Origin: Acinetobacter phage vB_AbaP_Alexa
Sequence record: MT375042.1
Strand: one strand, 5' to 3'
Length of the DNA stretch: 40,237 nucleotides
Part shown: in pieces, positions 1 to 40,237 of the stretch
Layout of the letters: each line of letters opens with the position of its first letter
How positions within the stretch are numbered: position 1 is the first letter of the stretch
Translations under genes and position numbers: made by a program
Notes under the pieces: model-generated
What the model saw: only the letters and a program-made list of their open reading frames with translations
The model's database searches: none
Told to the model about the DNA's origin: nothing

Positions 1-34
1 CCAGAATTAAGCGGATTTCTTTATTATTGGTCAT
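1..34 (-). CDS. 5' end of a leftward gene that runs off the window (only about 11 codons visible)
   Basis: The reverse-complement ATG occupies 32-34, followed by an open frame to the window edge (MTNNKEIRLIL...). This is too short to classify. Confidence 0.2.
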   Translation of the reverse strand, partial: MTNNKEIRLIL

Positions 35-102
35 GTTGCTTTCCTTCCCGTATGTTGTTACACTGCCCCTATTGATTATTATTTATTATTTTCTGTTATT
101 TT

Positions 103-1530
103 ATGGGTGTAATCTTACGCGACTACCAAGCCGCCATGATTGACGGCGCACGTTCTGCCATGCGCAACAGTCGGCGCGTGCTATTGCAGGCACCTACCGG
201 CGCAGGCAAAACGGCACTGGCATCATACATGACAGACGAGACGCAATCGCGTGACCGTTTGGTCTATTTCGTGTGCCACCGTGCGGAGCTTTTGACGCAG
301 ACTTCGGCCACGTTCCGCAAGTTCGGCATTGCACATTCGTTCATTGCCGCAGGCTTGCCATACGACTCGCGCTTAAAGGTTCAGATTTGCAGTATCGACA
401 CGCTTAAAAACCGCATGCATATCGTGCCGGAACCAAGCTTATGTATATGGGACGAATGCCACCACATTGTCGCCGCAGGCTGGGCCGCAGTGATGGACGC
501 ATGGGCGAAGGCGTTTCACATCGGACTGTCTGCAACGCCAATTAGAACGGACGGCAAAGGGCTTGACCATTTGTTCGACGACTTGGTTATGGGTCCAGCG
601 GTCGCGTGGTTGATTGAACGCGGGTACTTGTCCCCTTATCTGGCATTTATCCCGGCTGGCGGCATGGACGTCGGCGGTGTGCATACCAGAATGGGCGATT
701 TCGTCGGCAAGGAAATCGAAGCCAAAATCGACCGGCCAAAATTGGTCGGTGACATAATCCAGCACTGGCGCAAGCATGCCGGTGATTTGCTGTCTATCGC
801 CTTCGCGCCTTCGCTCGATTTTTCCATGTACATGGTGGACCAGTTCAATGCGGCAGGCATCCCGGCGGCACACTTGGACGGCAACACGGATAAAGGCGAA
901 CGCAAAAAGATCATTCAGCGATTTGCGGACGGTGAAATCCGCGTCCTTTGGAACCGGTTTTTATTCGGTGAAGGCTTGGACCTTGCAGCTATCGCACAAA
1001 AAGACGTTACGATTGATTGTGTGATTGATGCAGCGCCTACGCAATCGCTGGCACTGGCAATGCAGCGCTGGGGCCGTGCGCTTCGACCGGGTGAAGGCAA
1101 GACGGCGATATTGCTAGATCATGCCGGCAACATGCTACGCCACGGCTTCCCAGACGACGAACGCGAATGGGCGCTTGAAGGCAGCGAAAAGCAAGGGCGT
1201 GGTTCGACTGGTACAGTTCAGCCGCCGATTATCTGTGGTGATTGCTACAACGCCATTAAGCGTCCAGCACCGCCAGCATGTCCGCACTGCGGCAAGGCAT
1301 TGAAGCCAGAAGCCAAACCGTTGGAAGTTGCAGACGGTGAACTCGTGGCTGCGAATGACAACGAAAAAGCGGCAGTACGCGCAAAATTGAAACAAGAGGA
1401 ACGCGAAGCGAAAACGCTTAGCGAATTGGTCGCGTTGGCACAGAAGCGCGGATATAAAAATCCGATGCACTGGGCACAGCGTAAATTTGGCGGCAGTAAA
1501 TGGCGTCAGGAAGCAGCAAAGAAAGGGTAG
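103..1530 (+). CDS. Phage-type SF2 (DEAD/DEAH-like) DNA helicase with a C-terminal zinc ribbon
   Basis: Walker A motif LLQAPTGAGKT, motif II DECHH, and helicase C-terminal motifs (QRWGRALR). A C-terminal Cys4 ribbon reads CGDCYN...CPHCGK. Confidence 0.8.
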   Translation: MGVILRDYQAAMIDGARSAMRNSRRVLLQAPTGAGKTALASYMTDETQSRDRLVYFVCHRAELLTQTSATFRKFGIAHSFIAAGLPYDSRLKVQICSIDTLKNRMHIVPEPSLCIWDECHHIVAAGWAAVMDAWAKAFHIGLSATPIRTDGKGLDHLFDDLVMGPAVAWLIERGYLSPYLAFIPAGGMDVGGVHTRMGDFVGKEIEAKIDRPKLVGDIIQHWRKHAGDLLSIAFAPSLDFSMYMVDQFNAAGIPAAHLDGNTDKGERKKIIQRFADGEIRVLWNRFLFGEGLDLAAIAQKDVTIDCVIDAAPTQSLALAMQRWGRALRPGEGKTAILLDHAGNMLRHGFPDDEREWALEGSEKQGRGSTGTVQPPIICGDCYNAIKRPAPPACPHCGKALKPEAKPLEVADGELVAANDNEKAAVRAKLKQEEREAKTLSELVALAQKRGYKNPMHWAQRKFGGSKWRQEAAKKG

Positions 1531-1533
1531 TAT

Positions 1534-1836
1534 ATGAAATTTTACGAACATGTAATCGCAGATTTCGGCGGGTATGAAGCCGCCAAAAAACTAACGGAAA
1601 CCGAAGGCGCTGGGATGCTTCATAATATTGAAGCTTTGAAAGCACACCTTTTGAACTACCGCCGCGCCAATAATATTTTTGATTTTACCGATAAGGTCGT
1701 TTTTACAGACCCAAGATCGGCGGATGTAATTTGCGCAGTACATGAGCCAATTTATTTAACTGAAATGGCTAAGATTGGTTCTGCCGGGGTTCGCCACGCC
1801 ACAGACGAAGAAATTGCAGCAGGGAAACGACTATAA
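1534..1836 (+). CDS. Hypothetical protein
   Basis: A 100-aa ORF with an ATG start, tightly packed after the helicase gene. No motif was recognised. Confidence 0.45.
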   Translation: MKFYEHVIADFGGYEAAKKLTETEGAGMLHNIEALKAHLLNYRRANNIFDFTDKVVFTDPRSADVICAVHEPIYLTEMAKIGSAGVRHATDEEIAAGKRL

Positions 1837-1918
1837 TGGGCAAAGAAATCGACAAATTTCTAATGTTTTGTTTTATGATGATTGGTGCAGCATTATTTTA
1901 TTACTTGGAGCGCATAGC

Positions 1919-2338
1919 ATGACCGCAAAACAACTTGAACATGATATTCAAAACACAATCCGCAACGCTTTAGCTGGTCAGTGCCACTTGTTCCGGGCGA
2001 ACGTGGGTCAAGGCTGGACCGGTGACATTACAAAGCTACCAGACGGAAGCCTTTTAATTAAAAACCCGCGTCCGTTCAATACTGGCTTGCCTTCGGGGTT
2101 TTCCGATACGTTCGGCTGGGTCCCGGTGACGATTACGCAAGACATGGTAGGCCAGACGTTTGCGCGCTTCATTGCTGGGGAAGTGAAAACGGCCAAGGGT
2201 AAAGTTCGGCCAGATCAAGAAAAGTTCTTAAATGCGGTCAATCGTAATGGTGGCGTCGGTGATGTGTGGCGCAGTGCAGACGATGCAAACCGAAGTTTAG
2301 CGAAGGCACATGGAATTAATTTAAGTGATAATACTTGA
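1919..2338 (+). CDS. VRR-NUC domain nuclease (PD-(D/E)XK fold)
   Basis: GFSDTFGW...FIAGEVK gives the D...E.K catalytic pattern of VRR-NUC. There is an in-frame ATG at 1919 with GGAG 11 nt upstream. The longer 1775 start would overlap the previous gene. Confidence 0.6.
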   Translation: MTAKQLEHDIQNTIRNALAGQCHLFRANVGQGWTGDITKLPDGSLLIKNPRPFNTGLPSGFSDTFGWVPVTITQDMVGQTFARFIAGEVKTAKGKVRPDQEKFLNAVNRNGGVGDVWRSADDANRSLAKAHGINLSDNT

Positions 2339-2341
2339 CAG

Positions 2342-2359
2342 AATGTAAATATTTACATT
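2342..2359. promoter_or_regulatory. Perfect 18-bp palindrome AATGTAAATATTTACATT (TGT-N8-ACA), candidate operator
   Basis: It reads identically on both strands and sits in the intergenic gap after the nuclease gene. Confidence 0.4.
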
Positions 2360-2364
2360 ACGAT

Positions 2365-2395
2365 ATACCTATCCATTACGATAGGTATTTTTATT
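2365..2395 (+). terminator. Hairpin ATACCTATC/GATAGGTAT followed by TTTTTATT (intrinsic-terminator-like)
   Basis: A 9-bp perfect stem, a 6-nt loop and a T-run, located between the nuclease gene and the next small ORF. Confidence 0.4.
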
Positions 2396-2569
2396 ATGAA
2401 GCGTAAACAATTTAAGCGCAACGTTCAGGCACAACGCCAACGTCGTTCGGTTACTTACATGAACGACCGTAAATACAAGTTCATTGAAAATTTGAAACAT
2501 GCAGGCGTCGGCGGATTGGTCGGCGCGTTCTTGGTTGCTGTCATGTTTAAGGGTTTAGGCGTCTGGTGA
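2396..2569 (+). CDS. Small 57-aa protein with a basic N-terminus and a hydrophobic C-terminal helix (below the ORF-track cutoff)
   Basis: ATG at 2396 and TGA at 2567-2569. The sequence reads MKRKQFKRN...GVGGLVGAFLVAVMFKGLGVW. Confidence 0.3.
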   Translation: MKRKQFKRNVQAQRQRRSVTYMNDRKYKFIENLKHAGVGGLVGAFLVAVMFKGLGVW

Positions 2570-2602
2570 TCAGACGTTAAATCAAATTATTTTAAGAATC
2601 GG

Positions 2603-3022
2603 GTGAATGTGATGCATGAACGTACCAAACAGTTACGTGAACTAAGGGACAAGTACGACCTAACCGGCTTGATGATTTCTAAAATTTTAGGCGTAAGCCA
2701 TAACACTGCAATGACTTGGCTAATGCCTGAAACGCGACGGGTTATTCCAGAAGGTGAACTCAAGATTTTAAAGCGCCAATTAACAAAACGACGAATTATT
2801 TTGCCAGAATGTGAAATTGATATTCACGACAATACGCTTGAACTTCGCAAACTTCGGGACAAACACAAGCTAACCGCTGCGCGAATTGCTGAACTAACGG
2901 AGCGAAGCAAAACAACGGCGCTTATCTGGTTGACGCTTCGGTCGCCAAGACCAATCCCAGACGGACGGCTTAAACTTCTAAAGGAAAAACTAAGTGAGAA
3001 CGAACACGGCAACGTTAATTGA
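2603..3022 (+). CDS. Protein made of two tandem ~65-aa HTH-like repeats (putative DNA-binding regulator)
   Basis: The internal repeat is LRELRDKYDLT...WL...IPEGELKILKRQL versus LRKLRDKHKLT...WL...IPDGRLKLLKEKL. The duplication is also visible at nucleotide level. Confidence 0.55.
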   Translation: MNVMHERTKQLRELRDKYDLTGLMISKILGVSHNTAMTWLMPETRRVIPEGELKILKRQLTKRRIILPECEIDIHDNTLELRKLRDKHKLTAARIAELTERSKTTALIWLTLRSPRPIPDGRLKLLKEKLSENEHGNVN

Positions 3023-3212
3023 TGGCCGTGTCGTATCTACATGGTCCGAAGAATGGCGCATCGAATGTCTTGCGCGTTCAATTGCTAGAAAGCCGCATTT
3101 ACATTTGCGCCGGCAAGCAATGATACACTGGCAAAAGAAAATGCCAGAGGAAGCTTTTAAGTCGTTTAAACGATTAGTAGCGGATATTTATAACGCAGAT
3201 CGAAATAGATAG
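2994..3212 (+). CDS. Hypothetical small protein
   Basis: A 72-aa ORF overlapping the end of the previous gene. There is no clear RBS. Confidence 0.25.
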   Translation: MRTNTATLIDGRVVSTWSEEWRIECLARSIARKPHLHLRRQAMIHWQKKMPEEAFKSFKRLVADIYNADRNR

Positions 3213-3224
3213 TATTGAAATTCG

Positions 3225-3262
3225 TTGCCTTGTTATTTTATTATAGCAAGGCAATATTATTT
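3225..3262 (+). terminator. Hairpin TTGCCTTG/CAAGGCAA followed by a T-rich tract
   Basis: An 8-bp perfect inverted repeat with an AT-rich loop and a TATTATTTGT tail, in an intergenic gap. Confidence 0.35.
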
Positions 3263-3290
3263 GTAGTCTGTTAGTTAGTGAGTAAAATTT

Positions 3291-3494
3291 ATGGTAAACC
3301 CGCCAATTGATAATAATACCCTTCGTGAACAGTGCCCAGATACATACGAATGGACACAATCTTATTTACATACCCATAAAGCGGTTCAAGATGCAAAGCA
3401 AATCTTGCTAAATAATCGCGTCCAAAACTTCCAAGCGGCTGACGTCGTTGCGCTTGCCAAAATCATTCTTGATTTGGAGCGCGAAGTTAAATGA
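3291..3494 (+). CDS. Hypothetical small protein
   Basis: A 67-aa ORF whose stop overlaps the primase start (ATGA), which suggests translational coupling. Confidence 0.4.
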   Translation: MVNPPIDNNTLREQCPDTYEWTQSYLHTHKAVQDAKQILLNNRVQNFQAADVVALAKIILDLEREVK

Positions 3495-5749
3495 AATTCC
3501 ACTTAACACTCGATACGGTTGCCCAAGCTTTATCTTATCTGGACTATAACGACCGCAAAGAATGGTACGAAATGGCGTTTGCTATTCGTTCCGAGTTCGG
3601 AAAGGAAGGCTATTCGGTTTGGGAAGAATGGGGCAGACAGTACGCCAAGTACGATAAAAAAGAAGCCGAAAACCAATGGCGTTCCGCTAAACCACACGGC
3701 GGGATTAACATTGGCACGCTTATCTACCGTGCGAAGCAAGCCGGCTTTGCATTCAACGATGACGATTGCGTCCAGATTTCACCCGAAGAAATTGCAGCAC
3801 GAAAGGCTAAACGCGAAGCAGACGAACGCCAGTACGCAGCGGAGCAAAAACAGATACGTGGCGAAGTCGCACGCCTTGCAAATCTTGCATGGGAAGCGTC
3901 ACTACCGGCGTATGAACACCCGTACACCACGCGCAAAGGCGTCAAAATTTACGGCGCGCGCATTGGTAATTTTCCAGTCTACAAAGCACCAGAACCCGGA
4001 AAGACGATTGAACCGTTCAAACAGATTCCGGCCCTACTGGTGCCTATCCACGCCAAAAGCGGGAAAATTGTATCGCTGCAAGCCTATTTCTTCGAAGATC
4101 AGCCGTTCTATGGCGACCGCGCCTATATGAAGGACGGACAGAAGCAAGGCGGCTATTGCTTAATCGGTTCACCGCGCGACAAAATGGCGATTGTCGAAGG
4201 CTATGCGACTGGGTGTTCAGTCCATGAAGCGACCGGCTGGACTGTCATTGTCGCATTCGACAAGGGCAATCTAAAGAAGGTTGCGGAGATAACACGCAAA
4301 AACTTCCCGCAGGCTGAAATTATCATCGCCGGGGATAACGACGTTTCAGGCGATGGTAACAAAGCCGCAGCCGAAGCCGGACAGGCCATTAATGGTCGTG
4401 TCATCCTTCCGCCTACGGCTGGCATGGACTGGAACGACGTACACCAGCGCGACGGCTTGGAAGCGGTACAGTCGGCACTTATGGCGCATTTGTTGCCAAA
4501 GCCGGCCAATGACAACGCACCGGTCGAATTTGACCACTACACGCCATTTATCGACATTACAGCGCAGGGCAAGCCAAAGGCGACCATTGACAACGTGAAA
4601 GAACTTTTGCGCCGAATGGGTGCGGTCGTCCGTTACAATGTCATCAAGAAAGACGTCGAAATCCTTATACCGGGGCACAGCGCAAGCCGTGACAATCGCC
4701 TTGTGTCGTGCATTACGCACATCATTTCAAAGTGCAATCTGGTAGGCATTCCGACCGGTGGCATTGAAGGATTTTTGACAACCATTGCCGACGAAAACCA
4801 GTACAACCCGGTTTTGACGTGGGTTCATTCACGACCTTGGGACGGTGTCAAGCGCTGGGATGAATTTTGTAAGACCGTTACCCCAAAACAGGAAAAGCTA
4901 TTACCGGACGGCACGCCTTTACACGTGGCGCTAATCAAACGCTGGATGCTTTCGGCTATTGCCGCAGCGAACCGCGACGGGACCGCGTTGCAAGGTATGT
5001 TGGTTCTTCAAGGTGAACAGGGTTTAGGTAAAACAAGCTGGCTTAAATCGCTGGTGCCGAACGACCTAGACATTGTCCGTGACGGCTTAATTTTGAAGCT
5101 GGACGACAAGGACAGCATTAAGCGGGTAATTTCGTTCTGGCTGGTCGAACTTGGCGAAATCGACGCCACGTTCAGGAAGTCAGACCAATCTGCGCTAAAA
5201 GCCTTTCTTACCAAGGACAGCGACGGCATACGCCTACCCTATGCGCGCGGTGAATCTGAGTTCGGCAGACGGACGGCGTTTTTTGGTTCCGTAAACCCTA
5301 AATCGTTCTTGCACGATGAAACCGGGTCGCGCCGATACTGGACGATTGAATGCGAACACGTCGACTACGAACACGCGTTCGACATGCAACAGGTATGGGC
5401 GGAAATCCAAGCGGCATACGATGGCGGCATGCACTGGCACTTGTCACCAGCGGAAGCGGACGCGCTGAACGATAGCAATAACGAACATATGGCCGTCGAC
5501 CCTATCGAAGAACGTATTTTATCGCGTCTGGATTGGTCGGCACCGTTCACCGAATGGCGATGGATTCAGGCCACGGAACTGTTAATCGAAATCGGTATCG
5601 ACAGACCTACCCGCGCCGATTCAACGAATGCCGGTTCCGTGGTGCGGAAGCATAACGAAGGCAAGAGCAAGCGGAGCAACGGGAAAACGTTGCTTCTGGT
5701 TCCGCCTAAATTATCTCCGATGGGCAATGACTACGACAGGCCGTTCTAA
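3491..5749 (+). CDS. DNA primase with PriCT-2 N-terminal domain, TOPRIM domain and VirE-like C-terminal NTPase region
   Basis: The N-terminus (WEEWGRQYAKYD...GTLIYRAKQAG) resembles PriCT-2. The TOPRIM region reads AIVEGYATG...IIIAGDNDVSGDGNKAA. A Walker A motif GEQGLGKTS lies in a VirE/D5-like region. Confidence 0.8.
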   Translation: MKFHLTLDTVAQALSYLDYNDRKEWYEMAFAIRSEFGKEGYSVWEEWGRQYAKYDKKEAENQWRSAKPHGGINIGTLIYRAKQAGFAFNDDDCVQISPEEIAARKAKREADERQYAAEQKQIRGEVARLANLAWEASLPAYEHPYTTRKGVKIYGARIGNFPVYKAPEPGKTIEPFKQIPALLVPIHAKSGKIVSLQAYFFEDQPFYGDRAYMKDGQKQGGYCLIGSPRDKMAIVEGYATGCSVHEATGWTVIVAFDKGNLKKVAEITRKNFPQAEIIIAGDNDVSGDGNKAAAEAGQAINGRVILPPTAGMDWNDVHQRDGLEAVQSALMAHLLPKPANDNAPVEFDHYTPFIDITAQGKPKATIDNVKELLRRMGAVVRYNVIKKDVEILIPGHSASRDNRLVSCITHIISKCNLVGIPTGGIEGFLTTIADENQYNPVLTWVHSRPWDGVKRWDEFCKTVTPKQEKLLPDGTPLHVALIKRWMLSAIAAANRDGTALQGMLVLQGEQGLGKTSWLKSLVPNDLDIVRDGLILKLDDKDSIKRVISFWLVELGEIDATFRKSDQSALKAFLTKDSDGIRLPYARGESEFGRRTAFFGSVNPKSFLHDETGSRRYWTIECEHVDYEHAFDMQQVWAEIQAAYDGGMHWHLSPAEADALNDSNNEHMAVDPIEERILSRLDWSAPFTEWRWIQATELLIEIGIDRPTRADSTNAGSVVRKHNEGKSKRSNGKTLLLVPPKLSPMGNDYDRPF

Positions 5750-5759
5750 TGGTGACGAT

Positions 5760-6062
5760 ATGGACAAAGAGCAGATTGTGCGCACCACGTGCCGCGACCA
5801 CGGCTTGACGTGCAGGCGTCACCCTACCAAGGGGCGGCTATGCCAAGTCGTCGACCGTGACACAAAAACGGTCGTCATTGACGCCATAACGCTGGCAGCA
5901 TTGCACCGGGTTTGTATGGCCGGCTTTATCGACTGTTACGATAAGAAAACGCGGACGTTCGACCGTGGCAAATTGAAGAATTACGAACTGTTTTGGCCCG
6001 CTTCGGCGGGTTTAATTTTGCCTATGTCAGTGCAACCAGTGCAACCGCAGTGCATCCGATAA
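5760..6062 (+). CDS. Hypothetical protein; its last codons overlap the first origin iterons
   Basis: An in-frame ATG at 5760 within ORF 5628-6062. The C-terminus ...SVQPVQPQCIR is encoded by the iteron DNA. Confidence 0.35.
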   Translation: MDKEQIVRTTCRDHGLTCRRHPTKGRLCQVVDRDTKTVVIDAITLAALHRVCMAGFIDCYDKKTRTFDRGKLKNYELFWPASAGLILPMSVQPVQPQCIR

Positions 6063-6276
6063 GCTGACTTAATGCACTACACGAAACTGTTTATACATAA
6101 GGCGTGCAGCCTATTAGTGCAACCTAGTGCAACCTATTTATATAAAGTAAATAATATATAGACAGCATATATACATATAGCACGTAGCCTATATAGGAAG
6201 TCGATGCACTTAACGCACTAGGTTGCACTATCCCATATAAATCAACAACTTAACCAGTGCAACCGCAGTGCATCCG
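6029..6276. repeat. Candidate replication origin: AGTGCAACC iterons flanking an AT-rich block
   Basis: AGTGCAACC occurs as direct 9-mers at 6029-6037, 6038-6046, 6116-6124, 6125-6133 and 6256-6264. One inverted copy lies at 6220-6228. The 21-mer AGTGCAACCGCAGTGCATCCG occurs at 6038-6058 and again at 6256-6276. An AT-rich stretch spans 6134-6180. The block sits directly downstream of the primase. Confidence 0.6.
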
Positions 6277-6291
6277 CATGCACTAATTCAC

Positions 6292-6319
6292 TTGTTTCGA
6301 CCGCATTGTGTGCTACAAT
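6292..6319 (+). promoter_or_regulatory. Sigma70-like promoter TTGTTT-N16-TACAAT
   Basis: -35 at 6292-6297 and -10 at 6314-6319, upstream of the Mor-like gene. Confidence 0.45.
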
Positions 6320-6351
6320 TGCTGCATTATTACTATTTGTTATTTTCCGTT

Positions 6352-6774
6352 ATGGTTCGACTTCCTAAGAGTGTTCAGGAAATTGCCGACGTTATTGGGC
6401 GTGAAGATGCATTATACTTAATCGGTCAATTGCCTAGATGCCCGACGCCTTCACGTCGCGGCAGTGAGGTTTTGCTCTACGTGCCGACCCTAAACCGTCT
6501 GACGCCAGATCACCGGCTAGTGAAGATTTTGGGTTATCCGCTGGCAAGAAAGCTGTCTGCTAATTGTGCAGGATTATGGAAGCCGGCGAACTGTAACGGG
6601 ATAGTTCGCAGTTTTAGAAACAAATCAATGGCCGAATTTTGGGAAAGCGGTCACACAATACAAGATATTGCAGCGATTTTTGAAACAACGCCAAAATATA
6701 CTAAGAAAATATTGCAAGATATGGGTTACAATACTGACCATAATACAAGACAGGTTTTACAAAATGCAGATTGA
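6352..6774 (+). CDS. Mor/C-family-like late transcription activator (functional analogue of lambda Q by position)
   Basis: The C-terminal FWESGHTIQDIAAIFETTPKYTKKIL resembles the Mor HTH (RIWNDFNGRNVSELTTRYGVTFNTVYKAI). GSEVLLYVP resembles GGQVYIPRG. The start is ambiguous: GTG at 6268, or ATG at 6352 with no SD. Confidence 0.45.
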   Translation: MVRLPKSVQEIADVIGREDALYLIGQLPRCPTPSRRGSEVLLYVPTLNRLTPDHRLVKILGYPLARKLSANCAGLWKPANCNGIVRSFRNKSMAEFWESGHTIQDIAAIFETTPKYTKKILQDMGYNTDHNTRQVLQNAD

Positions 6775-7150
6775 CGACTTGTGGCCCGCCGCTGTTAAAC
6801 TGTACGAAAGCGTAAAGTATTTTATTGCTGGTGCAATAGGAGCTAGTATTGTGGCTTATTATCTTCGAGATAAGTTAAATACGAAAACTGAATTTGTTAT
6901 ATTCGTTCTATCGGGTGCATTCATTGCGCATTACCTAACGCAATTGACTGTTTTTGTCATCGGTCGTTTTGGCTGGGCACTTGAGACGTCGAATATTGGT
7001 TCTATCGGTTTTCTACTTGGTGCGTTCGGTGGATTGATCTTTCAACAAATCGTTAGTTACATCGTATCGGGCGCTTGGAAAGAAATTTCATTCCGTAAAT
7101 ACATTATCGAAGCGATTAAAGACGCTTGGAATAGTAAGGGTAAAAAGTAA
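6764..7150 (+). CDS. Holin-like membrane protein (3 predicted TM helices)
   Basis: Hydrophobic segments FIAGAIGASIVAYYL, FVIFVLSGAFIAHYL and IGFLLGAFGGLIF, with a charged C-terminus. It lies immediately upstream of the endolysin, and the stop overlaps the lysozyme start. Confidence 0.6.
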   Translation: MQIDDLWPAAVKLYESVKYFIAGAIGASIVAYYLRDKLNTKTEFVIFVLSGAFIAHYLTQLTVFVIGRFGWALETSNIGSIGFLLGAFGGLIFQQIVSYIVSGAWKEISFRKYIIEAIKDAWNSKGKK

Positions 7151-7590
7151 TGCGCGAAAATATTATCCGTTCATTGCGTGGCGAGGAAGGCGAAGTCCTA
7201 CACGAATATAAAGATCATTTGGGCTATTCGACGATTGGTATTGGCCGATTGATTGATAAGCGCAAAGGCGGCGGCATCACATCGGATGAAGCGGCTTATT
7301 TGCTTGGCAATGACGTCGACAAGGTTATCGACCAGCTTAATAAGCGCCTTCCTTGGTGGAGTAAGCTAGACGAAGCACGACGCGGCGTTCTGGTGAATAT
7401 GGCGTTTCAAATGGGCATTGACGGCTTGCTAGGGTTCAAGAACACCTTAGCGATGATTCAGGCCGGCAATTATGAATCCGCAGCACGTGGGATGCTTCAA
7501 TCTAAATGGGCGCAGCAAACGCCTAGCCGTGCAAAGCGAATGGCTGAACAAATGCGTTCCGGCCAATGGCAATATAAGCCGGGGTTCTAA
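7150..7590 (+). CDS. Endolysin, GH24 (T4/lambda-type) lysozyme
   Basis: The N-terminal catalytic E...D...T pattern is visible in EGEVLHEYKDHLGYSTIGIG, followed by the GH24 core. Confidence 0.85.
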   Translation: MRENIIRSLRGEEGEVLHEYKDHLGYSTIGIGRLIDKRKGGGITSDEAAYLLGNDVDKVIDQLNKRLPWWSKLDEARRGVLVNMAFQMGIDGLLGFKNTLAMIQAGNYESAARGMLQSKWAQQTPSRAKRMAEQMRSGQWQYKPGF

Positions 7591-8081
7591 TGAATTACGT
7601 CAAGATGATTGGTTATGCATTTGCCCTAGCGTTAATCGCTGGGGTTCTGCATTTCACGTACACGGCTGGTTATGACAAATCGGAACGTGTTTGGCTGGAT
7701 AAGTACACGACCGAACTTGGCAAGCTGAATGACCAGCTTATCGCATCACAGCGAAAAGAACGTGCAGCCGTGGAAAAGCAAGAACAGATCGAAGCCGATT
7801 TATTGGCTAAACAGAAGGAGCAGGCAGCGAATGCGAACGCTATTATTAACGACCTTCGCGCTGGTAATGTCCGGTTGCGCGACCAGTTCAAAATTAAGCA
7901 GTGCGCAAGTGTGTCCGGTACTACCGGCAGCGCCGGCGGCAGTGATGCAGCCAGTACAGGCGGACTTTCAGAAGCGGATGTCCGATTTCTTGTTTCAGAA
8001 GCCAGCAGAGCCGACCAGCTTGCAGAGCAATTAATAGCAGCACAACAGGTCATCACGAATGACCGTGTTGTGTGTCAGTGA
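7590..8081 (+). CDS. i-spanin (Rz-like)
   Basis: An N-terminal TM helix IGYAFALALIAGVLHF followed by a long coiled-coil periplasmic domain. It sits right after the endolysin. Confidence 0.75.
   Translation: MNYVKMIGYAFALALIAGVLHFTYTAGYDKSERVWLDKYTTELGKLNDQLIASQRKERAAVEKQEQIEADLLAKQKEQAANANAIINDLRAGNVRLRDQFKIKQCASVSGTTGSAGGSDAASTGGLSEADVRFLVSEASRADQLAEQLIAAQQVITNDRVVCQ
7831..8034 (+). CDS. o-spanin (Rz1-like lipoprotein) embedded in the +1 frame of the i-spanin gene
   Basis: MRTLLLTTFALVMSGCATSS is a lipoprotein signal with a lipobox Cys. It is followed by a proline-rich periplasmic segment and lies wholly inside the Rz-like gene. Confidence 0.7.
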   Translation: MRTLLLTTFALVMSGCATSSKLSSAQVCPVLPAAPAAVMQPVQADFQKRMSDFLFQKPAEPTSLQSN

Positions 8082-8227
8082 TTCATAACTTTTAGGAATA
8101 GGTTAGACATGGTTAGAGCAGCGGAAGGATGTGACTTTGCGGTAGCAGATGGCTACGGCATCGGTGACGTTCAATATAAGTATATGATTTCGTTGAATAA
8201 AATTAATGTTCTTCAAGGTACTTCCGA

Positions 8228-8239
8228 GGGCGGCACCCT
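8228..8239. other. Candidate cosN (cohesive-end site) GGGCGGCACCCT
   Basis: It matches lambda cosN GGGCGGCGACCT at 10 of 12 positions. The flank CGCGGCTTTCGCG resembles lambda CGCGGGTTTTCGC. It sits between Rz/Rz1 and the Nu1-like TerS, exactly as in lambda. Confidence 0.55.
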
Positions 8240-8324
8240 TGCGGGGCACAAAGCGCCGCGGCTTTCGCGTTGTGCATGCATTCCAAAAAGTTATTAAACA
8301 ACTACATTCGGGCAAAAAATTAGT

Positions 8325-8861
8325 ATGGCAGTTGGTACAGGAACAAAGGGGCAGATCGTAAACAGGACGGGGCTTTCGGACATTTTCGGTGTAGCTCTAA
8401 ACACTATCGACGCTTGGGTCAAAAAAGGGTGCCCAGTTGTTCAAAAAGGCGGTGGACGCGGCCAAGAATGGAAGTTCAACACCGCCGACGTTGGGAAGTG
8501 GTTGCGCGCCGATGCAGCCGCCGAAGCCAAGGGCACCAAAGATGCCAGCGTTGACGAACTGAACCGACGCAAGGCGCAGGCTTCAACCGAACTTGTCGAA
8601 CTGGAACTTGCGAAGGCAAAGGCGGAAGTCGCGCCGATTGATCAGGTGATGCGCGCCGTATCGAGAGCGTTTGCAGAGGTTCGCGCTGGAATGCGGAACA
8701 TTCCCGGTCGTACCGTTTCCCAGCTTATTGGTGAAACAGACGAGCGCCGTTTTAAGGCTGTCTTGCTTTCCGAAATTGACGAAGTTTTGAAGTCGCTGGC
8801 CGACGCATCATTGCTTGATGACTATGGCGACGAGGATGCGAAAGAAGATGCCGACGAATAG
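8325..8861 (+). CDS. Terminase small subunit, lambda Nu1-like
   Basis: LSDIFGVALNTIDAWVKKGCPVVQKGGGRGQEWKFNTADVGKWL aligns with lambda Nu1 LADIFGASIRTIQNWQEQGMPVLRGGGKGNEVLYDSAAVIKWY. Confidence 0.85.
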   Translation: MAVGTGTKGQIVNRTGLSDIFGVALNTIDAWVKKGCPVVQKGGGRGQEWKFNTADVGKWLRADAAAEAKGTKDASVDELNRRKAQASTELVELELAKAKAEVAPIDQVMRAVSRAFAEVRAGMRNIPGRTVSQLIGETDERRFKAVLLSEIDEVLKSLADASLLDDYGDEDAKEDADE

Positions 8862-10881
8862 TATTTTTAGCAATCTGGAAGGCATCGAACAGGCAATCCG
8901 ACGCGCACAGCGGCACCTACTTCCACCGCCAGACATGAAGCCGTCAGAGTGGGCACAAGAACACATACGCATACCAGCGGGGAACGCTGTTCCCGGTCCT
9001 TTGCGATTGGACAATGCGCCATACCAGCGCGAACCAATGGACATGCTGGTAAACCCGGATTGCTACCGCGTTACCCTTATGTGGGGCGCACAGGTCGGCA
9101 AAACGCTTCTGGCGTTGTGTGTTCAGGCTTATTGCATTGGTGCCGAACCGTGCAGCCAAATGATGATGCAGCCAAGCCAAGACGACTTGCGCACATGGCT
9201 GGAAACGAAATTCAATCCACTAGCGGAAGAATGCGAACCGGTAGCAAACTCGATTGCAAAACCGCGTGGCCGCGACGGTGTGAATAACCAGAAAATGAAA
9301 TCCTATCCGGGCGGCTTCATGATGTTCGCTTGGTCGGGTTCACCGAAAACCATGCGCGGTCGTTCTGCCCCTAAGATCGTATGCGATGAAGTCGACGGCT
9401 ACGAAAGAACCAGCGAAGGGCACCCGGTCGGGTTGTTGTGGCAGCGTTCCGCTACCTTTGGCGACCAACGGTTTTTGCTGGAAATCAGCACGCCAACGCT
9501 GAAAGATGAATCGTATATCGAAAAAGCTTACGAGATGGGCGACCAGCGCCATTTTTATGTTTGCTGTCCGCACTGTGACGACCACGTAACGCTTAGCTGG
9601 GAAAATGTTCACTGGGAAGGACAGCGCGAAACGGATGACGAAAACCTAGCGGCCATTGACGAGCAAAAGCCAGATACGGCGCACATTCGTTGCCCGTCGT
9701 GCGGTTCCAAGTGGAACGATGGAGAACGCGTTGCGGCAATCCGACAAGCTGAAAGCAAGGGCGCAGGCTGGAAGGCGTCAAAACCTTTCGACGGACACGC
9801 CAGCTATCACTTAAACGAGTTATATAGCACCTTCCGAAAGGTGCCGGCGATTGTCCGCGACTACTTGGACAAGCTAAAAACGGACGACCTACAGACGTTT
9901 ACAAATGTCAGTTTGGCGCGAACTTGGGAGGAAAAAGGCGAGAAAGTCGACCCAGATAGCCTAATGGCACGCCGTGAAGAATACGCAGCACAAGTTCCGG
10001 CAGGCGGGGTTTACCTAACGGCCGGTATCGACATGCAAAACGACCGCTTGGAAGTCGAAATCGTGGCATGGGGCGAAGGGGACGAAAGTTGGTCAGTGGA
10101 TTACCGTGTCCTATGGGGCGATACATTAGGCGATGAAGTTTGGGACGACCTAGACGACGTCCTGGCCGAAAAGTTCATGCATGAAACTGGGGTTATGCTT
10201 CCAATATCCGCGGCGTGTCTAGATACGGGCGGTACAAGCGGACATACCCAGCGTGCGTATGAATACGCCAAGGGGAAAACCGGGCGTCGCCTATTCGCCA
10301 TTAAGGGTCAAGGCGGATGGGGCCGGCCAGTTGTGGCACAGCCGCAGCGCAAGCAATCCGGTAAGGCTAAGCGTAAAGTCGATTTGTTCATGGTGGGGAC
10401 CGATGAAACAAAATTAATCGTGACTAGACGACTAGGCGTGCCTAGTCCGGGGCCGGGTTACTGCCACTTTCCAGAAGATCGCGACGAAGAATTTTTTAAG
10501 CAATTGACCGCTGAAAAACTAATCGTTCATTACGTGAAAGGGCACCCAGTTCGCCAGTGGACCAAGCCAGACAAGGCACGTAACGAAGCGCTGGACTGCC
10601 GTGTCTATGCGACCGCAGCACTAAAAATCATGCAGCCGCCATTGAAGCGTATTTCAGAGCGTTTAAACGGGATAAAACCGCGTGCAGTGGCCGAACCAGT
10701 GAAAGAACCGACCCCGGTGCAGCCAGTGCAACAGACCGCACCAGTTCAGCCGCAAAAGCCGGCAAACGATAACGACGTCATCATGATTCGTAAGAAAAAA
10801 GCGCAGGATGAAAGCAAACCGACGCTTGGGCATAATGACCCTATTAAGAAAAAGCGAATTTTTGGAAACAGGAAACGATGA
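8815..10881 (+). CDS. Terminase large subunit, lambda gpA-like
   Basis: ARTWEEKGEKVDPD...VYLTAGIDMQNDRLEVEIVAWG and RNEALDCRVYATAALKI align with lambda gpA TWEAKIGERPDAE...AYLTAGIDSQLDRYEMRVWGWG and RNEALDCFVYALAALRI. A zinc ribbon CPHC...CPSC is present. Confidence 0.9.
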   Translation: MMTMATRMRKKMPTNSIFSNLEGIEQAIRRAQRHLLPPPDMKPSEWAQEHIRIPAGNAVPGPLRLDNAPYQREPMDMLVNPDCYRVTLMWGAQVGKTLLALCVQAYCIGAEPCSQMMMQPSQDDLRTWLETKFNPLAEECEPVANSIAKPRGRDGVNNQKMKSYPGGFMMFAWSGSPKTMRGRSAPKIVCDEVDGYERTSEGHPVGLLWQRSATFGDQRFLLEISTPTLKDESYIEKAYEMGDQRHFYVCCPHCDDHVTLSWENVHWEGQRETDDENLAAIDEQKPDTAHIRCPSCGSKWNDGERVAAIRQAESKGAGWKASKPFDGHASYHLNELYSTFRKVPAIVRDYLDKLKTDDLQTFTNVSLARTWEEKGEKVDPDSLMARREEYAAQVPAGGVYLTAGIDMQNDRLEVEIVAWGEGDESWSVDYRVLWGDTLGDEVWDDLDDVLAEKFMHETGVMLPISAACLDTGGTSGHTQRAYEYAKGKTGRRLFAIKGQGGWGRPVVAQPQRKQSGKAKRKVDLFMVGTDETKLIVTRRLGVPSPGPGYCHFPEDRDEEFFKQLTAEKLIVHYVKGHPVRQWTKPDKARNEALDCRVYATAALKIMQPPLKRISERLNGIKPRAVAEPVKEPTPVQPVQQTAPVQPQKPANDNDVIMIRKKKAQDESKPTLGHNDPIKKKRIFGNRKR

Positions 10882-11420
10882 CATGCATTTTACCGGGTTC
10901 GATTACTGCGGGACTAACGTTTAAACGCACTGTTACGCTTGCAGCATACCCAGCCGACCAAGGTTGGGTTTTGCGTGTTTATCTGCGTGGCAAGGCGGCA
11001 ATAGATATTGAATCAACGCCAAACGGTACACAGCACGTTTTTAACGTACCAGCGGCAACGACAACGGCATGGCAGGAAGGTAACTACGGTTACAGCGTCC
11101 GCGCCGTGCATTCGTTGTCTGGTGAAGTGTACGAAGTCGATAGCGGCACAATCGACATTCTAGGCGATATGCAAACCGCCACAAGCGGCGACTACCGAAG
11201 CCACGCGCAGAAGGTACTAGACGCAATCGAAGCCGTTATCGAAAACCGTGCATCGCTGGACCAAGAACGCTACCGCATTAATAACCGCGAATTGTACCGC
11301 ACACCGATGGCCGACTTACTAAAGTTGCGCGCGCAGTACCGGAACGAGGTGAGACAGGAAAAAGCGAAGGCGTGCGGAAAATCATTGTTCGGACAGACCG
11401 TCCGCGTCTCATTAAGGTAA
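10881..11420 (+). CDS. Head protein with a gpW-like (head-tail joining) C-terminal segment
   Basis: It lies between TerL and the portal, as lambda W does. The C-terminal ...ELYRTPMADLLKLRAQYRNE resembles lambda W ...[20 protein letters not shown]. The N-terminal ~100 aa are unassigned. Confidence 0.35.
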   Translation, partial: TCILPGSITAGLTFKRTVTLAAYPADQGWVLRVYLRGKAAIDIESTPNGTQHVFNVPAATTTAWQEGNYGYSVRAVHSLSGEVYEVDSGTIDILGDMQTATSGDYRSHAQKVLDAIEAVIENRASLDQERYRINNRELYRTPMADLLKLRAQYRNEVRQEKAKACGKSLFGQTVRVSLR

Positions 11421-11424
11421 TTTT

Positions 11425-13032
11425 ATGTTTGGACTATTTGACCGGGGCGATGTGCCGAATACGGCACCGATTCCAGTTGACCAATTGCCGGCACAGGAAG
11501 CGGAAGCAGTCACGCAAGCGCCGAAGATGCGCAAGCTATGGCGCAACATGACCCGCCATTTTCGCGCGGGGCAGACGGACCGATTAACAACCAGCTGGGG
11601 AACTTTCCCGGTAACTGCCGATAGCATTATCGAAAGATACCAGCGTCCGCTTGTGGCACGCTCCCGCGAACAGGCAGCAAACAACGACTATGCTCGTGCA
11701 TTCCTTCGCATGTGCCGTCAAAACATTGTCGGGCCGCAAGGCGTTATGCTGCAAGCACAGGCAAAGACCGCAGGCGGCAAGATCGACACAGCGGCAAACG
11801 ATGCAATCGAAGTGGCTTGGTTGGCATGGAGCAATAAGAAAAATGCAGACGTGCGCGGTGTGCGTTCGATGCGTGAAATTGAAAACTCATGCGTAACCAG
11901 TGCAGCCAAAGACGGCGAATTTTTCGTCCGTGTGATTTATGGTGCCGATGCTGGGCCATGGGGGTTCTCATTACAGACCTTGGATGCGCAACGCTGTCCG
12001 GTTGACTTACACGAAAAGCTACGCGGTGGCGGATTCATCCGTCAGGGGGTTGAGTTCAATAAGTACGGTCGACCGGTCGCGTATTATTTTGACTCAACCG
12101 ACGATACAGAAACGGAATACCGGTTCGGCGGCCGAAATTTTATTCGCGTCCCAGCGGATGACATTATTCACGGATTCTTAGAGGATATGACCGGGCAAAA
12201 GCGCGGCTTGCCGTGGATGGCTACTTCGCTATTTCGCATGCGTCAAATTTCAGAATTTGAAGATGCCAGCGTCGTCAATGCGCGCGTCGGTGCCAACAAA
12301 ATGGGATTTATCCAGTGGAAAGAAGGAAGAGGACCAGAGTTCGACGAAGATTCAGACGAAATCATTATCGAAAGCCAAGCCGGTGAATTTCCAGTTTTGC
12401 CAGAAGGCGCAGAACTTAAGGAATGGGCACCGAACTACCCGTCTGGTGAATTTATCCCGTTCTATAAATCAATGTTGCGCAGCATGGCCGCAGGCATGGG
12501 GGTTCTTTACAACAACCTTGCCAGCGACTTGGAAGGCGTGAATTTTAGTTCAATTCGCCAAGGTACACTAGACGAGCGCGAACACTGGAAAGAATTGCAA
12601 CAGTGGTTGATTGAATCCCTAATCGAACCGGTGTTCACGCGCTGGCTTGAATATTCCTTGCTTGCTGGGAAGATCAAAAACGCGCGTGGCCTACCGCTGA
12701 AAGCGGAAGCAATCGAACGCTATAGCTCCGTTTCATGGCAACCACGTCGCTGGGCTTGGATTGACCCAAGTGCCGATATTGCAGCGGCGGAAAAGTCAAA
12801 GAACAACATGCTTACAAGTCCGGGCCGCATCATCCGTGAACAAGGTTTAGACCCTACGACCGTATGGCGAGAAACAGCACGAGACGTCAAAGCGATGATT
12901 GACGAGTACGTGGCGCAAGGCATTGACGAAGAAACCGCCAAGAATTTGGTTCTTATCAGCATGGGCCAAAAACCAACAAACCCGGTCGGACGACCAACAC
13001 AGGAAAAACAGAATGAGAACCAAGCGACTTGA
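11425..13032 (+). CDS. Portal protein (lambda gpB family)
   Basis: A 535-aa protein immediately after the TerL/W-like genes. Its size and position match lambda B. Confidence 0.75.
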   Translation: MFGLFDRGDVPNTAPIPVDQLPAQEAEAVTQAPKMRKLWRNMTRHFRAGQTDRLTTSWGTFPVTADSIIERYQRPLVARSREQAANNDYARAFLRMCRQNIVGPQGVMLQAQAKTAGGKIDTAANDAIEVAWLAWSNKKNADVRGVRSMREIENSCVTSAAKDGEFFVRVIYGADAGPWGFSLQTLDAQRCPVDLHEKLRGGGFIRQGVEFNKYGRPVAYYFDSTDDTETEYRFGGRNFIRVPADDIIHGFLEDMTGQKRGLPWMATSLFRMRQISEFEDASVVNARVGANKMGFIQWKEGRGPEFDEDSDEIIIESQAGEFPVLPEGAELKEWAPNYPSGEFIPFYKSMLRSMAAGMGVLYNNLASDLEGVNFSSIRQGTLDEREHWKELQQWLIESLIEPVFTRWLEYSLLAGKIKNARGLPLKAEAIERYSSVSWQPRRWAWIDPSADIAAAEKSKNNMLTSPGRIIREQGLDPTTVWRETARDVKAMIDEYVAQGIDEETAKNLVLISMGQKPTNPVGRPTQEKQNENQAT

Positions 13033-15019
13033 TTTAGCAATGGCACTTACTGGCGCATACTTCACACGTGAAGCCGGCAGCGGCAAGGCGTTGCCAGACT
13101 TCAACCGCGACGCACTAAAGCGCACGTTCCACGTGGAACGTTCAAGCGTGAATGATGACGACCGAACCGTCGAACTGTCATTTAGCAGTGAAGTGGAGGT
13201 CGAACGCTGGTTCGGTATCGAAGTGCTCTCGCACGAACCCGGTGCGATGCGAACCGACCGTCTGGAAAATGGCGGGGCGTTGCTGGTAAATCACGACTGG
13301 GACGACCAAGTCGGCGTTATTGAAAGCGTGCGCATTGACGCAGACCGTAAGGGCCGTGCCGTGGTGCGCTTTGGTCGTTCTGCGCGTGCCGACGAAATCT
13401 TCCAAGACGTAAAAGACGGCATCCGCAAGCTGGTAAGTGTCGGCTATCGCATTCTGGCGGCGAAAATTACAGAAACGCGCGACAATTACGATATTTACAC
13501 GATTACCGAATGGGAACCTTACGAAATTTCTATCGTGTCGGTTCCAGCGGATGCGACCGTCGGCGTTGGCCGTTCTGCGGAAAAAGCGCAGGATGAAACG
13601 AGTAATCCGCAAACCTATAATGACCCTATCCATAAACAGGAAAGAAACATGAAAGTAAAGATTTTGCGCGACGCATCGGGCAATCTTGTCCGTGCAGAAG
13701 TCGACGACAACGATGCAATTCTTAAAGTTCTTGAAGTGCTTGAAGAAGCAGGCGCGGACGTTCGTTCAGCGCAAACCGCTGGCCGCGACACTGAGCGCAA
13801 CCGCGTTCGCGCATTGACCGAAATGGGTGAACGTTACGGCGACACAGCGCTTGCAATGGAGTACATTAAAGACGGCAAGAGCGCCGAAGATTTGCAACGC
13901 GCATTGTTAGACAAGTTCAACGAACGCAGCAAAAAGCCGATTGCAGAACAGACGCGCAATGCCAATATCGGCATGAACGAAGATGAATTGCAACGCTTCT
14001 CACTTGCGCGCGCAATTCGTGCAATGCTTCCGGGCGCGACACAGGCCGAACGTGATGCCGCTAAATTCGAGTTTGAATGCAGCGAAGAAGCACAGAAGCA
14101 CTACAAGCGCGAAGCTAAAGGCCTTCTAATCCCTATGGACGTCCTGAACCGTGCGTTCAACGCAGGCGGTGCAGCAAATACACCAGTAGGTGCAACGAGT
14201 GGTCAAAACTTGGTTGCTACCGACTTCCGTGCTGACGCATTTATCGAAATGTTACGCAAGCGTACAACCATTATGCGCCTTGCAACCACAATGGGCGGCT
14301 TGGTCGGTAACGTGGAAATCCCGAAACAGACTGGCGCAGTAGCGGCGTACTGGCTTGGGGAAGGTCAAGACGCGACAGAAGGCACGCCGGTAATTGGTCA
14401 AATCGGATTAACTCCGCATACCGTGGGCGCGTACACTGATATTACCCGTCGTTTGCTTATCCAAAGCACACCAGACGCGGAACGCATTGTGTGGAACGAC
14501 CTTGGTAATGCGATTGCACAAGCGATTGACGTTGCGGGGTATTACGGTTCTGGAACAGGTAATGAACCGAAAGGCCTTAAAAACTACAGCGGCATTAACG
14601 CGGTGGATTTTGCAGCGGCTAACCCAACGTTCGCTGAGCTTGTGGCAATGGAAACCGCTATTGCGACCGACAACGCCGACGTAAACAGCATGGCTTACGT
14701 TATGAATGCGGCAATGCGTGGTCACGCGAAAACCACGTCTAAGTTTGCAGGCGGAACGGACCAAGGCACAATTTGGGAACCGGGCAACACTGTAAACGGC
14801 TACCGTACAGAAATCACGAACCAGATTACAGCCGGTGACGTGTTCTTCGGTAACTTCGCAGACTTCCTTATCGGCCTTTGGGGTGGCTTGGATATTACCG
14901 TCGACCCTTACAGCTTGTCGAAATCTGGCGGCTTGCGCATCGTTGCGTTCCAAGACGTAGACTTCGCGGTCCGTCGTGAAGAATCGTTCTGCTACGGTTC
15001 TGCAACAGTTACCCCTTAA
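13013..15019 (+). CDS. Fused prohead protease (HK97/S78 family), scaffold-like linker and HK97-fold major capsid protein
   Basis: The N-terminal domain shows S78 motifs (LLVNHDWDDQVG, EISIVSVPADATV). The middle is a charged helical linker. The C-terminus is a capsid domain (LIPMDVL...GATSGQNL...DITVDPYS). ATG at 13013 follows AGGAAAAACAGA. Confidence 0.75.
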   Translation: MRTKRLDLAMALTGAYFTREAGSGKALPDFNRDALKRTFHVERSSVNDDDRTVELSFSSEVEVERWFGIEVLSHEPGAMRTDRLENGGALLVNHDWDDQVGVIESVRIDADRKGRAVVRFGRSARADEIFQDVKDGIRKLVSVGYRILAAKITETRDNYDIYTITEWEPYEISIVSVPADATVGVGRSAEKAQDETSNPQTYNDPIHKQERNMKVKILRDASGNLVRAEVDDNDAILKVLEVLEEAGADVRSAQTAGRDTERNRVRALTEMGERYGDTALAMEYIKDGKSAEDLQRALLDKFNERSKKPIAEQTRNANIGMNEDELQRFSLARAIRAMLPGATQAERDAAKFEFECSEEAQKHYKREAKGLLIPMDVLNRAFNAGGAANTPVGATSGQNLVATDFRADAFIEMLRKRTTIMRLATTMGGLVGNVEIPKQTGAVAAYWLGEGQDATEGTPVIGQIGLTPHTVGAYTDITRRLLIQSTPDAERIVWNDLGNAIAQAIDVAGYYGSGTGNEPKGLKNYSGINAVDFAAANPTFAELVAMETAIATDNADVNSMAYVMNAAMRGHAKTTSKFAGGTDQGTIWEPGNTVNGYRTEITNQITAGDVFFGNFADFLIGLWGGLDITVDPYSLSKSGGLRIVAFQDVDFAVRREESFCYGSATVTP

Positions 15020-15061
15020 TGAATTGGCGGCCAGTGCGCCGCCACTTTTCGAGAATTTATT

Positions 15062-15355
15062 ATGTCAAAGCATATTCCGAAATTTACGCTTAAATTGACT
15101 GCCGCAATTGTCATTGATGGCGAAATTCGAAAAGCTGGTGAGCTTGTCGAAGTTGATAAATCACTGGCCGAAAACCTTTTGTACCGTGGACGTGCCGAAC
15201 TTGTCGAAACTGACGACGAAGGCGAAGCGGTTGACCTTAGTAAAATGAAAAAGCCGGAACTGGTTGCATTAGCGACCGAATACGGAATCGACAACCCGGA
15301 CGCGCTGAACGTTGACCAGTTGCGTGCAGCAATCAAAGAAGCCGCAGCGGAGTAA
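15062..15355 (+). CDS. Hypothetical head-module protein
   Basis: A 97-aa ORF after the capsid gene. A C-terminal Rho-N/SAP-like motif reads PELVALATEYGID. Confidence 0.4.
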   Translation: MSKHIPKFTLKLTAAIVIDGEIRKAGELVEVDKSLAENLLYRGRAELVETDDEGEAVDLSKMKKPELVALATEYGIDNPDALNVDQLRAAIKEAAAE

Positions 15356-15360
15356 TTGAA

Positions 15361-15684
15361 ATGCCTAAACCTTCATGGGAAAATCTGGACGTATTCTTTC
15401 AGACCGACACCGTTGGGGGTTTTGGTGACGTTGCGACTTTTGAACTGGCGGACGGAAGTGTCCGCCAGATCACTGGTATTTTTGATAATCCGTATTTGAA
15501 TGCACAAACTGGGGAATATGAAATCGACGACATGCAACCGCGATTTACATGCCCAGAGACAGCAGCCAAAGGCATCAAACAATACGACTACATGGTTTTA
15601 GACGGTAAGCGCTACAACGTCATGGGATACCCTAAAAGCGACGGTGTAGGCGTTGTAATTATCCCGCTGGAAATTTCCGAATGA
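15361..15684 (+). CDS. Head-tail joining protein, lambda gpFII-like
   Basis: ENLDVFF...RQITGIFDNPYLNAQTGEYEID...MVLDGKRYNV...SDGVG parallels lambda FII FDNLFDAA...AVIRGVFDDPENISYAGQGVRVEG...GDTLTIGEENFWVDRVSPDDGG. Confidence 0.5.
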   Translation: MPKPSWENLDVFFQTDTVGGFGDVATFELADGSVRQITGIFDNPYLNAQTGEYEIDDMQPRFTCPETAAKGIKQYDYMVLDGKRYNVMGYPKSDGVGVVIIPLEISE

Positions 15685-16190
15685 TCAATTTGCAAATCAG
15701 CGAACAAGGGATTTCCCAGATCGTTGATGAGCTAGGCGCGACACCAGAACAGTGCAAAAAAGCCTTACGTTCCGCACTATCAAAAATGGCAAGATGGCTA
15801 CAGACGCGGACGACTAAGGGGCTAAGCGCTGAACTACAGATTCAACAAAAAATTATCCGTCGCCGCTTGAAGAAAACCAATATTGTGACCACTGCGGACG
15901 GTTACGCGATTAAGCTATGGTATGGCTTGAACGACATATCGCTTATTCACCTAGGCGCACGCGAAACCAAGAAAGGCGTTACAGCCGGCAAGCGTAAGGT
16001 CGACGGTGCATTCATTGCCAAGGGGCAAGTTTTTAAACGTACAGGCAAGGCACGATTGCCGATTGAAAAACAGGTCGTGACGATTCAGAAACAGGCTAAC
16101 GACTATCTGGAAGGCGCTATCAGTCAAAACGATTTTGACGCGCAATTTTTTAAAACTTTTGAGCATGAATTAAAATGGCAGATGCGTTAA
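15681..16190 (+). CDS. Hypothetical virion protein (head/tail completion candidate)
   Basis: A 169-aa ORF in the connector region between the head and baseplate genes. Confidence 0.4.
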   Translation: MINLQISEQGISQIVDELGATPEQCKKALRSALSKMARWLQTRTTKGLSAELQIQQKIIRRRLKKTNIVTTADGYAIKLWYGLNDISLIHLGARETKKGVTAGKRKVDGAFIAKGQVFKRTGKARLPIEKQVVTIQKQANDYLEGAISQNDFDAQFFKTFEHELKWQMR

Positions 16191-16726
16191 TCGAAACCGA
16201 TTTGCTGGGATTATGTGAAGCGATAGAAGCGAAATTATCCGAAGCGTTCCCAGACTTTAAGGTCGTGCAATTTTTCCGCGAAGAAGAAGAACGCGCGCCA
16301 TTAAAGGAACCCGAATTGCCGGCTTTGTTGTTGGAAGTATCAGAGCTAGAGCCAAACCCAGAAGGCGACCCCGGCACGGAACAATTGTCCGTAATTGCCA
16401 GATTTGAAGCGCGTGTCGTGGTGAACTTCCGCACGGTGAAGGGCAAAATTGAAGCGGCGAAGATAGCCGGCGCGGTTGCTGCATTCATGCATAAGGAAAG
16501 ACACTTCCACCGTGTCAAAGGCTGTCCGGTTACGGTCGACGCTATTGTTTCAGATGCATTCTATCCAGACCTAGACCGCTTCAATGTGTGGCGTGTCGAT
16601 TTTAGTTGTATCGCATGGCTCGGCGAATCCGTTTGGACCAGTGACGGCACGACACCGGGTGAGCCGGTTTATAGCTGGGTTCCGAAGATTGGACCGGGCA
16701 ACGAAAGCGAATACGAGGGCGTTTAA
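16175..16726 (+). CDS. Hypothetical virion protein (tail completion candidate)
   Basis: A 183-aa ORF overlapping both neighbours, in the structural operon. Confidence 0.4.
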   Translation: MADALIETDLLGLCEAIEAKLSEAFPDFKVVQFFREEEERAPLKEPELPALLLEVSELEPNPEGDPGTEQLSVIARFEARVVVNFRTVKGKIEAAKIAGAVAAFMHKERHFHRVKGCPVTVDAIVSDAFYPDLDRFNVWRVDFSCIAWLGESVWTSDGTTPGEPVYSWVPKIGPGNESEYEGV

Positions 16727-16729
16727 ACG

Positions 16730-17365
16730 GTGAGTTACAATAATGCGCAGCATGACCGGCTAATTGCAAATCTGATTAAATATGGCCGCGTTGAAGCAGT
16801 CGACGCAGCCGCAGGCACGGCAACCGTGGATTTTGACGGGGAAGTCGTTCCCGGCTTGTCATGGGCTAAGCGTCGCGCAGGCAAAACGCGCGAATGGTAC
16901 GCACCGAGCAAAGGCGAACAAGTTTGCGTTCTTTCGCCGTCTGGTGAGTTATCGCAAGGCACGATTGCCTATTCCATTGAACAAGACCAGTTCCCAAACC
17001 CCGGCAACAGTCCAGATCAGGACTTGACAGAGTACCCGGACGGAACCGTCGTCGAATACAATAGCGCCAGTCACACGCTAACAATCGACACAAGCGCATC
17101 GTCTGGAACGGTCATAATTAAATGTAATACTGCTACCGTCGAAGCTGCGGCCAGTGTTACAATTGATACACCGGAGACAACATGCACCGGAAATTTAACA
17201 GTCGCCAAGTCGCTGAACGTTGGCGCTGGTGGCGGTTCTGCAACCATCAAAGGAAACGTTGATTTCCAAGGCGGCAGCGTTACGCACAACGGCAAGAACA
17301 TAGGCGATACGCACAATCATGGTGGCGTGCAACCGGGTGGCGGAAATACAGGGGCACCGACATAA
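16730..17365 (+). CDS. Baseplate spike / assembly protein V (P2 gpV-like)
   Basis: GRVEAVDAAAGTATVDFDGEVVPGLSWAKRRAGKTREWYAPSKGEQVCVLSPSGELSQGTI is characteristic of gpV. GTG start with GAGGG upstream. Confidence 0.75.
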   Translation: MSYNNAQHDRLIANLIKYGRVEAVDAAAGTATVDFDGEVVPGLSWAKRRAGKTREWYAPSKGEQVCVLSPSGELSQGTIAYSIEQDQFPNPGNSPDQDLTEYPDGTVVEYNSASHTLTIDTSASSGTVIIKCNTATVEAAASVTIDTPETTCTGNLTVAKSLNVGAGGGSATIKGNVDFQGGSVTHNGKNIGDTHNHGGVQPGGGNTGAPT

Positions 17366-17703
17366 TGCTAGGCATTAACGCAGAGACAGGAAAACGATTG
17401 GATGGACTGGACCACTTGCGCCAGTCTATCCGCGATATTCTGACGACGCCTATTGGTTCTCGCGTTATGCGCCGTGACTACGGTTCGCGTCTGTTTCAGT
17501 TGGTCGACGCACCAATCAACCGAGACACAATCACAGACATTTACGCGGCCACAGCGGAAGCGCTTTTAAAGTGGGAGCCGCGCGTCGACGTAACACAAGT
17601 AAAAATTACCAACGCCGTACCCGGACAAATAGAATTGATGCTCTATGGCAACTATTTACCCAACGGGCAGGCAATAACGATTGACGGGATAGTGATTAAA
17701 TAA
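17365..17703 (+). CDS. Baseplate protein W (GPW/gp25 family)
   Basis: LDHLRQSIRDILTTPIGSRVMRRDYGSRL is the gp25-like motif. Its size and position match P2 W. Confidence 0.8.
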   Translation: MLGINAETGKRLDGLDHLRQSIRDILTTPIGSRVMRRDYGSRLFQLVDAPINRDTITDIYAATAEALLKWEPRVDVTQVKITNAVPGQIELMLYGNYLPNGQAITIDGIVIK

Positions 17704-18617
17704 TGGCCGGAACATATACAGCGATTGACTTGTCGCAACTTCCACCTCCGCAAGTGGTTGAAGTCATTGACTACGAAACAATTTTACAGGAAGGATTGGC
17801 GGACTTTTATGCGCGGATGGCTGAATCTGGAACTGAATTTACCGCCTTGGTAGAGTCGGACCCGCTTTACAAATTAGCTCAAACATTCGCCTTTCGTGAA
17901 ATGCTTGTCCGCCAACGTGCGAACGAATCGGCGCTTGCCGTGATGCTTGCGTATGCCCAAAAATCTGACTTGGACCAGATCGGTGCGAACTTCAATTTGC
18001 CGCGTAACGTCCTTATTCCAGCGGACCCAACAACGACACCGCCAACACCCGCAGTCATGGAGAGCGACGAAGCATACCGGGCACGTATCCAGCTTGTGAA
18101 TGAAAGCTATACGACAGCAGGTAGCGAAGGTTCTTACGTGTTTCATGCACTGTCCGCAGACGCCAAAGTTAAGGACGTGCAACCAGTGTCACCGGTTCCC
18201 GGTCAAGTGCTGGTTTATGTGCTTTCCAGAGACGGCAACGGCACGGCAGATACAGCCTTGCTGGGCAAGGTAAATGCAGCGCTGAACAAAGAGGAAATCC
18301 GACCGCTTACGGATAACGTTGTTGTGCAGTCTGCAAGCATTATTGAATACACGGTTACGGCTGAACTGGTTTTGTATCCGTGTCCAGATTCAAACGTGAT
18401 TTTGCAGGCTGCAAAAGACGAATTGCAAAAGTACGTAGACGCCATGCACCGCGTTGGCTTCGACGTGACGATTTCAGGTATTTACCAAGCCTTGCACCGT
18501 CCGGGTGTTCAGACTGTGAACCTAACGACGCCAACACAAACAATCGTGGTGAACGACGGACAGGCCGCATATTGCACAGCGATAAACGTAACAATTGCGG
18601 GGGGTACGGATGTCTAA
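17703..18617 (+). CDS. Baseplate protein J (P2 gpJ-like)
   Basis: A 304-aa ORF following W, in conserved V-W-J-I order. Confidence 0.75.
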   Translation: MAGTYTAIDLSQLPPPQVVEVIDYETILQEGLADFYARMAESGTEFTALVESDPLYKLAQTFAFREMLVRQRANESALAVMLAYAQKSDLDQIGANFNLPRNVLIPADPTTTPPTPAVMESDEAYRARIQLVNESYTTAGSEGSYVFHALSADAKVKDVQPVSPVPGQVLVYVLSRDGNGTADTALLGKVNAALNKEEIRPLTDNVVVQSASIIEYTVTAELVLYPCPDSNVILQAAKDELQKYVDAMHRVGFDVTISGIYQALHRPGVQTVNLTTPTQTIVVNDGQAAYCTAINVTIAGGTDV

Positions 18618-19215
18618 CCTATTGCCACCGAATGCGACGATTACCGAAGTAAATTTCGATGAAGCGTTTAGCCGTGTAGAGAATGTACCGACACCAGCGC
18701 GAACAACGATAAACCCAGACACCGCACCGGCATCTATTTTGCCTTGGATGGCATGGGCGCAGTCGGTGGATAATTGGGAAGTCGAATGGACCGAGCAGCA
18801 AAAGCGCGCGGTTATCAAAGCCGCGTATGCAGTACACCGCCAGAAAGGCACAGTTTTTGCATTGCGTACAGCGCTAGAAGCACTGGGATATGACTTAATC
18901 GTACAAGAGTGGTATCAACAAAGCCCACAAGGCGACCCATACACATTCGATGTTATTCTAACGATTGAAGGCAATGAAATAGATGCGCCGACTTTTAACA
19001 AGTTACTTGCTGTAATTGAAGCAAATAAGAATTTACGTTCACACTTGCGCAAGGTAAAATTAATTGTGAAAAGCAAGGCGGTTCTATATGCAGCCGCCGC
19101 AACTATTTCAGGAAGTGAATTAGATTACAGAAACCCAGCCGGCGCTTTAGTGCTGGACGGCAGCTGGACACTAGATGGTCTATTCAAACTAAACGGCTTT
19201 AAATTAGGTAATTAA
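18610..19215 (+). CDS. Tail protein I (P2 gpI-like)
   Basis: It follows J. ATG at 18610 is preceded by GGGGGGTACGG. Confidence 0.65.
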   Translation: MSNLLPPNATITEVNFDEAFSRVENVPTPARTTINPDTAPASILPWMAWAQSVDNWEVEWTEQQKRAVIKAAYAVHRQKGTVFALRTALEALGYDLIVQEWYQQSPQGDPYTFDVILTIEGNEIDAPTFNKLLAVIEANKNLRSHLRKVKLIVKSKAVLYAAAATISGSELDYRNPAGALVLDGSWTLDGLFKLNGFKLGN

Positions 19216-19218
19216 TAA

Positions 19219-21315
19219 ATGGCAAATTTGACACCAGTTGATGAATGGTCAAGCGTACCGCAACTTGAAAGGACTACGCCAGCACTAGGCGGCCCAGGTG
19301 CCGTTATGAATGCGCAGGCACAGGCTTTGCTAAATAGGACTGAAAATCTGCGTAAAACGCGCGTTGTATCAGTAGAAACATTTGCCGATTTGGTGGGCGT
19401 CACTGGTGCGGCCAAAGCCATTGTTTCAAGATATTCTGCCGATGTGCCTGAATTGTCGGGCGGTGGTGCGGTGCGATTCATTGCCGGTGAAGTGAATTAT
19501 AACAACGTGGATACTTTCCCCGGAACTGGTGGCGTTTGGAAACGTGAAAACTGGAAAAACCCAAGCATTTACGATGCTGGAATTATTGGTAACGAGACAG
19601 CAGAAGTCACAGACCGCTTCCAGCAACTTGTTAATCTGGCGTCTGGAACCATATCGTTAAAGAAAAAAATAGTGAAGCTTAACAAGCTTGATATGCCTAG
19701 CAACGTTCGTATTTATAACGGAACAATCGACTTTTCTGGTTCAAATGAGGTCCAGCAATCGAATAGTATTCACAATGGGTATATCGTTGGTGCAAACCGG
19801 TCGCGTTTGACGGACCCGGAAGCTGAGTCCGTTTATAATTCTATTGAAACGCTAAACGGCGCTGGAATGGTAAAAATAAATTTCAAAATTCCACGCCGTA
19901 ATTTTAGCGCAAATATTGCATGCTTCCATAAAGTTGACGACTTAACTATGTCACGATGCACAGTCGACCAGTTGGGTGCAGCTAACTTGCTTAAAGTTGT
20001 TGGCGGCATGAATGGCACAAACCCGACAAGCACCGGAACATGGGATACTTTAGAGCCTAAAAACGGCTGGTGTAATGGCATTCGCTTTACACACAATAAG
20101 GTCACTGGTGGACTATTAGATACAGCGCCTACCGGTAAATATATTATAGGCACATTATCGCGTTTTGTTGCTTGTCGTGATGTGGAAGCAAAACACAACG
20201 CAACAAAAGACGTTGCAATTAATGCGCTGTTGGATGCTTATTGTTATAACAGTGAAGCAAAAAAGAACCGCTATTCATTGTCTGCCGCAGTCGTCCAAGC
20301 TATCAAGGACGGGAACATTGTGCCAACTGACTTTGTTTGCGTTTATGTTGGGCAATGCGCTTATGATATTGATGTTAAAGGCAATCAATCAACTGACGCT
20401 GTGTTTTCCGGCATTTATGTTGAAGGCGCGAAGAACGTTCGTGTCAATGGAAATAACTTGAAACTTTCAAGCTTAGGCCTTTCTGTTACGACACAGCCGC
20501 GACTAGGTATCAATTTACAATCTAATCATATTGCTGTTTCTGGAACAAACTATGACAATATTGCGGGGGTTGATGAAATTGTCGTGTCTGGAAATTGTGT
20601 TAAAAATTATGAAGCGCCGTTTGCGACCAGCGGAATACTAAGCCAAAGCCACCGTAACATTTCGGTGTTTGGGAATTTCTTTTATGCCGGTAACAACACT
20701 TCTGCGGCTGTGTTGTCTAATATTCTTGAATCAAAATTTTCGGACAATATTTGTAAAGGCAATCTATTCCTTGGCGAATGTACTGACAACACAATTACCG
20801 ATAACATATTCCAAAATACTTCGAATTACGCGTTGTATTTGAGTTCAGATAGAAAAACTCGAAATCGACTGATTGGCAACGTTTTTCGCGTCGATTCAGG
20901 ATACACTATTTACAACGGTGGTAATGATAGTGATTCATTATACATTCAGGGCGGTGTTATTTCTTCAGGAATGCAGCTAGGCGCATCAAGTCTTAATTTG
21001 ACCGCGGATGGTTTTAGCAATGAGCTTGTGGCAAAGACTTTTACATTCAATCAAAGAATTACCTTGGCCGCTGGTGCGACTACAACGTTTAGCAAGAGTG
21101 TAACCGGCTTGCGTCGCGGCTGGGGGTCAAAGGTCGAGTTGTTTAGTTTGGTCGATAACTTTACGTTATACGGTATTGATTTAACAATTAAGTCGGAAGT
21201 CCTGAATGACTCGCTGACTGTATATGTAAAAAATGTCGGAACAGCAGCGATAGACTTTACGCCTACGTTCTTGGTGACGTTAAGCCCATTTATGAGCAAA
21301 GAATTTCTAAACTAA
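19219..21315 (+). CDS. Tailspike / tail fibre with a right-handed parallel beta-helix (candidate depolymerase)
   Basis: Beta-helix-type repeats (NVRVNGNNLKL, VSGNCVKNY, GNFFYAGNN, ITDNIFQNTSNYALYLSSD) and an N-terminal virion-attachment-like segment. Confidence 0.65.
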   Translation: MANLTPVDEWSSVPQLERTTPALGGPGAVMNAQAQALLNRTENLRKTRVVSVETFADLVGVTGAAKAIVSRYSADVPELSGGGAVRFIAGEVNYNNVDTFPGTGGVWKRENWKNPSIYDAGIIGNETAEVTDRFQQLVNLASGTISLKKKIVKLNKLDMPSNVRIYNGTIDFSGSNEVQQSNSIHNGYIVGANRSRLTDPEAESVYNSIETLNGAGMVKINFKIPRRNFSANIACFHKVDDLTMSRCTVDQLGAANLLKVVGGMNGTNPTSTGTWDTLEPKNGWCNGIRFTHNKVTGGLLDTAPTGKYIIGTLSRFVACRDVEAKHNATKDVAINALLDAYCYNSEAKKNRYSLSAAVVQAIKDGNIVPTDFVCVYVGQCAYDIDVKGNQSTDAVFSGIYVEGAKNVRVNGNNLKLSSLGLSVTTQPRLGINLQSNHIAVSGTNYDNIAGVDEIVVSGNCVKNYEAPFATSGILSQSHRNISVFGNFFYAGNNTSAAVLSNILESKFSDNICKGNLFLGECTDNTITDNIFQNTSNYALYLSSDRKTRNRLIGNVFRVDSGYTIYNGGNDSDSLYIQGGVISSGMQLGASSLNLTADGFSNELVAKTFTFNQRITLAAGATTTFSKSVTGLRRGWGSKVELFSLVDNFTLYGIDLTIKSEVLNDSLTVYVKNVGTAAIDFTPTFLVTLSPFMSKEFLN

Positions 21316-21342
21316 TTTTGACCGCTGAATATTGAGCATATT

Positions 21343-22722
21343 ATGGAATTAAAAAGTATTCATACGACGAAAGCCTTGCAGCTAATGGCAGAAGCCGAAG
21401 GGTCAGGCACACAGATTCGTCTTACACACATGGCGGTCGGTGACGGTAACGGAAACCCCGTTACCCCGCTACCAAGTCAGACGCAGCTTGTGCGCGAACG
21501 CTTTCGAGCGCCAGTGAACCGGGTTTATCAAAACCCAGACATACCAAACATGTTCACGGCTGAACTGTTAATCCCGGCATCCGAAGGCGGTTACACGCTT
21601 CGAGAAGTCGGCGTATTTGATAGCAACGGAAACCTGTTTATCGTCGGCAACCTTCCAGACACGTATAAACCTACAGACGCAGACGGAGCCTATAGCGACA
21701 CTGTTATCCGTGTTGCCTTCATGGTTACGAATGCTTCAATTGTTGAGCTTAAAATCGACCCTAACGTTGTTATTGCTACCCAGTCATGGATTATCAACAA
21801 CATTAACCCGGCGCTATTATTCCCCGGTGGAACTACTGGGCAGATTTTACGCAAAAAATCAAACACAGATGGCGACACGGAATGGTCGGACCCAACAATC
21901 GCTAATGTTGTTGTCGACGTCATCGAAGAACGGCAAACACTAGCAGCGTCCCAGACTGCGGTAAACTGGGCGACAGTTACTAATACGGGGCTTGCTGTAT
22001 ACATTGAAGGTATTCGATTGCTGCACGACTCAAGTGTTGATGGGTGGCAAGTCGACACTACTCAACCAGATACAAAGATAATCCTTGGAAAGTCCTATCC
22101 AGATGGCACGCGAATCCTTGGCGTTCAAAACGAACCGCTTGGCGCGACACCTTTACCGCTAGAGGCGTCTAAAAACTTAAGCGACGTACCAGACAAGCAG
22201 GTCGCGCGCGAAAATCTTGGAGTTTTTAGCAAAGAGGAAACACGTTTAAACGGACTTCCACCCGGTGCAATTATTTCCGTTGCAAGGAATACCGCGCCTT
22301 CCGGCTACTTAAAGGCAAATGGCGCGGCGGTATCACGTGCAACTTACGCCGATTTGTTTGCTGCTATCGGGACGACTTTTGGTACTGGTGACGGATTCAA
22401 TACGTTCAATCTTCCAGACCTTCGCGGTGAGTTTGTACGGGGTTGGGCAGACGGTAGAAATGTTGATTCTGGGCGCGCGTTTGGTAGCTTCCAAGCTGAT
22501 GAGATCAAAAAACATAACCACTTGGATGTTAGTGCATTCGGTGGAACAGCAAGCGGCACGGCTTCGACGTCTTCACGCTATGCGAAACAGTTTTATAGCC
22601 CACAATCGGCACTAAAAGACGTTAATGGGGTAACAGACGCGACAGGCCTATATAGCCAAGACACTGGCGGAACTGAAACAAGACCGCGCAACGTAGCATT
22701 ACTTTACTGCATTAAATTTTAA
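21343..22722 (+). CDS. Tail fibre protein: P2 gpH-like N-terminus with a C-terminal tail-collar domain
   Basis: The N-terminus (LTHMAVGDGNGNPV...TAELLIPASEGGYTLREVGVFDSNGNLFIVGNLPDTYKP...ELKIDPNVVIATQSWI) aligns with P2 H (TTMAVGDGGGKLP...IAELVIPPEVGGFWMRELGLYDDAGTLIAVANMAESYKP...ELTIDTTTVMATQDYV). The C-terminal collar motif reads ATYADLFAAIGTTFGTGDGFNTFNLPDLRG. Confidence 0.8.
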   Translation: MELKSIHTTKALQLMAEAEGSGTQIRLTHMAVGDGNGNPVTPLPSQTQLVRERFRAPVNRVYQNPDIPNMFTAELLIPASEGGYTLREVGVFDSNGNLFIVGNLPDTYKPTDADGAYSDTVIRVAFMVTNASIVELKIDPNVVIATQSWIINNINPALLFPGGTTGQILRKKSNTDGDTEWSDPTIANVVVDVIEERQTLAASQTAVNWATVTNTGLAVYIEGIRLLHDSSVDGWQVDTTQPDTKIILGKSYPDGTRILGVQNEPLGATPLPLEASKNLSDVPDKQVARENLGVFSKEETRLNGLPPGAIISVARNTAPSGYLKANGAAVSRATYADLFAAIGTTFGTGDGFNTFNLPDLRGEFVRGWADGRNVDSGRAFGSFQADEIKKHNHLDVSAFGGTASGTASTSSRYAKQFYSPQSALKDVNGVTDATGLYSQDTGGTETRPRNVALLYCIKF

Positions 22723-22734
22723 GACGGTGACTTC

Positions 22735-23025
22735 ATGAAAAAAGCATATCAGACAGACGTAGCGGGGCTTTTGGTTGGCGATACTAACGCCGATGAATCG
22801 CCACTCGAACCGGGTCATTATTTGTTACCGGCAGGGGCTACATTTACACCGCCGCCACTTGAATGGCCGGAAGATAAATGGCCGCGCTGGAACGGCAGTT
22901 CGTGGGATTTGGTGACAAAGCCGACCATTCCAGAACAGCCAACACCAGAGCAAAAATTAGCGGACTTTCTGGCGAAAAACCCGGACGTTCTTTCCTTGGT
23001 GAACAATGGGGGCGCTAATGTATGA
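22735..23025 (+). CDS. Hypothetical tail-associated protein
   Basis: A 96-aa Pro/Trp-rich ORF between two fibre genes. Its stop overlaps the next start. Confidence 0.4.
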   Translation: MKKAYQTDVAGLLVGDTNADESPLEPGHYLLPAGATFTPPPLEWPEDKWPRWNGSSWDLVTKPTIPEQPTPEQKLADFLAKNPDVLSLVNNGGANV

Positions 23026-23687
23026 GCAGCGTTTTAAACTTATGGGCTGGGATGACTGGCACGGTTCTTGATTTTGCAGGGACAACAGCGCCAGACGGGT
23101 GGCTTTTATGTTTCGGCCAAGCCGTATCACGCACAACATACGCGAACCTATTTGCAGCTATCGGGACGACTTACGGCGCTGGTGATGGCAGTACGACTTT
23201 TAACCTTCCAGATTGTCGCGGACGTGCGACAGCTGGCAAGGATAACATGGGCGGAACCGCTGCGAGTCGATTAACAACGGCAGGCGCAGCGATTGACGGG
23301 GCGACCCTTGGCGCGGCTGGTGGGTCACAGACGCACACACTTACGACCGCACAAATGCCGGCGCATAACCACGGTGTAACAGACCCCGGACATAACCACG
23401 CCGTTACAGACCCGACGCATGCGCACACTATTTATGACCCCGGACATGCGCACACCTACGACCGTGTAAGCACGGCTGACGGGCAAGGCTCAGACGTCGG
23501 GACAGCGAACACTCACACGACCGGAACGACCAGCGCAAGCGGCACGGGTATTGGTATTAATGCCGCTGCAACCGGTATCAGCATTCAAAGCAGAGTGACG
23601 GGCATCACTACAAATAACAATGGTTCAGGCGGTGCGCACCCAATTACACAGCCAACTATTGTATTTAACAAGATTATTAAGATATAA
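23022..23687 (+). CDS. Tail-collar domain protein with His-X-His repeat tract and Thr/Gly-rich C-terminus
   Basis: The collar motif TTYANLFAAIGTTYGAGDGSTTFNLPDCRG is a paralog of the one in the 21343 gene. It is followed by HNHGVTDPGHNHAVTDPTHAHTIYDPGHAHTYD. Confidence 0.65.
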   Translation: MSSVLNLWAGMTGTVLDFAGTTAPDGWLLCFGQAVSRTTYANLFAAIGTTYGAGDGSTTFNLPDCRGRATAGKDNMGGTAASRLTTAGAAIDGATLGAAGGSQTHTLTTAQMPAHNHGVTDPGHNHAVTDPTHAHTIYDPGHAHTYDRVSTADGQGSDVGTANTHTTGTTSASGTGIGINAAATGISIQSRVTGITTNNNGSGGAHPITQPTIVFNKIIKI

Positions 23688-23714
23688 TCTTGCTGTGAAC
23701 CTTAAACCCTATTG

Positions 23715-23742
23715 TCCCGCTACCACTGGCGGGATTTTTTTT
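23715..23742 (+). terminator. Intrinsic terminator (TCCCGC-loop-GCGGGA followed by T8)
   Basis: A 6-bp GC stem, an 8-nt loop and TTTTTTTT, located at the end of the fibre operon. Confidence 0.65.
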
Positions 23743-23822
23743 GGGAAAAAGCGCAGGATGAAATAGCGCATACCAGTCGCTAAAATTGCTTTGAGTTATC
23801 CAATAAATTTTCAGGACTAAAA

Positions 23823-25259
23823 ATGGCAGTAGACCAATTTTTGCACGGCGTCGAAGTCATTGATATTGACACAGGGGCGCGCGTCATCACGACTGTTCGT
23901 GCTTCAATTATCGGTATCGTTGGTACAGCACCGAACGCAGATGCGGCAGCATTTCCGTTAAATACGCCGGTTCTAATCGCTGGAAGCCTTCGCGAAGCTG
24001 CGAAGCTGGACACGACGGGAACGGGTGAAGGCACATTGCCAAGCGCAGTCGACACGATTCTTGACCAGACCGGTGCAATGATTGTCGTTGTCCGCGTTGA
24101 AGAAGGCGCAACAGCAAACGAAACACTTGCGAACGTCCTTGGCGGCGTTGACGCAAACACCGGCCAATATGAAGGCGTGCATGCATTCTTAGCGGCTGAA
24201 TCCGTTCTAGGCTTTGCACCACGTATTTTGATTGCACCGGGATTCACGCACACGCGTTCGGCTGGCGGTGTAATTACCCTAACTGGTGCCGGCGGTACAG
24301 GTTACACAGACGGTACATATAATTTGACCGTTACGGGCGGAACTGGTGGCAGTGGTGCGGCAGCAACGGCGACCATTGTTGGCGGTGTAGTTACCGCGCG
24401 CACAATCACAAATCCGGGCAGCGGCTACACAGCAGCGCCGACGTTTGCACTTCCAGCGGGTGCCGGTTCTGGTACTGGCGCGACATTCGTTGCGACGCTT
24501 GGTACGGTAGGAAATGCGGTTGTCGCTGAACTTGTCGGTATTGCTGAACGTTTGCGCGCTGTGATTTTCGCAGACTGTCCAAACACGAACGACGCGGACG
24601 CTATCGCTTATGCTGGCGACTTCGGCAGCAAGCGCATTCAAGCGAACGACCCGAAAGTCCTTAAAACCGACAGTGAAGGCAATCTAGTCACTGAATGGTC
24701 AAGCGCTGTCTGGGCTGGTGTTACTGCGAAATCTGACGCTGAACGCGGGTGGTGGTGGTCGCCTTCAAACCGTGAAGTGAACGGCATTCAAGGCACAGCG
24801 CGACCAATCGACTTCAAAATGGGCGATGCAAATAGCCGCGCAAACTTGCTAAACGAAAAGAAAATCGGCACAATTATCCGTCAAGACGGCTTCCGTACAT
24901 GGGGCAACCGCACGCTATCGAGCGACCAGAAATGGGCTTTCTTGTGCGTGGTTCGTACTGCCGACATTATCGCGGATTCGTTGCAGGCTGCGCACCTTTG
25001 GGCCGTTGACCGTGGCATCACTAAAAACTATGTGACGGACGTAACGGAAAGTGTGAACGCGTACTTGCGTTATCTGACTAACATTGGCGCTATTTTGGGC
25101 GGTTCATGTTGGGCAGACCCAGACTTGAACACGGCTGACGTAATCGCTTCTGGTAAAATCTTTTTCGATTTTGACTTCACGCCAGTTTACCCGGCCGAAC
25201 ATATTACGTTCCGCAGTCACCTAACGAACGACTATATTAAGTCGATTTTTGATCAATAA
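23823..25259 (+). CDS. Tail sheath protein (P2 gpFI-like) with a Gly/Thr-rich insertion
   Basis: The N-terminus and the C-terminal RQDGFRTWGNRT...AHLWAVDRGITKN...FFDFDFTPV track P2 FI (RRDGFRFWGNRT...AHMWAVDKPITAT...YIDYDYTPV). An extra segment of about 83 aa lies at residues ~146-228. Confidence 0.9.
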   Translation: MAVDQFLHGVEVIDIDTGARVITTVRASIIGIVGTAPNADAAAFPLNTPVLIAGSLREAAKLDTTGTGEGTLPSAVDTILDQTGAMIVVVRVEEGATANETLANVLGGVDANTGQYEGVHAFLAAESVLGFAPRILIAPGFTHTRSAGGVITLTGAGGTGYTDGTYNLTVTGGTGGSGAAATATIVGGVVTARTITNPGSGYTAAPTFALPAGAGSGTGATFVATLGTVGNAVVAELVGIAERLRAVIFADCPNTNDADAIAYAGDFGSKRIQANDPKVLKTDSEGNLVTEWSSAVWAGVTAKSDAERGWWWSPSNREVNGIQGTARPIDFKMGDANSRANLLNEKKIGTIIRQDGFRTWGNRTLSSDQKWAFLCVVRTADIIADSLQAAHLWAVDRGITKNYVTDVTESVNAYLRYLTNIGAILGGSCWADPDLNTADVIASGKIFFDFDFTPVYPAEHITFRSHLTNDYIKSIFDQ

Positions 25260-25273
25260 TAAGGGGCCGTAAC

Positions 25274-25780
25274 ATGGCAGCAAGCGATATTCGCAAGAAT
25301 TTTACGATGTGGGTCGACGGGCGTGGCTATGCCGGCAAAGTCGACGAATTTAACCCGCCAAAGCTAACATTGCAGACCGAAGAATTTCGCGCGGGTGGAA
25401 TGGATATTCCTATCGACCTTACGATGGGAATGGAAAAGATGACGTGCGATTGGTCGATGAAATCGTATGACCGCGACGTCCTTGCGTTGTTCGGCGTAAA
25501 GGAAGGCTCAATCGTACCGATAACGGTGCGTGAAGCGTTGGAGTCGTTCGACGGCACTGTTACTACGGTTGTGCGTAACTGCCGTGGTAAAATTACCGAA
25601 CTTGACGAAGGCGCCAGTAAGCCGGGTGAAGCTGCGGTACTTAAAATCACGGTATCACTTGTTTATTACAAGATGACACACGGTGGCCGTGTAATTCACG
25701 AAATCGACGCGGAAAACATGGTCCGCATCATTAACGGCGTAGATCAAACAGCAGCACTACGCGCAGCACTTGGACTTTAA
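25274..25780 (+). CDS. Tail tube protein (P2 gpFII-like)
   Basis: A 168-aa ORF immediately after the sheath gene, with a tube-like size and position. Confidence 0.75.
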   Translation: MAASDIRKNFTMWVDGRGYAGKVDEFNPPKLTLQTEEFRAGGMDIPIDLTMGMEKMTCDWSMKSYDRDVLALFGVKEGSIVPITVREALESFDGTVTTVVRNCRGKITELDEGASKPGEAAVLKITVSLVYYKMTHGGRVIHEIDAENMVRIINGVDQTAALRAALGL

Positions 25781-25792
25781 GGACTTTTTTAA

Positions 25793-26071
25793 ATGAGCAA
25801 CACACCGGACTTTTTGGACATCCACGACGACCATATCGTCATCACGCTAAAAGCTGGCGTCGAAATCGACGGCGCGAAAGTTAATGCGCTTACAATGCGC
25901 GAACCTACCGTCGACGACAACCTTGCAATGGATGCGTACAAAGGGACAGATGCGCAAAAAGAGCTTTTCATGTTCGGCAACTTGTGCGGTGTTGCACCGA
26001 CTGATTTGCAGAAGTTGACACTTCGCGATTATGGCCGAGTGCAAAAAGCATTTACAAATTTTATCGACTAA
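25793..26071 (+). CDS. Tail assembly chaperone gpE-like
   Basis: A 92-aa ORF between the tube and tape-measure genes, with a downstream -1 frame extension (see the next entry). Confidence 0.7.
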   Translation: MSNTPDFLDIHDDHIVITLKAGVEIDGAKVNALTMREPTVDDNLAMDAYKGTDAQKELFMFGNLCGVAPTDLQKLTLRDYGRVQKAFTNFID

Positions 26072-26202
26072 GCGCCGATTATATCCGGGCTTCGGCGCTG
26101 GCGCTTGCGTCCCATACATCATGGCCCCTTAGCGAAATCAAAGCCTGGCGCGTTTCCGAATTTATTTGGTGGATTGAGGGGCTACCAAAAAACACCGAAT
26201 AA
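25793..26202 (+). CDS. gpE+E' fusion produced by -1 programmed frameshift
   Basis: The zero frame stops at 26071. The -1 frame stays open from 26059 to TAA at 26200-26202 and encodes ...FYRLSADYIRASALALASHTSWPLSEIKAWRVSEFIWWIEGLPKNTE. It ends 12 nt before the tape-measure start. Confidence 0.55.
26056..26062 (+). promoter_or_regulatory. Candidate -1 slippery heptamer A_AAT_TTT (X XXY YYZ)
   Basis: In the gpE frame the codons are AAT TTT. After a -1 slip they become AAA TTT, which opens the E' frame. This sits a few codons before the gpE stop, as in P2 E/E'. Confidence 0.5.
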
Positions 26203-26214
26203 GCCGGGGACAAC

Positions 26215-28497
26215 ATGGCATCAAATAAGCGTTTAAACGCTACGATTACGATTGGCGGTGCAGTGGCCGGAACGCTACGTACCGCTATCGGTTCTACTAC
26301 TTCCAGCCTTGGAAAAATTGGCGCTGAAATTCGACGCGTCAAAGCCGAACAAAAGATGCTTACGGATTCTATCCGCACGTTCGGCAGCATGGGCAAAAAC
26401 GTCGACAATTTACGCGCACGTTATGCCGCAACCGTTACCCAGATTGACCGCCTAACCGCAGCACAGAAACGCCTAGACCGCGTGGAAAAAGCACGCGTGG
26501 ACAATGCCAAGCGCTACCATGAGCTAACCGGCCAGATCGGCGCAACGATTGCTACGGCTGCAACAATGACCGCGCCGATTGTTATGTCTGCAAAATTCGA
26601 AACGGCAATGCTGGGCGTCGCGAAGCAGTTGGACGGCGCACGTGATAGCAGCGGCAAACTAACCCAGACCTATTTTGACATGGTCAAACAGGTTCAAATT
26701 CTGGGCCGTGAACTTCCAATCCCCACAAACGAAATTGCCGCAATGGTCGCGGCAGGCTTGCGCATGGGCGTAGCGAAAGACGAAGTTATCGAGTTTACGC
26801 GCGTGGCCGCGAAGATGGGTACAGCGTTTGAATTGCCGGTCGAAGAACTTTCCGACAGCATGGGCAAGATTGCCAACATGTTCAAAATCCCGATTAAGGA
26901 CATTGAGGACCTAGCCGATTCAATCAACTACTTAGACGACAACGCAATCGCGAAAGGCGGCGATATTATTGACTTTATGCAGCGTGTCGGCGGTACTGCG
27001 TCAATGGTGAAGATTTCAGCCAAGGAAACGGCGGCGCTGGGTTCGACGTTGCTAACGCTTGGTGAAAAGTCGGAAACCGCTTCGACGGCAGTTAATGCCG
27101 TATTCTCAAAACTTGGTGCGGCGAATACGGGTTCTAAGCCATTCCGGGAGATGGTGACAGAACTTGGATTAACAACAAACCAGATTGAAAAATGGATGCA
27201 GACTGACGCAATTGGCGGAATCTATAAGATTATGGACGCCGTTAGAAAATTGCCGAAAATTGCGAAAGAAGGTGGTACGTCACAGATTGATGCCGTTTCA
27301 ACTTTGTTCGGGATGGAACACTGGGATTCGTTCTCAAAACTTTTAGACAACCGTGCAGAGCTAGAAAAGCAAATCCGGCTATCAATGGGCAAGGATGCGA
27401 CCGGAAGTATGAGTCGCGAGTTCAAAGCGCGTATGGCAACGACCGAAGCGCAATGGGCTACGTTCAAAAACCGTGCGTCTGAATTGGCCGTCAATGTCGG
27501 TTCGGTGTTGTTGCCGGTTGTCAATGACATTATGAGCAAAATCGGCGCGGTTGTTTCCAAGGTCGCAGACTGGGCACAGGCAAACCCAGCACTTACAAAA
27601 ACGATTGTTGGCGCAGCCGTGGCGCTGGGCACGTTCAAAGTCGGATTGCTTGCCGTTCGCTTGGCTATGGTGGCGCTTAAATCGCCTATCTTGGCCGGCT
27701 TAGGCATGTTTGCACGCCTACGCGCTGGACTGACGATGGCACGCGGTGCATTTGGCGGCGTTGGCGCAGTCATCCGCCAGATTGGTTTTGCCTTGGTGCG
27801 CACACCTTGGGGCGCGGCTACGGTCGGACTGGTGGCCGCTGGTGTGGCAATTTACAAATACTGGGACCGCATTAAGGCGTTTTTCGGCGGGTTCTGGGAA
27901 GGCTTAAAGGCCGGCATGCAGCCGGTAATTACGTCATTCAGTGATTTGTTCAAATCAATGTCTTGGCTTTCGCCGGTTATTGAAGCGGTCGGCAAGGGCG
28001 TAGGCATGGTTTATGACTGGTTCGTGAAATTGCTATCGCCTACCAAGGCAACCGACGAACAGCTTAAAAATGCTACCGGTGCCGGCCAGACGTTTGGCCG
28101 CGTTGTCGGTGCCGCAATCAATATCGTTCTGACGCCGGTTAAATTGCTGGTGAATGCGTTGTCGTGGATTAGCAACAATATCGGCAGCATTATCGGCAAG
28201 GTTGGCAGTCTGGCCGATAGCGGCTTGCAAAAGGTTGGCAATGCAATCGACAAGGCTAAGTCGTTTGTCGGTTTAGGCGATGCACCAGCACAGACACCGC
28301 GTTCCGTTCCAGCAGTTCCGCCGATGCGTGGTGGCAATACTTCGACCTATGCGCCGCAAATCAGCAACTCATTTACAATTCATGCAGCACCGGGAATGAA
28401 TACTGACCAGCTTGCAAATGATATTATGAGTAAAATTAACAAACAGAATGGCGTTAAGCAGCGCAGTTCTATGCTTGATATGGGGTACGCACAATAA
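26215..28497 (+). CDS. Tail tape measure protein (P2 gpT-like)
   Basis: A 760-aa ORF with helical Ala-rich segments and hydrophobic segments, downstream of E/E'. Confidence 0.85.
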   Translation: MASNKRLNATITIGGAVAGTLRTAIGSTTSSLGKIGAEIRRVKAEQKMLTDSIRTFGSMGKNVDNLRARYAATVTQIDRLTAAQKRLDRVEKARVDNAKRYHELTGQIGATIATAATMTAPIVMSAKFETAMLGVAKQLDGARDSSGKLTQTYFDMVKQVQILGRELPIPTNEIAAMVAAGLRMGVAKDEVIEFTRVAAKMGTAFELPVEELSDSMGKIANMFKIPIKDIEDLADSINYLDDNAIAKGGDIIDFMQRVGGTASMVKISAKETAALGSTLLTLGEKSETASTAVNAVFSKLGAANTGSKPFREMVTELGLTTNQIEKWMQTDAIGGIYKIMDAVRKLPKIAKEGGTSQIDAVSTLFGMEHWDSFSKLLDNRAELEKQIRLSMGKDATGSMSREFKARMATTEAQWATFKNRASELAVNVGSVLLPVVNDIMSKIGAVVSKVADWAQANPALTKTIVGAAVALGTFKVGLLAVRLAMVALKSPILAGLGMFARLRAGLTMARGAFGGVGAVIRQIGFALVRTPWGAATVGLVAAGVAIYKYWDRIKAFFGGFWEGLKAGMQPVITSFSDLFKSMSWLSPVIEAVGKGVGMVYDWFVKLLSPTKATDEQLKNATGAGQTFGRVVGAAINIVLTPVKLLVNALSWISNNIGSIIGKVGSLADSGLQKVGNAIDKAKSFVGLGDAPAQTPRSVPAVPPMRGGNTSTYAPQISNSFTIHAAPGMNTDQLANDIMSKINKQNGVKQRSSMLDMGYAQ

Positions 28498-28958
28498 TGG
28501 ACGGACATTTTAACGGCGCTTGGATGACCATGATGCGGCTAGGGTCATTCAAGTTCGGGGTTTATACGGCGGCTTATCAGTCGCTTGAACGAAGCACCGA
28601 ATATAAATGGGGCGAACAGCCGCTTTATATGAACTATGACGAATTGCAGTACCTTGGACCGGGTGCCGATACCATAACGCTGCAAGGCTTTGTGTACCCG
28701 GAATATAAGGGCGGCACCGGCCAGATTGACCAATTGCGCGCGCTTGGTGCAACTGGGCAACCGCAATTGCTCATTTCTGGTTTTGGTAAAATCATGGGTC
28801 AATGGGCAATTTTGCGAGTCAATGAAGGGCAAACCATTTTCGCCGCTGGTGGCATTCCACGACGCCAAGAATTTACCGTCGAAATGCGACGCCATGACGG
28901 CACAGGCGGGGCGCTTGGATTGCTGCAAACCATTGGCAACGCGATAGGGGTTATCTAA
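28497..28958 (+). CDS. Tail protein U (P2 gpU-like)
   Basis: MMRLGSFKFGVYTAAYQSLERSTEYKW resembles the P2 U N-terminus. It follows T. Confidence 0.7.
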   Translation: MDGHFNGAWMTMMRLGSFKFGVYTAAYQSLERSTEYKWGEQPLYMNYDELQYLGPGADTITLQGFVYPEYKGGTGQIDQLRALGATGQPQLLISGFGKIMGQWAILRVNEGQTIFAAGGIPRRQEFTVEMRRHDGTGGALGLLQTIGNAIGVI

Positions 28959-29170
28959 TGCCGCAAGAGTACCGCACCAAAGACGGCGACACCGTCGATT
29001 TTATCGCATGGAAGCAATACGGCAGCACGGACAACCGTGTCGTCGAAAAAGTCCTAGCGGCCAATTTAGGGCTTGCAGACATAGGGCCAATTTTACCGGC
29101 TGGCTTGGTGATTACCTTGCCAGACGTTGAACCAGAACAAAAAACCGCCAAGGTGAAACTATGGGATTAA
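28958..29170 (+). CDS. Tail protein X (P2 gpX-like, LysM-like)
   Basis: A 70-aa ORF (YRTKDGDTVDFIAWKQYG) between U and D. Confidence 0.65.
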   Translation: MPQEYRTKDGDTVDFIAWKQYGSTDNRVVEKVLAANLGLADIGPILPAGLVITLPDVEPEQKTAKVKLWD

Positions 29171-30156
29171 GACCGGGGTTTATGGTCATTGCGAATGACG
29201 CAAACATTACCGCAGCCATTGCCGAACGATTTTCCAGCATAACGATAACTGACGCGGTCGGTTTTGAATCTGACATGCTGGAAATTGTAATCACTGACGA
29301 CCCGCAAAACCCGGTTGCCTTGCCTTCGACTGGTGCGGAATTGACCGTCTCACTTGGTTACGACGGCGCACTTACGAACATGGGTGTTTTTGTCGTCGAC
29401 GAAATCGAATTGAACGGCTGGCCGGCTAACATGGTCATTCGTGGCCGTGCGTCTGTCCAGACTGAAAGCAAGCAAGGCAAAACGTCGTTGCTGACACAGA
29501 AGTCGCGAAGCTGGAAGGAAGGCACGACAATCGGTGACGTCGTCAAAAAGATCGCCAGCGAACACAGCATGCAGCCGCAAGTTAGCGATTCACTGACAAG
29601 CCTTAAAATACCGCACATGGACCAGACAGACGAAAGCGACTTATCGTTCTTGGTGCGCCTATCACGTCGTTATGATGCGGTGTGCAAGCCAGCCGGCGGC
29701 AAACTGCTATTCGTGAAGCGTGGCGAGTCTGATTTACAGCCTATCACTATCATGGCGACCGAAAACAGCACGTACACCATGACGCTGTCACGCCGTGAAA
29801 GTCCGGGCACGGTAATTGCATACTGGCACAGCAAGAAACAGGCGAAAAAGAACGAAGTCAAAGTCGGTGACGGTGAACCGGTGCGACGCCTTCGCCATGC
29901 CTATGCAGACGAAGCCACGGCCAAAGCTGCGGCACAGGCAGAGCTAGACGCGCGGAAACGTGGCGAACAAAAGCTAAGCCTATCGCTACCGGGCGACCCA
30001 TCATACAGTGCCGAAGCGCCATTGATTACAATGGGGTTTAGGCCAGACGTCGACGGGGATTGGCTTGCGTGCAGCGTTACGCACACGTTGGATAAGAACA
30101 CCGGGTATTCGTCCCAGATCGAAGCAGAAAAGCCGAACCAGTCCGAAGAAGATTAA
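29161..30156 (+). CDS. Tail protein D (phage late control D family)
   Basis: A 331-aa ORF in the last position of the P2-like tail operon. Confidence 0.75.
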   Translation: MGLRPGFMVIANDANITAAIAERFSSITITDAVGFESDMLEIVITDDPQNPVALPSTGAELTVSLGYDGALTNMGVFVVDEIELNGWPANMVIRGRASVQTESKQGKTSLLTQKSRSWKEGTTIGDVVKKIASEHSMQPQVSDSLTSLKIPHMDQTDESDLSFLVRLSRRYDAVCKPAGGKLLFVKRGESDLQPITIMATENSTYTMTLSRRESPGTVIAYWHSKKQAKKNEVKVGDGEPVRRLRHAYADEATAKAAAQAELDARKRGEQKLSLSLPGDPSYSAEAPLITMGFRPDVDGDWLACSVTHTLDKNTGYSSQIEAEKPNQSEED

Positions 30157-30207
30157 AAATAGTTTAAAATAATTATTGACGATTAAAAGTAATTATATTA
30201 CTATTCA

Positions 30208-30239
30208 ATCACGGCCACAGATTAAGCCGTGATTTTTTT
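30208..30239 (+). terminator. Intrinsic terminator (ATCACGGC-loop-GCCGTGAT followed by T7)
   Basis: An 8-bp perfect stem, a 10-nt loop and TTTTTTT, directly after gene D. Confidence 0.65.
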
Positions 30240-30260
30240 AATATTTGATAGGGTTATTAC

Positions 30261-30543
30261 CATGAACGAACGTAACGAATTGCCAGAAATATTTCAATTA
30301 ACCGCTGAACAACAAGCCGAACTTGAGAAGTTAGCCGACGCACTTCATGCAAAATGTGTCGAGTTTGAAGCGCCGGTAATGATTACCATTTGTATCGGTA
30401 ATGATGGTGACGGTTGGAGTGCTGGCGAAGCAAATTATTTTAACGGTTATCGTACACCGGAAGCTATGGCTTTAGCAAGAACAATTATCGACAAGAATAT
30501 TACAAGCCAGATGCAATTATTAACAATGGGCTTTGGTCGATAA
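30261..30543 (+). CDS. Accessory-island hypothetical protein 1
   Basis: ATG at 30261 within ORF 30229-30543. AGGG lies 8 nt upstream. No motif was recognised. Confidence 0.4.
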
Positions 30544-30604
30544 AACATCATTCAACATGCCGCCTTGTGCGGCATTTCTTAAAAGTATTTGGAGTAATTT
30601 TATA

Positions 30605-31288
30605 ATGTCATATTTAACAAAAGCAGTTCGCGAAAACATGCGCAAAACAGTACTTGATCACGCTTTCAAAGAACGTGAAGATGCAGCAAAGGCGGAATTA
30701 GTTGCGGCTGGTGATGCTCTATACATGGCGCACCATGGGCCACACTTAAAAGCTATGCAAAGTCTGCCTAAAACGTTTTTATATGAATCCAGTTACATGG
30801 ATACGAACCTTGGTGGGCAGCGTCATAATGTTAAATTGAGTGACCGTAAACTTATGTCATACGAGAGCAATGTTTCTAGAATTGTCTTTGAAGCTAACGA
30901 CCCTGCTGTAATTAATTATCTTCAAGCAAATAAAAAATTAGATGATATTAAAGAACAGCGCAGCACCATGTATAACAAAGTAACCGCTATCTTGGAAAGC
31001 GTCCGTACCTTCAAAAAATTATGGGAAGTTTGGCCGGAAGCTAAGCCACTTCTGGAAAAGTACGAAGAAAAACCGCCAGTGGCTTATTTACCAGCGATTC
31101 AATTTGACAAGGTCAATGCAGCGTTGAACCTTCCACCAGACACAAACGAACTTCCTTGGACGCACCGCATGAATGGCGAAGGCGCATACGAAATCGGCTA
31201 CTTCGGGCCAAACGGGTTCGTGAAAACTGACGAAGCCGCAACGTTAGACCAAGCTAAGTCAATCGTGGACGGCCATAACAATGCATGA
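30605..31288 (+). CDS. Accessory-island hypothetical protein 2
   Basis: ATG at 30605 with GGAG upstream (227 aa). No motif was recognised. Confidence 0.45.
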   Translation: MSYLTKAVRENMRKTVLDHAFKEREDAAKAELVAAGDALYMAHHGPHLKAMQSLPKTFLYESSYMDTNLGGQRHNVKLSDRKLMSYESNVSRIVFEANDPAVINYLQANKKLDDIKEQRSTMYNKVTAILESVRTFKKLWEVWPEAKPLLEKYEEKPPVAYLPAIQFDKVNAALNLPPDTNELPWTHRMNGEGAYEIGYFGPNGFVKTDEAATLDQAKSIVDGHNNA

Positions 31289-31295
31289 CCTAGTT

Positions 31296-31394
31296 ATGTT
31301 TGTCTTGGCGCTAGGCATTTCATTTTGCCTATGCGTATTGGCAGCGGTTTATTATGTCTTGGTTGAAAAAGTGGTGAGTTTATGGAAGTTTTAA
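31296..31394 (+). CDS. Candidate 32-aa hydrophobic single-TM peptide (MFVLALGISFCLCVLAAVYYVLVEKVVSLWKF)
   Basis: A complete ATG...TAA ORF filling the gap between neighbours. It overlaps the next gene start by 13 nt in another frame. Confidence 0.25.
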   Translation: MFVLALGISFCLCVLAAVYYVLVEKVVSLWKF

Positions 31395-31981
31395 AAGAGT
31401 ATTTAGACACGGATTATGTTTTGCGGAAGGTAAAACAAACAAGCGGTAATAATCGTGTTCCTAATGGATGGATAGAAGTACCAGAGGGCGCGGAATGCTT
31501 ATTGTTTCTTAAAAATGTGCAAGAATATCGCTTTACAAAGTTGGTTAGTTTGAATGTTTATTCGTTCAATCCAGAAAGAGAAAAACGCTGGTATGTTTCA
31601 CCAGTATATGACGTTGTAACAGGTACAAGCAATACCCGCGTTTTATGGCAACGCCCTACCCTACCGGAAGCGCTACCGTTCATTGATGACGAACCGCCGG
31701 CATACTACGGCAACGCAATCCGACCTAAGCCGCGTAAGCGCATGTATGCAGGGATTGGCCGTAAAGTTATCAATGTGACAATTCAAATTCCGGCACCAGT
31801 CGAACATATCACTTTTACGGGCACAGTTTTTGAACCCGTTGACGATGATTGCGTCCGGGTCCCGAAGGCTTCGGCAGACTATCTATTCAACACGGTTCGG
31901 CAAATGCTGGCGGATGACTTCTTATCCAAGGACCAAAAAGAGTCGGTATTACATCACTTAAATTATTTGAAGGTGCATTGA
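31382..31981 (+). CDS. Accessory-island hypothetical protein 3
   Basis: A 199-aa ORF with an ATG start. No motif was recognised. Confidence 0.45.
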   Translation: MEVLKEYLDTDYVLRKVKQTSGNNRVPNGWIEVPEGAECLLFLKNVQEYRFTKLVSLNVYSFNPEREKRWYVSPVYDVVTGTSNTRVLWQRPTLPEALPFIDDEPPAYYGNAIRPKPRKRMYAGIGRKVINVTIQIPAPVEHITFTGTVFEPVDDDCVRVPKASADYLFNTVRQMLADDFLSKDQKESVLHHLNYLKVH

Positions 31982-31982
31982 T

Positions 31983-32177
31983 ATGGCCGTCACCACGATT
32001 GAAACAACATACGCCACCAAAGGCGAATTTATGAAGCGTGTCGAACGCAAAAACACCAAGTCGGATATGTCGCGCATTCTGGCCGACTTTCATTGGGTAT
32101 TGACCGATGAAACGTTATCCGACGCGGAAAAAATCAAGGCGCTGAAAGATGCGCACCACCGGATATGTTGGGGCTAA
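31983..32177 (+). CDS. Accessory-island hypothetical protein 4
   Basis: A 64-aa ORF starting 2 nt after the previous stop. Confidence 0.35.
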   Translation: MAVTTIETTYATKGEFMKRVERKNTKSDMSRILADFHWVLTDETLSDAEKIKALKDAHHRICWG

Positions 32178-32551
32178 TTATGTTACGTGATAAATTTGCA
32201 ATGGCTGCGATGCAAGCCATATTAAGCGATGCTGTAACTTGGAAACATTTTATTCAAACGGCGCAAAAAACGAACATGCAACTTAATGACGTCGTGGCAG
32301 CAACGGCATACGAATTTGCCGACGCCATGATGCGCGAACGCGAAAAGTGGGATTTCAGCAACGACCCAGACAACCCGGAAGGTCATACCAATGGGTTCGA
32401 CCCGGAGGAACGGGAAGCGGCGCAAGGGAAGGCAGTTCCGCCGGAAGTTCCACGACCGCCGATACACTACCCAGACGGCGCAAGAGGTGGTTATCAACCA
32501 CAGAAAAGCGGCAAGGACGATGATATAAAATCTCCACCGCGCAAACCTTAA
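32165..32551 (+). CDS. Accessory-island hypothetical protein 5 (Pro/Gly-rich C-terminus)
   Basis: A 128-aa ORF. An alternative ATG at 32180 avoids the overlap and has GGGG 7 nt upstream. Confidence 0.4.
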   Translation: MLGLIMLRDKFAMAAMQAILSDAVTWKHFIQTAQKTNMQLNDVVAATAYEFADAMMREREKWDFSNDPDNPEGHTNGFDPEEREAAQGKAVPPEVPRPPIHYPDGARGGYQPQKSGKDDDIKSPPRKP

Positions 32552-32581
32552 TTGAAATGATATTAAGTGAGTGATTTAATT

Positions 32582-32806
32582 ATGAAGATTTACAGTTTTA
32601 AAGCGAATGGCGGCGGGTGCCGTGTTAGTGGCCGCATCAAAGCCGAGAACATGCAAGACGCAACGCAACAGGCGTTAAAAGCGGTAGAGGGTTACGGGCC
32701 AATGAACGTAAACCTAACTGAGCTACGCAACCAAACTAAAGCCATGAAAGAATGGGAAAACAGAGGAAAGCAGCCAAGCGGCATACCTTACGATGAAACC
32801 ATGTAA
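32582..32806 (+). CDS. Accessory-island small protein with a possible UPF0150/HicB-like fold
   Basis: MKIYSFKANGGGCRVSGRIKAENMQDATQQALKAVEGY loosely resembles the HicB/UPF0150 N-terminal pattern. The fold assignment is tentative. Confidence 0.3.
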   Translation: MKIYSFKANGGGCRVSGRIKAENMQDATQQALKAVEGYGPMNVNLTELRNQTKAMKEWENRGKQPSGIPYDETM

Positions 32807-32808
32807 CC

Positions 32809-32832
32809 GAACCCGCCTAGTGCGGGTTTTTT
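32809..32832 (+). terminator. Intrinsic terminator (GAACCCGC-loop-GCGGGTT followed by T6)
   Basis: A GC stem, a 5-nt loop and TTTTTT, right after the last island ORF. Confidence 0.65.
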
Positions 32833-32943
32833 AATGCCTTCGATTCGTTGGAATGGTGCTTACTTTTTTCGCTTAGGACACCCGTTGGTACACCCTATAA
32901 CCAACGCTGTAATTTTAAAGCCTAGCTAAGTGCTTGATTTTAT

Positions 32944-32995
32944 TGGTACAGCCGAAGGGATTCGAACCCCTGACCCCCAGATCCACAATCGGGTA
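32944..32995 (-). other. 3' half of a tRNA gene (T-arm, acceptor 3' strand and CCA) with no 5' half: attP-like core
   Basis: The minus strand reads ...GGGGTCAGGGGTTCGAATCCCTTCGGCTGTACCA, with a TTCGAAT T-loop, a 7-nt acceptor strand and CCA. No complementary 5' acceptor strand (ACAGCCG) was seen in the ~65 bp of minus-strand upstream sequence checked (plus 33000-33060). Confidence 0.6.
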
Positions 32996-33127
32996 ACAAG
33001 CAATAACTTGCAATCATATATCATCATCGTTTATCATCTTAAATCATTGCAGTTATTGAGCAATTCATAACGTGCCGTCATTGCCTATAATGGCTTGAAA
33101 CGGCATTAAATCAACGTTAGAACACCC

Positions 33128-33601
33128 GTGAAGGACACCCATATGAGCATAAAACCACGACTTCCACAAAACGCTATCTACGCAATTGTCGCTTACGCAA
33201 AAGGTTATCACGTTGTATCAAAAGCCAAGGCTAACGGAAGTTGGTTTGATATTGTGGAGTTTGCCGACTTTGATTTTGTTGATGGGCACGAGTTCAAGAT
33301 ACTTGAGCCAGTGCAAAATGAAGCAAGTAAGACTGAACCAGAAACATCAAATATAGCTGAAATAGCCATATTAAATAAATTGGACTGGTCGATACAAAAT
33401 AACCTTTGGCGCTGGGTTAAAGCTAGTGAATTAATGGATGAGCTTGGTCTTTGCAGTAAAAACAGGGGTGATCAGGTGGTCAAGTTTGGGAAGATTGTCG
33501 GTTCACACCACAGAATAAAAAGACGACGATACCAAGGGTTCAATCAAATACTAGTGCCTCCACTAAAAAAACACGAACCAGAAAGCACGGACTTATTTTA
33601 A
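33128..33601 (+). CDS. Hypothetical protein whose C-terminus is paralogous to the primase C-terminus
   Basis: LDWSIQNNLWRWVKASELMDELGL...VVKFGK...ILVPPLKK matches the primase tail DWSAPFTEWRWIQATELLIEIGI...VVRKHN...LLVPPKL. Its stop abuts the int start. Confidence 0.45.
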   Translation: MKDTHMSIKPRLPQNAIYAIVAYAKGYHVVSKAKANGSWFDIVEFADFDFVDGHEFKILEPVQNEASKTEPETSNIAEIAILNKLDWSIQNNLWRWVKASELMDELGLCSKNRGDQVVKFGKIVGSHHRIKRRRYQGFNQILVPPLKKHEPESTDLF

Positions 33602-34795
33602 ATGCTGACAGACGCACAAATCCGCACGGCTATAAAATCGGTCGTCAATGAAACAGTCTTGAACGATGGCGGCAACGGTCGCGGCACCGGGGCGCTTAAA
33701 TTGGTCATCCGTCGCCTATCCGATGGCGGAACGTCTGCCGTATGGTTCGCCCATTGGAAAAAGAATGGACAGCGCACCAAGAAAGCGATTGGCCGCTATC
33801 CGGACTTGAACGCGAAACAGGCACGCGCCGAATTTAATGCGAACCATAGCGGCCAGTCTGTAATTACGTTTAAACGTAATGAACGACCGACAATCGAAAA
33901 AATGTTCAATGGTTACATTGAATCAATGAGAGCCAAGAACCGCGCGTCCGCCGATGAAGTCGAACGCGTGCTTAAAAAGGCGGCAAAGGAGTTCGGCATA
34001 AATCGCCTACCTTCCGATATTTCACACGCTGACATTGTAAATTTCATAGGCGGCTATTACGACCGTGGTTATCGTGGCGCAGCCGACAAAGCACGCGCCT
34101 ATCTGTCCGCCGCGTTCGGCTGGGCCGTGAAGGCTGCGAACGACTACACACAAAAGACCCGTTACGACTGGGGCATCAAACATAACCCGGTGACGGACAT
34201 ACCGAAAGACACCGAAGCCAGCACGCTGCGCAACCAGACACTAACCCCGGACGAAATCCGCGACGTCTGGAAGTCTGAAAAATGGACCATAGAAGTTCAT
34301 GCATGCGTGCAATTGATTTTAGCGACCGGCCAGCGTGTCGAAGAATGTTTGCGGCTGCATGGTGACGAGTTGGACCTAGACGCCGCGTTATGGCACATGC
34401 CAGCGCATAAAACGAAAGGCCGAAGCCGTCCGCATACAATCCCCCTACCCGCTGTCATTATCCCTATTCTGCGCGAATTGGTGGCGCTACACGGCTATGG
34501 TCCATTATTCCCCGGTCGGACTGGTTCCAAGCAAAAGTATATCGGTCATCGTGCCGTCAATCGTGCGCTGAAAAAGAATGTACCCGAAGGCATCCAAGCA
34601 CGTGACTTGCGCCGTACATGGAAAAGCCGCGCTGGTGAAATTGGTATTCCCAAGGAAGTGCGCGACCTTATCCAGCAACACACGAACGGCGATACCGGGT
34701 CGAAGCATTACGACCGTGGCGACTATGTGCCAATGATGCGCGAAGCAATGAATAAATATGGTGATTGGTTATTGACGGTTATAAATAAAAAGTAA
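33602..34795 (+). CDS. int: Tyrosine integrase (P4-type, with an N-terminal DUF4102-like arm-binding domain)
   Basis: The N-terminus has GALKLVIRRLSDGGTSAVWFAHWK. The catalytic region has LATGQRVEE (Arg), HTIPLP, HRAVNR, RDLRRTWKS and HTNGDTGSKHYDRGDY (His...Tyr). Confidence 0.9.
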   Translation: MLTDAQIRTAIKSVVNETVLNDGGNGRGTGALKLVIRRLSDGGTSAVWFAHWKKNGQRTKKAIGRYPDLNAKQARAEFNANHSGQSVITFKRNERPTIEKMFNGYIESMRAKNRASADEVERVLKKAAKEFGINRLPSDISHADIVNFIGGYYDRGYRGAADKARAYLSAAFGWAVKAANDYTQKTRYDWGIKHNPVTDIPKDTEASTLRNQTLTPDEIRDVWKSEKWTIEVHACVQLILATGQRVEECLRLHGDELDLDAALWHMPAHKTKGRSRPHTIPLPAVIIPILRELVALHGYGPLFPGRTGSKQKYIGHRAVNRALKKNVPEGIQARDLRRTWKSRAGEIGIPKEVRDLIQQHTNGDTGSKHYDRGDYVPMMREAMNKYGDWLLTVINKK

Positions 34796-34799
34796 TATT

Positions 34800-35186
34800 A
34801 TTTCTTTATTGATCGAATCTGTGGGCGACACAGTATATTAACGGAGCTTATAGGTAGTTCATTTAGTTGGCTCTATACCATGCAACTATTCGCACGTTGC
34901 CGATCAACAGTGTAAACAAATGACAGCCGGGAAAGACCGGCAATTTTACCCATCTGACGAGCTTGTGAAATTCAAGCGAAACCGCAAGGTCATGGGACAG
35001 AGCGCCTAGTTACGAGGACTGCCAGCCGAAAGCGCTCGAAGGTTGGACGGCATAGCACGATATTGGTCGATTGTCCTTCAACGGGAATGAACCATAAAAG
35101 CCGCTATGGGCACAAGGGAAGTTGATGACAGCTTGGAAAGACAGCAATAAGCTTTGGATTGGGCATTCCCGGTCGGCTTAAAAGAG
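34800..35186 (+). ncRNA. Candidate structured non-coding RNA region (no ORF of 60 aa or more; several GC stems)
   Basis: Nested or adjacent stems: GCCGG-GAAAGA-CCGGC, CCCAT...ATGGG, GAGCGC...GCGCTC and GGAC...GTCC. The region ends at a strong terminator. Strand and existence are unverified. Confidence 0.25.
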
Positions 35187-35219
35187 AACCCGCAATGTTG
35201 TGAAACATGGCGGGTTTTG
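35187..35219 (+). terminator. Long hairpin (13-bp stem with one mismatch, GTGA tetraloop) followed by TTTTG
   Basis: AACCCGCAATGTT-GTGA-AACATGGCGGGTT followed by TTTT. Confidence 0.55.
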
Positions 35220-35322
35220 TTATATTGGGTATTCCTATTCTTTATGTAGTTTATCTAACCATAACAAAAGGAAATAACCATGAAAGACTGTTACGGCTTA
35301 GGCTGAATTTAGACCAAAAGAA

Positions 35323-35344
35323 AACCCGCTTAATGCGGGTTTTG
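35323..35344. terminator. Bidirectional terminator (CCCGC-TTAAT-GCGGG with T-runs on both strands)
   Basis: It sits at the point where int-side transcription and the leftward early operon (ending at 35330) converge. Confidence 0.55.
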
Positions 35345-35530
35345 TTCTTCTAGTTCTGATATTGCTATCGCTAGTTCAAATATAAGAAGTACGCCTATAA
35401 TTCCACCAAACACAAACGATTTAACACTAAGTCCGAGAAGTGACACAAATACGATTTGTTGGGAAATATAGAACAAAAAACCAAACCCCAAATACAGCGA
35501 ATTAAAACGAATTACTTTTAATATTTTCAT
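35330..35530 (-). CDS. Small membrane protein (2 predicted TM helices)
   Basis: A 66-aa hydrophobic ORF, the last gene of the leftward operon. Confidence 0.4.
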   Translation of the reverse strand: MKILKVIRFNSLYLGFGFLFYISQQIVFVSLLGLSVKSFVFGGIIGVLLIFELAIAISELEEQNPH

Positions 35531-36228
35531 TACTCATTATCTCCTGAACCGTCTGCATAACCCATTTTCGCGCCGTGTTCCGGGCAGTGCGGGAAGCCTT
35601 TTTCGTCAATCCATTTCTGGGACATGCGAACCAAAAAGCCGCATTCTTCGCAGTCGACCTTTACAAGGCGGGTCGTCTGTTTCTTCGGTTTAGTGGTTAG
35701 GGTTTTTCCGCCGCTGGTGGCAACTTCTTCGCCTAGACCTTCCAGCATTTCGCCAATGGTTTGCGCTTCGCTATCGTCCAGAATGAATTTAGGCATACCG
35801 ACCACTAAGCGCGCGTGCGGCAGTGGTCCGACTTGTTCGATTAGCGGGTCACACCACGCATTAAATTCGTCCGTTGGTACGGATGCAGTAAACGGCTTAC
35901 GCAAACCCATTAACTTGGCAACCTTCACAAAGTCACCTTTATGCCCATGCTCAAAACCGACCGCGGTGTGTATCAATTCATGACACAGGATGCAGGCGGC
36001 CATTTGCGGATTATCTTCTGTAATCGAAATAATGATTTCGTATGTCTTGTCGCGCGATGCATTCGGGGACCAGCATTCGCCATTTGCACGGCTTTTCTGT
36101 CCGTATGATGTAAAACCGAATGTCACGCGATATTTAGGCAACGGGTAGCCGATTTCTTCAAATTTTGGTGCCATTAGTTTGGCTATGTCATTTAGCCATG
36201 TTTCACGATTCATAAAGATATTACTCAA
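35530..36228 (-). CDS. SprT-like zinc metallopeptidase domain protein
   Basis: HELIHTAVGFEHGH is an HExxH motif. A C-terminal Cys ribbon reads CEECGF...CPEHG. It lies adjacent to ssb, as is common in phages. Confidence 0.6.
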   Translation of the reverse strand: MSNIFMNRETWLNDIAKLMAPKFEEIGYPLPKYRVTFGFTSYGQKSRANGECWSPNASRDKTYEIIISITEDNPQMAACILCHELIHTAVGFEHGHKGDFVKVAKLMGLRKPFTASVPTDEFNAWCDPLIEQVGPLPHARLVVGMPKFILDDSEAQTIGEMLEGLGEEVATSGGKTLTTKPKKQTTRLVKVDCEECGFLVRMSQKWIDEKGFPHCPEHGAKMGYADGSGDNE

Positions 36229-36302
36229 CGTTTAAACGGTTCACAAATAATAACGCAAAATAATAGAGCGCATAAAGCGCCCTACTATTGGAATTACCGA
36301 TA

Positions 36303-36767
36303 CTAGAAAGGCAGGTCATCGTCTGGTTCGTCAAAAGTGCGCAGTGGTGCGCCACCGTCCATTTTTGGCGCTGGCTTAGGTTGTCCGTAGCCTTGTTGCT
36401 GCGGCTGGCCTTGTTGCTGGTAATTACTATCGCCTTTGTTATCCAGCAATTGCAGATTATCCGCACGGATTTCCGTTGTGTAGCGTTCTTGGCCGTTCTG
36501 GTCCGTCCATTTACGTGTACGCAATGAACCGTCAATGTAGACCTTTGAACCCTTACGCAAATATTGTTGTGCGATTTCACCAAGGCGGTTGTTCGCTACA
36601 ATGCGATGCCATTCCGTTTGTTCTTTACGTTCCCCGGTGTTCTTGTCCGTCCACGCTTCGCTAGTCGCAATGCTGAACTGGCACATACTGCCACCGTTAG
36701 GAAATGTTTTGCTTTCCGGGTCACGGCCAAGTGTTCCGACTAAAATTACTTTGTTTACGCCACGCAT
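36303..36767 (-). CDS. ssb: Single-stranded DNA-binding protein
   Basis: An OB-fold N-terminus ([18 protein letters not shown]...WHRIV), a Gly/Gln-rich linker and an acidic tail ending DDDLPF. Confidence 0.9.
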
Positions 36768-36770
36768 AAA

Positions 36771-37271
36771 TCAACCTTCTAAGTGTTCAAAAACTTCTTT
36801 TAAATTGGTGCTATTGATAACATAATGGCCGCAACGAGTTACGCGACACAGTCCACCAACAATATTGACCGTAACCATGCCGAAATTTTTAGATTCCCAA
36901 GTGAATTGGCTTACTGTTTCCGCTTGGTGTTTAAATTGTTCAAACGCTTCATGGTGCGCACGCGCTTGGTTTTCATCCGGCTGCGGGTCCGCGTTATCGT
37001 TCGCCGCTTCAAGCGTGATAATGCCACCAGCGATATAACAGATTGCGCCTAGCAGTTCGTGGACCGCTTGTTCTGGTGGCATGTTCTGCGATTCAACGAT
37101 TTTTTTAATCGCTTGGCCATGTGAGAATCCGACGCCGACCATTCGATTGACTTGCTGCATTGGTTGTTCGTGGAACGGCAAATCGTTTGCATGGCGTTCC
37201 TTTCCTTTGCCTTCGCTGGCTTGCTTAAAAGCACGCGCAAGCACGTCGTCTAACTTTTCATACCCTTTCAT
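36771..37271 (-). CDS. Hypothetical protein
   Basis: A 166-aa ORF in the early operon. No domain was confidently recognised. Confidence 0.45.
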   Translation of the reverse strand: MKGYEKLDDVLARAFKQASEGKGKERHANDLPFHEQPMQQVNRMVGVGFSHGQAIKKIVESQNMPPEQAVHELLGAICYIAGGIITLEAANDNADPQPDENQARAHHEAFEQFKHQAETVSQFTWESKNFGMVTVNIVGGLCRVTRCGHYVINSTNLKEVFEHLEG

Positions 37272-37481
37272 TTATCGACCCTCATACGTCTGGTATTGGT
37301 GCGCACAGTGTGAGCTACAGAATAATTTACCTTCCGCCACGTCATCTGCACAAAGCGGGTTGTAACAAGTGCCGTTCGGCTTTAGTCGGGGCGTAGCTTT
37401 GCTACGCTCCAACTGGCTTTCAATTTGTTTTTGCAAGCGTTCTTGCTGAATTTCCGAACTTATATCCGCATCATCCGCCAT
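37272..37481 (-). CDS. Small Cys4 zinc-finger protein (TraR/DksA-like)
   Basis: CYNPLC...CSSHC. The start was taken at the internal Met (MADDADISS) to limit overlap with the upstream gene. Confidence 0.4.
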   Translation of the reverse strand: MADDADISSEIQQERLQKQIESQLERSKATPRLKPNGTCYNPLCADDVAEGKLFCSSHCAHQYQTYEGR

Positions 37482-37683
37482 TCTTGGTGTTCTCGTAATC
37501 AATAATATCCGATTCACGGTAGCGGACCTTCCCGCCGATTTTCGTGTATTTCGGCCCCTTGCCTTTGTTTCGCCAGTTCGCCAGCGTGCCGACTACTACA
37601 GTGCCGCCCCAGCGCTTGACGAGTTCGTCAGGCGTCAAAAAAACTTCCGGTTTATCCGTTTGCTGTGTTGTCATTGCCTTCAC
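37471..37683 (-). CDS. Excisionase-family / AlpA-like HTH DNA-binding protein
   Basis: LTPDELVKRW...VGTLANWRNKGKGPKYTKIGGKVRYRESDI matches the Xis-family winged-HTH pattern. Confidence 0.55.
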   Translation of the reverse strand: MKAMTTQQTDKPEVFLTPDELVKRWGGTVVVGTLANWRNKGKGPKYTKIGGKVRYRESDIIDYENTKNGG

Positions 37684-38647
37684 TCAAAATTTGTTCGTTA
37701 ATATCACTTGCAGCGGTACGCTTGGCGTCGTCGAACGCTTTTGCAGCCGCCTTAATGTCGTACGGGCATTGGTTGCCAAACTTGGCGCGTACAGTGTCAG
37801 GCAATCCGTTCCACGCTTGTTGTAAGCCTTTTAGGCCTTGTTCAGCGTGTGAACGCAGAATGTTGCGCGCCTTTTCAACCTCTTGGTCGACTTGACCAGC
37901 ACCCATAATCCAATTGCGTAATGCGTAACCTTCCTTTGCGCCTAAATATCCAGCGTGGAAGTCTTGGCCGCATGCACCGAAAATTGCTTCGAGTTCCTTT
38001 GGTGCCTTCATAACTTGGCGCTGGCGTCCAGAATCCCACAGCATCATTGATGCCGTCATTTCAAACATGAAATTCTTTTCTTGGACCGGCATAACACCCA
38101 AAGAACGGTATTGCGTCTTGCCTTGCGCGTCCTTGTACATTTCGACTTTTTCACGCGCACGAACGCAAACAATGACATGCATATCGGATTGCAAAAGCGC
38201 GTTCATGAAACGCTTATGTTCAGCCTTCGCCTTATTCCAAGCGCCGACCTTACGCGTGTTTCCAGTCGCCGGGTCAATAGTGGCGATTTCTTCACATCCG
38301 CCGGTGCCTTCCCATTCGTGGGTAATGCTGTCTACGACAAGGACTTCAATGCCAGCCGCTTGGAACTGGTGAATAGCGTCTATGTAGCGCTGCGGACTGA
38401 ATGGCGCGTCTAGGTCGCCTATCCAAAACTCTTGGACTTGTCCGTCCTTGTTCTTGATAGTGTCCGCGTACAATGAACCACGGCGGTTTTCCGTATCGAG
38501 TAGGCCGATTTTTGAAGCATCGCCACCAGTCAAACCGTATGCAATTTGCAGCGCTGTAAATGTCTTGCCACCGCCAGAAATACCAGCCAACGCCAACACA
38601 ATGCGCGCGCCTTCGCGCTTAGCCTTACGAATATTAATAACACTCAT
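37652..38647 (-). CDS. Sak4-like RecA-fold ATPase (phage recombination protein)
   Basis: Walker A motif LAGISGGGKTFTAL and Walker B motif VLVVDSITH. It is paired with a PD-(D/E)XK exonuclease and an SSB. Confidence 0.6.
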   Translation of the reverse strand: MSVINIRKAKREGARIVLALAGISGGGKTFTALQIAYGLTGGDASKIGLLDTENRRGSLYADTIKNKDGQVQEFWIGDLDAPFSPQRYIDAIHQFQAAGIEVLVVDSITHEWEGTGGCEEIATIDPATGNTRKVGAWNKAKAEHKRFMNALLQSDMHVIVCVRAREKVEMYKDAQGKTQYRSLGVMPVQEKNFMFEMTASMMLWDSGRQRQVMKAPKELEAIFGACGQDFHAGYLGAKEGYALRNWIMGAGQVDQEVEKARNILRSHAEQGLKGLQQAWNGLPDTVRAKFGNQCPYDIKAAAKAFDDAKRTAASDINEQILSEGNDNTANG

Positions 38648-38649
38648 AC

Positions 38650-39765
38650 TTAAATAACTTCCGCTTTTTTAAGACCCCATGCAGGGATTGAAATAATTTG
38701 GACCTTGTTGTCGTAACCCGGCCATTTGTCCGTTTCTAAACAAGACGCATATTCGTTTAGCGACTGGCGGTACTCTTTCAGACCAGCCGCGCGGCTTTCA
38801 TCGTCCAGCACGTAAACCGCAACGCCTTTCGACGTTCCATTCACGACGCATGCATCCTTTTCAACCGCTAAAAATACGAACTGCGGTTCGTTGCCGGTGG
38901 CGATTTTGATGCCGTCGCGGTACATCACGTCTTGTACGTGGTAACGCCAGTTATAGATTGATTTTGCAAAGCCTTCCGAGCTTGCGTCGATACACGTTTT
39001 AAGGTCGACCACGATATTGCTTTGTGTCCACCAGTCCGGACGGCAGCGGCATAGAACACCAGTTTTAGGGTCGTTCCAGTAGACGGATTGTTCCGCCTTA
39101 CCGGGTAGCTTCATCAAATAGCTTGCCGCAGGGTGCGCCATGACAGCGTCGCGCATTGCGTGCAGTTGGTCCCATTGGTCCGTCGTTAGGACTGTTTTGC
39201 CTTCAATCTTGGTAGTGTGGTCGGCTTTAATTTCAGACCACAAAGTAAACGAATGATCGTTCGCGCGAAGGATTGCTGCTAGTTCATTCATGCTTCCAGT
39301 CGTGGAAAGCAAGCCAGTGCGACCCTTGTTCATTTCCTCCAAAATGTACTTGAGTTCGTCAGCTTTCGATTTCTCCAAGTCCGCCGGCACGTAATGCGAA
39401 GTGTTATCGCAAATGCGATTGATTAATTCAGGCTTTGACCCAGTCAATGACAGCTTAGGCAAGCGCGTTTCATTCAATACGCGCACCATTTCAACCAGCT
39501 TTTCGCGGTCGTCGATTGCGTCCGGGTATTCATCCTTGCGCAGTTCGGAAACGTATGTCGCTGCAAACACTTCCGGTTCAAGCAACAACGTATGAAACGC
39601 AGTGCCAAACGCTTGCGCTGCGGTCGGTTCGTTGTCGTTGGCAGCATTCACCGCATGGTAATAATGCGCTGGTGATTGAGCGATTAAGTCCAAGCCGCTT
39701 TTAGAAATACCCGGCCCCTTATGGTAATCATGGTTCGTTATATTGTCGTAAATACCCGGTTCCAC
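38650..39765 (-). CDS. PD-(D/E)XK-superfamily exonuclease (DUF3799-like)
   Basis: IVVDLKTC and conserved acidic residues. This is the typical partner of Sak4-like ATPases. Confidence 0.55.
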   Translation of the reverse strand: MEPGIYDNITNHDYHKGPGISKSGLDLIAQSPAHYYHAVNAANDNEPTAAQAFGTAFHTLLLEPEVFAATYVSELRKDEYPDAIDDREKLVEMVRVLNETRLPKLSLTGSKPELINRICDNTSHYVPADLEKSKADELKYILEEMNKGRTGLLSTTGSMNELAAILRANDHSFTLWSEIKADHTTKIEGKTVLTTDQWDQLHAMRDAVMAHPAASYLMKLPGKAEQSVYWNDPKTGVLCRCRPDWWTQSNIVVDLKTCIDASSEGFAKSIYNWRYHVQDVMYRDGIKIATGNEPQFVFLAVEKDACVVNGTSKGVAVYVLDDESRAAGLKEYRQSLNEYASCLETDKWPGYDNKVQIISIPAWGLKKAEVI

Positions 39766-39863
39766 ATTAAACCCCGTTATTGATGATTAAAATAAATTAG
39801 TGAATGCAACTATATCACAGCGATTATTATTTGTGAATACTTGTTATTACCTATTTATACATA

Positions 39864-40220
39864 TTATTGTCGTTTTTTGGTCGCAATAGGGTATGTGTCC
39901 ATTTTGGACAGAAAACTTACGTTCCGTAATACGTTGGACATTTTAAGCTTTGGCATGACTTTATTTGCGCCACTTTCCAGTTTTTCCGTGTATATAAGTT
40001 GCTTTTTGTCGTTCATCTTTAATAATCCTTGGTCCATAAGCGAACTGACACGACGTATAACGGTCGGTCGCGGCATCCCGATATATTCCGCTAACTTTGA
40101 CGGGGTCATGGGCTTGCCTTCATATTCACCAATCCCGGCACCCAACAAAATAATTATGTCGTCAATATTCCGCCCGAACCTGGCATCGTCAAAAGCTGCA
40201 ATGCTTGCCAGTTCCAGCAT
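39864..40220 (-). CDS. Winged-helix HTH transcriptional regulator
   Basis: MTPSKLAEYIGMPRPTVIRRVSSLMDQGLL is an HTH-like segment. It is the first gene of the leftward early region. Confidence 0.45.
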   Translation of the reverse strand: MLELASIAAFDDARFGRNIDDIIILLGAGIGEYEGKPMTPSKLAEYIGMPRPTVIRRVSSLMDQGLLKMNDKKQLIYTEKLESGANKVMPKLKMSNVLRNVSFLSKMDTYPIATKKRQ

Positions 40221-40237
40221 TTTTAATGTTCTGCGCG

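Follow-up and report, generated by a model that had tools for sequence, protein, structure and literature searches.

A probable lambda-type cos region, with predicted 13-nt cohesive ends, upstream of the terminase genes of a Jilinvirus-like myovirus

Where is the DNA of a phage that carries lambda-type terminase genes next to a P2-type tail module cut for packaging, and which ends would the cut leave? We addressed this question with the 40,237-nt sequence of Acinetobacter phage vB_AbaP_Alexa (MT375042.1), hereafter the window, by which we mean the whole stretch of DNA that was analysed. An earlier note had placed a lambda-like cos between Rz/Rz1 and the Nu1-like TerS, with the 12-mer GGGCGGCACCCT as a variant cosN and 12-nt 5' cohesive ends. 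Our analysis supports a cos at this place and points to a different cut, which probably lies to the right of the 12-mer and is predicted to be 13 nt wide.

Gene context and relatives of the window

The locus is preceded by lysis genes, namely an endolysin gene (7150-7590) and a gene for an Rz-type i-spanin (7590-8081, + strand), whose ORF translation matched Pfam Phage_lysis (E = 6e-10) and within which an o-spanin Rz1 frame is embedded (7729-8034, likely start at 7831, with the lipobox LVMSGC after the start). Rz is the last gene ahead of cos and is separated from TerS by a gap of 243 nt. The TerS gene (8325-8861, + strand) encodes a Nu1-like protein (Pfam Phage_Nu1, E = 3e-10; 28% identity to lambda Nu1 in BLASTP), and the TerL gene (8815-10881, + strand) a member of the gpA family with ATPase and endonuclease (Pfam GpA_ATPase, E = 8e-75; GpA_nuclease, E = 6e-98) that is 29% identical to lambda gpA (BLASTP, E = 2e-59). 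The TerL ORF opens with a TTG at 8815, the real start being likely the ATG at 8848. Two ORFs that overlap the cos region, 8109-8297 and 8206-8361, were treated as spurious, the first of them having no Pfam match. Scanning 7900-8500 for promoters and terminators gave only a weak hairpin, where Rz ends, and nothing else of relevance.

Downstream of TerL, the genes for a head-tail joining protein, a lambda-family portal and a fusion of an S78 protease with an HK97-fold capsid protein follow in this order. The capsid is thus an S78-protease/HK97-fold fusion and not lambda-like. The tail genes are of P2 type (V, W, J, I, FI, FII, U, and D). An integrase gene (33602-34795) is flanked by phage genes on both sides and there is no tRNA in the window, which therefore represents a near-complete phage genome in its non-integrated form.

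The nearest sequences were those of the Jilinvirus (Iiscvirinae) myoviruses ECO1230-10, ep3, ECOO78, PT1, and HeidiAbel and of Serratia phage MQ-4, with identities to the nearest phages of 75-76% that concern the terminase genes only (megablast). Searches with TerS added Arya, KA2-1, Mano, FoX1-5, Murka, PPpW-3, Persinger, phiRSP, and Mica. TerS was 42-61% identical to the seven homologues that we aligned (Arya, ECO1230-10, KA2-1, MQ-4, Mano, PPpW-3, and FoX1), and the identities obtained with tblastn reached 63-67%, with up to 67% for HeidiAbel. No match to the window was found in E. coli genomes; exact scans of viral and metagenome contigs with the cos sequence also returned none, nor did an exact lookup of TerS in a protein collection.

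The gene order of the relatives (lysis genes, cos, TerS, TerL, head-tail joining protein, lambda-family portal, protease-capsid fusion, P2-type tail) was recovered in the window. More generally, we delimited Jilinvirus/Iiscvirinae-like myoviruses by synteny with and similarity to ECO1230-10, ep3, HeidiAbel, and Arya, a small genome of about 41-44 kb, and a lambda-type terminase and portal associated with a P2-type tail, and the window fits this description by its sequence similarity, gene order, and tail type. We consider it a relative of Jilinvirus/Iiscvirinae and not necessarily a member of the genus, the 70% threshold of the ICTV applying to whole genomes and the identity reported here to terminase genes. 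The association of lambda-type packaging with a P2-type tail, which had been described as a notable mosaic, is indeed present. It is not notable in itself: published descriptions of the relatives already portray them as small myoviruses whose tails resemble that of P2 and whose terminases resemble that of lambda, so that this architecture is a known one for Jilinvirus/Iiscvirinae and the genera related to them.

The conserved core upstream of the TerS gene

Among the relatives, about 70 nt of the gap between Rz and TerS form a conserved core, the flanks of which diverge. An nhmmer profile built from the cos regions of ten isolated relatives, with the window and lambda left out, matched the window only once, at 8216-8287, without gaps and with an E-value of 1.2e-8, the runner-up in the window having an E-value of 1. 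A site matching the profile was found close to and 5' of TerS, on the TerS strand, at 13 of 20 prophage loci and at 14 of 24 IMG/VR loci; the prophage loci searched belonged to alpha-, beta-, and gammaproteobacteria. This single match, together with the Nu1 and gpA homologues encoded directly 3' of it, supports the proposal of a lambda-type cos between Rz/Rz1 and the Nu1-like TerS, and we regard it as very likely that cos is located at 8216-8278. The profile of the family did not match the cos of lambda itself at E <= 10 (nhmmer), so that the correspondence with lambda rests on the MAFFT alignment, on short motifs and on protein homology. In the MAFFT alignment, cosQ, N1, and N2 of lambda fell on the columns of those of the window, with lambda N1 at 8244/8245 (here and below, a slash marks a cut).

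The information profile calculated from 27 unique sites revealed four conserved blocks, AGGTACTTCC/GGGTCCTTCC at 8216-8225, TGCGGGG at 8240-8246, CGC at 8257-8259, and TyTGCGTG at 8271-8278 (window coordinates correspond to profile positions plus 8212). The variable columns lay between these blocks and included those of the spacer and of the interior of the overhang. The window thus reads, from left to right, AGGTACTTCC, GAGGGCGGCACCCT, TGCG, GGGCACAAAGCGC, CGCGGCTTTCGCG, and TTGTGCATGC, with the predicted cuts on either side of GGGCACAAAGCGC.

The first block is a cosQ-like box (AGGTACTTCC, 8216-8225, + strand) that contains the heptamer AGGTACT (8216-8222) and starts 28 nt before the predicted left nick. 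G8217, T8222, and C8224 were invariant in the 27 sites, and the box was aligned by MAFFT with that of lambda. Lambda cosQ is GGGTCCT and lies at bp 48473-48479. This identity fits the comparison of lambda with N15, in which ACGGGTCCTTTCCGG is conserved and the following spacer diverges. The heptamer of the window differs from that of lambda at two of its seven positions; positions 1 and 5 are G and C, as in GGGTCCT, in 17 of the 27 sites.

The second block provides the context of the left nick (TGCG, 8240-8243, + strand), the top strand being predicted to be nicked at N1, 8243/8244 (GCG/GGG). Here G8243-G8245 were invariant and 8241-8242 were kept in 26 of the 27 sites. The window has four G after TGC vs five in most relatives, the total spacing of the blocks being unchanged. 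The predicted cosN, corresponding to a 13-nt 5' cohesive end, is GGGCACAAAGCGC (8244-8256, + strand; profile positions 32-44 in the ungapped register). This 13-mer is flanked by CG on both sides, and its GCG...CGC frame is symmetric about 8250 and complementary in 96% of the 27 sites. The association of CG at the nick flanks with two-fold symmetry, described for lambda-like cos (PMC4669245), was thus found for 8244-8256 and not for 8228-8239. The predicted bottom-strand nick, N2, would be opposite 8256/8257. The right nick context and the adjacent lambda-like flank are formed by CGCGGCTTTCGCG (8257-8269, + strand), in which, among the 27 sites, G8258 and C8259 do not vary and C8257 hardly does. 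The resemblance of CGCGGCTTTCGCG to lambda, already pointed out in the earlier note, was borne out, this sequence being the counterpart of the right cosN flank of lambda, CGCGGGTTTTCGC (it aligns with lambda bp 13-25). We also observed a 10-nt inverted repeat spanning N2.

The last block (TGTGCATG in the window, 8271-8278, + strand; consensus TyTGCGTG) is located 14-21 nt to the right of N2. T8271, T8273, G8274, and G8278 were invariant in the 27 sites, and position 8276 is an A in the window vs a G in 25 of the 27 sites. TGTGCATG could be a candidate element for TerS (a Nu1-like wHTH protein) in a short cosB or, equally, an I2-like segment. The A/T-rich remainder of cosB (8279-8324, + strand) runs to the start of TerS, 68 nt from N2. 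A repeat search of the cos region recovered short two-copy families only, including the direct repeats CAAAAAGTTATTA (8284-8296) and CAAAAAATTAGTA (8313-8325). The Nu1-binding R elements and the IHF site that the earlier note suggested looking for were not recovered: no R-like repeat family was present in 8257-8324 in this search, and no match to the IHF consensus WATCAANNNNTTR with at most one mismatch occurred in 8240-8324. Window-wide, matches to the IHF consensus were at chance level (40 observed vs 41.5 expected).

DNA ends in the relatives and the readings of the cut

Many linear records of the relatives begin 66-89 nt 5' of TerS. In PPpW-3, GGGGCATAGACTC is present at both ends of the record as a 13-nt terminal repeat, and we infer from this record that the repeat represents measured cohesive ends. 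The MQ-4 and KA2-1 records open with the homologous 13-mer, i.e., at N1, and contain a second copy of it near their right end, preceded by cosQ, spacer, and GCG and followed by non-collinear sequence. The FoX3 record stops exactly after its 13-mer, at N2, and the FoX1 record two bases further, just ahead of CG, which implies about 15 nt. According to the FoX paper, PhageTerm was used to determine the ends and Sanger primer walking to verify them; no end sequences are given in its text. A 13-bp overhang obtained with PhageTerm is reported in the Mica announcement, and the cos core of Mica contains GGGGCATTGGTCC, the 13-mer of Jilinvirus. L058 and L061, IMG/VR contigs obtained from different samples, both start exactly at the position homologous to N1, and their siblings L060 and L063 continue through the site (CCCTGCG/GGTATTCGGACT). 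The clade to which these contigs belong (L057-L068) exhibits a 12-nt frame, GCG/.../CGCGG.

Other records are less uniform. A 7-nt PhageTerm end is annotated inside the 13-mer of Mano, and Murka has a 15-nt terminal repeat with an offset of +1/+3. The announcement of Arya describes terminal redundancy in the assembly, together with PCR and restriction results that were taken to indicate circular permutation; the break in its record (CCT/TGCG) lies 4 nt to the left of N1. The papers on Murka, ECOO78, HeidiAbel, and the Ethiopian Jilinvirus are silent on termini, and the authors of a paper on a distant relative could find no cos site (PMC7924643).

These end positions in the relatives, like the homology of the core and its register, are observations. 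Left ends starting from N1, right ends reaching N2, and a 13-mer present at both fit filled-in 5' overhangs, and the record of N15, with its annotated 5' sticky end, follows the same end convention. We thus consider it likely that 8216-8324 is the lambda-type cos of a Jilinvirus-like temperate myovirus and that its cutting gives 13-nt 5' ends, GGGCACAAAGCGC. As to the parts of this proposal, there are good grounds for preferring 8244-8256, to within 2 nt, over 8228-8239 as the place of the cohesive end, and a length of exactly 13 nt for the 5' overhang appears reasonably probable.

For the window phage, nick positions, 5' polarity, and the assignment of proteins to sites are deduced from sequence, and packaging might proceed as follows. 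The cos would be laid out as a cosQ-like box (8216-8225), a spacer, cosN, and a short cosB extending up to the TerS gene. The Nu1-like TerS would bind this short cosB, with TGTGCATG (8271-8278) as candidate element, and would position a symmetric pair of gpA-like TerL subunits on cosN. TerL would then nick the top strand at 8243/8244 and the bottom strand opposite 8256/8257, in both cases within GCG/G and at a distance of 13 nt, yielding the 13-nt 5' cohesive ends. Packaging is expected to run rightward, from the TerS side into the head and tail genes, and to end when it reaches the following cos; as in lambda, the terminal cut there would require the cosQ-like box located on the Rz side.

The proposal that GGGCGGCACCCT is cosN, with lambda-like 12-nt 5' ends carrying two base changes, has a real resemblance as its starting point. 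The 12-mer occurs once in the window (8228-8239, + strand), in the proper intergenic region. Comparison with NC_001416 confirmed the two differences from lambda cosN, GGGCGGCGACCT, that the earlier note had given, at positions 8 and 9. The 12-mer is the sole match with 10/12 identity in the window, and the right boundary of its homologue in Arya coincides with the break in that record. However, given the size and composition of the window, 2.9 chance matches to lambda cosN with at most two mismatches are expected (at least one was present in 94 of 100 shuffles), so that the 12-mer is not significant by itself, its location 5' of TerS being the only thing that lends it weight. It is part of the spacer that separates the cosQ-like box from cosN and is rich first in G and then in C; its columns have a low information content (0.1-1.3 bits among the 27 sites). 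The homologous GGGCGGC spacers of PPpW-3 (GGGCGGCATATGG) and KA2-1 (GGGCGGCCACCCC) are almost identical to it, yet both records have their ends 16-17 nt further to the right. A cut at 8228-8239 would be flanked by GA on the left and TG on the right instead of the conserved CG of lambda-like cos (PMC4669245). Furthermore, CGCGGCTTTCGCG does follow the 12-mer, as had been claimed, but not directly: it is found at 8257-8269, therefore 17 nt away (8240-8256), whereas the lambda sequence CGCGGGTTTTCGC is contiguous with the cohesive end (NC_001416). The ends of Arya were not mapped by its authors, and this break is the only record or contig end that coincides with either edge of the homologue of the 12-mer. 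GGGCGGCACCCT is thus unlikely as a cohesive end and would be a chance look-alike in the poorly conserved spacer between cosQ and cosN; we give hardly any credence to a cut at this place, and the 12-nt ends deduced from it give way to the 13-mer predicted in register with the relatives. A dyad in this G-run/C-run spacer, 12-mer included, which looked palindromic in many relatives, was also considered and is read as compositional: complementarity about each of three possible centres was no higher or lower than in the column shuffles, and no covariation supported a dyad.

A different nick frame in the same cosN region, be it 12 nt (8245-8256), 15 nt or about 7-10 nt, or a 3' polarity of the ends, deserves more attention. 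MAFFT sets lambda N1 one position to the right of ours, the L057-L068 clade has its 12-nt frame, and the 15-nt repeat of Murka, the 15-nt spacing of FoX1, and the 7-nt annotation of Mano all depart from 13 nt; in addition, there are further CG dinucleotides at 8254 and 8259, and the richness of the region in CG would also permit 10- or 15-nt frames. Nevertheless, no gap interrupts the alignment of the window with the 13-nt clade between the cosQ and TyTGCGTG boxes, four isolates and the PhageTerm result of Mica agree on 13 nt, and the presence of the 13-mer at either end is consistent with a 5' overhang and not with a 3' one, which makes another frame or polarity rather unlikely. Headful (pac) packaging with circular permutation and no cohesive ends, the conserved element being then a pac or regulatory site, would account for the terminal redundancy and the PCR and restriction data of Arya, and several relatives have indeed been deposited as circular records. 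However, ligated cos ends also give circular assemblies and junction PCR products, terminases of the gpA/Nu1 type are the classic cos enzymes, PhageTerm called both Mano and Mica cos, and several records and metagenomic contigs have their end at one common nucleotide, which is not expected from headful packaging. We thus find this mode of packaging very improbable here.

Some observations do not sit easily with 13-nt ends at 8244-8256, namely the 7-nt end of Mano, the 15-nt repeat of Murka, the approximately 15 nt of FoX1, and the circular permutation reported for Arya, as well as, in the window itself, the four instead of five G after TGC, the two differences in the heptamer, and the G-to-A change in the TyTGCGTG box.

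With cosN at 8244-8256, the left end of the genome would be annotated at about 8244 and not at 8228, with a 13-mer unlike those of lambda and of the Jilinviruses. A single 72-nt profile locates cos across this group of phages and prophages, and a cosQ-like box and CG-flanked nicks resembling those of lambda persist in it with terminases that are only about 29% identical to gpA. The current understanding of cos packaging is left unchanged. As a tentative and rather speculative generalisation, phages of alpha-, beta-, and gammaproteobacteria might share a minimal lambda-type cos that has kept the cosQ heptamer and the CG-flanked nicks, with a 13-nt stagger (12 nt in the sister clade) and a cosB reduced to one TyTGCGTG box without IHF site, the deviations of the window (the AGGTACT heptamer, the unique 13-mer, the G-to-A change in the box, and the 10-nt inverted repeat over N2) marking a separate packaging specificity. 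If this were true, the contrast between 12 and 13 nt could show how TerL of the gpA type sets the spacing of the nicks, for the study of which natural variants with 12- and 13-nt frames are at hand.

Comparison with known cos systems

In lambda-like cos, the 7-bp cosQ and the CG at both nicks are conserved and bp 7-12 of the overhang are free (PMC4669245). The conserved cosQ-like box and CG flanks of the family studied here, together with the variable interior of its overhang, are the pattern described there. As in lambda, cos is located directly 5' of the genes for a Nu1-like TerS and a gpA-like TerL, and the same order is found, with a cosQ-like box (AGGTACTTCC) that starts 28 nt ahead of the left nick (30 nt for GGGTCCTTTCC in lambda), a spacer of about 20 nt, cosN, and cosB, and with CG flanks at both nicks. 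Placed side by side, lambda reads GGGTCCTTTCC...GGTTACG/GGGCGGCGACCT/CGCGGGTTTTCGC and N15 GGGTCCTTTCC...TGTTACG/GGGCGGCGTCCG/CGCAGATTCTCGC. The overhangs of lambda and of the window both begin with GGGC, and their right flanks can be written as CGCGG(G/C)TTT(T)CGC. On the other hand, the heptamer is GGGTCCT in lambda vs AGGTACT, and the predicted overhang of the window, 13 nt vs 12, is unrelated to that of lambda beyond GGGC. The cosB of lambda is 178 nt long vs 68 nt in the window, which lacks both the R3/R2/R1 repeats and a consensus IHF site, and TerS and TerL of the window are only 28-29% identical to their lambda counterparts.

The group of phages with lambda-like cohesive ends (lambda, 21, phi80, N15, and Gifsy-1) is defined by a 12-base 5' extension of high identity, especially at bp 1-6 (PMC4669245). 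The window falls outside this group, with 13 nt by homology and only GGGC in common. N15 nevertheless offers a parallel for the short cosB, its TerS gene starting 76 nt past the sticky end vs 68 nt in the window, and likewise carries the cosQ block and CG at the flanks of its nicks. The cosB architecture of N15 is simpler than that of lambda (PMC4669245), and the cosB of the window, in which TyTGCGTG is the one conserved box, resembles such a 'simple' cosB rather than that of lambda. N15 differs from the window by its 12-nt ends, GGGCGGCGTCCG, and is a siphovirus with a linear-plasmid prophage and another virion module.

The ends of P2 are 5' cohesive. The window shares its P2-type tail module with P2 and 186, but in these phages the ends are 19 nt long (5') and the terminase is gpM/gpP, whereas the terminase of the window is of the Nu1/gpA type and its cos follows lambda in position and sequence; the features of a P2-type cos were thus not found. 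With the group of PPpW-3, Mica, and Jilinvirus, the window shares synteny, the 72-nt ungapped cos core, the GCG/N13/CGC frame, and the TyTGCGTG box, the 13-mer of Jilinvirus, Mica, and Arya, GGGGCATTGGTCC, having only 5 of its 13 positions in common with GGGCACAAAGCGC.

Open reading frames and inverted repeats over the cos core

The window has two small ORFs overlapping the cos core, at 8109-8297 (62 aa) and 8206-8361 (51 aa). The first of them, which was the one scanned, gave no Pfam match. A hypothetical protein is likewise annotated over the cos region in the record of the relative Mica. The gene calls at this conserved DNA site, both in the window and in Mica, are probably spurious.

We detected two inverted repeats in this region. 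The arms of the shorter-range one (10 nt; GCACAAAGCG at 8246-8255 and CGCGTTGTGC at 8266-8275) are 90% complementary and lie 10 nt apart, straddling the predicted right nick and tying the interior of the overhang to the conserved box on its right. No counterpart was seen in the relatives compared by eye, and this repeat may be due to chance. The other is a perfect 9-nt repeat (GGCACCCTT at 8232-8240, AAGGGTGCC at 8425-8433), with one arm partly in the 12-mer that the earlier note had proposed as cosN and the other 184 nt away, inside the TerS coding region.

Record ends in the Jilinvirus-group relatives

The record of the Burkholderia phage Mica (NC_054148) has its origin within the TerS gene (...ATGGGCGTGAAATTGAACCGTTCGGGACTC/GCCGAACAC..., with the slash at the origin), so that the annotated TerS (55-483) seems to be N-terminally truncated. 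The Mica cos core, with the 13-mer GGGGCATTGGTCC, lies about 90 nt ahead of the record end, and no annotation of this core was found in the part of the record that was inspected. For the Enterobacter phage Arya (NC_031048), circular permutation was claimed in the genome announcement. The conserved cos core is nonetheless complete in this phage, and the predicted nick lies only 4 nt to the right of the point where its record breaks. The packaging claim probably needs revisiting.

The MQ-4 (ON853583) and KA2-1 (PQ571296) records carry about 55-60 nt beyond the right-end copy of the 13-mer. When the record ends were compared, the sequence past this copy differed from that past the left-end copy in both phages. 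The extra sequences are probably assembly chimeras that arose at a physical DNA end, and the deposited right ends look wrong.

Genome form and comparison with known systems

The tyrosine integrase gene (33602-34795) is flanked by phage genes towards both window ends (103-1530 and 35530-39765). Those on one side include helicase, primase and repressor-like genes, and the opposite side has an exonuclease VIII-like gene. Whereas a tRNA-Arg gene adjoins int in Arya and PPpW-3, no tRNA gene was found in the window, which looks like the non-integrated, nearly complete genome (about 40 kb) of a temperate Jilinvirus-like phage. No close relative was present in the collections searched.

In a single 706-aa ORF (12899-15019), an S78 prohead protease domain and an HK97-fold major capsid domain are joined, an arrangement shared with Jilinviruses. 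The head is not lambda-like throughout, only the terminase and portal being of the lambda family. The IMG/VR contigs L057-L068 form a sister clade with a 12-nt frame (GCG/GGTATTCGGACT/CGCGGG), as in lambda, in contrast to the 13 nt of the window's clade. At about 45 nt to the right of the nick, these contigs also carry GGTTGATTGTTGT, reminiscent of GAGGTTGTTGTTT at a similar distance in N15.

Follow-up and report, generated by a model that had tools for sequence, protein, structure and literature searches.

The Acinetobacter phage vB_AbaP_Alexa (MT375042.1) is a temperate myovirus, and its sequence of 40,237 bp, analysed as a whole, is called the window here. A group of small genes lies in this window between the last tail gene and the integrase, at 30157–32832. 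The question raised by this locus is what such a group of genes does for the phage. The original prediction described a terminator-bracketed island of orphan ORFs, in a position where defence and anti-defence cargo tends to sit, as the best candidate in the window for an undescribed phage-carried system. We read the locus, with moderate confidence, as an autonomous, moron-like insulated accessory operon beside att at the D-proximal end of the prophage, which combines a conserved backbone with add-ons and may encode early-acting factors that benefit the phage.

The cassette was compared among eight Alexa-like phages, namely Alexa and seven relatives (L010–L016). The relatives were found by homology search, and the surrounding contigs were then inspected. 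Megablast of the island against deposited phages showed no close DNA relative, and searching with the right half of the genome yielded no more than matches of 40–90 bp, located 3′ of the integrase gene. The gpD sequence used alone as a query found no related loci in IMG/VR and the representative genomes. The phage L014 has a deletion that truncates the slot and removes all content after the Nmad5 gene. The L014 integrase is also partly lost, and this phage may be defective.

The left border of the slot is the tail gene D (29161–30156, plus strand), the last late gene. Its product gpD matched Pfam Phage_GPD (E = 1.8e-12) and phrog_52 (tail, E = 2.9e-114) and was 75–90% identical to that of six relatives. 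The integrase lies at 33602–34795. The att core (32944–32992, minus strand) is a tRNA/tmRNA-like 3′-end fragment comprising a T-arm, an acceptor strand, and CCA. The location of gpD, att, and integrase confirmed that the segment fills the interval from the last tail gene to the junction of att and integrase. A sub-threshold match to Rfam tmRNA (E = 1e-4) was obtained for the att fragment, and ARAGORN detected no complete tRNA. A 31 nt stretch (32952–32982) is 93.5% common to L011–L013, and longer stretches are shared with L010 and L015. A search of the representative genomes for the host target, with a 49-mer from the att fragment, returned no identical sequence.

Both bracketing terminators, predicted at 30208–30239 and 32809–32832, proved real; their hairpins fold and their positions are conserved in the relatives. 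The terminator T1 of the late operon (30207–30239, plus strand) has a 9 bp stem (30207–30234) with a 10 nt loop, followed by seven T residues ending at 30239. Its fold had a dG of −12.5 kcal/mol (z = −4.7), and none of 200 shuffled sequences was as stable. All eight phages carry T1, and its stem shows compensatory base changes of the G-C/C-G and U-A/A-U types. The terminator T2 (32810–32832, plus strand; dG −14.6, z = −3.1) closes the cassette and aligns to the terminator portion of Rfam Trp_leader. A GC hairpin with a T-run also lies just before att in L010–L013, L015, and L016, and the sequences differ. The consensus terminator scanner missed both T1 and T2, probably through its loop and tail rules.

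A sigma-70-like promoter-like site (30176–30204, plus strand) consists of TTGACG, a 17 nt spacer, and TACTAT. Promoter-like matches occurred in the region at chance frequency (11 found, 11.5 expected). The −35 TTGAC and the −10 TAnnnT of this site keep their spacing in 8/8 phages, and it is this conservation that suggests promoter activity and a transcription start inside the hairpin. Another promoter-like match at 30579–30606 was discarded, as its −10 overlaps the start codon of o2. A hairpin between o1 and o2 (30557–30580, plus strand; ATGCCGC-cttgt-GCGGCAT, then UUCUU) was retained in the centroid fold, and the DNA block around it (30554–30608) is conserved. Its equivalents are a GC hairpin with UUUCUU in L010 and L011 and with CCUUUU in L015. 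This hairpin is possibly a partial terminator or attenuator, a tentative reading because the z-scores are weak (−1.1 to −1.8).

Seven tightly packed coding ORFs (o1–o7, all on the plus strand) occupy 30262–32806, where six or seven had been expected. For each of the seven, codon usage scores highest in the frame of the ORF itself, and the sequence contains ORF overlaps and Shine-Dalgarno-like motifs. The GC content is 0.40–0.44 in o1–o4 and 0.49–0.51 in o5–o7, compared with 0.53 in D and 0.52 in the integrase. The cassette shares with morons an own downstream terminator (T2) and a composition unlike that of its flanks. Presence/absence variation among close relatives, also typical of morons, was seen for o5, o7, and the unique ORFs of each relative, little for o4 and o6, and never for o1. 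The seven ORFs are not orphans, since all of them have homologues elsewhere.

The first cassette gene, o1 (Alexa_042, 30262–30543), encodes 93 aa with a coding score of +0.35 bits/codon. It represents a lineage-specific family, with a homologue at the same position in 8/8 phages and only six matches among 1.84 billion representative proteins. No match to o1 was found in Pfam, PHROG, PADLOC, NCBIfam, or PDB. An alignment of 13 members showed M1, F11, E34, and P38 to be invariant. The identification of o1 as an Ogr/Delta zinc finger was discarded, since no Cys or His is conserved among these 13 aligned members. The o1-like stretches in a 1774 aa TPS/YDG exoprotein (P0204, E = 1e-10) are probably not meaningful.

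The second gene, o2 (Alexa_043, 30605–31288), encodes 227 aa, with an Nmad5 domain at residues 1–177 and a C-terminal beta-beta-beta-alpha tail of about 45 aa. The original prediction recognised no domain in the island. The o2 protein matched Nmad5 (PF18757) over model positions 3–206 of 206, scoring 93.2 bits where 27 is the cut-off (E = 3.1e-26), and phrog_1965 with E = 2.2e-27. NCBI names its relatives "Nmad5 family putative nucleotide modification protein". The GenBank start of Alexa_043 is probably mis-set. The AF2 model of o2 has a helical hairpin and a beta hairpin. It matched models in BFVD of phage proteins annotated as Nmad5 and gave no enzyme-like fold match. The near-invariant residues of Nmad5 are mostly hydrophobic, together with a KKLWE.WPE helix motif, and form no evident catalytic set. 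The C-terminal tail of o2 is also found in the copies after D in L011, L014, and L015 and is missing from L016; the usual Acinetobacter form of Nmad5 has 183–186 aa. In lambdoid Acinetobacter prophages, Nmad5 lies upstream of a 350 aa ORF and RecT, and on IMG/VR contigs it lies in replication regions.

The Nmad names reportedly originate from Iyer et al. 2013. The name Nmad5 reflects the neighbourhood of base-modification enzymes in some members and is not a criterion of sequence membership. To our knowledge, no activity has been defined for the Nmad5 family. The Nmad5 of Dhillonvirus is dispensable, its cloning is toxic, and a single point mutation in the gene allows the phage to escape Tmn defence (PMC11846954). 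The hypermodification cassette of the phage SN1 and M6-like phages includes Nmad5 (PMC9476957).

The third gene, o3 (31281–31394), encodes a 37 aa single-pass membrane peptide, whose start overlaps the stop of o2 and whose end overlaps the start of o4. The original prediction of a transmembrane peptide here was correct as to the gene and its overlap with o4; its length had been given as 32 aa (31296–31394), and the true N-terminus is the conserved MHD further upstream. The peptide is conserved in L010–L013 with 61–73% amino acid identity, always directly before the o4 homologue. The dN/dS values were 0.11–0.38 in all pairs, indicating purifying selection. The gene o3 is missing from the GenBank annotation, where the numbering of Alexa_042, 044, and 045 leaves it no locus tag, and its exact sequence is absent from the protein collection.

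The fourth gene, o4 (Alexa_044, 31382–31981), encodes 199 aa with an N-terminal beta domain (residues 1–92, EYL..WIEVPEGAE..LWQR), a disordered linker with the conserved motifs PFIDDEP and RPKPRKR, and two C-terminal helices. The AF2 pLDDT was 65–90 in the N-terminal domain and below 50 in residues 94–164. Invariant residues in the family alignment are E6, Y7, L8, P34, G36, A37, W89, R91, L98, and F100. The protein had no PDB match. The domain occurs in one to three tandem copies per protein. It is found in the island homologues, and six relatives also carry it in a protein of the early left operon adjoining SSB. It is further found in the nucleotide-metabolism cluster of the phage HFM1, with genes for thymidylate synthase, deaminase, and MazG, and in P0133 it is fused to dGTP_diPhyd_N, a dATP/dGTP diphosphohydrolase domain.

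The gene o6 (Alexa_046, 32180–32551) encodes 123 aa with an N-terminal helical domain (MLRDKFAMAAMQ...AY.FADAMM.ER) and a low-complexity Pro-rich tail. It is the other ORF with recognisable profile matches, namely phrog_2201 (E = 1.7e-10), phrog_20565, and phrog_37111. The homologues in L010, L011, L013, and L015 all begin with MLRDKF, and the domain ends small proteins in the early regions of unrelated IMG/VR phages. Profile and single-sequence searches of PDB with o1, o2, o4, and o6 gave only insignificant matches, and the NCBIfam search gave nothing significant.

The two variable add-ons, o5 (Alexa_045, 31983–32177, 64 aa) and o7 (Alexa_047, 32582–32806, 74 aa), have no homologues in L010–L016. 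Homologues of both occur in replication regions of lytic Acinetobacter phages. Small ORFs of the Acinetobacter phages Scuro and Cato share 84% and 81% identity, respectively, with the o5 protein, and the Scuro homologue lies directly 3′ of the DNA polymerase gene. The o7 protein is 45% identical to Scuro_27, which is sited between the helicase and primase genes. A HicB/UPF0150-like N-terminus had been suspected in o7 and received no HMM support from Pfam; nothing exceeded the threshold, and the sub-threshold KELK (0.017) and DUF6302 (0.036) matches are unrelated. No island ORF had a HicA-like match in Pfam at E ≤ 1. A domain common to o7 and the o2 tail was also considered and discarded, as they show no similarity.

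The predicted variable hotspot in a conserved D...att frame was partly borne out. The promoter-like site, T1, T2, and att are conserved in position, and the content between them is mosaic. The seven intact phages carry four to seven genes in the slot, with lineage-unique ORFs in each. Nmad5 is missing from L012 and L013, and both o4 and o6 from L016. The cargo ORFs of the relatives matched only PHROGs of unknown function. The island proteins are 30–77% identical among the phages, compared with 75–91% for D and the integrase. Blocks of DNA at the gene junctions (30554–30608, 31135–31412, and 32177–32214) show 83–100% identity. Conservation as a core in relatives had been named as an observation that would speak against a variable island, and it holds for part of the content. 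The o1 family is present in 8/8 phages, o4 in 6/8, and Nmad5, o3, and o6 in 5/8 each, so much of the island is a lineage-conserved module rather than free cargo. KAP NTPase, SRAP, and Bro-N/Arc genes are found after D in an Acinetobacter prophage that is more distantly related, and in two other prophages D is followed directly by the integrase or host genes.

Outside the lineage, o2, o5, o7, and the N-terminal domains of o4 and o6 were found in early, replication, or recombination regions, and some of the phages carrying them are strictly lytic. The cassette families occur there singly and never as a set. This distribution argues against a coherent new system, as originally proposed, and against a lysogen-protecting role. 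It also makes a phage-benefit accessory set the most likely role. T1 would stop late (tail) transcription right after D. The sigma-70-like site lies immediately upstream of T1, with its predicted start inside the 5′ arm of T1, and transcripts beginning there should therefore escape T1 and read o1–o7 up to T2. The lineage-conserved backbone comprises o1, the Nmad5 protein o2, o3 translationally coupled to o4, and o6; o5 and o7 are exchangeable add-ons, which would be swapped at the short conserved junctions. The products would intervene at an early stage of infection or induction in processes that involve host or phage DNA, for instance in counter-defence or host takeover. A defence that protects the lysogen is less likely, as are virion functions.

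Other explanations have to be weighed against this accessory operon. The cassette might be defence or superinfection-exclusion cargo expressed constitutively from the prophage, with o3, o4, and perhaps Nmad5 blocking incoming phages. The moron-like architecture at the prophage end, with a host-type promoter-like site and an own terminator, is consistent with this; a consensus-like host promoter in this place also fits expression in the lysogen, as in lysogenic conversion or exclusion. The small conserved membrane peptide o3, the content differences among relatives, and the KAP-family NTPase, SRAP, and Bro-N/Arc genes after D in the more distant prophage point the same way. However, the screen recognised no established family of defence or anti-defence genes. 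PADLOC models matched none of the seven ORFs, and the best hits in PADLOC-DB v2 had E values of 0.023 and 0.029 (11–13 bits). The homologues of o5 and o7 lie in the replication modules of Scuro, with annotated DNA polymerase, helicase, and primase, and Nmad5 is found in lytic Dhillonvirus and M6-like phages (PMC11846954, PMC9476957). With homologues in such phages there is no lysogen to protect, and outside the lineage the families never travel together. We consider this explanation unlikely. The backbone (o1, the tailed Nmad5, o3–o4, and o6) might instead be an undescribed multi-protein counter-defence or exclusion device of Acinetobacter temperate myoviruses, in which Nmad5 and the o4 domain engage DNA- or nucleotide-related immunity such as KAP/Tmn-type sensors. 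This idea is decidedly unlikely.

The genes could also serve a core function of the Alexa lineage, with o1 as a regulator of late genes or of lysis-lysogeny and the others in replication, recombination, or tail/virion completion. In P2, the ogr gene is situated between D and att and has a promoter of its own; o1 holds the same place in 8/8 phages, directly after D and behind the conserved promoter-like site; it could thus be a core regulator rather than an accessory gene. The o4 and o6 families are also nearly universal in the lineage. However, the P2 Ogr/Delta late activators have a four-cysteine zinc-binding motif, and o1 has no conserved Cys/His set. The island proteins also diverge much faster than D and the integrase, whole genes are swapped or missing in L012, L013, L014, and L016, and searches of Pfam, PHROG, and NCBIfam linked none of the families to a model for virion, replication, or regulatory proteins. 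A core function is therefore quite unlikely. Lastly, Nmad5 and its neighbours might modify the phage DNA against restriction, as in the thymidine hypermodification of M6-like phages. The family name, "nucleotide modification associated", would fit, as would the SN1/M6-like cassette (PMC9476957) and the o4 domain fused to the diphosphohydrolase in P0133 and placed among the HFM1 nucleotide-metabolism genes. However, when all sizeable ORFs in the window were scanned with Pfam, no hydroxymethylase/thymidylate-synthase homologue, 5-hmdU kinase, aGPT-Pplase, radical-SAM/PLP enzyme, glycosyltransferase, or methyltransferase was detected. The Nmad5 model and its near-invariant residues do not suggest an enzyme, and other Acinetobacter prophages place Nmad5 near recombination genes rather than modification enzymes. 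A modification module is highly improbable.

On present evidence, the cassette belongs to an ordinary type of accessory region in phages. The outcome is a testable map, which shows a putative promoter and the terminators, five families conserved across the lineage, and two add-ons that can be exchanged. Nmad5 is among the few such proteins with a defence-related phenotype (Tmn escape), and with the Alexa variant the role of the family could be studied in a simple, temperate Acinetobacter phage. The record should be extended by the unannotated 37 aa gene o3, on which selection acts. Should the cassette turn out to serve counter-defence, it might matter for selecting and engineering phages against Acinetobacter baumannii.

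Compared with known systems, o2 resembles other members of the Nmad5 family (PhiSMS22 CDS6 and SN1_019) in being a non-structural phage protein. It differs from them in its extra C-terminal domain of about 45 aa and in its location after the tail genes, outside any early operon or modification cassette, with no partner modification enzymes. The cassette resembles phage morons (lambda b region, P2 D-ogr-att) in its promoter-like site, terminators, deviant GC content, variable content, and position between conserved genes. Insulation from late transcription seems to be built in, because T1 overlaps the promoter-like site. Unlike morons, the Alexa cassette is a seven-gene polycistron, and most of its families are lineage-conserved rather than presence/absence polymorphisms. 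Like the early "dark matter" ORFs of the lambda ea/nin type, o2, o5, o7, and the N-terminal domains of o4 and o6 have homologues in early, replication, or recombination regions and no assigned function, whereas the Alexa-like phages gather them after the last tail gene, behind a promoter-like site of their own.

Pfam and PHROG scans of the vB_AbaP_Alexa genome annotated a helicase (ResIII), a nuclease (VRR-NUC) and a primase (Toprim/VapE), along with lysis genes. They also recognised a lambda-type terminase, a portal, a protein fusing protease and capsid, baseplate and tail genes of P2 type, the last of them U, X and D, an integrase, and an early operon, directed leftward, that encodes SSB, AAA_24 and PDDEXK proteins. 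These results are consistent with the description of the phage in a review as a singleton temperate myovirus (PMC11126041). The last base of tail gene D (gpD) is 30156, and the hairpin of terminator T1 begins 50 nt further on. T1 consists of a 9-bp hairpin with a T7 tract (stem-loop 30207–30234, −12.5 kcal/mol, z = −4.7). Seven ORFs (o1–o7) span 30262–32806, in which just two gaps exceed 2 nt (61 and 30 nt); the o2/o3 (as ATGCATGA) and o3/o4 junctions overlap. Terminator T2, a hairpin with a T-run (32810–32832, −14.6 kcal/mol, z = −3.1), closes the block. T1 and T2 are both good structures, yet they were absent from the list of the consensus scanner, probably owing to the rules it applies to loop length and tail. 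The att is marked by a minus-strand fragment resembling a tRNA/tmRNA 3′ end (32944–32992; sub-threshold Rfam tmRNA match, E = 1e-4), about 110 nt beyond T2, followed by a 152-aa ORF and the integrase; ARAGORN found no complete tRNA. Under a codon model trained on the long genes of the phage, each of the seven ORFs had its highest score in the frame it occupies (+0.19 to +0.35 bits per codon), and nearly all other frames were negative. The terminators, ORF packing, att and codon scores therefore confirm the anatomy in the original prediction, with seven packed ORFs between D and att/int and two folding terminators. The function of the cassette is much less certain than this anatomy.

The ORFs had been called orphans, which is wrong. 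o2 (30605–31288) matches Nmad5 over the full length (PF18757, 93 bits with the cut-off at 27; also phrog_1965), the N-terminal 55 residues of o6 match phrog_2201 and three other PHROGs, and homologues occur in relatives and other phages. PADLOC, NCBIfam and PDB sequence searches gave no significant match for any cassette ORF, and the HicB/UPF0150 idea for o7 received no support from Pfam. The o4 product (31382–31981, 199 aa) is a 100% match to the hypothetical protein Alexa_044. Its model shows a beta-rich N-terminal domain (moderate confidence), about 70 disordered residues containing the conserved PFIDDEP and RPKPRKR motifs, and two helices; no fold match was found for it. The small TM peptide, predicted at 32 aa, has 37 aa (o3, 31281–31394, MHDLVMFVLALGISFCLCVLAAVYYVLVEKVVSLWKF). 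Its conservation begins at the first codon, its pairwise dN/dS is 0.11–0.38, and neither the protein collection nor the Alexa_042–048 numbering includes it. This pattern indicates that o3 is a real, unannotated gene.

The UniProt/BFVD entry of the Alexa Nmad5 protein has 243 aa, implying a start at ATG 30557. Full-length homologues are all 227–232 aa and start with MSYLTKA (30605 in o2), and the extra 48 nt (30557–30604) hold a conserved intercistronic hairpin. The true start is probably downstream of the deposited one. The o1 query also matched P0204, a 1774-aa TPS-domain/YDG-repeat exoprotein, in four stretches including residues ~1210–1267 (E = 1e-10); this similarity may be either a small domain common to both or an artefact of composition.

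Relatives were identified by gpD homologues (75–90% identity) on Logan assemblies of ~33–41 kb. Six (L010–L015) were taken from gpD homologues, and L016 was reached via the closest Nmad5 homologue. Their common order is D, intergenic region, small ORFs, terminator, att and integrase. The D-o1 intergenic identity averages 81%. The putative island promoter (30176–30204) has an invariant TTGAC −35 and a TAnnnT −10 at fixed spacing, with the hairpin 2–5 nt after it. T1 shows compensatory changes (CACGGC/GCCGTG versus CACGCC/GGCGTG; outer U-A versus A-U), and every intact relative has a GC hairpin and T-run of differing sequence before att.

A variable hotspot in a conserved D...att frame had been expected. 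The frame was found, and its content is partly conserved and partly unique. The o1 family is present in 8/8 phages (Alexa and seven relatives), the o4 family in six (one or two N-domain copies), and Nmad5, o3 and the o6 family in five each, o3 always lying immediately upstream of an o4 homologue. Among the eight, o5 and o7 occur only in Alexa, and every relative likewise carries ORFs unique to it. In L010, a phrog_2314/Mu_Gp12 protein replaces Nmad5 and carries the same C-terminal tail at 80% identity. Cassette protein identities (30–77%) are well below those of D and integrase (75–91%), and within the island DNA similarity is restricted to short blocks where genes meet. One such block, 38 bp at the o6 start (32177–32214), is shared with L011 at 100% identity, as are 37 of its bp with L015, within surroundings of ~70–80%; the block probably serves as a linker in recombination or is under nucleotide-level constraint. 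The comparisons indicate the classic picture of a mosaic module swapped by recombination at conserved linkers.

In L014 (12102–12974), the Nmad5 gene runs directly into an integrase missing its N-terminal ~126 residues, and the o3-to-att segment is absent. L014 resembles a derivative formed by deletion, and may be a defective phage or an artefact of assembly. In a more distant prophage on the Acinetobacter sp. PK01 chromosome (L029, gpD 56% identical), the post-D region (10243–17343) carries a 230-aa ORF, genes for SRAP, Arc and Bro-N proteins, and one for a KAP-family NTPase of 639 aa; the Tmn defence is a member of the KAP family. At two other distant loci (L030, L031), another integrase or host molybdopterin genes directly follow gpD.

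The att-int slot of relatives carries other genes, such as a 156–157-aa HNH-motif ORF (L010, L012), which indicates a second variable slot. In Alexa the slot holds o8 (Alexa_048, 33143–33601), which is paralogous to the C-terminal ~90 residues of the Toprim/VapE primase that the phage itself encodes (5420–5707; 35% identity, E about 1e-11). The ~520 nt after the integrase gene (34796–35320) contain no ORF over 50 aa and no Rfam match, and are followed by a bidirectional terminator (35321–35343). A promoter-like TTGACG-18-TATTAT (34772–34801) precedes this stretch, and the TTATTGACG motif of the putative island promoter recurs in it. A third near-copy (TTATTGATGATTAA, 39777–39790) is intergenic and adjoins an HTH gene (39864–40220); the three matches are not significant alone, as 13% of shuffles reach three. 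The only megablast matches to deposited Acinetobacter phages are at 34797–34836 (AB1-type phages) and 34821–34908 (vB_AQ1). The stretch may encode a small RNA or peptide.

Outside this lineage, Nmad5 lies in an operon downstream of a CI-like repressor and two genes upstream of RecT in lambdoid Acinetobacter prophages, and in replication regions of IMG/VR contigs; no o1, o3, o4 or o6 relatives were found at those loci. The o4 N-domain also occurs in an SSB-adjoining protein of the early-left operon in six relatives, in three copies in a phage HFM1 protein of 458 aa encoded among genes for thymidylate synthase, deaminase and MazG, and fused to a dATP/dGTP diphosphohydrolase domain in protein P0133. 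o5 is 84% identical to a phage Scuro ORF immediately after the DNA polymerase gene, o7 resembles a Scuro ORF between helicase and primase genes, and the o6 N-domain forms the end of small proteins in early regions of unrelated phages. These locations indicate that the cassette brings together accessory proteins of early-region type, and several of these also serve non-lysogenising phages.

The Nmad5 family takes its name from genomic association with base-modification genes, and to our knowledge it has no known biochemical activity. In phage SN1 and M6-like phages, Nmad5 is within the listed thymidine-hypermodification cassette (PMC9476957). A base-modification module is nevertheless highly improbable in Alexa, since Pfam scans of the sizeable ORFs of the window found no partner modification enzymes. 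In Dhillonvirus, a single Lys-to-Glu change in Nmad5 gave escape from Tmn defence, deletion of Nmad5 gave no escape, and its toxicity made cloning unsuccessful (PMC11846954).

Sequence comparison thus points to an insulated, conserved operon structure, a mosaic backbone with add-ons, o3-o4 coupling, and early-region affinity of the o2, o4, o5, o6 and o7 families. Late transcripts would end at T1. The conserved host-type promoter is predicted to start ~6–8 nt past its −10, inside the 5′ arm of T1, so its transcripts would lack the full hairpin and read on. A weaker conserved hairpin after o1 (30557–30580) may reduce downstream gene expression. The products would work for the phage during infection or induction, in DNA-related host-phage conflict. 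We lean towards this reading of an autonomous accessory operon of benefit to the phage. A defence or exclusion role expressed in the lysogen would fit the cassette architecture and the KAP NTPase after D in the distant prophage; it is unlikely, as the cassette families are present in lytic phages and no defence match was found. The universal presence of o1 in the lineage would suit a core regulatory or assembly role, which we consider quite doubtful because rapid divergence and gene swapping do not fit it.

The suggestion of an undescribed phage-carried system goes beyond this evidence. The object is of a known kind, a moron-like or accessory cassette at the end of a prophage. Its novelty is confined to the specific families it holds, the Nmad5 variant whose tail domain is additional, and a single peptide gene missing from the annotation.

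Follow-up and report, generated by a model that had tools for sequence, protein, structure and literature searches.

A predicted hammerhead ribozyme joined to a conserved structured RNA downstream of the integrase gene of Acinetobacter phage vB_AbaP_Alexa: a probable self-processing non-coding RNA cassette

Architecture of the gene-free region

The window analyzed here is the whole 40,237-nucleotide stretch of Acinetobacter phage vB_AbaP_Alexa (sequence record MT375042.1), in which the integrase gene int ends with a TAA stop codon at positions 34793-34795 and the next open reading frame, a convergent one of 66 amino acids, occupies 35330-35530 on the minus strand. No open reading frame of 60 amino acids or more occurs in 34796-35329, in agreement with the original prediction, the longest ones between the int stop codon and the 66-amino-acid frame reaching 45, 34, 31, and 48 amino acids, and no tRNA or tmRNA gene is found in the region. 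All the stems listed in that prediction were located in the sequence, and its proposal of a non-coding RNA locus instead of a plain spacer is strongly supported by nucleotide conservation in otherwise unrelated Acinetobacter phages, covarying helices, unconserved reading frames, and the presence of a promoter-like site and a terminator of its own. G-U wobbles, the hammerhead core, and the terminator point to the plus strand as the RNA strand, on which all the elements described below are located.

A sigma-70-like promoter (34772-34801; promoter scan, 10/12 matches) comprises a -35 box, TTGACG, at 34772-34777 within the 3' end of int, an 18-nt spacer, and a -10 box, TATTAT, at 34796-34801, immediately 3' of the int stop codon, with the transcript expected to start near 34808. 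The -10 box and the sequence that follows show 95-97% identity to the starts of gene-free regions in lytic Acinetobacter phages such as AB1, RM_A1, and vB_AQ1, and a TGG preceding the box in AB1 and AP22 provides an extended -10, features from which we infer promoter function. The site is followed by the M1 RNA module (34809-34907), predicted to adopt a cloverleaf-shaped four-way junction comprising (i) a closing stem UUGAUCG/CGAUCAA (34809-34815 with 34901-34907), (ii) a first hairpin CUGUG-GGCGA-CACAG (34819-34833), (iii) a variable central arm, and (iv) a hairpin GCAAC-UAUUCGCAC-GUUGC (34882-34900) that adjoins the closing stem. The junction is the minimum-energy fold, with a z-score of only -1.3; the ends of the module are conserved and its centre varies by 13-60 nt (AP22, AB1, vB_AQ1). 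In array-type relatives (locus L006 and others), the alignment, read directly, displays compensatory changes that keep the closing stem as UGAUUGA/UCAAUCA and the first hairpin as CCACA/UGUGG. Lytic Acinetobacter myoviruses share this promoter as well as M1.

The region closes with an intrinsic terminator (35187-35226), encoded by the DNA AACCCGC-A-ATGTT GTGA AACAT-G-GCGGGTT plus TTTTGTTATATT and read in the RNA as a stem with a GUGA loop, followed by UUUUGUUAUAUU. The hairpin, taken as 13 bp in the original prediction, in fact comprises 12 base pairs and one A/G mismatch, yet folds with high stability (-20.5 kcal/mol; z = -5.4, 0/200 shuffles as stable); it is followed by UUUUGUU, the GC-rich hairpin with a U-run directly after it being what defines an intrinsic terminator. 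A consensus terminator scanner missed 35187-35226 because of the A/G mismatch.

Between M1 and the ribozyme lies a small element of the form UGACA-stem-GAAAGA-stem, here called the punctuation hairpin (34920-34941), in which AUGACA precedes GCCGG-GAAAGA-CCGGC (34926-34941), a 5-bp stem capped by a purine-rich 6-nt loop. Its stems covary freely among relatives (GCCGG, GCCUG, ACUUG, ACUCG, GCUAG, GUUCG/CGAGC), including G-U wobbles that pair solely in the plus-strand RNA, and up to five copies occur per locus, each before other conserved modules. The hairpin precedes the hammerhead in 11/16 cassette loci, a count in which L015 and L031 are untabulated or carry a GAACAGA loop, and is absent from this position in DMU1, JeffCo, and L005. 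A second, degenerate copy (35125-35145), AUGACA-GCUUG-GAAAGA-CAGC, with the 3' arm short by one base, includes an 18-nt direct repeat of 34920-34937 (89% identity, 205 nt downstream), and the hairpin in this second position is intact in homologs, e.g., ACUUG-GAAAGA-CAAGU in L004. The TTGACA-like UGACA raised the possibility that these hairpins are sigma-70 promoters, which was rejected, no properly spaced -10 box being present, and to our knowledge they bear no resemblance to the Acinetobacter I-F repeats that would be expected of a CRISPR-repeat mimic. The boxB hairpins of the lambda nut sites (GCCCU-GAAAA-AGGGC), bound by the N protein, share with them a 5-bp stem of free sequence, a purine-rich GAAA-type loop, and repetition within the transcript. 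However, the boxB loop has five bases instead of six, and punctuation hairpins are confined to non-coding RNA arrays and not found at early operon starts; no boxA partner was found in the window and no lambda N-like protein gene was identified. The similarity to a lambda-type nut site is best described as a resemblance.

Hammerhead motif and the attached RNA

Very probably, the gene-free stretch after int contains a self-cutting hammerhead ribozyme of type I (34949-34996) that would trim the 5' end of a conserved downstream RNA, as judged from the core rules, the alignment to the Rfam HH9 model, and the covarying stems. The motif comprises (i) stem I, formed by CCCAU (34949-34953) and AUGGG (34992-34996); (ii) the core CUGACGA (34954-34960); (iii) stem II, GCUUG-UGAAAUU-CAAGC (34961-34977); (iv) GAAA (34978-34981), the last base of which opens stem III, A-C-C-[GCAA]-G-G-U (34981-34990); and (v) C34991, corresponding to C17, with the predicted cut at C34991/A34992. 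The original prediction had pointed out CCCAT...ATGGG enclosing CTTG-TGAAATT-CAAG (34962-34976); these stems are real, whereas their role as stems I and II of a hammerhead had gone unrecognized. Hammerheads require the invariant bases C3 U4 G5 A6 N7 G8 A9, G12 A13 A14, A15.1, U16.1, and H17 (PMC3088659), and the window provides CUGACGA (34954-34960), GAA (34978-34980), A34981, U34990, and C34991. The standard pairs expected beside the core at 1.1-2.1, 10.1-11.1, and 15.1-16.1 are likewise present as A34992-U34953, G34961-C34977, and A34981-U34990. The core is identical in 18/18 aligned relatives, barring the free N7 position, and the stems vary around it: stem I covaries in L031 (CCGAU/AUCGG), stem II in L018, L023, L024, and L031 (CUAG/CUAG in the last), and both the length and the sequence of stem III change in L005, L013, L023, L024, and L031.

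The Rfam comparison put forward as a check in the original prediction returned no Rfam 15 family at threshold, but did align Hammerhead_HH9 (RF02275), the best model, in register and at full length. This match scores 20.4 bits (E = 0.0035 in a 101-nt search) versus a gathering threshold of 52 bits and lies below every Rfam hammerhead cut-off, a shortfall caused by the shortness of stem I and by distal model elements that the window copy lacks; the five homologs scanned score 21.8-25.5 bits. The hammerhead pattern occurs in 0/100 shuffles of the window, and the punctuation hairpin plus hammerhead folds with z = -3.9 (0/200 shuffles as stable). In DMU1 and L004 the hammerhead fold is the minimum-energy structure or within 0.4 kcal/mol of it; in the window copy a rival hairpin, CUUGUG/CGCAAG, is 2.8 kcal/mol more stable according to the nearest-neighbour model. 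Stem I is open and comprises 5 bp; in 15 sequences loop II (YGRRAYY) showed no covarying partner, and no tertiary contact linking it to stem I was found. Minimal hammerheads of this type cleave slowly at intracellular magnesium concentrations. As a separate observation, the GAAAGA hairpin, absent in DMU1, JeffCo, and L028, might supply a contact of the stem I/loop II type. Each locus displays one ribozyme, with no second hammerhead able to release a unit-length or circular RNA. Marinobacter-type loci (L011, L014, L017, L021) and metagenomic ones (L016, L019, L020, L025-L027) were discarded, being intragenic or devoid of stem II.

The conserved downstream RNA (34992-35125, ~135 nt) would begin with 5'-OH-AUGGGACAG after the predicted cut. 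Helix A (35000-35005 with 35032-35037, GAGCGC/GCGCTC) and helix B (35020-35027 with 35041-35046 and 35048-35049, A35047 being bulged) interleave to form a pseudoknot, with a conserved single-stranded AGGACU at 35015-35020, and are followed by helix C (35051-35056 with 35103-35108) and helix D (35064-35067 with 35091-35094). A second pseudoknot probably connects the loop UCAAC (35078-35082) with the tail GUUGA (35121-35125). It is graded as probable because the complementary changes were read by eye and their register shifts slightly between sequences; its per-sequence test against shuffles is not significant, a result of the A/U-rich composition of the segments. The letters of the GGAC/GTCC stem of the original prediction (35045-35048 and 35073-35076) are present, but homologs place these bases in other, covarying helices and the stem itself is unsupported; a stem inside the large helix D loop was rejected, L006-type sequences being unable to form it.

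Covariation in homologous phages, also proposed beforehand as a check, is borne out for helices A, B, C, and D: in the tables built from 14 sequences, strand shuffling reaches the observed pairing in 1, 13, 74, and 38 of 2000 trials, respectively. In alignment A6, 92.3% of the cells are paired compared with 82.4% after shuffling (0/500), both sides change in 19/25 pairs, and slid controls give 20-42%. These statistics are inflated by shared descent, the members being fairly close relatives, all from Acinetobacter phages (effective sequence number, 2.2), although the slid-partner controls speak against common ancestry as the full explanation. A covariance model of the downstream RNA recovers a single copy per locus in 16 loci, the window copy scoring 141 bits. 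No Rfam 15 family reaches its gathering score anywhere in the window, whether in the downstream RNA, M1, or the hairpin arrays, and at lax E-values only chance-level terminator-like hits, tRNAs, and the hammerhead emerged from the region in the window, the L006 array, and four homologous loci.

The earlier statement that the region holds more structure than a spacer needs finds support beyond chance in the hairpin plus hammerhead, the hammerhead pattern, and above all the compensatory conservation among phages, and not in the energy of the region as a whole, 34805-35225 having z = -1.5 with 8/100 shuffles as stable. The 139-nt downstream RNA alone has z = +0.7; energy-based evidence, weak for the region and absent for the pseudoknotted RNA, was set aside for the comparative evidence. 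The suggested immunity or antisense regulator is unsupported: no complementary target was found, and the downstream RNA has a compact, pseudoknotted fold of a type that recognizes partners through its shape and not by pairing bases with them.

Distribution and alternative readings

The hammerhead and the downstream RNA co-occur in 16/16 loci from otherwise unrelated Acinetobacter phages, the RNA directly following the ribozyme in every one, and a scan for the downstream RNA alone retrieved zero copies without the ribozyme. The distribution is mosaic: the cassette is located after int, after a helicase gene beside tRNA-Arg, in the cluster from portal to major head genes, and at the terminase gene. 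None of the other cassette loci encodes relatives of the proteins that flank it in the window, and no conserved protein partner was found among the flanks. An exact-protein look-up of the integrase returned no record, and plasmids gave no cassette match. In DMU1, JeffCo, and L028 a near-consensus promoter lies a few bases 5' of stem I, so close that the cut would take off just the ribozyme-bearing leader; in L028 this promoter-ribozyme pair is fused to a tRNA-Met, lying 2 nt ahead of it, and the tRNA takes the place of the downstream RNA.

In lambda, sib is an RNase III site downstream of int that integration separates from the gene, and the hammerhead may be read as a functional analogue of this retroregulation, a 3'-UTR device in which cutting of a read-through int mRNA removes its terminator hairpin, the message being stabilized or destabilized according to the phage state. 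Both are RNA-processing sites 3' of int on the same transcript, bacterial hammerheads often adjoin prophage integrase genes (PMC3088659), and int transcripts must enter the ribozyme, no terminator being present between the int stop codon and the ribozyme. However, the predicted cut would be made by the RNA itself, and int stands between it and the probable attP core, which is upstream, so that integration would leave int and the ribozyme joined whereas lambda-type retroregulation needs their separation. Lytic phages and head-gene clusters without a nearby integrase also carry the cassette, which is missing beside integrase relatives at 44-48% identity and has its own promoter-like site, and the conserved downstream RNA would be left unexplained; regulation of int is thus unlikely. 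A slightly lower probability is assigned to an allosteric ribozyme, with the downstream RNA as a sensor (aptamer or protein-binding switch) gating the cut. The two elements are always adjacent, the downstream RNA beginning with the 3' strand of stem I (AUGGG), and a similar AUGGGC in the 3' part of the latter could in principle compete for CCCAU; yet the whole hammerhead is transcribed before the downstream RNA and does not need it to fold, L028 pairs the same ribozyme with a tRNA in that position, zero Rfam riboswitch matches were obtained even at lax thresholds, and in the window, L005, and L031 a terminator comes next instead of a regulatable gene.

A decayed, inactive hammerhead within leftover mosaic DNA followed by the int terminator would accommodate the sub-threshold Rfam score, the short stem I and competing fold of the window copy, the unremarkable z-score of the whole region, and the degenerate second hairpin. 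It is nevertheless improbable, every invariant core base being intact in 16/16 copies that diverge by ~30% elsewhere, with compensatory changes in the stems, and the downstream RNA, unlike a relic, retaining four helices through double changes. That the conserved sequences work as DNA, whether as an origin, as operators, or as attP arm sites for the integrase, is very improbable, although the region adjoins int and holds one 18-nt direct repeat (34920 and 35125). In the attP of a tyrosine integrase, repeated arm-type sites flank a core identical to attB of the host, for which the 3' end of a tRNA or tmRNA gene is often used; such a 3'-end fragment is located at 32944-32990, upstream of int, and no arm-type repeat family occurs in 34796-35220, which makes the "att arm sites only" outcome of the original prediction unlikely. 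The G-U wobbles, moreover, preserve pairing on a single strand only, and the lytic phages carrying the cassette have no integrase. Least probable of all is the coding of at least one small protein, to which stop-free runs of 45-55 codons on both strands and, in some homologs, a GAGGA box 10-11 nt 5' of an AUG could be attributed: that AUG is missing in the window and runs into a stop 8 codons later in L005 and L006, insertions of 9-39 nt are not multiples of three, the longest open frame switches strand and frame between homologs, and substitutions track base pairing and not codons.

Proposed processing and relation to known systems

We consider it likely that the region constitutes a self-processing non-coding RNA cassette, and neither a spacer nor an attP. 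A transcript of ~410 nt, either initiated by the int-stop-codon promoter with its start near 34808 or reaching the region as int read-through, would end at the terminator (35187-35219), with the hammerhead folding co-transcriptionally and cutting at C34991/A34992. The 5' product would contain the cloverleaf-shaped M1, the GAAAGA hairpin, and the ribozyme with a 2',3'-cyclic phosphate end, and the 3' product the compact, doubly pseudoknotted RNA with its 5'-OH, followed by the hairpin and the terminator. The ribozyme would be an insulator built into the cassette, or a device that matures the 5' end, freeing the downstream RNA from dependence on whichever promoter or gene precedes it, a context independence that would explain the presence of the same cassette after int, after a helicase gene, or in head-gene clusters. 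We infer that transcription and cleavage take place in the cell and that the RNA most likely acts in trans, by its shape, on a host or phage protein.

Hundreds of bacterial hammerheads have been reported, many near prophage integrase genes, with their function unknown (Perreault et al. 2011, PMC3088659). The window copy resembles known type I hammerheads (Rfam clan CL00010) in its catalytic core, three stems with an open stem I, GUC cleavage triplet, and location next to an integrase gene, but differs in a stem I of only 5 bp, the lack of an evident loop-loop contact, and the constant association of the cassette ribozyme with one structured RNA and not with flanking protein genes. In several phages the ribozyme directly follows a promoter, which suggests that its cut serves to trim a non-coding RNA and not to split the transcript of an operon. 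In RiboJ, an engineered insulator placed after a promoter and ahead of mRNAs, a hammerhead likewise cuts the leader and creates a uniform, fixed 5' end downstream; the cassette, by contrast, is natural and its cargo is a structured non-coding RNA. Theta (HDV-like) ribozymes beside phage tRNA genes have been proposed to mature RNA ends independently of host nucleases (Kienbeck et al. 2024, PMC10879173). They too are small self-cleaving ribozymes within phage non-coding RNA or tRNA units, and the L028 hammerhead lies 2 nt ahead of a tRNA-Met, yet the class here is hammerhead and not HDV-like, a 5' leader is processed instead of a 3' trailer, the hosts are Acinetobacter and not gut Bacteroidota or Bacillota, and the cargo in the window is not a tRNA. 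The "species 1 and 2" stable RNAs of T4 are similar structured non-coding RNAs of phages. GOLLD and ROOL are further conserved structured RNAs of phages and prophages, often beside tRNA genes (PMC5737381); the downstream RNA shares this character, but displays no sequence or model match to them, is much smaller, and is predicted to be matured by its own ribozyme.

No literature on this hammerhead plus RNA family in Acinetobacter phages was found; hammerheads near prophage integrases are already known, and there seems to be no earlier description of the RNA attached here or of the hairpin-punctuated arrays. The L028 fusion would be, as far as we found, an undescribed case of a ribozyme-made tRNA 5' end in a phage. 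More tentatively, and with somewhat less than even confidence, the 135-nt RNA might represent a new functional class of phage RNA that needs a hammerhead-made 5'-OH end, together with a hitherto unrecognized, modular, hairpin-punctuated array system that includes M1 and is exchanged among unrelated Acinetobacter phages. If so, such arrays could serve host takeover or anti-defence, e.g., as tRNA-like decoys or protein sponges, or the downstream RNA could instead be a new ribozyme.

Known since 2011, hammerheads beside prophage integrases were left without a purpose there, and the present analysis offers a testable answer for one group, in which the ribozyme would make the 5' end of a conserved RNA, and in one relative that of a tRNA, rendering the RNA gene portable between phages. 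It further points to a set of structured RNAs (double-pseudoknot, cloverleaf-like, and hairpin-punctuated arrays) in phages of Acinetobacter baumannii, a priority pathogen and phage therapy target. Lytic phages of the therapeutic type, including DMU1-like siphoviruses and AP22/AB1-like myoviruses, carry parts of this set in stretches annotated as empty or as "hypothetical protein".

The ORF-free region after int and its hammerhead ribozyme

The int gene encodes a 397-aa protein with Phage_integrase and arm-binding domains and ends in a TAA stop at 34793-34795, the next gene being a convergent 66-aa ORF (35330-35530). The original prediction had described 34800-35219 as an ORF-free, stem-rich candidate ncRNA; no ORF of at least 60 aa lies between int and the 66-aa ORF, and every stem that it listed is found in the sequence. 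The terminal hairpin, at -20.5 kcal/mol and z = -5.4, makes a very strong terminator, with 12 pairs and one A/G mismatch in place of the 13 perfect pairs proposed. Folding energy gives no sign of the unusual structure ascribed to the region as a whole (z = -1.5; 8 of 100 shuffles equally stable), and the case for function is built on comparison with other phages; the ncRNA-type finding is real, and more specific than had been supposed. Three terminator hairpins related in sequence (AACCCGC-loop-GCGGGTTTT) occur at 32810-32830, 35187-35219 and 35321-35343, the last being symmetric and probably ending the convergent early operon.

Positions 34949-34996 read CCCAU-CUGACGA-GCUUG[UGAAAUU]CAAGC-GAAA-CC[GCAA]GG-UC/AUGGG and comprise the full hammerhead consensus, including C3-A9, G12-A14, the A15.1-U16.1 pair and H17 = C, with standard pairs next to the core in every stem, in line with the published acceptance rules (PMC3088659). 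The open stem I makes it a type I hammerhead, with cleavage predicted between C34991 and A34992. The Rfam model HH9 aligns full-length and in register, at 20.4 bits against a cut-off of 52, and gives a sub-threshold match at the equivalent position in 5/5 homologs scanned; the window contains the ribozyme pattern once, and 0/100 shuffles contain it. Compensatory changes are found among relatives in all three stems, with stem I reading CCGAU/AUCGG in locus L031, stem II differing in L031 and L018, and stem III differing in length in L005, L013, L023, L024 and L031. For phage DMU1 and locus L004 the minimum-energy fold is the hammerhead secondary structure itself or is at most 0.4 kcal/mol more stable, whereas in the window copy the nearest-neighbour model makes a competing hairpin 2.8 kcal/mol more stable, a caveat softened by the order of transcription, since stem II is made and can fold ahead of that hairpin. 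The identity of the ribozyme is well supported, cleavage itself being a prediction from sequence.

Two unrelated metagenomic contigs (L023 794-848 and L024 26-74, minus strand) also carry type I hammerheads, identical in stem I (CCCAU/AUGGG) and different in stems II and III, in 5' untranslated regions just upstream of the ribosome-binding sites of protein genes. A conserved Marinobacter-type element (L011 3640-3840; L014, L017, L021), flanked by repeated TGTAGGAAG units, fits the search pattern (CTGACGAG…CGAAAC…GTCATGGGA) and was rejected as a hammerhead because it has no stem II.

The conserved RNA behind the ribozyme and the spread of the cassette

By BLAST against phage genomes, window positions 34947-35150 are about 74% identical to an unannotated stretch of the lytic Acinetobacter siphoviruses DMU1, SH-Ab 15497, vB_AbaSI_2 and JeffCo, and scanning viral, genome and metagenome collections for the pattern increased the number of loci to 16, every one of Acinetobacter or Acinetobacter-phage origin. 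Downstream of the cut site these share a conserved RNA of about 135-175 nt (34992-35125 in the window), in which four helices stay paired despite two-sided changes: (i) helix A occurs in five different sequences, e.g., GAGCGC/GCGCUC, GCGCAC/GUGCGC and GCGUAC/GUACGC; (ii) helix B, always with a bulged A, occurs in seven, e.g., CCAGCC/GGUUGG, CCAAC/GUUGG, CUAGU/GCUAG and CCGAAG/CUUCGG; (iii) the variants of helix C include CAUAGC/GCUAUG, CACGGU/ACCGUG and CACAAC/GUUGUG; and (iv) those of helix D include UGGU/ACCA, UGAC/GUCA, UGGA/UCCA and UGGC/GCCA. Given the strand order A5', B5', A3', B3', helices A and B form a pseudoknot. Counted on a MAFFT alignment, in which two sequence classes are imperfectly aligned, 92.3% of all cells are paired against 82.4% after shuffling (0/500 shuffles reach the observed value), and two-sided change affects 19 of the 25 pairs; sliding the partners by one to three columns lowers the paired share to 20-42%.

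The large helix D loop may also pair with the tail that immediately precedes the following hairpin, since the two change in concert (UCAAC/GUUGA, window; UCUGUU/AACAGA, L005; UCAGUUU/AAACUGA, L008; UUAGUUU/AAACUAA, JeffCo). This second pseudoknot is graded only as probable, its register moving slightly from sequence to sequence and shuffle tests on single sequences being non-significant. With a covariance model, 16/16 loci each yield exactly one copy of the conserved RNA and no other copy appears in 174 kb, a scan for the downstream RNA alone returned no copy without the ribozyme, and Rfam holds no match for it. The existence of a conserved structured RNA behind the ribozyme is well supported.

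The cassette of ribozyme and downstream RNA lies after int in the window, after the helicase gene and directly before tRNA-Arg(CCU) in DMU1 and JeffCo, between portal and scaffold/major head genes in L004, L008, L010, L012 and L015, before the terminase gene in L018, and near a plasmid-like ParA/recombinase set in L005. The flanking proteins of the window have no relatives in any other cassette locus, and integrases 44-48% identical to that of the window lack the cassette, which is thus a self-contained module moving between phage backbones. The segment separating the last late genes from ORF157-int holds, at 32944-32990 (minus strand), the 3' fragment of a tRNA/tmRNA-like gene, comprising a T arm (GGGGTTCGAATCCCTT), an acceptor strand and ACCA; a full tRNA gene is found nowhere in the window, and the fragment is probably the attP core, upstream of int.

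Promoter, M1 module and punctuation hairpins

The first 110 nt after int (34796-34907) match another phage set, the lytic AP22/AB1-type myoviruses, with up to 97% identity over the first 40 nt. The shared part opens with the -10 box TATTAT, preceded by TGG in AP22 and AB1; in the window TTGACG lies 18 nt upstream of it, within the end of int, and this pair looks like the promoter of the RNA unit. The upstream RNA module M1 (34809-34907), conserved at its ends and variable in its centre, has a predicted cloverleaf-like four-way junction, built from a closing stem of 7 bp, one hairpin with a GNRA cap, a central arm that varies and a further hairpin abutting the closing stem. In the lytic Obolenskvirus AP22 (L029, 1490-1960) and AB1 (L030, 1490-1930), a gene-free region of 500-800 nt after the head genes starts with promoter and M1 as in window 34796-34907 and ends with a T-arm-like hairpin and a terminator; the records leave it empty or annotate small hypothetical proteins.

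Between M1 and the ribozyme sits the GCCGG-GAAAGA-CCGGC hairpin (34926-34941), with AUGACA directly 5', and a degenerate second copy lies 3' of the downstream RNA (35125-35145). In related loci this punctuation hairpin, similar to lambda boxB in shape, precedes each of up to five conserved modules; its stem covaries freely, with G-U wobbles workable only in + strand RNA, and the modules make gene-free arrays of up to 1.5 kb, some ended by a tRNA gene. Arrays at L006 1-1540, L004 5340-6200, L008 4990-5600, L012 1450-2000 and L015 4310-5200 carry up to five such hairpins (UGACA-stem-GAAAGA-stem) per locus, all on one strand, between portal and scaffold/major head genes, some ending in tRNA-Cys and a terminator. 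A tRNA-like element (L006 1075-1148; L012 about 1900-1985; L010 about 2075-2150), called by neither ARAGORN nor Rfam, displays a canonical T arm (GGTTCGAATCC), an acceptor-like stem, an encoded CCA end and an oversized 'anticodon' loop containing UUCCCUCA. Another conserved RNA-like module with a long closing stem (…AAAGAGCGC…GCGCTCTTT…) lies behind the punctuation hairpin in arrays and behind tRNA-Arg in DMU1 (L006 725-860; L009 310-430; L001, which is DMU1, 2810-2925).

Proposed working and relation to known ribozymes

DMU1, JeffCo and L028 each have a near-consensus promoter that stops only a few bases short of stem I. The ribozyme can remove only its own leader there, and its job would be to provide the downstream RNA with a defined 5'-OH end and not to separate genes. 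The same point follows from L028 (74-240, minus strand; metagenome contig RRZT010523349.1 of a JeffCo-like phage), in which the promoter and hammerhead of the cassette family precede a tRNA-Met(CAU) with a long variable arm, the predicted cut site lying 2 nt upstream of the tRNA and the acceptor strand of the tRNA doubling as the 3' strand of stem I; in that case a ribozyme would trim the 5' leader of a tRNA. The window would form one transcription unit, from about 34808 to 35222, cutting itself at 34991/34992 into (i) M1, hairpin and ribozyme and (ii) the pseudoknotted RNA with its hairpin and terminator. RNA decay in proteobacteria can depend on the 5' end, and with a 5'-OH end and a compact fold the pseudoknotted RNA should be long-lived. 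Its shape points to action in trans, by binding a host factor or a widely shared phage factor, and so do its surroundings: no gene follows it in the window, L005 or L031, and no neighbouring protein is conserved.

Since int read-through must pass the ribozyme, lambda-sib-like regulation of int could arise as a side effect but is excluded as the main role, as copies of the cassette stand in lytic phages and head clusters and the probable attP core lies upstream of int. Allosteric control of the ribozyme by the downstream RNA is unlikely, the ribozyme being complete before that RNA is made and, in L028, apparently paired with a tRNA in its place. A perfectly conserved core and compensatory changes make a dead relic unlikely, small proteins are not supported, given that reading frames are not conserved across homologs, and neither are DNA-level sites.

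Hundreds of bacterial hammerheads have been reported, many near prophage integrases and of unknown function (Perreault et al., PMC3088659), and that of the window is another of this bacterial and phage kind. What appears new is (i) its invariable association with one doubly pseudoknotted RNA, (ii) its placement immediately downstream of promoters that drive non-coding RNA or tRNA genes, and (iii) the hairpin-punctuated RNA arrays. Searches of the open-access literature turned up no account of these in Acinetobacter phages, which is weak evidence of absence. In gut phages, HDV-like theta ribozymes are proposed to trim the 3' trailers of tRNAs (PMC10879173), and the promoter-proximal hammerhead would be their 5' counterpart.
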